32,000 nucleotides of DNA from Telmatocola sphagniphila. GTDB lineage: Bacteria > Planctomycetota > Planctomycetia > Gemmatales > Gemmataceae. Under the pieces are notes generated by a model that worked only from the letters and a program-made list of their open reading frames with translations, had not been told where the DNA came from and made no database searches. Location of the stretch: the NCBI RefSeq assembly GCF_018398935.1, contig NZ_CP074694.1:2160001-2192000 (forward strand), given 5' to 3'. Made by a program: the position numbers and the translations under genes. Shown piece by piece: positions 1 to 32,000 of this stretch. The number at the start of each line of letters is the position of its first letter. Within the stretch, counting starts at the first letter, position 1.

Positions 1-2
1 GC

Positions 3-1208
3 CGCATCGTGATTACCGATACGATTTCGACGGAACCGCAAGTAATTATCCGTCACTCCGGCTTGCAGGAGGTCACGGGGGCGTTTCTAACTCCTCACGG
101 GGATCAACTGCTATCGTTCGACTCCGGACGAAATGCCTGCTTTGGCCCATTAGGTTCCGAGCCCCGCTTTCGGAGGAGCGGCGAAATGAACCCTGGGATT
201 GGTCCCTCGTCTACTCCTTGGACCGGCAGCCTCTCCAACGATGGGGCCCTGTTCGGCATTCGGGATGCGAGGAATATTTCCGTCATCGAGTCTTCCAGTG
301 GACGGACGCTCCTCACCCTTGCCTCCGCCTTCGAGGGAGGCCTCTTCCCAACCCATGCGCCCCTGGGATTCTCTCCCGATGGTTCGCGACTGGCGTTTAC
401 GCTTTCGAAATTCGACTTCCCGACCCAGAAATTCACTTCCCACGAAGTCCGAGTCTGGAATTTAAAAGAAGATCGAGAGATTCTCCGATTTCCCAGTGAA
501 GGGCAGGCGCTCGATCTGGCCTATTCGCCGGATGGTCAAAAAATTGCACTGGCTCAGGAACATGAGGTCCTCCTCTATTCCTCCGACGGATCGAGAGGAT
601 TGCAGCGGCTCAAGGGGCGCGGGCCATTTAACAGAGTGGCCTTCTCTCCGGATGGTTTAAAAATCGCCGCGGGATCCAATTCGGGTGAAGTCACGGTCTG
701 GAAATTATCGGATCCCAAAGAAGGAGAAGTCTTTTCCCTCCATAGTTCGGAAATCACAGGTCTGAATTTTTTTCCGGGAAGCCGACTTTTAGCGAGTAGT
801 GGTACCGACGGCTTTATCCGGCTCTTTGATGTCGTCGACCGACTCGAACGCGGAACCTTGCCGTGCCGGCTTCCCATCAAATCTTTGGCTCTCGCGGCCG
901 ATGGAAAAACGATCGTGGCGGGTTGCGAACAAGGTCTCTGTATGGTTTTCCGCGCGGCCGAAGATGCCACGATCGTCAGAAGGCTGCAAAAACAGGCCCA
1001 AAGACCGCCCGACCGGAGCGAAATTGAACGCGATCTGGCAATTGCCGCTTGGGGCTGGTATCTCGAACGGCGTCGAGAAAACGATGAAGTTTGCTCGCAG
1101 CAAGCCCTGGAGATAGGCGTGCAGGCGTGCGAGAAGTTGGAAAATTCTCCCGAAACCGAGTCTTGGACGAAGGCCTTTCAAAGCGAATGGGAAAAATTGA
1201 AAAAATAA
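3..1208 (+). CDS. WD40 (beta-propeller) repeat protein, probably 5'-truncated by the window edge
   Basis: The frame is open back to nt 3; the GTG at 9 is only the first in-window start. The translation has repeated WD40-type blades: FSPDGSRLAF, YSPDGQKIALA, FSPDGLKIAAGSNSGEVTVWKL, ASSGTDGFIRLFD. Motif-memory call. Confidence 0.8.
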   Translation, partial: RIVITDTISTEPQVIIRHSGLQEVTGAFLTPHGDQLLSFDSGRNACFGPLGSEPRFRRSGEMNPGIGPSSTPWTGSLSNDGALFGIRDARNISVIESSSGRTLLTLASAFEGGLFPTHAPLGFSPDGSRLAFTLSKFDFPTQKFTSHEVRVWNLKEDREILRFPSEGQALDLAYSPDGQKIALAQEHEVLLYSSDGSRGLQRLKGRGPFNRVAFSPDGLKIAAGSNSGEVTVWKLSDPKEGEVFSLHSSEITGLNFFPGSRLLASSGTDGFIRLFDVVDRLERGTLPCRLPIKSLALAADGKTIVAGCEQGLCMVFRAAEDATIVRRLQKQAQRPPDRSEIERDLAIAAWGWYLERRRENDEVCSQQALEIGVQACEKLENSPETESWTKAFQSEWEKLKK

Positions 1209-1245
1209 TTGCCCCCGGGGAACTACTCGATCCGCTGAGAAGAGT

Positions 1246-1542
1246 GTGGTGCGGATGAAACTATTTAAGTCAACTTTCCCTGGAGCAGTGATGAACAGTT
1301 TTTCCAAAGTATTCGGTATCGCGGCTTTCTTCGTAATAGTCACGATCCTTCGCGACCCGAATCCGTTCAAGAAGTGGATTCGCGAGGCCGTGGCCCCGGA
1401 AACACCGACCGCGGAACAACTGGAATGGAAACACAATCGGGAGCGAATCAACCACAGTCTCGAATACAATCCTCAGCAATTTCGGGATCTCAGCAACACT
1501 CGAGCGGAGGTCCAAGAGTTCCTGAAAAAAGGGGGATTCTAA
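1246..1542 (+). CDS. hypothetical small membrane protein (one predicted TM helix)
   Basis: 98-codon ORF with GTG at 1246 and an alternative ATG at 1255. It has a hydrophobic stretch (FGIAAFFVIVTIL) followed by a polar tail with protein-like composition. Its stop overlaps the stop of the convergent sigma gene (CTAA). No family recognised. Confidence 0.35.
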   Translation: MVRMKLFKSTFPGAVMNSFSKVFGIAAFFVIVTILRDPNPFKKWIREAVAPETPTAEQLEWKHNRERINHSLEYNPQQFRDLSNTRAEVQEFLKKGGF

Positions 1543-2150
1543 AGGGCCTCCGCAATTTTGAGTCGGGCCGCCCGCCAGCGGCGTTTGACAGTGGACTTAT
1601 CGACGCCGATGATTTCAGCGGCTTCTTCCTGAGTGAGTTCGTGGTAGATCAGAAGATCGACCACCTCCCGTTCTTCCTCCGGAAGCTTTTCCACGAGTTC
1701 GTGGAACTCCGTCCACTGAGCCAGTCGATGGGGATCCCAAGTATTGCCGGAGACGTCTATTCCGACCGGGTCCCCCATCGGGCCCGGAGATCGGCCTGGA
1801 GTCTCCGAAACGGGCTCTCCTGGTTTTCTCCGGCCATAATAGTGGCGGGTCAGGTCGAGAAGCTGTCGGCGAATCTGGGCGGCCCCGAGCCCGAGATATT
1901 CTCGAGTGCTGGTGGGCTGGACCGCTTCCAGCGACTTCCAGAGACGAACGGCCGCCTCTTGGACAACATCGTCGGTCTGTTCCCACTCTTTCAGTCGGGA
2001 AAAGTTGACGCGAAGTATCTTGGCGGTCAGGTTACGAAAGCGATCATAGGAAATCGAAATGAGTTCATTACGAGCCGAAGCCTCCCCGAGCCGCAAGCGT
2101 TCGAGCAGAGGCTGGATCCGTTGGCTGATCGACGTTTCCGACACGGCCAT
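1539..2150 (-). CDS. ECF-type RNA polymerase sigma-70 family factor
   Basis: 203 aa. It has a region-2-like segment (DDVVQEAAVRLWKSL) and a C-terminal region-4 HTH (LTQEEAAEIIGVDKSTVKRRWRAARLKI). An unusually long Pro/Gly-rich linker joins them. The antisense 261-aa ORF is a shadow. Confidence 0.85.
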   Translation of the reverse strand: MAVSETSISQRIQPLLERLRLGEASARNELISISYDRFRNLTAKILRVNFSRLKEWEQTDDVVQEAAVRLWKSLEAVQPTSTREYLGLGAAQIRRQLLDLTRHYYGRRKPGEPVSETPGRSPGPMGDPVGIDVSGNTWDPHRLAQWTEFHELVEKLPEEEREVVDLLIYHELTQEEAAEIIGVDKSTVKRRWRAARLKIAEAL

Positions 2151-2287
2151 TCTCCTTGAAATTAACTTACTAAGTCCTTGGACCTAAGCGGAGAAAAGCT
2201 TGCGGTCCGATCCTAAAAGCGGATCGGAGCTCTTCCGGCAGTCCTTAAGAACATCGGGCAATTCGTCACTCTTGGGAGCCAAAACTC

Positions 2288-2836
2288 GTGCGACCAGCCA
2301 AAGTAGTCCATACGATCACCGGACCAGCCGCGATACCAGACGATAATCGGATCCTTTATTTCCAACGCGACCGCGCGGGGTTTTCATTCCTGTCCCATTA
2401 TTATGCTGCTTCGATCGAGATCGACGGAGAAACCTGGCCGACTGTAGAGCACTTCTACCAGGCTCAGAAATCGCCCGATCCGGAATATCGAGCCGCCATC
2501 CGGGCCGCGGTGCACCCATCGCTTGCCAAACAATTGGCCGCCGCGCCCGAGGCACCGAGCAAGGTGTCGAAACGTTCCTGGTTCAAGATTTCCGGTGTAC
2601 GGCCTCGTGCCGATTGGGATACTGTTAAAGTGGAGGTCATGCGGAGGGGCGATATCGCTAAGTTTCGTCAACATGCGGACCTGGCGGCGCTTCTGCTCGC
2701 GACCCGAACCGCCGTGTTGATCGAAGACTCGCGCTTGGATTCGTTCTGGGGGACCGGAGAGAACGGGACGGGATTGAATTGGGCGGGCCGCATTCTGATG
2801 GAAATTCGAGAGAGCCTAAGCATAAGTAGAGGATAA
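2288..2836 (+). CDS. NADAR (YbiA/DUF1768) family protein
   Basis: 182 aa with a GTG start. Signature stretches match NADAR as I remember it: FLSHYY, ETWPTVEHFYQAQK, FWGTGENGTGLNWAGRILMEIR. Confidence 0.75.
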   Translation: MRPAKVVHTITGPAAIPDDNRILYFQRDRAGFSFLSHYYAASIEIDGETWPTVEHFYQAQKSPDPEYRAAIRAAVHPSLAKQLAAAPEAPSKVSKRSWFKISGVRPRADWDTVKVEVMRRGDIAKFRQHADLAALLLATRTAVLIEDSRLDSFWGTGENGTGLNWAGRILMEIRESLSISRG

Positions 2837-2837
2837 G

Positions 2838-3155
2838 ATGGCGCAGAGTGACGAAAAAGATATGTGGGTAGTTCTTAGAGGAATCGGAGAGGTTCTGATT
2901 GTAACGGTACCGGAAAAATGGAAGGAGGCGACAATGCGTATAGAAGTCCAAGCTTCTCCTGCTCAAACCATTATCAAGAGTACCATTTGGTCAGAACAAT
3001 TTCCCTTAGAAATATTGGAAGCCAACGAAGAAATCTGGACTGCTATACGCGAGTTCCAACTGCTCTGCTTACATAAAGGTCTACCTTGGGTGAAGTTGAA
3101 TACACGAATTGAACGAGTTGGGCCAAATTGGACGATCAGCAATGAATTTGACTAG
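2838..3155 (+). CDS. small hypothetical protein, possibly a DUF600/YezG-like immunity-type protein
   Basis: The ATG lies 1 nt after the NADAR stop, so the two genes are coupled. GC is lower than in the neighbours. VPEKWKEATMRIEV near the N-terminus and PWVKLNTRIERVGPNWTISNEFD at the C-terminus resemble, from memory, polymorphic-toxin immunity proteins of the YezG/DUF600 type. The function call is weak. Confidence 0.45.
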   Translation: MAQSDEKDMWVVLRGIGEVLIVTVPEKWKEATMRIEVQASPAQTIIKSTIWSEQFPLEILEANEEIWTAIREFQLLCLHKGLPWVKLNTRIERVGPNWTISNEFD

Positions 3156-3241
3156 CCGCTCGTTGAAAAAGTCCCACTTCTTCTGGTATAGTGCGGCTTC
3201 AATTCAAGTTGAGAATCTTATCCTCTTTTGAGGACGTTTTA

Positions 3242-3670
3242 ATGGCAATGGGAAAGCATAAGTCTCCGGATACGGGGCTTTGGATCGCGACTGCCGATTT
3301 GCCGTAGTCGCCCGGCCCTCCGTTCTACCAGAAGTTGAATCAATTATTAGCCGAAGCGGGTTTCGATACGTGGATCGAGAAGCGTTGCGAGTTCTACTGG
3401 GCGGAATCCCTGGGTCTTCCGTCGATTCCATCCGGGGACTATTTTCGGACGATTTTGATCGGCTACTTCGAAGGGAGCGCGTCGCAGCGAGGGATCGCCT
3501 GGCGTTGCAGTGACTGTCGTTCTTTATCGGATTTCCTGGGAATTCCGATCGACCAACGGACGCCGGACCATTCGAGTTGGAGCCGAGTGCATGGCCGGTT
3601 GCCGTTGGAAGTTCATGAAGAGGTGTTCGCCTTCGTATTGGGTATCGCTTCGAAGAAGAAGTTGTTGCAT
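3242..3670 (+). pseudogene. IS5/IS1182-like transposase, N-terminal (DUF772-type) fragment with an in-frame TAG
   Basis: Reading from ATG 3242 gives MAMGKHKSPDTGLWIATADLP*SPGPPFYQKLNQLLAEAGFDTWIEKRCEFYWAE...GYFEG..SQRGIAWRC.D..SL..FLG. The stop is TAG at 3305-3307. The family-like sequence is lost after ...VLGIASKKKLL (about 3670). Confidence 0.7.
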
Positions 3671-4080
3671 GTTCAGGAAAGTCGGGGTCGATTCGCTTCC
3701 GCGGGTTACAGCGGTACGAGCAATCGTTACACCTACGTCTACAACTCTGAAAACCAGATGACTTCCCAAGCTGGTCCATTTAGCGTCAGCTTCACGTTCG
3801 GTTATGACAATAACAGCGATCTAACCTCGCTGGTCGACGGCAGCGTATATATCCAGACTTCCACTTACGACACCGACTCTCGACTGTTGAACCGAACTGT
3901 AACGATGGGAGTAAACGCCGAAAAAGCCACATTCAGCTATGACACCGCCGGGAGGTTGTACTCCGTCACCGACTCAATCGGTTGCACCAAGTCGACCAAC
4001 GAAGGGACCATCACCTACGGCTACAACTCCAAGGAACAGCTGACGTCGATTTCGACCTCGTGGGGTCCTACCTTCGGCTA
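3671..4080 (+). pseudogene. Rhs/YD-repeat protein internal fragment
   Basis: It continues the same ORF as the transposase fragment. YD-type repeats are present: YTYVYNSENQMTS, FTFGYDNNSDLTS, STYDTDSRLLN, FSYDTAGRLYSVTD, ITYGYNSKEQLTS. There is no N-terminal region, no Rhs core end (PxxxxDPxGL) and no toxin tip. Confidence 0.7.
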
Positions 4081-4317
4081 CCCAAGAACAACAATAAAGC
4101 GGAGCGAGAAATCCGACCGGGCGTGATGATGCGGAAAGTCAGTTTCGGCAGTCACAGCAATGAGGGGGCTCAAACGCGAAGCATTCTGAAGAGCATTTAT
4201 CGCACCCTGAAATTACGAGAGCAAGATCCTTTAAAGGAAACCGAATCGGCCCTCCACACCTACATGCTCACGGGAGTGCTCCCACCGCTACCGGTGAAGC
4301 TCAGTTCAGGAGGGTGA
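4072..4317 (+). pseudogene. IS66-family transposase C-terminal fragment
   Basis: The frame of ORF 3982..4317 reads LPKNNNKAEREIRPGVMMRKVSFGSHSNEGAQTRSILKSIYRTLKLREQDPL. This fits the NNxAER..RP...RK...G...G motif of IS66 transposase C-termini. No upstream catalytic part is present. The junction with the Rhs fragment lies at about 4060-4085. Confidence 0.6.
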
Positions 4318-4405
4318 AAGGGTACGAATATTTTTCAGTGTGTCTACTTCAAGTTGACCAGGTGAAGCCATCGTCTCACGCTTACCGCCTACTTGCGACG
4401 GACGA

Positions 4406-4702
4406 TTAATAGGGGGTCGGCACCTTGACATACTTGGTCACATGTCGTTCCTTGGTGATTTTCACCTGGATTTCCTTGTGGCGAGTGACATAGGTTTCGT
4501 AGGCCTTACCGCAGTGATCGTACTGGGTGATGCAAGCCTGGTAGGGAACCTGTCGAGTTTCATAGCAGATCACCGGTTCGCAAACCGTAATCTTTTTCAA
4601 CACGTAGCTGCAGCCGCATTCGTCAGCTCTGGCCGAGTTTCCGAAGCCCATTCCCAGAACACACACTGCCACTGCACAGCCGAATTTGATTGTTCGAAAC
4701 AT
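4406..4702 (-). CDS. small secreted Cys-rich hypothetical protein
   Basis: I prefer the ATG at 4702 (MFRTIKFGCAVAVCVLGMGFGNSARA, signal-peptide-like) with a GGAG about 10 nt upstream. The mature part has 7 Cys. No family recognised. Confidence 0.6.
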   Translation of the reverse strand: MFRTIKFGCAVAVCVLGMGFGNSARADECGCSYVLKKITVCEPVICYETRQVPYQACITQYDHCGKAYETYVTRHKEIQVKITKERHVTKYVKVPTPY

Positions 4703-5238
4703 GATAGTAACTCCGTAAGTTTGTTTTTGCAGCCTTCTCAACAGCTGAAACGGAGTCGCCTGGAAAATCTTCCCGAAGAAAAAAATATTTTTTGTTCCAG
4801 TGGATCTGTGAAGCGTCCTGCTCTGAGAAGAAGTGCGTTGATGGGCGTCATCGTCGAAAAGAAGCAGGCGGTTTCACTCGCTTTCAAATACCCGTGGTGG
4901 GAATGGCAAAAAGCTCTCGAATCTTCCGAGAAAACAGATCGAATGCAAAATTCTGCATCGTTAAATTTACTTTATTCTGATTTCATAGAAGATTCTGAAC
5001 CTTCATCCGTTAAAGAGGCATAGCCAGCAGACAAAGGTCGACTGAGACCTCTGCAAAATCTAAAATCTTCCTTTACAGGAGTTCGAAAATGGGTATGCGT
5101 GCAAGAATACTTTAATTGGTGATGAGAATCGGAAAGCTCTTTGGCGTTCCGTCGGTACCCTGGACCTGCCGCCAGACGGTCTGCCCGCGACGGAAAAGAT
5201 TCCCGAGAAAAGCAGAAAAACTCTAGAAAATAAAGTAA

Positions 5239-5271
5239 CGGCCTCTCATAATTGAGGCTGTTTTTCTTTTT
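5239..5271 (+). terminator. intrinsic-terminator-like hairpin plus U-tract in the leader of the caspase-Sel1 gene
   Basis: CGGCCTC (5239-5245) pairs with GAGGCTG (5254-5260): 7 bp including one G-U, with an 8-nt loop. It is followed by TTTTTCTTTTT (5261-5271). It ends 52 nt before ATG 5323. Confidence 0.5.
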
Positions 5272-5322
5272 CGCTTAGGACGGCAGCTACGGATAGCCTG
5301 TAACCGATTTGAGGTAACATCC

Positions 5323-7602
5323 ATGCGTTGGTGCTTGTCTCTTCTCTTCCTGACTCTTTGCTTCCCTCTTTTCGCACAAGAGGGCAAACGGTACGCCGTA
5401 ATCGTGGGAATAAACGAGTACCAGCACTCCAAGCTGGGAAAGTTGAATTGTGCCATCAACGATGCGACCGACCTGTCCCAGATTCTCAGTAACGACGGCT
5501 ACTCCGTGACCTTGTTGACTAACGACACGGCCACCAAACCGACTAAAGCTGATATTGAGAAGGCCATCGAAAGCACTTTGCAGAAAGCCAAGTCGCAGGA
5601 CACGGTGCTGATTGCCGTGTCGGGCCACGGCCTGCAATTCGACAAAGAAGCTTATTTCTGCCCGATGGATGCGAAACCCTTTCCGGATGAGACCAAAACT
5701 TTGGTCTCTTTGAACGGCCTCTACAAGCAATTCGACAAGTCCTTTGCGGGCGTGAAGGTCCTGTTCGTGGATGCCTGCCGGGATGACCCCGATCCGGCCC
5801 GCAGCTCCGGCAAAGGGATCGACGCGGATAGTGCTCCTGAACCGCCAAAGGGTGTCATGGCCATGTTCAGTTGTTCTGCTCGCCAGCGATCCTATGAGGA
5901 CCTGGAGCGCAAGCATGGGGTGTTCTTTCACTATGTGATCGAAGGACTGACTGGGAAAGCGACGAATGCCGACGGGGAAGTGACCTTTACGCTTTTGAAC
6001 GACTATGTGGCCAAACGAGTGAATCCGCGTGTGCTGGAGCTTTACAAAGGCCCCCAACAGATGCCGAACATGGTGGCAAAAACGGTTGGGGCCTCCCCGG
6101 TATTGGTGAACGAAGAAAGTAACAAAATCGCCCGGGAACTTCGCGAGCGCATTCTCTTTGGTCCTGGCCCCAAAAAATACCTGGAGGAACACAAGTCTCG
6201 CATACCTGCCTGGAAGCAAGCCGCTGAGAAGGGAAACCCCGCCGCGATGACGATGGTGGGAGGGATCTATTCTTTTGGAGTCGATACGGAGATTAACCGT
6301 TTGGAGGCACTGAAATGGTACCTTAAGGCGGCGAACTTGGGTGAAAGCTCAGCGATGCATAATTTGGGGGTGAGTTATTTGAATGGACAGGGTGTCCCCA
6401 AGGATGAAATAGAAGCTCTGAAATGGATCCAAAAATCCGCCGAGGCAGGGAATCCTGCGGGAATGTATATGTTTGGGAATTTGAATGAATTTGGCAGAAC
6501 TGGACTAAAGAAAAACGATTCCGAGGCTGTTAAATGGTACATGAAAGCTGCCGAAGCGGGCCAACCGTTGGCGATGAATAAGCTCAACATCATGTTTAGC
6601 AGCGGACGAGGCGGATTAACTAAAGACGAAAGACAAGCTGTTAAATGGACCAAGCAATCTGCCGAGTTGGGGAATTCCTTAGGAATGTTAAACTTAGCTA
6701 TCATTTATGAAGAAGGGCTTGGGGGACTGGCAAAAGATGATACTGAAGCCGCCAAATGGTACAAAAAAGCCGCTGAAGCGGGTAATCCTCCAGCTATGAA
6801 TGATTTAGGAGTGATGTACTTAAGCGGTCGTGGTGGACTGAAGAAGGATGAAACTGAAGCCGCCAAATGGTATAAAAAAGCCGCTGAGGCAGGCCAATCA
6901 GTGGCGATGTGTAACCTTGCTGAAATGTACCAGGCTGGTTTAGGAGGATTACCCAAAAACGATACTGAAGCCGCCAAATGGTATAAAAAAGCCGCTGAGG
7001 CGGGGAACGCTCGAGCGATGAATGAACTAGGTGTAATGTATGAGTACGGACGAGGTGGATTAAATAAAGACGAACTCGAAGCTGTCAAATGGTTTAAAAA
7101 AGGCGCTGAGGCTGGGAACTCCCTTGCAATGAATGATCTAGGTGTAATGTATGAGTACGGACGAGGTGGATTAAATAAAGACGAACTCGAAGCTGTCAAA
7201 TGGTATAGAAAAGCCGCTGAGGCAGGTAACGCTCGAGCAATGTCCAATCTCGCATTAAAGTATGAATCGGGTCGTGGAGTTGCAGGAGACGAAGCCGAAG
7301 CCTTGAAATGGCACAAGAAAGCTGCTGCTGGAGGAATTGCGGACAGCATGACTCAGATCGGTTATATGTATGCAAATGGGCTCGGTGGTTTAGTCAAGAA
7401 TGATGTGGAAGCAGTCAAATGGTTCTCGAAAGCCGCGAATGCTGGATTGGCGCTAGCTATGTATAACCTTGGAATACATTACTGGAATGGGCGCGGAGTT
7501 CCTCAAGACAGATCAGAGGCGATAAAATGGTATAAAAAAGCTGCCGATAAGGGGTATAACGACGCAAAGGAGAGGCTGAAAGAACTGGGTGTGAATCCAT
7601 AA
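5323..7602 (+). CDS. secreted caspase-family (peptidase C14) protein fused to about 12 Sel1 (SLR/TPR-like) repeats
   Basis: 759 aa. The N-terminus MRWCLSLLFLTLCFPLFAQE looks like a signal peptide. The caspase fold signature is KRYAVIVGINEY, His in AVSGHG and Cys in FVDACRDDP. From about nt 6208 to 7563 there are 12 repeats of the type AxKWYxKAAEAGNxxAMxxLGxMYxxGxGxxKD. GAGG lies 8 nt upstream of the ATG. Confidence 0.9.
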   Translation: MRWCLSLLFLTLCFPLFAQEGKRYAVIVGINEYQHSKLGKLNCAINDATDLSQILSNDGYSVTLLTNDTATKPTKADIEKAIESTLQKAKSQDTVLIAVSGHGLQFDKEAYFCPMDAKPFPDETKTLVSLNGLYKQFDKSFAGVKVLFVDACRDDPDPARSSGKGIDADSAPEPPKGVMAMFSCSARQRSYEDLERKHGVFFHYVIEGLTGKATNADGEVTFTLLNDYVAKRVNPRVLELYKGPQQMPNMVAKTVGASPVLVNEESNKIARELRERILFGPGPKKYLEEHKSRIPAWKQAAEKGNPAAMTMVGGIYSFGVDTEINRLEALKWYLKAANLGESSAMHNLGVSYLNGQGVPKDEIEALKWIQKSAEAGNPAGMYMFGNLNEFGRTGLKKNDSEAVKWYMKAAEAGQPLAMNKLNIMFSSGRGGLTKDERQAVKWTKQSAELGNSLGMLNLAIIYEEGLGGLAKDDTEAAKWYKKAAEAGNPPAMNDLGVMYLSGRGGLKKDETEAAKWYKKAAEAGQSVAMCNLAEMYQAGLGGLPKNDTEAAKWYKKAAEAGNARAMNELGVMYEYGRGGLNKDELEAVKWFKKGAEAGNSLAMNDLGVMYEYGRGGLNKDELEAVKWYRKAAEAGNARAMSNLALKYESGRGVAGDEAEALKWHKKAAAGGIADSMTQIGYMYANGLGGLVKNDVEAVKWFSKAANAGLALAMYNLGIHYWNGRGVPQDRSEAIKWYKKAADKGYNDAKERLKELGVNP
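7027..7204 (+). repeat. 67-bp perfect direct repeat (7027-7093 and 7138-7204) inside the Sel1 array, period 111 bp
   Basis: I compared the two copies letter by letter: ctaggtgtaatgtatgagtacggacgaggtggattaaataaagacgaactcgaagctgtcaaatggt occurs twice. Flanking Sel1 units (for example 6747, 6857 and 6968 gaagccgccaaatggta[c/t]aaaaaagccgctga) are also near-identical at the DNA level. Confidence 0.95.
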
Positions 7603-7712
7603 GAGTAATCTTGGAAAAAGCCTCCGAGTCATATTACTAGCGAATCTAACAAACCCCTTATTTGGACGGTTTTTGATGAAGTAAGTAGGGTTTTGTAGGG
7701 GCGAATCGTTTT

Positions 7713-8281
7713 TTAAGTTAAATATTCAGTTTGAATCGAGTAAATTGCTTTTCGAATACTGAATTTCCATTCCTTGATCGCGTTGTGAAGCGTCTCCTCA
7801 CAATCCCCACTTTTTCCCCAAACTGGGCGATTGAAAAAAAACGTGGGTAACCCTCCAACCGGAATGAACTCCGGGAACTTCTCCGCACTCCAAACGGCCA
7901 GTACTACGGCCAGAACCAAATCGTCGTGCGTTCCTTTACTGCCTGGATTCCCGAGGTGATCATCACTTCTTCTGGATAAACGCCGGGGTACGCTTTCCCA
8001 AGCAGTTTAACGACCGCGTTTCCCACACCGGTGCGATTGACGACCAGTGGGCCATGCTCTACCTGGGCATGTAACCGGGTTTCCCGGACCTTCTGAAAGA
8101 TCACTTCATAGGGAGTACCTGAGACAAACCGTTCCAGATGCCGAACGTGATATTTGGAATGATCCCTCTCATCGGGAGTGGTGGCTTCGAAGTCCCGCCG
8201 CTCAATGACCGCAAATGCCGTCGGTACGTTGGCTTGGCCGAGGTCCAATCCACAAGCATGACTGATATGCAGGAGTTTCAT
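7713..8281 (-). pseudogene. RNase H-fold (RuvC / terminase-nuclease-like) protein, apparently frameshifted
   Basis: MKLLHISHACGLDLGQANVPTAFAVIER...LVVNRTGVGNAVVKLL...VMITSG resembles, from memory, orphan terminase-large-subunit nuclease-domain proteins (GxDxG...D.TA..V.E...D.TGVG). The ORF stops at 7901-7903 (…KERTTIWFWP*). The expected continuation, (D)DLVLAVVLAV..., is in another frame (ORF 7713..7919). Confidence 0.3.
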
Positions 8282-8897
8282 TGGTCTATTCCCCACGTTG
8301 TTCTCAATATTCCCGGGCCCACATCCGAAAGAATTACTCGAACCGTCTCTGATTTTCGCGCTGAGCCTGATAGAGTTTTTCCAGGAATTTATTCTTCTCG
8401 TAGGCTAATACCCGCTCGCCGGTCCAGAGAACTATTCCCACCGCGAACACCAGATCGTCTTAAGTGTTTCCCGCCAGGGATCTCGTTCGCTGGGAAAGAT
8501 TTAGGTCGCATCGGTCACTCCTTCCCCAGAATGAGATCCACGACCCAACAGCCTTTGACATGGGGGTCGTCGCCGCGACAGTGCTGTAGAATTTCATGGT
8601 TATCACAACCGGAGTCCTCGAGAGCATCGGCCAGGATGGGCATTTGGTCGAAGGCACGGTTGTCGTACATGGTCCGGGCGAGGTCCGTGACTGTGGTAGT
8701 TTGCCAGTCTGGGTCGATCGTTAGGGGGCGGAACGGGTTGCCGAAGATGTCGCGAACATGGTCGCTCTGAACATTTCGTTCCGCGTGATAATTTTTTGAT
8801 CGAGATCCGGCTTTCGCTGCCAAATCAGATGAACCATAAGCGACGGGTAAACCACCTTTATCATAAGCTGTTCCATCAGGTGAGACAAAGTCATTAA

Positions 8898-9812
8898 GAG
8901 TCTGTTCCAAAAGCCGAATTAAGCGGCTAGAGTTTTAGGAGTATGGCCTTTATACCGAAACCGTTGTGTATGTTTCACTCGACTGGGATAGAGACGGCGT
9001 AAGTAGTGTTGAATGCATGCGATTTGCACGATGGCCTCGCTGGATTCCGGTAAATGCTCGTAGTCTTTACTTAGCCGTCGACAACGTCCCAACCAGGCGA
9101 AAGTTCGCTCCACCACCCAGCGACTTCTCAGCGGCATAAACTTTCGTTCTCCCGACGGACGATTCACCACCCAAACGGTATAGGGTCGCTTGTGATCCCG
9201 CAGCCAACTCTGCAATTGATAATTGTGATACTTGTTGTCCGCCTGTATGGTTTCCAAGCGGGGAAAAGCAGTTTTGGGCATCTGTTCAAAGAGAGTTTGA
9301 GCGGCTTTGGCATCATCGACATTCGCGCCCGTTACCACTAGGGCTAGCAGTAATCCGAGAGTATCCACCACGATGTGGCGTTTACGGCCGCGGACCTTTT
9401 TGCCGCCATCGGTTCCGACTTCTTCTCCTCCAAAAGCCGTCTTCACCGACTGGCTGTCGATGCAGGCAACGCGAGGATTGGGCGAACGATTGGCCGCTTG
9501 ACGAACGCGACAGCGCAGAGCCGTTAGGATCTCTTCCCAAGTGCCGTCCCGCTTCCAAGCTTCAAAATAATTGTAAACCGTTTTCCACGGGGGAAAGTCA
9601 TGCGGTAAACCTCGCCAGCGACATCCTTCCCTGGTCAGGTAGAATAGGGCATTGACGACTTCTCGCATGTCGGTTTTTCGCGGTCGACCACCGGGTCGAG
9701 CCTCGGGAATCCAGGGCTCCAAAAGAGCCCACTGAGCATCCGTTAAATCTGTTGAATAGGGTTTCCGTTCCATGTGTAATTATACACACATACACGCTTT
9801 TGGAACAGACTC
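8898..9812 (-). mobile_element. IS5-family insertion sequence (IS427/IS1031-like), apparently intact
   Basis: It has perfect 17-bp terminal inverted repeats: GAGTCTGTTCCAAAAGC (8898-8914) and GCTTTTGGAACAGACTC (9796-9812). A 3-bp direct duplication TAA flanks it (8895-8897 and 9813-9815). Length is 915 bp with a single transposase ORF. Confidence 0.9.
8919..9773 (-). CDS. IS5-family transposase (DUF4096-type N-terminus plus DDE domain), single unframeshifted ORF
   Basis: 284 aa. The sequence MERKPYSTDLTDAQWALLEPWIPEARPGGRPRKTDMREVVNALFYLTREGCRWRGLP...WKTVYNYF..W..DGTW, later ...DSQSVK...GGKKVRGRKRHIVVDTLG...ADNKY..., is typical of this IS group. Confidence 0.9.
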   Translation of the reverse strand: MERKPYSTDLTDAQWALLEPWIPEARPGGRPRKTDMREVVNALFYLTREGCRWRGLPHDFPPWKTVYNYFEAWKRDGTWEEILTALRCRVRQAANRSPNPRVACIDSQSVKTAFGGEEVGTDGGKKVRGRKRHIVVDTLGLLLALVVTGANVDDAKAAQTLFEQMPKTAFPRLETIQADNKYHNYQLQSWLRDHKRPYTVWVVNRPSGERKFMPLRSRWVVERTFAWLGRCRRLSKDYEHLPESSEAIVQIACIQHYLRRLYPSRVKHTQRFRYKGHTPKTLAA

Positions 9813-10106
9813 TAAGTGACAGAGTATATGCTGCCATCGCTGCATCTCGAATCACGCCAATATTTTCATGAACATAAACTAATTCAGCTTGGGATCTTGC
9901 CTGAGCTAAATCTCTTTCACCAACCTTTCCTTCAACAAATTCTTCAGTCACTTCAATAACGGCTTTGCTCCTTGGATCCGTCCACTGCTCAAGAACCCTT
10001 CGGCAACCTGCAATTGCAAAAAGCCGAAACTTGCGTTCACTGGCTTTGTCCCGAAGAAAATTTTGCATCGGATTAGGATCGGTCGCTTTCATCCAGACTT
10101 CCTCTG

Positions 10107-10807
10107 TCACGGCAACTGCCCCTTCCATACGCGAACCATGATCGGGTTGTGTACGATCACGTCCCCCCATTTACGGTAAGTAGGTTTTTCCTGATGCTGC
10201 CCGTCCGCTAATTCATCCCATGGCACACCATTCGTTCTGCAGATCAATGAGACGTTGTGCATCTGCCAGGCCGCGACTCCTTTTTGTTCTCCGACAACAC
10301 CACAGATGACGAAGCCGTGAGGAAGGATGACTAAAACTTGAGAGCCGATTTCGAGCATGGGATTAACCTGTAAGAATTTTGTGAGTATGAAATCATCACC
10401 GCCGAAACAGACATGACTCCCGTCGTATTCGTAACCATCGCCCTGCGCGGTTGCACCACCGGCACCCTCCTGGAACCAACTTCCAAAAGGTACGTGGGGT
10501 CCATCTCCCGTGCAGTAATCTTCTTGCCCATCCAGGGTATAAATCAGGCAATAGCCATCTCCTGAATAGATTTCTTCTTCAAATGGTGAACCGGTACTTT
10601 TGTTATTGAGCATTCGGTCTCCAGTTCCTAACCGAAGATATTCGAGAAAATAACCTTGTTTAACGCCTTCGAATTGGCAATCCTTCCGATACCATTCTGA
10701 TTCCCAGAGCTTACCTTGTTCCTCCAGCCAGTCCGCAAAATGAGTCGAGGAACAGGATCCAGAGGATAATCAAAGATGGTTTTTAGGAAGGCGTTACGAT
10801 CTCTCAC
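10107..10807 (-). pseudogene. TIGR02996-type (repeat-companion N-terminal domain) protein with a 1-nt frameshift
   Basis: From GTG 10807 the translation is (M)RDRNAFLKTIFDYPLDPVPRLI, then the frame is lost at the A4 run 10737-10740. One extra base gives ...RLIFADWLEEQGKLWESEWYRKDC..., which runs directly into ORF 10107..10613. AFL..I...P.D..PRL..ADWLEE.G is the TIGR02996 signature as I remember it. Confidence 0.7.
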
Positions 10808-11345
10808 AACATGAATCCTCTCATTATTGGTTCGCCCATTTGGATTGGCGAACCTTCGCCCTTTTCGGGCTCTGTCGCACGGTTGGTGCAATAAGTAGCT
10901 GTGAATTCATAAGGTTGGAAACGTGCAATTCAGGATTTGGAAAAGCATCCATTCTCGAAAACGAATGTCCCCAGAATCAACTCCACTCCTACGGACCTCC
11001 AAGTTCTTCGGATGAATTCCTTTCTCTAACAAGCATGCATCCGCTCGACACAATTCTCAAGCAATTCGTGATTTTCAACCTTGTGTTCACATAAAGGTGA
11101 ACCAGTTCAGCCTCCAGCCTCTTCCCTTCAATTATTTGGAAACATCTACAATCGACAGGAATGTCTCCCAATCTAATAATCGTTTATCACCAACTGGGAG
11201 ACAGAGCCCATTTTCGATCGGCGTTTGCACCTAGTCTCAAGGAAGGGCTCATTTTTCCAAGAGCGCGACCTCCGGTCCGAAGGCCGCGTTCATTTCGCAC
11301 GCCACCGTAGTACTCAGTTGACGGCTGTCTCATTCCTTTATTCCA

Positions 11346-14300
11346 ATGCCGCCTGGATCTCGACTACCCAAGCCTATTCAACTTGGAGTTTGGTTTTTTC
11401 GAGTCCATGGTCTGTCCCTGGTTGCATTACTTTCGCTCCTGTTCGTACAAATACCTCTGATATTTTTTTTACGCGGCGAACACACTCCGCACTTACGCAG
11501 GGAGGGATCTGCCATTAACAGAACATCATTGCTCCTACTCTTACTTCCTGGATTATTACTGTCTGGGTCAATCAACGCGGCCGACCCACCTCTCTTGCTT
11601 CAACGACCGACAGTCAGTGAGAAGCTGATTGCGTTCTCTTATGCGGGCGATCTGTGGACAGTCGACAGATCTGGAGGAGACGCACGACGTCTGACCGCAG
11701 GCGTCGGTTTGGAAACCTACCCCGTCTTTTCTCCCGACGGCAAAATGGTTGCATTCGCCGGGGATTATGAAGGTAATCTCGATGTTTATGTCATTCCTTC
11801 AGAGGGAGGAATTCCCAAGCGGTTAACCTATCATCCCGATTCGGATGCTCCGGTCGGCTGGACGCCCGACGGGAAGAACATCCTTTTTCGTTCGGGTCGC
11901 ACCAGTTCGGCTCGCTTCCTGAAGTTGTTCTCGGTGCCGGTTGAAGGGGGACAACCCTCCGAACTTCCCCTTCCCATGGCGGAGGATGGCTCGCTCTCCC
12001 CAGATGGTAAGAAGATCGCTTATGTGCCACTCTCCAACAAACCGCCGTTCCCGGGTAGCTTCCGTCCGGTGCGAAATTATCGCGGTGGAACGGCCTCACC
12101 GGTATGGATCGCCGATCTGGCGGATTCATCGATTACCAAAGTGCCGCGAAAAGATTCCAATGACTTTAATCCCATGTGGATTGGCGACCAAATTTACTTC
12201 CTCTCCGATCGCGACGGACCGACGACGCTGTTCGCTTACAATATCGCGTCCAAAGAAGTCAAACGAGTGCTGGCACCGGAAGCCCAGGATATTAAATCCG
12301 CTTCCTCTTGCGGCAACGCAATCGTTTATGACCGATTCGGATCGGTGCACTTATTCGACGTGACAACGGGCGTTACAAAACCTGTCTCCATTCGTATCAA
12401 CGCCGATCTCCCAGGAGTGCGGCCCAAGCTGGAGAAGGTCGCCAAGAACATCCAAAAAGCGAGCTTGTCTCCAACCGGAGTTCGTGCTTTATTCGAAGCC
12501 CGCGGTGAAGTGGTAAGCGTACCCGTCGAAAAAGGGGATGTTCGAAATCTGACGAATTCAACCGGAGTCGCGGAACGTGATCCGGTATGGTCTCCCGATG
12601 GAAAAGCCGTGGCCTATCTCTCCGACGAGTCCGGCGAATATAAGCTCCACATTCGTTCGCAGAGCGGATTCGGGGAAGTGAAAAAATTCACGTTGGGTGA
12701 AAGTCCCTCGTTTTATTACAACCCCGTTTGGTCGCCCGATAGCAAACGGATCGCCTATCAGGATAAACGGCAAAACCTCTTTTACATTGATCTTGAAACC
12801 GGTAAGTCGACGAAGGCCGATACGGGACCCTATGACGATGATGTGCCTTCTGCGCCCGTTTGGTCGCCCGACGGACGCTGGCTGGCGCATTCTCGACTTC
12901 TGAAAAACTACCTCTATGCGGTCTTTTTACACTCCCTTGAGACGGGGAAGACCAGCCAGATTACCGACGGGATGAGCGACGCGAAACATGTCGCTTTCGA
13001 CAAGAGCGGGAAATACCTCTTTCTGACCGCCAGTACCGATATCGGCCCGGCAGTGGGCTCGGGTATGTCCAGCCTGAATCGTCCGGTGACAAGAAGCGCC
13101 TACGTGATAGTACTCAATAAGACCGATCACTCTCCGCTAGCTCCCGAGAGCGATGACGAAAAAGTCAAACAGGAAAAGGAAAAGAAGGAGAACGATAAAG
13201 AGAAGAAAGAAGGCAGCAAAGAGCTGCCTAAGGTTACCATTGACTTGGATGATATCGATCAGCGAACGCTCTCCCTACCCGTACCGGCGAAAAATTACAT
13301 CGGTTTGCTCTCATGCAAAGCGGGCTCGATTTTGCTTCTCGAAGCGCCGGTCGTTTTGAATCCTGACGATTCCAGCCTGAACCCGGACTCTCCGCCTTTG
13401 ATCGTTCATCGTTTCGATCTGGAGAAGAAAAAGATGGAAAAGTTGATCGAAGGAACGACCCGAGTTGCCGTCTCTTTCGATGGGGAAAAGATGCTGTATC
13501 GGTTAGGAGATAACTGGTTTGTGACTGGAACAGGACAACCGGCGAAGCCTGGCGAGGGAGAATTAAAACTCGATAAGGTCGAAATTTTGGTCGATCCCCG
13601 AGCTGAGTGGCGACAAATCTACCGAGAGGTTCTGCGACTCGAACGCGACTTCCTCTATGATCCCCACTTCCATGGCTACGACCTAAAAGGCATGTGGGCC
13701 AAACATGAGCCTTATTTGAATGGATTGGGAAGTCGTTACGAATTGAACTACTTGTTAGACGAATTATTAGCCGGGCTGAGCTTGCAGCATGTCTACTTGA
13801 CGGGAGGTGACGTACCGCGTCCGGAAAATCGAAAATGTGGTCTTCTCGGCGCGGATTATCGCGTTGAGAATGACAGACACCGGATCATCAAGGTCTATCG
13901 CGGGGAGAGTTGGAACCCCAGCTTGCGAGCTCCTCTCACACAGCCCGGCGCGCAAGTCAAGGAAGGAGAATATTTGTTAGCTGTGGAGGGGAGGGAGCTT
14001 CGCGGAGAGGACGAAATCTACCGTCTATTTGAAGGGACCGCCGGAAGGCAGGTCGTACTAAAAGTTGGCCCATCGCCTGACGGAAAAGAGAGTCGGGAGA
14101 TCACGGTCGTACCGACCTCAAGCGAACGGGCTTTGCGGAACTTGGCCTGGGTCGATGCCAATCGTCGGACGGTGGATCGATTGACGGAGGGCCGGGTAGC
14201 TTACATCTACCTCCCCGACACGCAATCGCAAGGTTATACGCGTTTCAACCGTTACTTTTTTGCCCAGGCCGGGCGCGAGGGAGCAATCGTCGACGAACGC

Positions 14301-14825
14301 TTCAACGGGGGCGGATTACTGGCCGATCACGTTATCGATTACTTGCGACAGCCCATCCGCAATTATGCGAGCACTCGCGAGGGGGCCGACCAGGCATTCC
14401 CTACTTCAGCTATTCCCGGACCGAAGGTGATGCTCATCAACGAACAAGCGGGATCCGGAGGCGACTACCTGCCCTATACATTCCGCCAGTCTAAGCTTGG
14501 GCCTCTGGTGGGCAAGCGAACCTGGGGTGGTCTCGTAGGCATAGGGGGTTATCCAGAGCTTATTGATGGAGGAAGCGTAACGGCGCCCCGTTGGGGCATT
14601 TGGTTTCCCAACAGCCGCTGGGACGTAGAAAACCGGGGCGTTGCTCCTGATATCGAAGTAGAATTCGATCCCCGGATCGCCAGACAAGGGAAAGACCCCC
14701 AGTTGGAGAAAGCCATCGAAATCGTATTAGAGGAGTTGAAAAAGAGTCCGGTCAAGCGCCCGAATCGGCCCCCTTTCCCAAACTATTACGAGCCCGGCTT
14801 GAAAGAACGATCCGAAGGGAAATAA
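11346..14825 (+). CDS. tricorn protease homologue (peptidase S41 family with beta-propeller/PDZ modules)
   Basis: 1159-aa ORF. PTVSEKLIAFSYAGDLWTVDRSGGDARRLT, VFSPDGKMVAFAGDYEGNLDVYV and repeated SPDGK blades are present. So are an acidic/Lys-rich insert (DDEKVKQEKEKKENDKEKKEG) and a C-terminal S41 region (IVDERFNGGG...INEQAGSGGDY). The true start is uncertain (see finding). Confidence 0.9.
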   Translation: MPPGSRLPKPIQLGVWFFRVHGLSLVALLSLLFVQIPLIFFLRGEHTPHLRREGSAINRTSLLLLLLPGLLLSGSINAADPPLLLQRPTVSEKLIAFSYAGDLWTVDRSGGDARRLTAGVGLETYPVFSPDGKMVAFAGDYEGNLDVYVIPSEGGIPKRLTYHPDSDAPVGWTPDGKNILFRSGRTSSARFLKLFSVPVEGGQPSELPLPMAEDGSLSPDGKKIAYVPLSNKPPFPGSFRPVRNYRGGTASPVWIADLADSSITKVPRKDSNDFNPMWIGDQIYFLSDRDGPTTLFAYNIASKEVKRVLAPEAQDIKSASSCGNAIVYDRFGSVHLFDVTTGVTKPVSIRINADLPGVRPKLEKVAKNIQKASLSPTGVRALFEARGEVVSVPVEKGDVRNLTNSTGVAERDPVWSPDGKAVAYLSDESGEYKLHIRSQSGFGEVKKFTLGESPSFYYNPVWSPDSKRIAYQDKRQNLFYIDLETGKSTKADTGPYDDDVPSAPVWSPDGRWLAHSRLLKNYLYAVFLHSLETGKTSQITDGMSDAKHVAFDKSGKYLFLTASTDIGPAVGSGMSSLNRPVTRSAYVIVLNKTDHSPLAPESDDEKVKQEKEKKENDKEKKEGSKELPKVTIDLDDIDQRTLSLPVPAKNYIGLLSCKAGSILLLEAPVVLNPDDSSLNPDSPPLIVHRFDLEKKKMEKLIEGTTRVAVSFDGEKMLYRLGDNWFVTGTGQPAKPGEGELKLDKVEILVDPRAEWRQIYREVLRLERDFLYDPHFHGYDLKGMWAKHEPYLNGLGSRYELNYLLDELLAGLSLQHVYLTGGDVPRPENRKCGLLGADYRVENDRHRIIKVYRGESWNPSLRAPLTQPGAQVKEGEYLLAVEGRELRGEDEIYRLFEGTAGRQVVLKVGPSPDGKESREITVVPTSSERALRNLAWVDANRRTVDRLTEGRVAYIYLPDTQSQGYTRFNRYFFAQAGREGAIVDERFNGGGLLADHVIDYLRQPIRNYASTREGADQAFPTSAIPGPKVMLINEQAGSGGDYLPYTFRQSKLGPLVGKRTWGGLVGIGGYPELIDGGSVTAPRWGIWFPNSRWDVENRGVAPDIEVEFDPRIARQGKDPQLEKAIEIVLEELKKSPVKRPNRPPFPNYYEPGLKERSEGK

Positions 14826-14836
14826 GTTATATCGGT

Positions 14837-14882
14837 TCGAGGTCGTGTGGATGCGAAGGGAATGGCATTCACACGACCTCGA
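14837..14882 (+). terminator. long stem-loop 12 nt after the tricorn stop
   Basis: TCGAGGTCGTGTG (14837-14849) pairs perfectly with CACACGACCTCGA (14870-14882): 13 bp with a 20-nt loop. There is no U-tract, so it may act as a terminator or as an RNA-stability element. Confidence 0.4.
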
Positions 14883-14907
14883 TAACCCTTTACTAATCGA
14901 GCTTTTC

Positions 14908-14928
14908 TATAAAAAGGGTCGCACCCTT
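14908..14928 (-). terminator. weak minus-strand terminator-like hairpin
   Basis: In minus sense it reads AAGGGT-gcg-ACCCTT followed by TTTATAG. The stem is short (6 bp) and the U-tract is short. Confidence 0.25.
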
Positions 14929-15024
14929 CGGAGTTAGATTGCCGACGTTCTGTTCCCTAATAAGGGATGGTTCTTGAGATGTTTCAGAAGCCGAAGGAAC
15001 TAGACTTCGAAACCCTTCGATATC

Positions 15025-15869
15025 TCAACTTTGAACTACTTCTGCGATTGGCTTGGAGGGCAGACAACTTATCGCCCACCCTGCGGCTGTTCTTGGACAT
15101 TGCGAAGCGATAAGTCCGCACAATTCCCATGTAGTGAGTTTTCTACAGCCCAGTTCAATTTGTCTAGTTTTATCCGGGTTGAGGTGACCTCTGTTGAACT
15201 TTTTCTTCAGGACGGATTGCGAGCCTCGGAATTCGTTTGGGCCGGGTGATCGTTCGGGAAGCCGTTGGCGATCTACCCAAGATCTGATAATAGTCCCGGC
15301 TACACTTCGAATACCACTACCTCGAAGTAAGCGCAATCCAGCAATGGCTCGAGGCGCCGGAACACGCACTCCTCGAAGTAGGTCTGAGACCACCAGAATA
15401 CTGGGTATTTTTGGAAAAGGGCGGGACATAGCCGGATTTCATTCGACTTCGGACTAGCATAAGGTCGCGGCACCTGAATTGGTTTGGCTTCTGGGAATTC
15501 GGTAACGGCTTCAGTGAGACGCGTCACCACCATCTCATAGAACTGTCCCACGGACTTGCACTGTTCCTCCGAAGCCTGTGGCAGGTAGCCGCGAAAACCG
15601 GCAGTAGTCCAGGCACTCTTCGCGCCACGCCACCAAGTTGTTCGCGGGGCAAAAGAGTTCTTCCGTTTCATCCTCCGGAGTCGGCCATGCGTACCGGAAC
15701 GAGATCGAAGACGCGGCGGTCCTGAGGGAGCGAGACTAAGGCTGGGGGAGGCCGCAGTCCAGAGAACTGGCCAATTCCTCCAGGTCAGACTGCTCAAGTG
15801 GCGGCGTGATCTCAACAGCAAAGTCCTCGCGCCGATCGCGCGTGCCTTACTTTCAACGCCGAACGGCAC
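15025..15869 (-). pseudogene. multi-frameshifted decayed coding region (contains a J-domain-like DYYQILG motif)
   Basis: Two overlapping Arg/Ser/Pro-rich ORFs (134 and 189 aa) do not look like real proteins. A third minus frame reads SRDYYQILGRSPTAS (15295-15275) with no start codon. Another frame reads LKKKFNRGHLNPDK. At about 15825-15740 a stop-interrupted frame reads DFAVEITPPLEQSDLEELASSLDCGLPQP*. Confidence 0.25.
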
Positions 15870-15879
15870 TAACGATTTT

Positions 15880-16593
15880 TTACTTCTTCTCTCGTAATGG
15901 AGAAATCATGCCATTTAACTTCGAGACTTTTGCCTCCAATTCCTTAACCAGCTTCTGAAAATCCGCACGCGGACGAAGAAGTTCTAAAGAGGCAGCCGAC
16001 TTCAAACGACCTACCCCGGTAAACCCCTCGGCAATTGCTTGGTGGAGCGATTTCATTGCCTGCTCAACTTCGGCTTTTCCTTCCTCAGTAGTAATAATTG
16101 AGGCTTCGTTTGATGCGATTGCCGCAAGTTCAGAATGGTAGCAGGCGAGGTTGAAATAATCGCGCGGGGCGAGCATTGGCAATTGCTCCACCAATTCAAT
16201 AGCACGGCGGATTGACCTGACTGCCTCTTTGGGTTGCCCCAAACGGCGCTGGACGGCCCCCAGTCCTGCGAGCTTGGATGCCAGTTCAATCCGCAGCCAA
16301 GCGATTGGAAGTTCGTTAACGTTGATCTTCTCGATCAGAGATAGCGCCTCTTGGCAATTCATCAAGGCCTGTTTGAGATTCCCGCCGGCGCGGAGTATCT
16401 GACCGGATTTAACAAGGCTGCGCGCTAATAGATAGTTTAATTGTGAACTGAAAGCTTCATCAGCTTTAGCATGTTTCAGGAAATAGGATTGCAATTTTTC
16501 GTAGAATTTTAGGGCTTCCGCAGAATTCCCCAGCTGCACGCATACATCTCCCAGTGTGTTGTAGCATTCTCTTAACGCGGGCAATGCCCGCAA
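15880..16593 (-). pseudogene. detached C-terminal TPR-like portion of a Ser/Thr kinase sensor protein
   Basis: 237 codons. The only start is a TTG three codons after a stop (TAA 16603-16605). The repeats are of the same style as the kinase C-terminal region. The ending is typical, by memory, of planctomycete sigma-linked kinases: ...RDYFNLACYHSELAAIAS...AIAEGF...LELLRPRADFQKLVKELE. Confidence 0.65.
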
Positions 16594-16610
16594 CCCTAGG
16601 TATTAACGAA

Positions 16611-16669
16611 CATGGCGTCGGTTTATCCAATGGAAGTAACCACACAACCGTTGGAGACTCGACGCCATG
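16611..16669 (+). promoter_or_regulatory. 10-bp inverted repeat enclosing the start codon of the 515-aa ORF
   Basis: CATGGCGTCG (16611-16620) and CGACGCCATG (16660-16669) form a perfect inverted repeat with a 39-nt spacer. The second arm contains the ATG at 16667. Confidence 0.3.
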
Positions 16670-18214
16670 CCGACGATCAACTCATTTACGAAGAAGTTCG
16701 CCGATTCCATTCTATCCGTTCTGGAATGTTACGACCGCGTGATTTTCAAAGGGTATCTTCCCTTTTTCAAGAATGGAGATCTCCACCGTCTCTGCGATAG
16801 CGGACTGGGCATGCGTCGCAAAGACTTCGTTCCCTTCCTGGAAGGTCTGTCCGAAGAACTGGTGGAACATGGCAAACGAGTCGCCGCCGAAGCCGGTGCT
16901 CCTTATCGGTTTCTCCAAGGGGAGCACACCAAAGAGCAGATCATCCGCGAGGAGATTGCCAAACGCAGTCTAAAGGAAGGACTGGTCGCCGTGCTGTGCT
17001 GCATGGAAACCTGTCGCGGCGTCAAGCTGCGTCCCGGCAAGGATCGACCGGAATTGTACTTCACGTCTCGCCCGCAACGCGTCGTCTATTTCTATTCTCT
17101 CGATCCCGAGTTCGGACTGATCCATGTCCGCATCCAAACCTTCTTTCCTTACAGCGTCCAAGTCTACGTCAACGGTCACGACTGGCTGGCCCGCCAGATG
17201 AACGAAAAGCAGATCGGCTTCCTTCAAAGCGATAATGCCTTCGTTCAACTCGACAATCCCGAAGCCGCTCAACGCCTGGCCGATCGCTTTGCCCATTTGA
17301 ATTGGATCAAAATTCTCGACCGTTGGGTCCGCCGGGCCAATCCGCTATTGAAAAAAGACTGGCTGAACCGCTGCCAATACTACTGGGTGATCGATCGAGC
17401 CGAGTACAGCACGGACGTTTTGTTCCGAAGTCGTGAAGACTTACAAGCTCTTTACCCGCGTCTGGTCGATCACTCGATTCAACAGTTCTCTGCCGACGAC
17501 ATTATGAAATTCCTGGGACGCAAGCTCTATCCTCAATTCGACGGAGAAATTCTTACTCTGGGCCGCAAGAAACGGGCACCGGGCACACGCGTCAAGCACC
17601 GCATGAAAGGCAATTGGCTGAAAATGTACGACAAATTCGAACGGATTCTCCGCATTGAAACAGTAATCAACCAGCCAGGCGAGTTCCACGTCCGCCGTCG
17701 ATGCATCCGCAAAGGGGTCGAAAAAATGGCCTGGTGCCCCATGAACAAAGGCGTGTCTAATTTCTATCGCTACCTCGAAGTCGCCCGCGCTTCGAATCGA
17801 CGCTATCTCGAGGCTTTGGCCGTTGTGGACGCTCCTTCGGTCACCGTGCGTCAACTCGACCAACTGAGTCAACCCGTCTCTCTGGGTAACCGGAAGCGAC
17901 GCGGCTTGAACTTGATGCACGCCGAAGAACAGAAGCTATTCCTGGCTGTCTTATGCGGCGATAATCGCATCAATGGGTTTCGCAACCACGACATCCTGAA
18001 AGCGTTGAACGAGCCCGCCCGGGATGCCGCTGAACGGCGTCGGCAAACGCAACGAGTCTCGCGACAATTGGGAAGGTTGCGCGCTCATGGATTGATTCGG
18101 AAAGTCCCGCGGGCGCATCGCTATCACGTGACGGATAAAGGCAATGCGGTGATGGCGGCGGCCGTTCGTATCCGCATCAAAGAGTTCCCGAAAGAACTCA
18201 AAACCGCGATTTAA
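16667..18214 (+). CDS. 515-aa protein of unknown class with a winged-helix-like C-terminus
   Basis: It is a long clean ORF with protein-like composition. Notable stretches are GNWLKMYDKFERILRIETVINQPGEFHVRR and the C-terminal QLGRLRAHGLIRKVPRAHRYHVTDKGNAVMAAAVRIR (MarR/wHTH-like). I see no DDE, HUH, Ser- or Tyr-recombinase, RT or RuvC/Zn-finger motif by eye. Confidence 0.8.
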   Translation: MPTINSFTKKFADSILSVLECYDRVIFKGYLPFFKNGDLHRLCDSGLGMRRKDFVPFLEGLSEELVEHGKRVAAEAGAPYRFLQGEHTKEQIIREEIAKRSLKEGLVAVLCCMETCRGVKLRPGKDRPELYFTSRPQRVVYFYSLDPEFGLIHVRIQTFFPYSVQVYVNGHDWLARQMNEKQIGFLQSDNAFVQLDNPEAAQRLADRFAHLNWIKILDRWVRRANPLLKKDWLNRCQYYWVIDRAEYSTDVLFRSREDLQALYPRLVDHSIQQFSADDIMKFLGRKLYPQFDGEILTLGRKKRAPGTRVKHRMKGNWLKMYDKFERILRIETVINQPGEFHVRRRCIRKGVEKMAWCPMNKGVSNFYRYLEVARASNRRYLEALAVVDAPSVTVRQLDQLSQPVSLGNRKRRGLNLMHAEEQKLFLAVLCGDNRINGFRNHDILKALNEPARDAAERRRQTQRVSRQLGRLRAHGLIRKVPRAHRYHVTDKGNAVMAAAVRIRIKEFPKELKTAI

Positions 18215-20649
18215 TAAAATACACAAAAAGTTTGCGCAAAAAGCGCAAAAGATAAGAAGAAAGACTCTAAAGGCTCCCGTACGGTAACGAGACTGGAATC
18301 GGATTTGTCAATGCGTTCACAGTTTTCCATGACTTGCAGAAGTGCCTCCTTCGCTTCCGCGGACCGTCCCATATCCGATAGTGCTGAACCGATGTCGCGT
18401 TGGATAAACGCTAGCATAATCTGAAATTTTGTGACCGCGGGGTAAGTGTCCGCCAGGTTCTTCGCGATGGCAGCCGCTTTCCTCAAAGATGGGAGAGCCT
18501 GTGCGGGTTTCCCCACATCCAATAAAGTGTCGCCGATGTAATAGTCGCTTATTCCCAGTGAGTACTGGTACCTCGAAATGTCGGAATGTGTACTTGCCAG
18601 CTTATTCCAAATTACGTGAGCATTATCATGGTTCGCTAACGCCGGCTGCCATTTACCAGCTTCCCAAAGTAACTTACCTGATTGCTCCAAAGTTCGAGCC
18701 AACTCTTGTTGAAGTTCCTCGGAGGTGGGATTGACCTTGGATAACTTCCTCAAGATGGCCGCGGCCATATCAGTTTCGGTCGACGCCTCCGAAGGCCTTT
18801 GCTTTGACCTATGAACCATGGCGAACCGCGTTAAGCTTTGTGCCACGACGACTTGGACCGCTTCCGTCGGAGAATCCTTTGCAAGTGCTGCGGCCGTATC
18901 GTGTTGTTCTCTAAAATTCAGCATCGCGCCGTCTAGATCACCTGTGAAAAGCAATATATAACCCACCGCACCCAAGCTTCGGGCTACATTAAGCTGAGTC
19001 TTCAAATCCGACCCTGGCGCAGCTGCCAGATTCCTCCGCATTTCCAGCGCCTTGCGATGTAGAGCAAGTGCCTTTGGCTTGGAACCGATTTGATCGGTTA
19101 GATCGGCAAGTTGAAAATACCCGTCCGCCAGGAGACTCCGCGATTTAGGATCGACTTCTCCTTCCAGAAGCTTTTCCATATCGCCATAGAACTCACCGGC
19201 TTCTTTCAAAAGCTGGTTTCGCAGCTCCTTGAATTGTCCACTCTTAAGCAATAAGTCCTCGCCGACGCCACTGTGCAGTTTAGCAATCGCTTTCTGGGCT
19301 AGTTCGAAGCGTTTCTCCACCTTGACTTGCTCGGCAACCAATTCAGTGTTCTTGGCTGTGAGGTCACGGTTGGCCTGGAGTTTCACCACTAACACTCCCA
19401 TAACTCCCGCCACGACGAGCGAAGTAATCACTGATGCGGTCGTCAAAGCTACGCGATTCTTTCTCACGAACTTGCGAAGACGATAGCTTCTGCTGGGCGG
19501 CACCGCAAGCACCGGTTCGCCTGCCAGATAGCGCTGTATATCCAAGGCAAAGCCATTCGCCGTCTCATAGCGGCGGGATCGGTCCTTTTCCAAGGATTTC
19601 ATGACGATCCAGTCCAATTCGCCCCGCATGAGTTTTTTTAAATGGGCAGGGTCGGTCTGCCGGCCAGCGGCCAAGGAGGGAAGCGTGTTAGTCGAGCTCA
19701 GACGTGTGCTCGGGCGGGGCGGTTCTTCCTCGCGAATCAGACGTCGAATTTCCTCCCAGGCCGCTTCTTTGAAGCGGTTCTTTTCCAGCGGTGTGGTCCC
19801 GGTCAACAACTTGTAGAGGAGCACTCCCAGCGAATAAATATCCGACCGCGTGTCGACGTCCAAGTTGTTGAGTTGCGCCTGCTCGGGAGACATATATAGC
19901 GGCGTTCCAAGTACTGTTTCGTGAGCGGTGTGAAGGGTTCGCTCCGTCAGCGATTGGTGCATGGCTTTAGCCAGTCCAAAGTCAATAATCTTGGGGACCG
20001 GCTTATCATCGTAGGGCGCGACCAGAATATTCGAAGGCTTGAGATCGCGATGAATGATTCCTTTGTGATGGGCATGCTGGACGGCTTGACACACTTGTGC
20101 AAATAACTGCAAACGTTCGGGGATGCTGAGTCGGGCGGTATCGCAAAACTCGGTGATCCGAATCCCTTTGATGTACTCCATCACGAAGTAGGGTCGGCCG
20201 GTCTCCGTCAAGCCCCCGTCGAGTACCTTGGCGATATTGGGGTGGTCCATAAGGGCCAAGGCCTGCCGTTCCCCTTCGAAGCGGGCCAACACAGACTTCG
20301 AATCCATTCCTGCCTTGATGAGCTTAAGTGCGACCTTTCGGCGCACCGGTTGCGTTTGTTCCGCGACCCAGACGGTTCCCATACCTCCTTCGCCAATCGG
20401 CTCCAGCAGCTTGTAGCGACCGGCGATGATTGTACCCGATTGCTCCTTCGGTAGGTACGCCCCGGTTTCTTCGGGATCGCCGGGCTCCGGTCGATCCAGG
20501 ATACCACGAACCCGGGCATCAGCTTCCAAGAGCAATTGAACTCGAGCGCGGAGCAGGGTGTCCGCCCCACAAGCTTCATCGAGAAACGCCTGCCGCTCGA
20601 TAGGGGAATTCTTTTCCAACGCCGCTAGAAATAACGCTTCTTCGGTCAT
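18211..20649 (-). CDS. membrane Ser/Thr protein kinase with TPR-like sensor region, C-terminally truncated and ending in a foreign tail
   Basis: I prefer ATG 20649 (MTEEALFLAALEKNSPIERQAFLDEACG..., a typical N-terminus), giving 812 aa. Kinase motifs are GEGGMGTVW, HRDLKPSNILV, DFGLAK and SPEQ. There is one TM helix (ALTTASVITSLVVAGVMGVLVV), then degenerate TPR-like repeats. The last about 20 aa (EPLESFFLSFALFAQTFCVFY*) are read from the inserted DNA. Confidence 0.85.
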   Translation of the reverse strand: MTEEALFLAALEKNSPIERQAFLDEACGADTLLRARVQLLLEADARVRGILDRPEPGDPEETGAYLPKEQSGTIIAGRYKLLEPIGEGGMGTVWVAEQTQPVRRKVALKLIKAGMDSKSVLARFEGERQALALMDHPNIAKVLDGGLTETGRPYFVMEYIKGIRITEFCDTARLSIPERLQLFAQVCQAVQHAHHKGIIHRDLKPSNILVAPYDDKPVPKIIDFGLAKAMHQSLTERTLHTAHETVLGTPLYMSPEQAQLNNLDVDTRSDIYSLGVLLYKLLTGTTPLEKNRFKEAAWEEIRRLIREEEPPRPSTRLSSTNTLPSLAAGRQTDPAHLKKLMRGELDWIVMKSLEKDRSRRYETANGFALDIQRYLAGEPVLAVPPSRSYRLRKFVRKNRVALTTASVITSLVVAGVMGVLVVKLQANRDLTAKNTELVAEQVKVEKRFELAQKAIAKLHSGVGEDLLLKSGQFKELRNQLLKEAGEFYGDMEKLLEGEVDPKSRSLLADGYFQLADLTDQIGSKPKALALHRKALEMRRNLAAAPGSDLKTQLNVARSLGAVGYILLFTGDLDGAMLNFREQHDTAAALAKDSPTEAVQVVVAQSLTRFAMVHRSKQRPSEASTETDMAAAILRKLSKVNPTSEELQQELARTLEQSGKLLWEAGKWQPALANHDNAHVIWNKLASTHSDISRYQYSLGISDYYIGDTLLDVGKPAQALPSLRKAAAIAKNLADTYPAVTKFQIMLAFIQRDIGSALSDMGRSAEAKEALLQVMENCERIDKSDSSLVTVREPLESFFLSFALFAQTFCVFY
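18231..18249 (-). terminator. intrinsic terminator oriented against the host (minus-strand) transcript
   Basis: In minus sense it reads TTTGCGC-TTTTT-GCGCAAA followed by CTTTTTGTGTATTTTATT. In plus sense the tail is A-rich, so it is not a terminator for the 515-aa gene. Confidence 0.5.
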
Positions 20650-20728
20650 GACACGTTTCTCCGGCGATCGACTCGTAGGAGCCGTCCCAACTATAGGCGC
20701 CCTCGGAGCTGTAAACCCGTCAGGTAAT

Positions 20729-21295
20729 TTAAGATTTTTTTTCCTCGAGCATGGCCGTGTACAGCCAGGCTCGGGCATACCGCCAGCCGCGCTCGGCCGT
20801 CGAAAGAGAAATACCCAGATGTTCGGCGATTTCCGGTAGAGTCATTCCTCCGAAAAATCGTAATTCCACGAGTTGAGCTTTGACCGGGTCATGGAGGGCG
20901 AATCGTTCCAAGGCCTCGTGCAGAGCCATCAAATTTTCTTCGGGAATCCCAGTTGCGAGAGCGTCAAGATCGACAGCCACGCGTTGCAGGTCGCCGCCGC
21001 GCTTCAGCCGGTCTTTCCGGCGGGCCGCTTCAATGAGAATGCGCCTCATCGCTACCGCGGCGGCGGCGAAGAAATGCCCTCGGCTAGCGAATTGTCGTTC
21101 CCCAAGCGGGCCCACCAAGCGCAAGTAGGCCTCGTGAACGAGGGCGGTCGCATCGAGAGTTTGGCCGGGGGCTTCGTTCGCCATGCGCGTCGCGGCGAGC
21201 TTACGAAGCTCCTCGTACACGAGTGGAAGGAGATCCGAGGCGGCCCGTCGATCCCCGTTATGTGCCCATTCAAGCAATTGAGTGAGATTCGACAT
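20729..21295 (-). CDS. ECF sigma factor of the kinase-associated (TIGR02999-like) type
   Basis: 188 aa. TQLLEWAHNGDRRAASDLLPLVYEELRKLA...GQTLDATALVHEAYLRL and the C-terminal HTH MTLPEIAEHLGISLSTAERGWRYARAWL are present. The gene lies 79 nt upstream of the kinase on the same strand. Confidence 0.9.
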   Translation of the reverse strand: MSNLTQLLEWAHNGDRRAASDLLPLVYEELRKLAATRMANEAPGQTLDATALVHEAYLRLVGPLGERQFASRGHFFAAAAVAMRRILIEAARRKDRLKRGGDLQRVAVDLDALATGIPEENLMALHEALERFALHDPVKAQLVELRFFGGMTLPEIAEHLGISLSTAERGWRYARAWLYTAMLEEKKS

Positions 21296-21298
21296 GAA

Positions 21299-21422
21299 GG
21301 AATAGTCTATTTCCTACTCGATAAGCTGCCAGGAAGAGTTGAGAGCTTTCTGCTCCTGCAACGACACAACCACTTTACTCAAAAATACTTGCGGCTCCTC
21401 CGCTTTGGAAGTAGACTATTCG
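21299..21422. repeat. 16-bp inverted repeat pair (14/16 match) abutting the sigma-factor start codon
   Basis: GGAATAGTCTATTTCC (21299-21314) matches the reverse complement of GGAAGTAGACTATTCG (21407-21422). The spacer is 92 bp. The first arm starts 4 nt from the sigma start codon (21295). Confidence 0.5.
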
Positions 21423-21439
21423 GGATTAGCGTCCAGCAG

Positions 21440-21560
21440 CGAATTCCTTCGAACCTACTTCCAAGGGCATCGAATCAGTGAAGCGGCCTACTATTACTGG
21501 CAAACAGAACTGAGGCGTCGGGAGGCTGAAGGTTCTCCCTTGTTCGTTTCGGTCAGACTG
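21440..21560 (+). pseudogene. short remnant resembling the N-terminal HTH part of an IS66-type accessory or transposase ORF
   Basis: The translation EFLRTYFQGHRISEAAYYYWQTELRRREAEGSPLFVSVRL matches the ...GIS...FY.W...LR......F.PV pattern seen at the start of IS66-group elements. Nothing else of the element is present. Confidence 0.3.
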
Positions 21561-21654
21561 TTTAGCTTCGTAAGCATTTGATCTACCGTTCTAGAATCAA
21601 GAACATGTCGAACCTGTAGAATATCCGTGTCGCCAAACCTAGGATGCCGAACCC

Positions 21655-22233
21655 ATGGCCACGCGTAAATCCAGAAACACCGATTCGACTTCCAAGCTCT
21701 CAGAATCCACATCCGAACTGCGTCAAGCTCTCACCCAGAGAAAGAAAGTCGAATTGGTGGAATTTCTACTGGTGTTGGCCGAGGAGGACCTAAGGATTCT
21801 TCGGAAACTCACGATCCGCTTTAAGATGACCGCTTCCGTTGAACGACTAGAAGCTGCCACGCGTCAAGCGATCGTTGACGCGACCGCCTTCGACAAACGG
21901 GACATGAATCGCAACTTCAACTACGATCGTGAAGCTTATGCAGAAGCGAAACGTCTTTTGGAATTACTGGTTGCGGCGGAACAGTGTGCTGTGGTAATGC
22001 AGTTGTCGCTGGAACTGATGAAACTAGGCAGTCATCAAGTGGAAATGAGCGACGAAGGCCTAATGACCGATGATATCGAGGAATGTCTCAACGTGGTCAT
22101 CCAAGCTCTTAAAAAATCCAGCCTATCTTCAGCCGAAGTCATCGCGTGGTGCTCGGCCATGCTCGAAAACGATTGCGTGAGATTCATTGCTGAAAAACCG
22201 CTGAAATCCTTGCTGAACCAATTCCAGCAATAA
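21655..22233 (+). CDS. hypothetical helical protein
   Basis: 192-aa ORF with an ATG start and clean, helix-rich, acidic composition. No family recognised with confidence. Confidence 0.6.
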   Translation: MATRKSRNTDSTSKLSESTSELRQALTQRKKVELVEFLLVLAEEDLRILRKLTIRFKMTASVERLEAATRQAIVDATAFDKRDMNRNFNYDREAYAEAKRLLELLVAAEQCAVVMQLSLELMKLGSHQVEMSDEGLMTDDIEECLNVVIQALKKSSLSSAEVIAWCSAMLENDCVRFIAEKPLKSLLNQFQQ

Positions 22234-22385
22234 AAGATCGTTACTCGCTAAGCCAGCCCTCCTAAATCTAAACGATTCCGCACTGTGATCGTGGATCAAG
22301 TATTCCTCCTCGGCCGAAAAGACCCAATGGATGCCGAAGAGGAGAAAGTATTTCATATTTTCGATCCCAATGCGATGATCTGCTA

Positions 22386-23193
22386 GTGTAGTGTCTCAGA
22401 AATAGCGTTACTTTTAGCTCCTTTTTGTAGTTACTCTATAGAGAAGGAGAAAACCCATGAAAGTCGCGCTGCCAATCTTACTTTCTGACGAGGAACGACA
22501 AACGTTGACTTCTTGGTCTCGGGGACGAAGTACTCCCGCTCAGCTGGTCCTGCGGGCGAAGATCATACTCGCGGCGGCCGCAGGTGTACGGAACAAGGAC
22601 ATTGCTCAGCAGTGCGGCACGTCGAAACCCACAGTGGCGCGCTGGCGGACCCGATTAGCGAAGCTGCGTTTGGCGGGTGCCCGGCCGTTGCGGCACTCTG
22701 ACTCACGATTACATGGGTCATGGCACCACCACTCTCTTCGCGGCTTTGAACGTGGCGGAAGGCGTAGTAATTGGCGAATGCATGCCACGACATCGACACC
22801 AGGAATGGATCAAGTTTCTCAAACGGATCGATGCTGCCACCGATCCGGCCTTGGACTTGCATTTGATCGTGGACAAACCTGCCACGTACAAGCATCCCAA
22901 AGTTCAGCGTTGGCTCGCCCGGCATCCTCGATTCCACATGCATTTCACCCCCACGAGCAGTTCCTGGATGAATCTGGTGGAACGCTGGTTTCGCGACTTA
23001 ACAGACAAACGACTGCGTCGAGGCACATTTCGATTTGTGCCGCAATTAATCCAGGGGATTGAAGGCTACATCGATCATCACAATAACACAGGAAAGGGAT
23101 TCCAGTGGACCGCCAAAGCCGAGGCTATTCTGGAGAAAGTCCGCCGGGCTAGAGCTACCTTGGATAAAACACCTTCTGTGTGAGGCACTACAC
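22386..23193 (+). mobile_element. IS630-family element with an internal deletion (non-autonomous)
   Basis: The imperfect terminal IRs are GTGTAGTGTCTCAGAAA... (22386-) and the reverse complement of ...TGTGTGAGGCACTACAC (-23193). A TA duplication flanks it (22384-22385 and 23194-23195). At 808 bp it is about 0.4 kb shorter than typical family members. Confidence 0.75.
22457..23183 (+). pseudogene. IS630-family transposase, HTH region fused out of frame to the C-terminal DDE part
   Basis: ORF1 reads [72 protein letters not shown]. It then switches frame at about 22675 to ...[23 protein letters not shown]...[44 protein letters not shown]. The segment carrying the first catalytic Asp (about 130 codons) is missing. 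Confidence 0.8.
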
Positions 23194-23221
23194 TAGTCCC
23201 AAATGAAACCTTGCCCACGCA

Positions 23222-23839
23222 TTAGCTCTTTTCCTGAAATTCCCATGGAATATCCGTTCCTTTAAGTGCATCGTAGATCAGACGAGTCAAAGCTTGATGA
23301 TTTTCAATCGTATCGAAGTCATAGTCAAATTGCTCTCCGTCGATTCTCAGAATCGAACATTTCATGTCGCGATTCATGGCTGGGTATCCGGGGTGCTTCT
23401 CATTAGTTCCTTTAATTCGATCTTGCCGAAAGCATTTGAGCTCTTTCCAGGGGAAGATTTTAGTTGTTTGCTCGGTTACGTACAACAAAGCTTCATTTGT
23501 AAGAAGAATACGAGATCCCAGCATTTTCCGTGAATGTTTGATTCGGTCCGAACCAAAGTAAATCAGGCCGATTAGTAGCAATAAAATCGACCCTACTTTG
23601 ATCCGCTGTTGGAAAGTGAGTTTATCCTCAGGTTTGACGGCCTGGAAGGAATCGTACATCAAATTTGCGATTAACAGAATGCCGGTAATCCCGATCAGAA
23701 TCATCACGACTCCGAATACCATCCAGATTATCAACGTGGACTTCTTGATCCGAAATTCTTGAACTAGACCCCCCGTATTTACCAAGATTTGGTCGAGAGA
23801 TTCCTTCTCAAGGGGAAAGGAAGTTCGTTTGATGTCCAC
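23222..23839 (-). CDS. hypothetical membrane protein (two TM helices plus a cytoplasmic domain)
   Basis: 205-aa ORF in AT-rich DNA. The TM helices are LIIWMVFGVVMILIGITGILLIANL and VGSILLLLIGLIYFG. No family recognised. Confidence 0.5.
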   Translation of the reverse strand: MDIKRTSFPLEKESLDQILVNTGGLVQEFRIKKSTLIIWMVFGVVMILIGITGILLIANLMYDSFQAVKPEDKLTFQQRIKVGSILLLLIGLIYFGSDRIKHSRKMLGSRILLTNEALLYVTEQTTKIFPWKELKCFRQDRIKGTNEKHPGYPAMNRDMKCSILRIDGEQFDYDFDTIENHQALTRLIYDALKGTDIPWEFQEKS

Positions 23840-24150
23840 GGAGAAGAACCTCTAAATCTACTTGCAGTAAGTCCAACTTAAATCGATATCCAGAAAATGA
23901 ATTTAGCAGGCTAGACCGCTAATTTAAATTGAAATCCGCAAAATTTTCGTCTCAGATTTTTATGATTAGTTTCTGCAAGAAAAATCCCTCACATTTCAAT
24001 GAGTCGAGCTCGTTTCGAATTCTGTGCCGCGAACTCAACTCGATAATCGGTTTTTCGAAGCCGAGGAGTGGACTTGAATGCGGTCCTCTCAAACAAAAGC
24101 CAAAGAAAACGATATCGCTCTCATGAATATTTTAAGAGTGGGAATTTATT

Positions 24151-24684
24151 GTGGCTACAAAGTCTAAACAAAAAATGATCACAGCGATTATGCGAGACCG
24201 CCATGCTACTGAAAGGGCGTTCAATTGGTTGCTGGACCTTGGCTATCGTCCAGAGGAGATTAACGTGTTAATGTCGAAAGGAACACGGAAGGGCTACCAC
24301 AATGACGGAGTAGAAGGTCAGATAAAATCCGGCAGCCCTGCAGTCGAGGGTGTGGCGGAGGGCGGAGTGATCGGAACGGCTGTAGGAGCGACCATTGGAG
24401 CGATCCTGGCTATTGGCACTTCTATCGCTCTCCCCGGATTAGGCCTGATTGTAGCTGGACCGATTGTCGCTGCTTTAGCAGGAGGTGGGGCCGGTGCAGT
24501 AGCGGGAGGAGCCATTGGTGGCTTAGTGGAGCTTGGCATTCCGGAAGCTAATGCCAACGCTTATGAGGAATCGCTAAAGGAAGGTGGAGTGGTCTTTGGA
24601 GTGTCGCCTCATACCACGGTCGATGCGAAGTTGATTCGAAATTATTTTGAAGAGCAAAAAGCCGATAACGTCATGTGCGCCTAA
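24151..24684 (+). CDS. general-stress (YflT-like) protein with a central glycine-zipper membrane segment
   Basis: 177 aa with GTG at 24151 and an alternative ATG at 24175. The N-terminal ITAIMRDRHATERAFNWLLDLGY and the C-terminal GIPEANANAYEESLKEGGVVFGV resemble YflT-type stress-protein halves. The centre is Gly/Ala-rich and hydrophobic (GVIGTAVGATIGAILAIG...AGGGAGAVAGGAIGG). Confidence 0.65.
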   Translation: MATKSKQKMITAIMRDRHATERAFNWLLDLGYRPEEINVLMSKGTRKGYHNDGVEGQIKSGSPAVEGVAEGGVIGTAVGATIGAILAIGTSIALPGLGLIVAGPIVAALAGGGAGAVAGGAIGGLVELGIPEANANAYEESLKEGGVVFGVSPHTTVDAKLIRNYFEEQKADNVMCA

Positions 24685-24806
24685 TCGCCCAGTTGAACGC
24701 TTTGAACGGAATAGTATTTCTAAATCGGCTTAACCGTATATTTCACGTCATTGACAAAAAGAGTAAACACTCTTGTGTTTTTGCATTTTTTAACGAAGGA
24801 GAGATC

Positions 24807-24899
24807 ATGAGTACTGGTGAACTAATCATTTTGGTTGTGGTATTGCTATTAGTATTTGGCGGCTGGGGCGGCTACTATTACAGCCGCAAAAGGATATAA
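24807..24899 (+). CDS. 30-aa single-TM peptide
   Basis: A strong SD (AAGGAG) lies 7 nt upstream of ATG 24807. The peptide is MSTGELIILVVVLLLVFGGWGGYYYSRKRI. It sits only inside a longer alternative-start ORF in the supplied track. Confidence 0.4.
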   Translation: MSTGELIILVVVLLLVFGGWGGYYYSRKRI

Positions 24900-25260
24900 A
24901 TCGTCTGGATATTATTTTGGCTCTAAATATTAGTGATTTATGCCGAGCTAAATTAAGCGATGAATATTAAAGATTGCTTTCACTGATAATCGGTAGCTCA
25001 ATTTTTAGATCATCCTGTCTATGCTATTCGGCAGTTACAACTCCGATTTTCTCGATTTCAGACAATCGAACATTTTCGACATTTCCTGACAAAATTAGAC
25101 CAGATTGCCCGTCAACGCTTGCTTGAAAAATCCAGAAACTATTAGTATAGCCGCTTTTGGATGGTGATCTTTCAAACGGCAGATCGTTGATGCAGGCCAT
25201 CTTTTTTTGGCTTCGTATTTTGCAATGGTCAGAATCTTCTTATCAATTGGGGTGTCGACT

Positions 25261-26010
25261 ATGAAGCGTTTTTTTGTTATTTCGCTCCTCTTGCCGATGT
25301 TCGCTGTCAACTTCGGTTGTGACAAGAGTGGTACTCCTGGAGGTCCCGGAGCGACCGATTCCAAATCAAAAACGCCTGCTTACGGGCAGGCAGACAATAC
25401 TTTTAACCTGACTGCATCCGCAATTTCCTTGAAACAAGGAGATGCTAGTGCAGGCACAATTGGCATAAAGCGTGGAACGGATTTCGATCAAAGCGTAACG
25501 CTTGCATTTGAAGATCTACCCAAAGGAGTTGTCTTAGAGCCCACTGCACCTGTCATTCTGAGTAAGGGTACGGATGCGAAATTCACTCTAAAAGCAGGTG
25601 ACGATGCTTCTCTGGGCGATTTCACAATCAAGGTCATCGGTCACCCGTCGAAAGGGGGCGACGCGACGGAACAATTTAAGCTAACCGTCTCGAAGAAAGA
25701 CACTTTTACACTAAGCGTCCCTTTCTGGACGACTGCCCTCAAGCAAGGCGAAACCAAGATCGTAACAATCTCCATTTCCCGAGATAAAGCTTTCGATCAG
25801 GACGTTTCACTGAAGTTCGATGGCTTGCCAAAGGGAATTTCTGTCGAACCGACTTCTGCTGTCATCAAAAACGGGGAAGCGGACACCAAAATCTCTTTTA
25901 AGGCTAAAGAAGATGCAGGCTTAGGTGATTTTGCGGTCCAAATAACAGCACATCCCACCAAGGGAGCAGATGCCAGCCACGAATTCAAATTCACTGTTGC
26001 CAAGAAATAA
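25261..26010 (+). CDS. lipoprotein with two tandem homologous Ig-like domains
   Basis: I prefer ATG 25261: MKRFFVISLLLPMFAVNFGC has a lipobox. Two units of about 100 aa align with each other (FDQ.V.L.F..LPKG...EPT..VI..G..D.K...KA..DA.LGDF......HP.KG.DA...FK.TV.KK). Confidence 0.7.
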   Translation: MKRFFVISLLLPMFAVNFGCDKSGTPGGPGATDSKSKTPAYGQADNTFNLTASAISLKQGDASAGTIGIKRGTDFDQSVTLAFEDLPKGVVLEPTAPVILSKGTDAKFTLKAGDDASLGDFTIKVIGHPSKGGDATEQFKLTVSKKDTFTLSVPFWTTALKQGETKIVTISISRDKAFDQDVSLKFDGLPKGISVEPTSAVIKNGEADTKISFKAKEDAGLGDFAVQITAHPTKGADASHEFKFTVAKK

Positions 26011-26070
26011 AACCGGAGTGATTTCCATTCCGAAATAGCAACTTGTTTTTCTACATAGAATGGGGGATTT

Positions 26071-26235
26071 ATGGGTCTCATCGTATTAATTGTTCTGATA
26101 TTGCTTCTCGTGGGCGCTACACCAAGCTGGGGATATAGCCGGAATTGGGGTTATGGGCCCAGTGGATTTCTCGGTTTAGTTGTAGTGGTCGTTCTCGTCT
26201 TGTTGCTTTTGGGACATATCCCTTACAGCTTCTAA
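26071..26235 (+). CDS. DUF3309-like small membrane protein (not in the supplied ORF track)
   Basis: ATG 26071 is preceded by GGGGGA. The 54-aa product is MGLIVLIVLILLLVGATPSWGYSRNWGYGPSGFLGLVVVVVLVLLLLGHIPYSF. The P.W.YSR.WGYGPSG core flanked by two Leu-rich helices matches DUF3309 as I recall it. Confidence 0.6.
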   Translation: MGLIVLIVLILLLVGATPSWGYSRNWGYGPSGFLGLVVVVVLVLLLLGHIPYSF

Positions 26236-26820
26236 TAATTGAGATGCAATCGACCATTGCAAAGCTAACAAAGGAACGTCCGCCTGGATACACATACAGA
26301 AAATATCTGGTAGGACCCCGGAAGTTGATCTTTCACACTACAAAAGAGTCAATGAATGGTCGGAATAGTTCCCTTTGTTAAACTCCTCCAGGAAGACCCA
26401 GACGACTGATGGAAAACGAATTCGACTTTCCGTTAGTCGTCTACATTACACCGTAAAAGTTCAACGAGATACGCATTCCATTCTCTACGCTGAATATCGC
26501 AAACAGTCGGTCCTTTTTGAAGAATTTGACATAAGCACTACCAGAAAAATATTTCTTTGTCCGTATTTATGAACCATCGGATTCGTTAAAGGGCGATTCG
26601 CTACGAATCGTCCCTTGAGGAGTGCCGGTCAAACATTACTCGTTGGGGGAGTGGCCGCGTCGGCTGCCTTTGCAATCGCCAAGCTCATTGGCTGAGTGAT
26701 TAAGGAATGCGTCGGTGTGACGAGGCTATCGGATCAACCTGAAATCGAACACGAGTACGTTGAGATCGACTGCCGATCCGCTAACAGCCTGTTGAACTAA
26801 TCCATCTTTCGGGCTTTTGA

Positions 26821-27090
26821 TCACGCTACAGCTGAGGCAACCCGAATTCCGGGATTCAAAAATTTCAGACTCCGAACGAAAACGAGATCTTTAAAATCTT
26901 CTCCAAGAGCGTTAATGACAAAATAGATAAGGCCAAAAAGGCTGGCGAAGCCCTGCAGGCTCCTCGCCGTTCCCACTCCGAACAACTTTCTCATTAAAAG
27001 TCCCAAATTGCGCGCAGTCACCCGGAGCAGATACCGCTTTTTCACTTTTTCGAAGCTTCGCAACCAGCATCTTCTCGCCCCGCCCGTCTC
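26821..27090 (-). pseudogene. IS5/IS1182-like transposase C-terminal remnant
   Basis: In minus sense it reads ...*DVCETGGARRCWLRSFEKVKKRYLLRVTARNLGLLMRKLFGVGTARSLQG.... This matches the conserved C-terminal CETGG.RR..LRG..KV.KRYL......NLG.LMR.L.G.GTP motif. A stop lies directly upstream and no catalytic region is present. Confidence 0.6.
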
Positions 27091-27544
27091 GCAAACATCC
27101 TACATGATTGCCTGGAGCCACCGCCTGCAGCTGGAATCTAAAAATTGGGAAGAATCCGAACTGCTCGACTTCGTCGATGAACTTCAAATGAGAACTTATT
27201 TCTTGCAAAAAGAGATCGAGGAAAATTTCGTGGAGTCAGACAACAGTAACGACACAACAGTTCTCGACTGAGTGAATTTGTATTTTCCCGGTTATTGTAT
27301 CTCGGATGTTATCCGGGTGATTTGTGATTATTTCGAGCATATATAGCCTGACGGTATAAATGATCTAATAACTTTAACTGGGGCGAGAGGCGAAAAAAAC
27401 TGATTCAGAGGAATATCTACAGGCTTCTATCGATCTTATTTCTCCAGGAGGCATAAGATCGAGGTTCTTAAAATACCGGATTCAAGGATTCTAAATCCTC
27501 TAACCGAGACAACTTGAACCAGAAGCGGAATAGATCCAAGTGTA

Positions 27545-27874
27545 CTATCGAACGGCTTCCAGGAAGCGATAATCATACATCCACATTCCCTCTTGTTCAT
27601 CGCTATGGATCGCTATCCTTCCAGTCGTCTTGAACGCGAGTTTGAAAATCTCCCACTGTTCATCGCTGATATTGCCTTGTTGAGAGGTGGCTCCGCCCTC
27701 TTCCCAGAGAATGGAAACACTTCGGCCACCTGCTATCTCAAAGTAGCCTAGTCTACTGATTCTCCCAAAATGCCACTCGAAATTAGCCCCAGCCTTTCGC
27801 GCTTGCGCTTTATTTAAAGCTTCGCCTCCGACTTCATGTAATTGGTGCTTCGTTGCAATTGACTTCTTTGCCAT
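27545..27874 (-). CDS. hypothetical protein
   Basis: 109-aa ORF with an ATG start and protein-like composition. It lies 298 nt downstream of the kinase gene on the same strand. No family recognised. Confidence 0.5.
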   Translation of the reverse strand: MAKKSIATKHQLHEVGGEALNKAQARKAGANFEWHFGRISRLGYFEIAGGRSVSILWEEGGATSQQGNISDEQWEIFKLAFKTTGRIAIHSDEQEGMWMYDYRFLEAVR

Positions 27875-28172
27875 GAGTACTCATCCTTTGGTTCAATTCG
27901 CGGCAAAACCCTTACAGATTTGGCGCGTTTACTATACAGGCTTCTTAAATTCTATGGATTATCGCGACATAATAAATGCAATTGTGCCTCACTTACCAGA
28001 GGGTCATTCAAGAAACCGACTGGGCCGAATTCACCATTTTCTAACAGAGAACAATCACTGGAAGCGAGCATGGACCCGAAAAGGACTGGCTGCGTTCGTG
28101 AGAACCCGGGTTTTATCGATAATTGTTCCTGAAAGTGGGTAACCTGCGTTTGCAGGAAATCAGTTGCTCTGT

Positions 28173-29462
28173 TCAGCCGTTGCTCAGAGAGACGCGGGCG
28201 ATAATGGTAGTTCCGTTTCCGGGTGTAGATTCAATTGTCAAGGTGCCGCCGATTAAAGTTAGCCGCTCCTGCATTCCGCGTAGACCCAGTCTTCCCAGGT
28301 GCGCATCGGAAGATTTCATGGATTCGGAGTCGAACCCGATGCCATCATCTTCGACTAATGCCACCGCCTGATTTGGCGTTCGCTGGAGAATCACACTGAC
28401 ACGATGTGCTTTTCCATGTTTCAGGACGTTCGTCAGAGCTTCCGTAACCACGCGATAGAGACTTGTCTCAATAAGCGAGTCGAGTCTCTGGCCATCGAAA
28501 CCCGTTGAGTGGAAATCGATTTCAATTGAGGATTGTTCGGACCAAGCTTCGACGTAATTTGCCAGTGCCGCCTGAAGGCCCAGATCGTCCAGAGCCGTGG
28601 GGCGAAGTTCCATGGCCAGCTTATGGCTTTCGCGGCCTATCTGATCGTTGAGTTCCCGAAGTCTCACCAGATGAGGCCGGTACGGGGATGGGTCAACGGT
28701 CGAATCTTCGAGTGCTTTAAGGCCCAGGCCCAGCGCCGTTACCAGTTGCCCCATCTGATCGTGAAGATCGCGAGAGATGCGACGTCGTTCTTCTTCCTGG
28801 GCGGTTCCCAACCGCCGAAGTAGATCCCGGCGATCCGATTCGGCCGTTTCGCGGATCCGGATTTCGTTTCTCAGTGTATCGTTTGCCGCGGCCAGCTCCG
28901 CGGTCCGCTCCGCCACCCGTTCCTCGAGTTGATCGTGGGCTTCCCTCAACTTGGCGTTAAGGGACTCCGCTGCCTCCACCAATTCATGCTGCCGGATTGT
29001 CGAAAGCAGAAGTTCCTCATTCATTCCCATGGATTGTCGACGGAAATGCGCGATCTCCGTTGCATCCGTTACCTGTATCATGACACCCGTCGGTTGCTCG
29101 ACCTCTCCGAGTATTGCCCACACCGCATACGACCAGTAAACCGTTCGCGGATGCGACTGGCGATGTTCCTGCTCTATAAGGCACTCGTGCGTCCCCGTAT
29201 GGAAAACGCGGTCCAGCAGGGCGATGCATCCGTTAGCTTCCCCCTCCGGTACTGCATCCGCGAACGAGAAACCGATAAGCTCCGACCGGTCTCTACCGAC
29301 GAGGCGAGCGAAGGCGGGGTTCAGATAAGAGACGATGTGGGTTGATCCATGAACGGCGACCATGGGCAATGGGGATCTTTCAGACAGATAACGACAGAGC
29401 TTCGGGAGATCGGGCGATTGCCTACCAGCTTCAAATATTGGTTCCCGATCCATGTATCGCAC
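28173..29462 (-). CDS. PAS-domain sensor histidine kinase, HisKA_3 (NarX/DesK) type
   Basis: 429 aa. It has a PAS-like N-terminus (PMVAVHGSTHIVSYLNPAFARLVGRDRSELIG), a coiled coil, an H-box (EEERRRISRDLHDQMGQLVTAL), an N-box (EALTNVLKHGKA), G1 (DDGIGF) and G2 (GLRGMQERL..IGG). The GTG at 29462 abuts the KaiC-like stop; an ATG lies 3 codons later. Confidence 0.9.
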   Translation of the reverse strand: MRYMDREPIFEAGRQSPDLPKLCRYLSERSPLPMVAVHGSTHIVSYLNPAFARLVGRDRSELIGFSFADAVPEGEANGCIALLDRVFHTGTHECLIEQEHRQSHPRTVYWSYAVWAILGEVEQPTGVMIQVTDATEIAHFRRQSMGMNEELLLSTIRQHELVEAAESLNAKLREAHDQLEERVAERTAELAAANDTLRNEIRIRETAESDRRDLLRRLGTAQEEERRRISRDLHDQMGQLVTALGLGLKALEDSTVDPSPYRPHLVRLRELNDQIGRESHKLAMELRPTALDDLGLQAALANYVEAWSEQSSIEIDFHSTGFDGQRLDSLIETSLYRVVTEALTNVLKHGKAHRVSVILQRTPNQAVALVEDDGIGFDSESMKSSDAHLGRLGLRGMQERLTLIGGTLTIESTPGNGTTIIARVSLSNG

Positions 29463-30980
29463 CTATTCGTTTTGATCGGGCTCGTCTGGGATTTCGTGAA
29501 GGCCCTGAATGCCAGGTTTGATTGGTTCCGGGATGCCGGTGATAAGGCCGTGATAGCCCATCAGGCGTTCGCCGATCCTAAAGCCCTGGGAAGTAATCTC
29601 GTACTCGCAAATATCTTTACTGTGGTCTCCCGCCCGCATTTTCACCACCATTAAAACTTTGCGAAGCTGTCCATTAATCTCGACATAGCGTAATCGAATG
29701 ATGTCGTCGCTCAGAAAAGAAATCGAATAAGGGCTGAGTGCCAGCTCGGTGAAAGTTTCAGCTACTTCAACAGTACTCACAATCGTGACCCCGACCCGAG
29801 TCAATGCGCCGATCATCCGATAAAGCGACTCCCGAAAATCGGTTCGAAACGCGGGAGCGAGCGCCATCTCGAAGCCCGCGAGAGAATCGATGACTACTCT
29901 TTTTGCACCCGTCTTTTCCACCGCGTCGAGAATCTCTCGCATCGTCTCGTCAACCGATAAATCGAGCGGTCGCAGGTAAATGATGTTCAGCTTGCCCTCC
30001 TGCTGAAACTTATCGAAATCCATGCCGAGATTAGCGGCTCGCCCCGCATATTCCTCTGGACGTTCCTCGAAGATTGCGACGATTCCCGGCTCCCCCCGGC
30101 GGAGTCCTTCCGCAATGAACTGGGTGGCCAATACAGACTTTCCCGATCCCGATGGCCCCGCGATTAGCAGACTGTCCCCTTCGGGAATTCCGCCTTGAAG
30201 CAAGGCATCCAACTGGGCAATTCCGCAAGGAAGCCGCCTGCGATTGCGGGCTTTGACGGCTCGACCGGTCAGACCGAAAGTGCGAGGAAAAGCTTGCAAA
30301 CCATCGTTAGTGATACGGAAAGTATGAAGGCCGGGGACCGAGGTCTGACCACGCAGTTTCATAACTTGAAGTTTCCGGACGATGGAGTTTCGTTCGACCT
30401 GCTGGAACAGCCAGTACAGACCATCGGCCACGGTGAACACGGGGTTATCCCGAATTTCCCCATCGGTGTACTCGCCGATGAGAAAAGTCGTTGCCTGCCA
30501 GCTGGTGAGGTGCAGTGCAAGCCGCTGTATGAACCCTTGAAGTTCCAATTCCGCCGTGCCTCCTTGAGCTCTTCGGATTACGGTTCGGAAGGAATCCACT
30601 ACCACCAGGCCGGGGCTGGCTGCCTCGACTTCCTTGACGATTTCCTGCAATACCGCATTAAGATCTTTTTCCAGAACGACATGGCTCAGATTGATGAACC
30701 GTACGGCCGAGTTGAGTTTAGCGGGGTCGAAAAAGTTGAACTGCTGCTGGTATCGCAGCATCTTGATGGCCGGTTCGCCCAGTACCGTGAAGTAGAGAGC
30801 CGGGCGCTCCGGAGTCGCGTTCGCGAATATGACCTGGTGCGCGAGAGTGGTCTTACCGCAGCCGGGCGCGCCAGCAATGATGTTGAACGAATACTCGGGC
30901 AATCCCCCACCGAGAATTTCATCCAGACCCGGAACACCGGTAGGAATTTTTCGGATGATTACTTTATCGTCGGCGTTCAT
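29463..30980 (-). CDS. KaiC-like double RecA-domain ATPase
   Basis: 505 aa with two KaiC-type halves. Each begins with the motif G(V/I)..LD..L.GG.P and a Walker A (GAPGCGKTT; GPSGSGKSV). The C-terminal half carries SISFLSDDIIRLRYVEINGQLRKVLMVVKMRAGDH. This aligns to the KaiC CII phospho-site region as I remember it. Confidence 0.9.
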   Translation of the reverse strand: MNADDKVIIRKIPTGVPGLDEILGGGLPEYSFNIIAGAPGCGKTTLAHQVIFANATPERPALYFTVLGEPAIKMLRYQQQFNFFDPAKLNSAVRFINLSHVVLEKDLNAVLQEIVKEVEAASPGLVVVDSFRTVIRRAQGGTAELELQGFIQRLALHLTSWQATTFLIGEYTDGEIRDNPVFTVADGLYWLFQQVERNSIVRKLQVMKLRGQTSVPGLHTFRITNDGLQAFPRTFGLTGRAVKARNRRRLPCGIAQLDALLQGGIPEGDSLLIAGPSGSGKSVLATQFIAEGLRRGEPGIVAIFEERPEEYAGRAANLGMDFDKFQQEGKLNIIYLRPLDLSVDETMREILDAVEKTGAKRVVIDSLAGFEMALAPAFRTDFRESLYRMIGALTRVGVTIVSTVEVAETFTELALSPYSISFLSDDIIRLRYVEINGQLRKVLMVVKMRAGDHSKDICEYEITSQGFRIGERLMGYHGLITGIPEPIKPGIQGLHEIPDEPDQNE

Positions 30981-31411
30981 AAACCCTCATCACTTGCGAA
31001 GTCTATTCCGATCATCGAGGCGCTCGGCCACGCGTCGCGCACCAGTTGAAGCGTGAGCGGTTCACCGATGAATGTCACCAGTAGCCCCAGCAAATGCGCC
31101 AAGACCACAATCTCTCCTTTGCCGTCATCCATCCGATCTTGTTCCGGGCAATCGAGTTTCTTTAAGGAACCATCCTCCAGCACGCTTATCGAGACTAGTG
31201 AGGGGAGTTCCGCTTTGGCCATTACCAGCGCCCGCGACATGAGGGAGCGAAAACCGGCTATACCGGCAAGTTTCGATAGTGGCAGGCGCAATCGATCGTA
31301 AACTCGCATCGCGTCGCCACTGTTCGTAACGGGCGAATCTTCGCGCGCCGCTTCTAGGACGATTAATCGCCGAGCCAGATTTCGGATGCTGGGTGAAACT
31401 ATACTCATCAC
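30977..31411 (-). CDS. 144-aa hypothetical protein, first gene of the KaiC-like operon
   Basis: Its stop overlaps the KaiC-like start (ATGA at 30977-30980). The composition is soluble and helical. It does not resemble KaiB (thioredoxin-like), KaiA or a receiver domain as far as I can tell by eye. Confidence 0.6.
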   Translation of the reverse strand: MMSIVSPSIRNLARRLIVLEAAREDSPVTNSGDAMRVYDRLRLPLSKLAGIAGFRSLMSRALVMAKAELPSLVSISVLEDGSLKKLDCPEQDRMDDGKGEIVVLAHLLGLLVTFIGEPLTLQLVRDAWPSASMIGIDFASDEGL

Positions 31412-32000
31412 TCGACGAACTCTTAACTCGTGTCGGATCGAAACTGCGAATCCCTAACTCTTGGGTCGGGTACGACAGACCAGTTTTAACCCAACTTCAT
31501 GACTCTCGAATTAGTACTCGATCCGAACTGCGGGTGGATGACCTGGAGTAGGACTCGTCCTTGAACTTTTTGGACTGAGGATAATTCCACCTCCTTAAAT
31601 ATAGTAAAATTGGCGGAATTCAGTCGGACAAACTCCACGCGATCTGCAAATAGCAGGCCTATATGCCGGTTCCCAGCATCGATTAATAGCGTTCCCAGTA
31701 ATTTTTTTTGAATGCAATTGGAAGACCATCTCGCGTTCGGCCGGTGAGTGTGGAAGATCCGGCATCCCTCAGTCGATTAACTTCGGGTCGTCGATTTTAA
31801 TGCGGAATCTAACGAATTATTTCGGCGGTCGACAGAATTTGAACGCGAATTTGATATTCAGGCCTCGAGGCTTTGATCCTTCGCCGCGGATAAGCGTCCG
31901 ATAGACTGATTCCAATATCTAGACACGGAGGCACTTTCTGGGATACTCCAAAAGATCGTTGAAGATTGGCGAATCGCTACCTCTGTTTAACGGAGCCTAT

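Follow-up and report, generated by a model that had tools for sequence, protein, structure and literature searches.

Elements of the IS200/IS605 family, such as IS608, move by 'peel-and-paste' single-strand transposition. They lack terminal inverted repeats, leave no evident target duplication, carry imperfect hairpins near both ends and form right-end-to-left-end junctions. Only the left flank holds a conserved tetranucleotide, TTAC in the case of IS608, and a related tetranucleotide ends the right end. Their enzyme is an HUH nuclease of the Y1 type of about 150 aa, often accompanied by TnpB. Rep_trans enzymes (PF02486), among them RepC/RepD of pT181/pC221, RstA of CTXphi and the MOBT relaxases of Tn916/ICEBs1/ICESt3, have a TBP-like curved sheet, a separate helix-turn-helix DNA-binding part and hairpin DNA substrates. 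In these enzymes, Y191 lies on a strand and is flanked by R189 and K193, and the metal ligands are D46, D142 and E214. Initiation of replication or of conjugative transfer is the role of the known members, and our literature search found no Rep_trans member described as an insertion-sequence transposase. In the Rep-Arvir/RepSNJ2 initiators of archaeal viruses and plasmids (DUF7845, PF25227), an N-terminal TBP-fold catalytic domain of 300–400 aa is followed by a MarR-like winged helix and the cis-acting site is a hairpin (PMC13107129). Some ECF sigma factors are controlled by Ser/Thr kinases, for example in group ECF43 and in the pairs EcfP-PknT (Vibrio) and EcfK-PknS (Xanthomonas). There, a gene for a membrane kinase of the Hanks type has the sigma gene as its immediate upstream neighbour; kinase-associated ECF groups are listed in PMC7826278. 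In the window, the 32,000-nucleotide stretch of Telmatocola sphagniphila DNA analysed here, the kinase gene of a sigma-kinase pair is interrupted by a mobile element of 1695 bp (16575..18269, + strand), the layout of which resembles that of IS200/IS605 elements.

Extent and ends of the element

The ends were defined by alignment with 13 independent metagenome copies that have unrelated flanks; in T. sphagniphila, one insertion site was compared. The element begins with ACGCGGGC.., finishes with ..GAAAGACTCTA and is oriented opposite to the kinase gene. Conservation among the copies spans 16571 to 18269 and hence takes in the tetranucleotide CTTA (CYTA; 16571..16574, + strand) that flanks the left end; it is native kinase sequence, and we propose it as the target and as the site of cleavage on the left. 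In 12/12 independent non-junction flanks, the bases before the left end are CY-TA, while the right flank is variable; three Burkholderiaceae insertions have CTA before the left end. At the right end, the proposed cleavage site is the terminal CTCTA (18265..18269, + strand), which all copies share as [C/A][T/A]CTA, with a variable base directly after it. No terminal inverted repeats were found at the element ends and no target duplication is evident.

A hairpin lies near each end, at distances that differ from those in IS200/IS605 elements. The left one, GCGGGC-AAT-GCCCGC (16577..16591, + strand), folds as DNA at -7.6 kcal/mol (z -2.9). Every copy preserves its stem, with GC<->CG swaps, and Burkholderiaceae have a compensatory version, GAGGC/GCCTC. 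None of 200 shuffles folds as well as the right hairpin, TTTGCGC-AAAAA-GCGCAAA (18231..18249, + strand; -8.1 kcal/mol, z -3.9), where other copies conserve the palindrome TTGCGC..GCGCAA. Between the left hairpin and the gene there is a long 5'-leader stem (CATGGCGTCG ... CGACGCCATG; 16611..16669, + strand) with a 10-nt perfect inverted repeat. RNAalifold predicts 11 pairs in this stem, of which five show compensatory changes on both sides, and its 3' arm terminates in the start codon of the gene.

The single protein of the element

The sole gene of the element is an intact 515-aa ORF between the two kinase halves (ORF515; 16667..18214, + strand), which the sequence-only reading of this DNA had missed and which encodes a putative transposase. 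ORF515 and 93 relatives have no matches to Pfam or NCBIfam families. PF02486 and PF25227 gave zero matches among the family members even at E 10, and neither an HUH motif nor matches to Y1_Tnp and OrfB were found in ORF515. The AF2 model (pLDDT 94.4, pTM 0.89) predicts a TBP-like core at residues ~1-400 and winged-helix domains at ~404-515, which is the plan of the Rep-Arvir/RepSNJ2 proteins. With its helical insertions, the core of ~400 aa is about twice the size of that in Rep_trans (~200). In Foldseek searches of the PDB, the good matches to the model are MarR-type winged helices only, plus TBP at probability 0.66, and a Rep_trans structure is absent from the top 50. Matches in BFVD are putative TBPs at probability 0.97-1.0, including A0A2N9QVX7. 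RepSNJ2 behaves in the same way, with only winged helices in the PDB and viral TBPs in BFVD, A0A2N9QVX7 being a match reported for this TBP-fold initiator (PMC13107129).

The near-invariant residues of the family, D23 (100%), D250 (98%), K319-x-Y321-x-K323 (98/99/95%) and R329-x-E331 (both 100%), are all on predicted strands, in the order of the Rep_trans active site of pT181 RepC/RepD (D46, D142, Y191, E214). As in Rep_trans, the candidate tyrosine belongs to a [K/R]-x-Y-[D/N]-K motif, sits on a beta-strand and has R-x-E after it, and the first strand of either half bears acidic residues; the spacing from the Tyr to the Glu motif is 10 residues versus 23 in Rep_trans. Positions are also similar to those of E25, D207, Y283 and E303 in RepSNJ2, although that protein is an archaeal replication initiator of viruses and plasmids, whereas the ORF515 family is bacterial, chromosomal and multicopy and has no PF25227 match. 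When sub-regions were compared with hhalign, exactly the residues of the D23, D250, Y321 and E331 motifs were paired with Rep_trans residues (E 0.043). Whole-profile comparison of the two families with hhalign gave a probability of 0.1. The RepC alignment was of almost zero diversity. The Rep_trans link is not statistically established, and by detectable sequence membership ORF515 stands outside that family. Y141 and Y143 are also invariant, and either could be the nucleophile instead of Y321.

Proposed mechanism

We propose that ORF515 is a Rep_trans-like tyrosine nuclease with a TBP-like curved beta-sheet that serves as the transposase and works on single-stranded DNA. The nucleophile would be Y321, with K319 and K323 on either side of it, and a metal ion would be held by D23, D250 (or E246) and E331. 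Recognition of the end hairpins would fall to the winged-helix domains, hairpin DNA being the inferred substrate as in Rep_trans, and a single strand would be cut after YTA at each element end. The right end would be joined to the left end to form a circle, which would reinsert 3' of a CYTA without leaving a duplication, as with IS200/IS605 elements and their unrelated HUH enzyme. For comparison, the hairpin loop of the pT181 origin is ACTCTAAT and the end-to-end junction of the element is GACTCTAACG. Combined with the disrupted kinase gene and the element as delimited above, such an enzyme gives the best overall explanation, which we regard as moderately probable.

TA is present on both sides of the element, as it is in every copy, and is single at the junctions. 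A TA-duplicating transposon, as in IS630/Tc1, would have this property too; ORF515 would then be a very divergent transposase of a known class or a protein in which the TBP-like sheet does no more than bind DNA, its Rep_trans-like residues being coincidental. Some targets resemble the palindrome CTTAAG, and the Rep_trans relationship is not significant in profile comparison. Nevertheless, we consider such a transposon unlikely, given the lack of terminal inverted repeats and the one-sided conservation of the flanks, where left positions -4/-3 are C and Y in 12/12 cases and the right flank shows nothing comparable. DDE, DEDD, HUH, serine and tyrosine recombinase families have zero matches in the 93 members, the model, with a pLDDT of 94, has no RNase H-like match in PDB or BFVD, and the sheet carries the invariant acidic, tyrosine and basic residues in Rep_trans order.

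Copies and distribution

Comparison of copies shows that the element is a member of a large, unnamed family characterised by one gene of ~515 aa, hairpins close to the two ends and a right end in ..CTA. Relatives of ORF515 fall into >6,000 protein clusters (>6,400 cluster representatives) from several phyla. Plasmids of Burkholderia, Caballeronia and Paraburkholderia carry three independent insertions with equal end logic at a protein identity of just ~24%. The collapsed repeat of T. sphagniphila, a contig of 1699 bp (L009), corresponds to 16571..18269 of the window at 99.8% identity; its first base is exactly at CTTA (16571) and it has no right-flank bases. Two groups of metagenome contigs (L004/L005/L006 and L007/L008) are probably chimeric across the repeat, since one flank is common and the other differs.

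Two metagenome contigs contain the right-to-left junction ..GACTCTA|ACGCGG... One of them (L017) assembles as a circle: its unit is 1697 bp long and its ends overlap by 99 bp; in the other (L018), the junction is within a larger contig, as in a tandem. Such junctions could be tandem insertions, for which circles are not required. The circular contig, the many homologues on contigs of about unit length (mostly 1.7-2.3 kb) and the closer resemblance of ORF515 to replication initiators than to transposases raise the question of whether the unit is a tiny rolling-circle replicon, with a Rep gene and a hairpin origin, that occasionally integrates into chromosomes, rather than a usual insertion sequence. 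This is less likely still than a TA-duplicating transposon. The single finished 6.59-Mb genome of T. sphagniphila has at least seven locus-tagged chromosomal copies with near-identical proteins, several phyla have integrated copies with unrelated flanks, both on chromosomes and on large plasmids, and unit-length contigs are the usual assembler output for any multicopy repeat. Furthermore, the phage set contains no phage or small-plasmid relatives, and every plasmid match comes from a record of between 56 kb and 2 Mb.

The interrupted kinase gene

As the sequence-only reading had proposed, an ECF sigma gene (188 aa; 20729..21295, - strand; PF07638 Sigma70_ECF, E 1.3e-58) has as its partner a Ser/Thr kinase gene interrupted by an insertion of ~1.7 kb. 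In the kinase-TM-TPR ORF (18211..20778, - strand), residues 122-377 form the Pkinase domain and the hydrophobic tail ...SSLVTVREPLESFFLSFALFAQTFCVFY comes last before the stop; a start at 20649 agrees with homologue N-termini. Four codons upstream of the first residues of the TPR-only ORF (15880..16593, - strand) there is a stop in the same frame, and this ORF lacks a credible start outside the element. When 16575..18269 is removed, the rejoined kinase has 1024 aa. Its 5' fragment (18270..20649, - strand; Pkinase and TPR matches) comprises codons 1-793 and the first base of codon 794, with the kinase domain, a membrane segment (401-422) and the first 372 residues of the TPR region. The 3' fragment (15880..16574, - strand; TPR matches) supplies the last two bases of codon 794, residues 795-1024 and the stop, with TPR repeats and a conserved C-terminus; 15 full-length homologues have C-termini collinear with it.

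Compared from end to end with P0134 and P0129, the rejoined protein shows 61-62% identity, and its C-terminal region is 96-100% covered by full-length homologues of 975-1018 aa. It is collinear with a 1018-aa homologue (aligned residues 6-1012), which identifies the 237-aa ORF as its own C-terminus and excludes that of a different kinase. The search for an uninterrupted counterpart found two related loci, L023 and L024, in which a single kinase of 1014-1018 aa directly follows a PF07638 sigma gene; the sigma factors are 54% (L023) and 79% (L024) identical to that of T. sphagniphila. Thus, the homologue comparison shows one gene for a putative membrane Ser/Thr kinase of ~1024 aa with a TPR region and an ECF sigma partner, interrupted at codon 794. 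The sigma-kinase pairing is conserved at the related loci and follows the gene arrangement of kinase-controlled ECF sigmas; the T. sphagniphila sigma is assigned to PF07638 only and not to a numbered ECF group.

The sequence-only reading had placed the insert at 16591..18279 and noted CCCG at both junctions; so placed, the insert would have CCCG for a target-site duplication of 4 bp. CCCG is indeed present at 16587-16590 and 18276-18279, and deletion of these 1689 bp keeps the frame. This version is highly improbable: the copy alignment and the gap-free homologue join set the bounds at 16575..18269. The left CCCG and 16 bases leftward are conserved in copies at unrelated sites in unrelated phyla, and 18270-18279, the last 10 bases of the supposed insert, are different in every other copy. 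The CCCG pair is a coincidence, because its left member is within the conserved terminal hairpin found in every copy from elsewhere. Moreover, the join ..VTVR-ALPALRECYN.. requires a two-residue insertion relative to 15/15 homologues, whereas deletion of 16575..18269 (..VTVREPLRECYN..) leaves zero gap, so that 'EPL' is native kinase and 'ALPAL' is read from the element end.

The genome annotation lists an 812-aa kinase (P0126) and a hypothetical protein. A reading in which nothing is disrupted, and in which these two and a small TPR protein have a normal gene each, is barely credible in view of the end-to-end collinearity with 1014-1018-aa homologues, a TPR ORF lacking a credible start outside the element, and a kinase tail encoded by the repeat end. 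That tail (..L-ESFFLSFALFAQTFCVFY and stop; 18211..18269, - strand), the last 18 residues of the annotated protein, is read through the right end of the element, and its bases are conserved among unrelated element copies. The truncated kinase still has its catalytic domain and its membrane segment, and beyond that segment 372 of 602 residues; 'amputation of the sensor half' therefore overstates the loss, which amounts to the last 230 residues and is a difference from the sigma-kinase systems named above. The insertion looks recent, since the element ORF is intact and nearly identical to contig L009, and neither kinase half has another defect. The kinase gene of T. sphagniphila has been interrupted by a widespread, unclassified mobile element, whose sole protein resembles a plasmid rolling-circle replication nuclease and is unlike any known transposase.

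A kinase gene disrupted by an insertion sequence

Three minus-strand ORFs follow one another in the window: an ECF sigma gene (20729..21295; assigned at the Pfam level, to PF07638), an ORF that combines a Hanks-type kinase domain with a single hydrophobic segment and TPR repeats (18211..20778, likely start Met at 20649), and an ORF with TPR repeats only (15880..16593). The sequence-only reading had recognized this trio and correctly located an insertion between the latter two ORFs, but it overlooked the intact plus-strand ORF of 515 aa (ORF515, 16667..18214) lying between them. Its proposal that the two ORFs are parts of one kinase holds: when rejoined, the protein is collinear with full-length sigma-linked kinases, without gap or overlap. 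Residues 6-1012 of the 1024-aa reconstruction align with residues 1-1012 of the homologue P0134 (61% identity; 62% for another homologue, P0129), and numerous uninterrupted kinases of 975-1018 aa, retrieved by searching with the rejoined C-terminal part, span 96-100% of that part. Related uninterrupted loci were sought and found in the contigs L024 and L023, where a PF07638 sigma gene is immediately followed by a kinase of 1018 or 1014 aa; the window and L024 sigma factors are 79% identical. This excludes the possibilities that relatives carry the same three separate genes or that the TPR-only ORF derives from a different kinase.

Four candidate excisions were scored against 15 uninterrupted kinase homologues. 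Removal of 16575..18269 (1695 bp) gives ..SSLVTVREPLRECYNTLGDV.., which is gap-free against all 15, and predicts an empty kinase allele reading ..GAGCCTTTAAGAGAATGC.. on the coding strand. A 1698-bp excision leaves a one-residue gap, and a 1699-bp excision, corresponding exactly to the block conserved among element copies, produces a frameshift and a TAG stop. The insert had earlier been placed at 16591..18279 (1689 bp), with CCCG as a 4-bp target duplication. The kinase and TPR sequences quoted in support are present, CCCG does occur at 16587-16590 and 18276-18279, and that deletion is in frame; its junctions require a two-residue insertion relative to the 15 homologues. The apparent duplication is coincidental, because the left CCCG lies within a conserved hairpin of the element (16577-16591) and the ten bases 18270-18279 on the right are ordinary flank. 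Collinear halves, a repeated insert and uninterrupted related loci together establish that the kinase gene is disrupted by an insertion sequence.

The hydrophobic segment occupies residues 401-422 of the kinase, and of the 602 residues beyond it 372 are kept and 230 are gone. The annotated product has 812 aa, the final 18 of which come from the right end of the element. Since the element ORF is intact and neither kinase half shows any further defect, the insertion is probably recent. The disruption as such is an ordinary event, a routine outcome of transposition. Adjacency of an ECF sigma gene and a Ser/Thr kinase gene is conserved across genomes (L023, L024), a trait shared with kinase-regulated, ECF43-like pairs. 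ECF sigma and Ser/Thr kinase gene pairs are a recognized regulatory type (PMC7826278); EcfK-PknS is one example.

About 1 kb with weak overlapping ORFs, local G+C of up to 0.61 and no Rfam match (14826..15879) separates the kinase 3' fragment from a tricorn-type protease gene (11346..14825); no Rfam RNA was detected anywhere in the window. Elsewhere, a PAS/HisKA_3 histidine kinase gene comes directly after one for a KaiC-like double-domain ATPase (28173..30980, minus strand); the pair resembles a KaiC-linked signalling module.

Boundaries and anatomy of the element

The product of ORF515 clusters with near-identical T. sphagniphila proteins of 515 aa, encoded on a 6.59-Mb contig. The window copy, KIH39_08705, is one of seven with locus tags, which include KIH39_07880, 08140, 15420 and 23860, and the element occurs once in the window. 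A 1699-bp Logan contig (L009, run SRR14506984) matches 16571..18269 at 99.8% identity and has the form that an assembler gives to a collapsed multicopy repeat. To define the boundaries, we aligned the window with 13 independent metagenome-contig copies of 45-82% protein identity, one of them from a Verrucomicrobiota genome bin. The conserved block opens with C-Y-T-A-A-C-G-C-G-G (16571) and closes with ..G-A-C-T-C-T-A (18269), beyond which the flanks are unrelated. The tetranucleotide 5' of the left end reads C-Y-T-A in all 12 of the independent flanks, and the base 3' of the right end varies among copies; L009 includes CTTA and has zero right-flank bases. A scan of metagenomes with a 23-nt left-end pattern recovered only two contigs, both already in the set, and a scan of genome contigs yielded only three loci, distant or partial. 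A number of the metagenome contigs are probably chimeras joined across the element repeat. Frame restoration upon element removal was examined at other metagenome loci, which offer short flanks and some chimeric contigs; in contig L019 the junction falls on a stop codon.

Two copies have unusual surroundings. In contig L016 (1..1500), other sequence takes the place of the canonical left end, immediately following a transposase gene of the IS66 family, which suggests that one element was truncated by another. The right flank in contig L007 (from ~1891) codes for the central part of a Ser/Thr kinase catalytic domain (..QHAHQKGIIHRDLKPSN.., as judged by eye from the alignment); it may represent another kinase gene struck by the same element family, with the caveat that the contig is perhaps chimeric, as contig L008 shares its left flank only.

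Neither an inverted-repeat search nor the copy alignment revealed terminal inverted repeats. A plus-strand hairpin is present near each end: GCGGGC-AAT-GCCCGC (16577-16591, z -2.9) two bases inside the left end and another (z -3.9) 19 bases inside the right end. The left-end stem is preserved among copies by GC/CG swaps. A third stem occupies the 5' leader of ORF515 (16611..16669, plus strand), where alignment A4 supports an 11-pair consensus with five doubly compensated pairs. Its 3' arm ends at the ORF515 start codon, and it may either block translation initiation in read-through transcripts or form a single-strand DNA structure.

Joined ends occur in two contigs from different samples, where the right end abuts the left with nothing in between (..GAAGACTCTA|ACGCGGC..). 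L017 is a circular assembly with a 1697-bp unit and a terminal overlap of 99 bp. L018 contains an integrated copy and, after it, the left end of another copy that differs slightly.

Predicted fold and candidate catalytic residues of ORF515

ORF515 has no match among the Pfam, NCBIfam and informative PHROG families, and neither do 93 diverse relatives scanned at E up to 10; residues 459-501 give a sub-threshold winged-helix signal only. An AlphaFold2 model built from 100 diverse sequences (pLDDT 94.4, pTM 0.89) has two successive alpha/beta units with long antiparallel strands (~1-400), followed by winged-helix domains. Foldseek against the PDB returned nothing at E up to 1e-3; the high-probability matches were MarR-type winged helices only, and an archaeal TBP had a probability of 0.66. 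A profile search of PDB sequences likewise found MarR-type winged helices only. In BFVD, the model matches giant-virus TATA-binding-protein-like proteins with probability of 0.97-1.0. The same search behaviour, down to the same BFVD entry (A0A2N9QVX7), has been described for RepSNJ2, an archaeal rolling-circle initiator (PMC13107129). RepSNJ2 is a TBP-fold relative of bacterial Rep_trans proteins with an added MarR-like domain, in which E25, Y283 and E303 are essential (PMC13107129). ORF515 resembles Rep-Arvir (DUF7845), the group of RepSNJ2, in domain plan and Foldseek behaviour.

Rep_trans proteins are characterized by motifs N' (D), I (RxD), II, III (YxK) and IV (RxE). In RepC/RepD, the nucleophile Y191 is located on a beta-strand between R189 and K193, and D46, D142 and E214 bind metal. 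In the 100-sequence alignment of ORF515, D23 on the first strand is 100% conserved, E246 and D250 on strand one of the second unit 99% and 98%, and K319, Y321 and K323 98%, 99% and 95% (position 322 is D or N in 89% of sequences); R329 and E331, on the next strand, are both 100% conserved. The correspondence with the Rep_trans catalytic motif is thus at the motif level only, with conserved residues on predicted strands in the same order. Local hhalign of ORF515 230-345 against RepC 130-225 pairs D250 with D142, K319/Y321/K323 with R189/Y191/K193 and R329/E331 with R212/E214, and hhalign of the N-terminal pieces pairs D23 with RepC D46; the E-values of these sub-region comparisons (0.04 and 0.02) are not significant alone. 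The whole-profile comparison of ORF515 with RepC fails (probability 0.1), in part because the RepC alignment is almost without diversity. Indeed, all matches in a protein search seeded with pT181 RepC are at least 86% identical, making the Rep_trans profile too shallow for a fair profile-profile test. Among 93 ORF515 members there is no match to PF02486 (Rep_trans) at E up to 10, and none of the members matches PF25227 (Rep-Arvir, DUF7845). On balance, ORF515 is somewhat more likely than not to work like a Rep_trans nuclease; this is the best-supported reading of its function, and we do not claim family membership.

A further lead, and only a lead, comes from the sequence of the element ends. 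The pT181 origin hairpin loop, the place of the Rep nick, reads ACTCTAAT, and the end-to-end junction of the element reads GACTCTAACG; the two may be alike. In the literature searched, Rep_trans proteins are described only as replication initiators and conjugative relaxases, and no TBP-fold or Rep_trans-type transposase was found in a body of literature that leaves aside most subscription journals.

Relation to known insertion sequences and a possible mechanism

The organization of the element resembles that of IS200/IS605: both have subterminal hairpins at each end and no terminal inverted repeats. IS200/IS605 elements insert 3' of a short left-flank target without duplication, and the element follows CYTA on the left and has a variable right flank, but its right end also ends in TA, so that a 2-bp duplication is possible. 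The enzymes differ. IS200/IS605 relies on the HUH Y1 transposase TnpA, with or without TnpB, whereas ORF515 has a different predicted fold, and neither it nor its 93 relatives match Y1_Tnp or OrfB. The DEDD transposase families of IS110/IS1111 (PF01548/PF02371) are not matched by any of these proteins either. TA on both sides is the sole trait shared with IS630/Tc1-mariner; DDE_3 matches in ORF515 and relatives and inverted repeats in the element are lacking. A true IS630-like element in the window, at 22457..23183 (plus strand), does yield the expected family matches. This unrelated transposase, 1.2 kb beyond the sigma gene, is encoded by two overlapping ORFs (HTH_23/HTH_29, then DDE_3) and is probably frameshifted or uses programmed frameshifting. 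An IS630-type gene also adjoins the ORF515 element in metagenome locus L004. We rate the element as an insertion sequence of the single-strand type with hairpin ends and a different enzyme, a protein named by no current family model, and the chance that it stands for a new class of transposase is substantial.

We infer the following scheme. On one of the strands, the winged-helix domains would bind both subterminal hairpins. Y321, together with a metal that D23, D250 and E331 hold in place, would then cut after the left-flank YTA and after the right-end ..CTA. Joining of the right end to the left end would yield a single-stranded circle, with resealing of the donor flanks, after which the circle would be inserted 3' of another CYTA. 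Such a mechanism would explain the one-sided flank conservation, the absence of inverted repeats, the junction sequence and the restoration of the kinase by removal of exactly 16575..18269. Tandem copies would also be expected, because TCTA at the right end comes close to being a target. In effect, this would be the IS200/IS605 scheme run by an unrelated enzyme.

The main rival explanation, which the TA on both sides of the element keeps plausible, is duplication of a TA target by a protein with an unrecognized catalytic domain; this leaves both the asymmetric flank conservation and the asymmetric ends unexplained. A tiny integrating rolling-circle replicon, the second rival, agrees with the circular L017 assembly. 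It does not account for the seven copies in the chromosome or for the lack of small-replicon relatives among the plasmid and phage sets. That ORF515 founds a new prokaryotic class of transposases, in which a Rep_trans/TBP-fold tyrosine nuclease moves a hairpin-ended insertion sequence via single-stranded intermediates, is a proposal to which we give slightly less than an even chance.

Distribution and significance

The ORF515 family comprises 6,436 representatives (50%-identity clusters, E up to 1e-3), nearly all of 500-530 aa, and over 3,645 close clusters, which are found for the most part on contigs of 1.7-2.3 kb. No relatives were found in the phage set. Homologues with 23-33% identity in the plasmid collection come from Burkholderia, Caballeronia, Paraburkholderia, Rhodococcus and Mycobacterium, and are labelled 'hypothetical protein' or 'ArsR family transcriptional regulator'. 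Three Burkholderiaceae plasmids share a ~1.8-kb unit with 93-100% nucleotide identity and unrelated flanks. It is bounded by ..CTA|ACGAGGC-TCC-GCCTC.. on the left and ..GGAATCTA(G)| on the right, and its left-hairpin stem carries a compensatory change relative to the window element. Thus, the pattern of a (Y)TA flank, an ACGNGGC hairpin and a ..TCTA end recurs at about 24% protein identity in two phyla.

Individual plasmids add further observations. Parts of the ORF (600-780 bp) in L026 (Burkholderia sp. YI23) are 74-76% identical at the nucleotide level to those of Rhodococcus plasmids, suggesting that the family may have moved between phyla fairly recently. In L021 (Paraburkholderia phytofirmans pOLGA1), a 33%-identical homologue annotated as 'ArsR family transcriptional regulator' (3989..5503) is flanked by genes for 'c-type cytochrome' and 'cytochrome C', which might be another split or separated pair; the ACGNGGC/..CTA end pattern is not obvious beside this ORF. 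The Mycobacterium riyadhense plasmid L022 carries two paralogous homologues of ~540 aa in tandem (2947..6367), beside IS4 transposase genes, and has four matching places altogether.

Locally, the insertion leaves a T. sphagniphila sigma/kinase pair with a kinase missing 38% of the region beyond its membrane segment. More generally, the element is compact, very widespread and unrecognized by Pfam, NCBIfam and PHROGs, so that its insertions are overlooked; they also fragment assemblies, most homologues being found on unit-length contigs. The short defined target (CYTA) and hairpin-guided ends would make the mechanism directly testable and possibly reprogrammable. Were ORF515 a Rep_trans-type nuclease, that superfamily would gain its first transposase, and IS200/IS605-style transposition would have evolved convergently on an unrelated enzyme scaffold. 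Should the proposed class be real, a family that abounds in bacteria of soil and peat, from at least five phyla, would have been annotated throughout as 'hypothetical' or 'ArsR regulator', and the Rep_trans superfamily, like the HUH superfamily, would serve replication, conjugation and transposition alike.

Follow-up and report, generated by a model that had tools for sequence, protein, structure and literature searches.

The 1,695-bp segment at positions 16,575–18,269 of the window (the whole 32,000-nucleotide stretch of Telmatocola sphagniphila DNA analyzed here) belongs to an undescribed family of mobile elements and does not represent a stray regulator gene; we found no description of the family. 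The element has one gene and asymmetric ends, and it lacks both terminal inverted repeats (TIR) and a target-site duplication (TSD). On balance, we favor the view that it is an autonomous insertion sequence (IS) of a new family, the transposase of which would be a Rep_trans-like tyrosine nickase, making the element an HUH-independent counterpart of IS91 and IS200/IS605. Unless stated otherwise, coordinates below refer to the plus strand.

The initial annotation had proposed a one-gene insertion at this locus. Indeed, a 515-aa ORF, the putative transposase gene (16,667–18,214; QVL33970.1/KIH39_08705 of T. sphagniphila), lies inside an insertion that splits a minus-strand gene for a Ser/Thr protein kinase with TPR-like repeats. 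The 5′ (N-terminal) part of the interrupted gene occupies 18,270–20,778 on the minus strand, and its 3′ (C-terminal) part, delineated by ORF calls, the restored ORF and a homologue alignment, occupies 15,880–16,574 on the same strand; the protein matched by the host gene (P0276) is an annotated serine/threonine protein kinase of T. sphagniphila. Removal of the 1,695 bp in silico restored a single 1,067-aa host ORF on the minus strand, and the alignment of this ORF to a distant homologue crosses the junction ungapped. The ends of the element were set by comparison with 76%-identical copies and with 60-plus family members in unrelated flanks: homology to L004–L006 begins at 16,575 (ACGCGGGC...) and stops at 18,269 (...GACTCTA). 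These positions replace the borders first assigned (16,591 and 18,275), the left of which falls within the element’s own left hairpin. The 4-bp duplication formerly suspected (CCCG at 16,587–16,590 and 18,276–18,279) is a chance match, as flank-flank duplication is seen in zero to one of the 57 insertions with both flanks.

The T. sphagniphila genome holds at least seven copies of the 515-aa protein with at least 99% amino-acid identity; the gene is thus not single-copy. The protein family comprises at least 3,645 homologues, mostly on 1.7–2.3-kb metagenome contigs, and 9,551 clusters at 50% identity that are unannotated; it is abundant in soil and peat metagenomes. Elements of about 1.7 kb with a single gene were found on contigs of Planctomycetota and Verrucomicrobiota and on unassigned metagenome contigs. 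Their median length was 1,696 bp (63 elements), their flanks were unrelated, and each had one ORF; a second ORF was present in none. Remoter relatives of the protein reside on plasmids of Burkholderiaceae and Actinomycetota. In addition, a 71-bp derivative (L024:2647-2717) retains nothing but the two element ends. The near-identical copies, the thousands of relatives and the conservation of the ends in unrelated flanks bear out the earlier suggestion of an undescribed transposon. The competing suggestion, a regulator gene that reached this site in some other way, is all but refuted; the gene is multi-copy and sits within a mobile unit.

More than 60 independent insertions share common end features, and they lie directly 3′ of the motif C-Y-T-A. 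In the window, this target tetranucleotide is CTTA (16,571–16,574), host DNA that directly precedes the element and is unduplicated. Of 67 distinct left junctions, 65 have C at −4, 37 have C and 26 have T at −3, 59 have T at −2, and 66 have A at −1; bases farther upstream are random, and ~95% of the junctions conform to C-Y-T-A. The right end reads TCTA in 60 of 66 elements, independently of the left-flank tetranucleotide. The conserved right terminus of the present copy, AAGAAAGACTCTA, spans 18,257–18,269, with the presumed right cleavage site after TCTA. In 51 of 57 insertions, both borders carry the dinucleotide TA. In one clade, which inserts after CCCA, seven independent insertions show CA at the left border and TA at the right; the clade’s retention of the right-end TCTA rules out a simple duplication of TA.

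Hairpins had been noted at both ends along with poor terminal repeats, and both observations stand: the hairpins are located at 16,577–16,591 (region z = −5.8) and 18,231–18,249 (z = −4.6 in a DNA fold), and the element has no TIR. The left hairpin, GCGGGC-AAT-GCCCGC, is followed by a conserved AACC. In ~60 family members, it lies 2 nt inside the left end and has a loop of 3–8 nt; its family form is ACGCGGC-loop-GCCGCAACC. The right hairpin, TTTGCGC-AAAAA-GCGCAAA, stops 20 nt before the element’s end. Across 68 loci, the perfect right stem has a median length of 6 bp (vs. 3.7 bp in shuffles) and stops ~22 nt before the end; the stem sequence depends on the clade, and the family form is a hairpin followed by ...AAGACTCTA. 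A 33%-identical Paraburkholderia relative also has hairpins at both ends, with a different left stem (CCGG/CCGG). Three junctions (L024, L026 and L063) read TCTA-A(C/G)GCGG, which is consistent with either insertion beside a resident right end or a circle junction; in the L026 contig, the right end continues straight into a left end. No contig shows a circular terminal overlap, and every copy examined is embedded in flanking chromosomal or plasmid DNA at the defined target motif.

What kind of enzyme does the element encode? Prokaryotic transposases are sorted into a handful of classes: DDE, DEDD, HUH, serine, tyrosine and Cas1. Searches of the 515-aa protein against Pfam, NCBIfam and the PDB matched no transposase model. 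The sole domain recognizable by sequence was a C-terminal, MarR/ArsR-like winged helix-turn-helix (wHTH; aa ~419–506, 17,921–18,184), with a faint match over aa ~459–503. This confirms the wHTH-like C-terminus that had been noticed by eye: the Pfam model HVO_A0261_N matched with E = 0.0016 (and matched 42 of 94 family members), a PDB MarR entry matched with E = 0.013, and Foldseek returned ArsR/SrnR with a probability of 0.5–0.75. PGAP labels relatives in the family “ArsR family transcriptional regulator”. A stand-alone MarR/ArsR regulator (~100–150 aa, single-copy, syntenic) was rejected, as the wHTH makes up only the last ~90 of the 515 residues and the gene is multi-copy.

The putative catalytic core (aa 1–395; 16,667–17,851) was modeled with AF2 at high confidence (pLDDT 96.1, pTM 0.93) and has, in this model, a TBP-like fold, i.e., a double β-α-α-β(n)-α saddle. 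Foldseek searches with the core against BFVD gave five matches at E ≤ 1e-3, several of them TBP-fold proteins (probability 0.94–1.0); against the PDB, the matches of highest probability were TBPs (0.57–0.75, E = 0.03–0.08). The initial annotation recognized no class of mobile-element enzyme in the protein, and none of the canonical transposase classes (DDE, DEDD, HUH, Ser, Tyr, TnpB) fits by sequence or fold. The idea that it matches no class of mobile-element enzyme whatsoever needs revision, given the TBP-like core and the resemblance of the flagged stretch (KMYDK...LRIE) to motifs III and IV (YxK, RxE) of Rep_trans initiators and relaxases. Specifically, an IS200/IS605 Y1 HUH transposase (PF01797) was rejected because there was no Pfam/NCBIfam match and no conserved HUH: just one His, located in the wHTH, reaches ≥90% conservation in the family. 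An IS91/ISCR HUH Y2 Rep-like transposase was dismissed for want of an HUH motif and of any Pfam/NCBIfam or fold match, and an IS110/IS1111 DEDD enzyme with RuvC-like and Tnp domains had no NCBIfam/Pfam match and was absent among the Foldseek PDB matches. No DDE/RNase H fold was present, and the TIR and TSD are missing; for Ser/Tyr recombinases, there was neither a Pfam match nor an invariant Ser, and the core is β-rich, whereas the integrase fold is helical.

The most conserved stretch of the protein family is KMYDKFERILRIETV, the very segment that had been singled out as a conserved-looking core. K319, Y321, K323, R329 and E331 show little or no variation in ~100 relatives (28–49% identity) and in four others (24–33%). 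Overall, ~16 polar residues (D, E, Y, K, R, N) remain unchanged even at 24% identity and follow an i/i+2 pattern on strands; such an arrangement is typical of an active site, not of a repressor. The motifs of Rep_trans, including motif I, have been listed (PMC5714925), and resemblances to four of them can be discerned. The motif N′-like segment CYDRVIFKGYL (aa 21–31; 16,727–16,759) bears the invariant D23 and R24 on strand 1, and hhalign pairs it with the Rep_trans segment xFDAMTIVGNL/SIDRITIVGxL, which bears the metal ligand D46. The motif I-like segment RAEYSTD (aa 244–250; 17,396–17,416), on strand 239–253, reads R/Q-x-E246-x-A/S-x-D250 with E246 invariant. Its spacing equals that of Rep_trans R140-x-D142-x-A144-x-D146, a match made by eye and not recovered by hhalign. 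Segments resembling motifs III and IV are contained in KMYDKFERILRIE (aa 319–331; 17,621–17,659), where K319-x-Y321-x-K323 and L-R329-x-E331 fall on adjacent predicted strands. The former, K319-M-Y321-D-K323, is on predicted strand 316–323 and supplies Y321 as the candidate catalytic Tyr; the latter (L328-R329-x-E331) is invariant, and its correspondence to W/LxRxE of Rep_trans motif IV was made by eye. In the top hhalign local alignment, Y321 falls on the catalytic Y191 of RepD (I-R-I-Y191-N-K), and the two best local alignments pair Y321 with Y191 and D23 with D46. The invariant residues are hence found in the Rep_trans order N′-I-III-IV, on predicted strands and with the same spacing within each motif. 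By this N′/I/IV pattern (D, RxD and W/LxRxE in Rep_trans), D23, E246 and E331 would constitute an acidic metal triad.

Several features count against this reading. Motif I has E in the family vs. D in Rep_trans, and Y141 and Y143 are also invariant in the family. Rep_trans motif II (T/SxY/ExG) has no clear counterpart, with a G306-x-R remnant on the strand before motif III. Neither PF02486 (at E ≤ 10) nor DUF7845 matched any of 94 family members, and the hhalign comparison to Rep_trans (E = 0.12–0.31, probability <1%) does not establish homology statistically. Because there was no PF02486 match and the hhalign E was 0.12–0.31, we call the protein Rep_trans-like and not a member of Rep_trans; we infer its homology to that group and the identity of its catalytic residues.

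In PMC4797284, PMC5714925 and PMC13107129, the TBP-fold proteins described as DNA-cleaving enzymes are Rep_trans and Rep-Arvir; both have a Tyr on a β-strand and a D/D/E metal site, and both act at DNA hairpins. The Rep_trans catalytic domain is a TBP-like curved β-sheet composed of two pseudo-symmetric five-strand modules (PMC4797284). Rep_trans (PF02486), a family of tyrosine nickases that initiate rolling-circle replication of plasmids, includes RepC/RepD of pT181/pC221, RepSTK1, RstA of CTXphi, and the MOBT relaxases of ICEBs1 and Tn916; its hallmarks include Mg/Mn-dependent nicking that leaves a 5′-phosphotyrosine adduct. With these proteins, the 515-aa protein shares the crescent β-sheet of two pseudo-symmetric modules, a candidate Tyr on a strand in a YxK context (motif III, YxK(xxE), of Rep_trans), and putative acidic ligands in the order N′-D, motif I, motif IV RxE; a separate DNA-binding domain, DNA hairpins and a mobile-element context are likewise common to both. 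It differs in its core, which is ~150 aa larger, in the MarR-like wHTH that serves as its DNA-binding domain, and in the residence of its gene in a multi-copy, 1.7-kb chromosomal element vs. a plasmid, phage or ICE. Also, pT181 cuts in a hairpin loop, whereas the presumed cut sites of the family adjoin hairpins.

Rep-Arvir (DUF7845, PF25227) comprises archaeal rolling-circle endonucleases such as RepSNJ2 (PMC13107129). Their domain order, with a MarR-like wHTH after the TBP-like catalytic domain, is that of the 515-aa protein, and a hairpin is the cis site. Their essential residues show a comparable pattern: an N-terminal acidic residue on strand 1 (E25 vs. D23), then a Tyr and, a few strands on, a Glu (Y283/E303 vs. 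Y321/E331). Both groups came to light only when Foldseek was run on viral models and not with the PDB. However, Rep-Arvir enzymes are replication proteins of archaeal viruses and plasmids, as opposed to a bacterial IS-like family, their Tyr context is KHYYM vs. KMYDK, and no family member matches PF25227 (DUF7845). TATA-box binding protein itself shows the same core topology, S1-H-S2-5-H twice, forming a saddle. This match is at the fold level only (TM ~0.45 over the TBP length), and TBP is a non-enzyme lacking the invariant D/E/Y/K.

The behavior of the element recalls that of several known IS groups. IS91/ISCR elements, which have unlike ends, insert 3′ of a defined tetranucleotide, leave the target unduplicated, and encode a Rep-related enzyme. 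The present family resembles IS91 in its ends and its mode of insertion and would do so in the Rep kinship of its enzyme, but the IS91 enzyme is an HUH-fold protein whose two Tyr lie on a helix, and the 515-aa protein has no HUH motif. With IS200/IS605 (HUH Y1, “peel and paste”) it shares subterminal hairpins at both ends, the lack of TIR and TSD, and insertion 3′ of a fixed tetranucleotide resembling the right cleavage site; it differs in the enzyme (a ~150-aa HUH protein vs. a 515-aa TBP-fold protein) and in the hairpin-to-cut distances, and a look for simple pairing between guide and target gave none. IS110/IS1111 elements similarly lack TIR and TSD and have a conserved, structured noncoding left end upstream of the gene. 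In the present family, however, there is no RuvC-like/Tnp fold or NCBIfam match, the left noncoding region measures only ~90 nt, and the flanks do not have the extended specificity expected from a guide RNA.

By analogy with the Rep_trans initiators and the HUH-based IS91 and IS200/IS605, we propose the following mechanism. The core would carry a Rep_trans-type site, with the metal triad D23/E246/E331 and the nucleophile Y321 in the K-x-Y-x-K strand, and the MarR-like winged helix probably reads the end hairpins. The enzyme would nick one strand at two similar, TA-ending sites and form a 5′-phosphotyrosine link; one site is the host C-Y-T-A directly upstream of the left hairpin, the other the TCTA that closes the element on the right. 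Strand transfer to a new C-Y-T-A might then proceed via a circular junction (TCTA-ACGCGG) or rolling-circle copying, leaving the target unduplicated. What the data show are mobility, the element borders, the anatomy of the ends, the target motif, the lack of TIR and TSD, the core fold and the invariant residues; the single-strand chemistry and its intermediates are inferred.

Other explanations were weighed. The element could be moved by a double-stranded-DNA site-specific recombinase, such that a circle (...GACTCTA-ACGCGG...) recombines with C-Y-T-A via a short TA core, as in IS110/IS1111. Such an enzyme would accommodate the missing TIR and TSD, the prevalence of TA at both borders (51 of 57), the junction-like TCTA-ACGCGG joins in L026, L024 and L063, and the conserved noncoding left end. 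We nonetheless deem it unlikely: the seven CA-left/TA-right insertions of the CCCA clade do not fit a TA core, the flanks past −5 are random, so guide-type recognition is not visible, no DEDD/RuvC, serine or tyrosine recombinase fold or motif is present, and the active-site pattern resembles that of a single-strand nickase. TA at both borders in most copies, together with several invariant acidic residues, might also evoke a classical cut-and-paste IS whose cryptic DDE transposase duplicates a TA target, like IS630/Tc1-mariner. We give this idea almost no credence, since the element has no TIR, the right TCTA does not vary, unlike the left tetranucleotide (CCCA in one clade), the high-confidence model (pLDDT 96) yields no RNase H-like fold and no DDE Pfam/NCBIfam model matches, and the order of secondary-structure elements is not β-β-β-α-β-α-β.

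Alternatively, the element might be non-autonomous, its ends processed in trans (e.g., by an IS200/IS605 TnpA) and the 515-aa protein a DNA-binding passenger, either a regulator or an accessory factor like TnpB. The wHTH as the only sequence-recognizable domain, the PGAP label and the IS200/IS605-like end layout speak for this notion. Yet planctomycete contigs, verrucomicrobial ones and unassigned ones from metagenomes all show the one-gene, ~1.7-kb organization, the ends vary together with the protein and have clade-specific stems, the ~16 invariant polar residues form an active-site-like pattern, and no element has a second ORF; a passenger role is quite improbable. We regard as very improbable an integrated minimal rolling-circle replicon, consisting of a Rep plus double- and single-strand origins, that occasionally integrates and is not a true IS. 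The fact that 1.7 kb accommodate a Rep_trans-like protein plus two hairpins, and the right-to-left-end continuity of L026, might suggest one, but circular terminal overlaps are absent from all contigs, all copies examined lie at the target motif in flanking chromosomal or plasmid DNA, and at least seven chromosomal copies, one of them within a gene, exist in one genome.

With thousands of family members missed by Pfam, NCBIfam and PGAP, a common IS ends up labeled “hypothetical protein” or “ArsR regulator”. Such misannotation breaks assemblies and hides gene disruptions, the interrupted kinase gene being an example. If the preferred reading, an autonomous IS with a Rep_trans-like tyrosine nickase, is correct, a further mechanistic transposase class would stand beside DDE, DEDD, HUH, serine, tyrosine and Cas1. 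Non-HUH rolling-circle initiators would also have given rise to transposons, as HUH enzymes did to IS91, IS200 and Helitrons, and both of the unrelated rolling-circle nickase superfamilies would span plasmids, phages, relaxases and transposons. The element would furthermore be a compact system that relies on a single protein and has a target both short and defined (C-Y-T-A beside a hairpin). The chances appear evenly balanced that this is the first IS family with a transposase of the Rep_trans/TBP-fold tyrosine-nickase lineage, recognizing a 4-nt site and hairpins.

Finally, the leader of the transposase gene contains a long hairpin (16,611–16,669; inverted repeat I13) in which the Shine-Dalgarno region and the AUG are base-paired. 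The RNA fold of 16,575–16,675 has an energy of −44.9 kcal/mol (z = −5.8). Presumably, masking of the Shine-Dalgarno sequence and AUG would keep transposase synthesis low, and the hairpin probably throttles translation; IS200 has a stem-loop that sequesters the RBS. The closing stem is kept family-wide with compensatory changes, one pair, for example, being U-A in 37 sequences and C-G in 15.

The 515-aa ORF (window 16667-18214, plus strand), whose product is identical to QVL33970.1 (KIH39_08705) of the planctomycete Telmatocola sphagniphila, is flanked by two minus-strand ORFs in the same frame, 18211-20778 and 15880-16593, that together resemble a single Ser/Thr kinase with TPR-like repeats. 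Removal in silico of 16575-18269 (1,695 bp, or 3 x 565) fused these host ORFs into one of 1,067 aa, and the BLASTP alignment of the fused protein with P0277, a distant kinase-TPR homologue, was ungapped across the junction. Because the ORF was restored and this alignment had no gap at the junction, we conclude that the insertion posited in the initial annotation is real. In the public annotation, the N-terminal piece of the interrupted gene (18211-20778, minus strand) is an 812-aa “serine/threonine protein kinase” (P0276); the gene is actually split, and the final ~20 codons of that entry run into the element. The true C-terminal 231 aa of the kinase are encoded at 15880-16574.

Where, precisely, are the borders of the element? 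In three copies from peat metagenomes (L004-L006; 76% identical), homology to the window is confined to ~16573-18269. These copies were compared with 80 further loci having unrelated flanks; across the 80, the left end always begins A(C/G/A)GCGGC-loop-GCCGCAACC, and the right end always closes with ...(A/T)AGA(C/A/G)TCTA. This comparison displaces the borders initially proposed, 16591-18275, the first of which falls within the element's own left hairpin, and it reduces the accompanying 4-bp CCCG duplication to a chance match; the CCCG-flanked borders likewise preserve the host reading frame. The 63 elements complete at both ends have a median length of 1,696 bp (mostly 1,670-1,710 bp) and one ORF. 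A few elements are longer, the additional DNA lying past the left hairpin and before the 5' UTR. The extra 170-700 nt in these loci (L029, at 142-851, and L035, L040, L041, L056, L064, L066 and L070) precede the 5'-UTR hairpin. An accessory gene was considered and ruled out: the extra 700 nt of L029 come from another IS and encode, in opposite orientation, part of an integrase-type (rve-like) transposase, which points to a nested or rearranged IS.

We examined the flanks at 67 left and 66 right junctions. On the left, position -4 was C in 65/67, -3 was C in 37 and T in 26, -2 was T in 59, and -1 was A in 66; further upstream, the sequence was random. The tetranucleotide that closes the element, TCTA in 60/66, is a look-alike of this C-Y-T-A target; the base directly after the element was A in 49/66, with random sequence thereafter. 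Left and right flanks were duplicated in only 0-1 of 57 insertions, the left 4-mer equaled the element's own last four bases in just one of the 57, and a clade comprising L074-L086 had CCCA at the left in seven independent insertions while retaining TCTA at the right. From these data, we conclude that the element does not duplicate its target; the CCCA clade and the conserved right-hand TCTA rule out duplication of TA or CTA. Insertion occurs directly 3' of C-Y-T-A, with a 1-nt ambiguity that could equally place it between the T and the A. Inspection of left ends and junction folds revealed no consistent guide-type complementarity between the target 4-mer and the sequence past the left hairpin. 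Several insertions (L008, L010, L023, L061 and L082) lie directly 5' of long perfect palindromes, e.g., ATGCTGCCGGCATCTGGAACC/GGTTCCAGATGCCGGCAGCAT in L010, which suggests a preference for sites beside hairpin-forming DNA (terminators or REP-like repeats).

No terminal inverted repeats were found in the element. The hairpins noted initially at both ends are indeed present. That on the left (16577-16591) begins 2 nt inside the element and has a GC stem of 5-6 bp with a loop of 3-8 nt; the stem is nearly invariant within the clade of the window element (GCGGC/GCCGC) and is CCGG/CCGG in the Paraburkholderia copy. That on the right (18231-18249; fold z = -4.6) stops ~22 nt short of the terminus. 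Since the aligned right ends have their hairpins at shifted positions, RNAalifold returned no consensus structure for them; a per-sequence stem search was used instead. It gave a median perfect stem of 6 bp at 68 loci, compared with 3.7 bp in shuffled sequences. The right stems are clade-specific: TTGCGCG/CGCGCAA, AACTTCTCCGCA/TGCGGAGAAGTT and AAGTCTTC/GAAGACTT. Read on the minus strand, the hairpin at 18231-18249 is followed by CTTTTTGTGT and scores as intrinsic-terminator-like, and an AAAAC run lies upstream of it in many family members; such a site could stop antisense transcription into the element. Rfam had no match on the element or in the whole window, and no tRNAs were found.

In three loci (L024, L026 and L063), a right end abuts another left end. 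At L026:1761-1780 and L063:1840-1875, the right-end TCTA is joined straight to a left end (ACGCGGCTAT... and ACGCGGCTTCGCCGCAA..., respectively); these joins represent either circle junctions captured by the assembly or tandem insertions beside a right end already in place. At L024:2647-2717, a 71-bp miniature directly follows the right end of a full-length copy and consists of the left-end hairpin (AGGCGGCAGAGCCGCAACCGCAG) and the right-end hairpin and terminus (...TTTTGCGCGCAGCGCGCAAAAGTTACAAAGAAAGAATCTA), with nothing else. This MITE-like derivative shows that the two ends suffice to make a unit. Right-left joins are expected if TCTA|A at a resident right end can itself be targeted, or if the element forms circle junctions. 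None of the contigs checked was circular. In folds of hypothetical right-left junctions, the cut site falls between the two hairpins and is mostly free of base pairs, entirely so in 28/61. A mosaic of flanks was observed among the peat copies: L004 matches L005 across at least 491 nt to the left of the element and not to the right, and matches L006 on the right and not on the left. Such a pattern could arise from recombination between copies, from chimeric assembly across the repeat, or from one-ended mobilisation.

The element is multi-copy. The 90% cluster of the 515-aa protein holds five distinct T. sphagniphila sequences, one with at least three accessions; counted by protein accession, there are thus at least seven loci in this organism, differing by 0-4 residues. 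The 32-kb window held no second copy or miniature derivative. A word-indexed search gave at least 3,645 homologues, the best 120 of which were nearly all unannotated or “hypothetical protein” and lay on contigs 1.7-2.3 kb long, as is typical of an assembly-breaking repeat. An exhaustive profile search (E<=1e-3) yielded 9,551 clusters at 50% identity. Relatives with 22-33% identity occur, often several per record, on plasmids of Paraburkholderia, Burkholderia, Caballeronia, Rhodococcus and Mycobacterium, where they are labelled “hypothetical” or “ArsR family transcriptional regulator”; on these plasmids of Burkholderiaceae, Rhodococcus and Mycobacterium, the labels are probably systematic misannotation of an IS. 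Among these plasmid members (L087:3989-5503, on Paraburkholderia phytofirmans pOLGA1, and matches H2-H14), several records carry 2-4 copies. No element ends were definable for L088, a distant actinobacterial copy. PGAP names none of the family proteins as a transposase, and the literature that we searched described neither this family nor any Rep_trans-type transposase. These findings uphold the suspicion of an undescribed mobile-element family: the element is multi-copy, its ends are conserved, and the literature searched is silent on it. Together with the target motif, copy number and end conservation refute the alternative of a regulator gene brought here in some other way.

What kind of enzyme does the element encode? 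As surmised initially, it fits no standard mobile-element class: searches of Pfam, NCBIfam, PADLOC, PHROGs and PDB sequences found nothing beyond a weak winged helix at aa ~459-503 (HVO_A0261_N, E = 0.0016, in 42/94 family members; MarR, E = 0.013), which agrees with the wHTH-like C-terminus recognized by eye. The full-length AlphaFold model (pLDDT 86.6) had no Foldseek match in the PDB at E<=1e-3; its C-terminus matched ArsR/MukE-type wHTH proteins and nothing else. The RNase H and HUH folds that were to be sought in such a model were absent from these matches, as were RuvC-like, resolvase and integrase folds. A second model, of the core alone (aa 1-395) and based on 109 diverse sequences, reached very high confidence (pLDDT 96.1, pTM 0.93) and comprises two beta-alpha-alpha-beta(4-6)-alpha modules. 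Its highest-probability matches in the PDB were TATA-box-binding proteins at E 0.03-0.08 (3eik, prob 0.75 and TM 0.45 over the TBP length; 1mp9, prob 0.66; 3oci, prob 0.57). Against BFVD there were five matches at E<=1e-3, with several TBP-fold proteins at prob 0.94-1.0. Residues D23, R24, Y141, Y143, G150, P161, N169, E246, Y321, R329 and E331 are invariant in the family, and K89, E114, N190, K319, K323 and R379 are kept at >=90%. The polar set (D23, R24, K89, E114, Y141, Y143, N169, N190, E246, K319, Y321, K323, R329, E331 and R379) is wholly retained in proteobacterial and actinobacterial members only 24-33% identical.

The predicted core has the same fold as the Rep_trans initiators (pT181 RepC/RepD, RepSTK1; the CTXphi, ICEBs1 and Tn916 relaxases), a TBP-like crescent of two 5-strand modules (PMC4797284). 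These enzymes place the catalytic Tyr on a beta-strand and use a D/D/E metal site; their motifs, N' (D), I (RxD), II (T/SxY/ExG), III (YxKxxE) and IV (W/LxRxE), lie on strands 6, 9, 10 and 11 (PMC4797284; PMC5714925). In the recently described archaeal Rep-Arvir proteins, a TBP-like catalytic domain is joined to a MarR-like wHTH, and the origin is a hairpin; their fold relationship was detectable only via Foldseek against viral models (PMC13107129), as was that of the present family. For the motif comparison, eight Rep_trans proteins were aligned with the solved RepDE as anchor. Motif N', (S)xD46(R)xTxxG52xL in Rep_trans, corresponds to F/Y-D23-R24-x-x-F-x-G29-x-L on predicted strand 1, and motif III, R189-x-Y191-x-K193, to K319-x-Y321-x-K323 on predicted strand 316-323. 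By eye, motif I (R140-x-D142-x-A144-x-D146) was equated with R/Q244-x-E246-x-A/S-x-D250 on predicted strand 239-253, and motif IV (W211-R212-x-E214) with L328-R329-x-E331 on predicted strand 327-334. Motif order and within-motif spacing are the same in both groups, and the motifs occupy consecutive predicted strands of the second module, matching the Rep_trans description. The two best hhalign local alignments place Y321 on Y191 and D23 on D46, at a nonsignificant E of 0.12-0.31; enlarging the profiles on both sides did not bring significance. None of the 94 family members searched matched PF02486 or PF25227, and motif II has no recognisable counterpart in the family. For these reasons, we call the protein Rep_trans-like and do not file it as a Rep_trans member. 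On balance, we lean toward its being a true, very distant Rep_trans homologue with the same chemistry. In the reviews consulted (PMC13107129; PMC5714925), Rep_trans proteins are listed solely for plasmids, phages and ICE relaxases. If our assignment is true, the family represents a new transposase class within a very abundant IS family; if it is false, the IS family is still undescribed, and its transposase chemistry is not assigned to any class.

A Rep_trans-type enzyme nicks one strand with its Tyr, remains on the 5' phosphate and rejoins it to a 3'-OH. The same chemistry, in HUH enzymes, powers IS91, which transposes by a rolling circle and inserts 3' of a tetranucleotide without duplication, and IS200/IS605, which move as single-stranded DNA by “peel and paste” and have subterminal hairpins and a tetranucleotide target. 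Their anatomy is that of the present element: dissimilar left and right ends, hairpins at both, no duplication, similar cleavage sites (CYTA| and TCTA|) and tandem or junction joins. By this analogy, nick-and-transfer is the most likely mechanism. The end hairpins would be bound by the wHTH and the saddle; Y321, the candidate nucleophile, joined perhaps by Y141 or Y143, would cut the plus strand past the TA at both borders; and the cut strand would be circularised or copied, then joined 3' of a new CYTA. The pT181 nick, putatively at ...TACTCT|AATAG... in the ICRII loop, would resemble the element's GACTCT(A)|A. Y141-x-Y143 (window 17087-17095), an invariant Tyr pair, lies in the first TBP-like module on a long strand that is, in the predicted structure, the pseudo-symmetric counterpart of the K-x-Y321-x-K strand, and may furnish a second nucleophile like that of Y2 HUH enzymes.

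Other explanations for the element appear less attractive. Site-specific recombination of double-stranded DNA via a circle, as in IS110, would also involve a junction of right and left ends, and we regard it as unlikely. That the element is a passenger mobilised in trans seems quite improbable. We give little credence to an integrated rolling-circle mini-replicon, and scarcely any to a cryptic DDE enzyme with TA duplication, the latter duplication being contradicted by the CCCA clade.

Downstream of the left hairpin, ahead of the coding sequence, lies a long 5'-UTR hairpin (16611-16669), the 3' arm of which holds a GGAG Shine-Dalgarno sequence and finishes at the AUG. RNA folding of 16575-16675 gave an energy of -44.9 kcal/mol (z = -5.8). 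The closing stem, GGCGT(T/C)C.../...G(A/G)ACGCC, is kept in 55 family members, with compensatory changes at one pair (U-A in 37, C-G in 15). The simplest reading is that this hairpin would occlude translation, as happens with several IS; the 5' hairpin of IS200 acts likewise. Translational occlusion is also known in ISPpu9 (PMC8450116).
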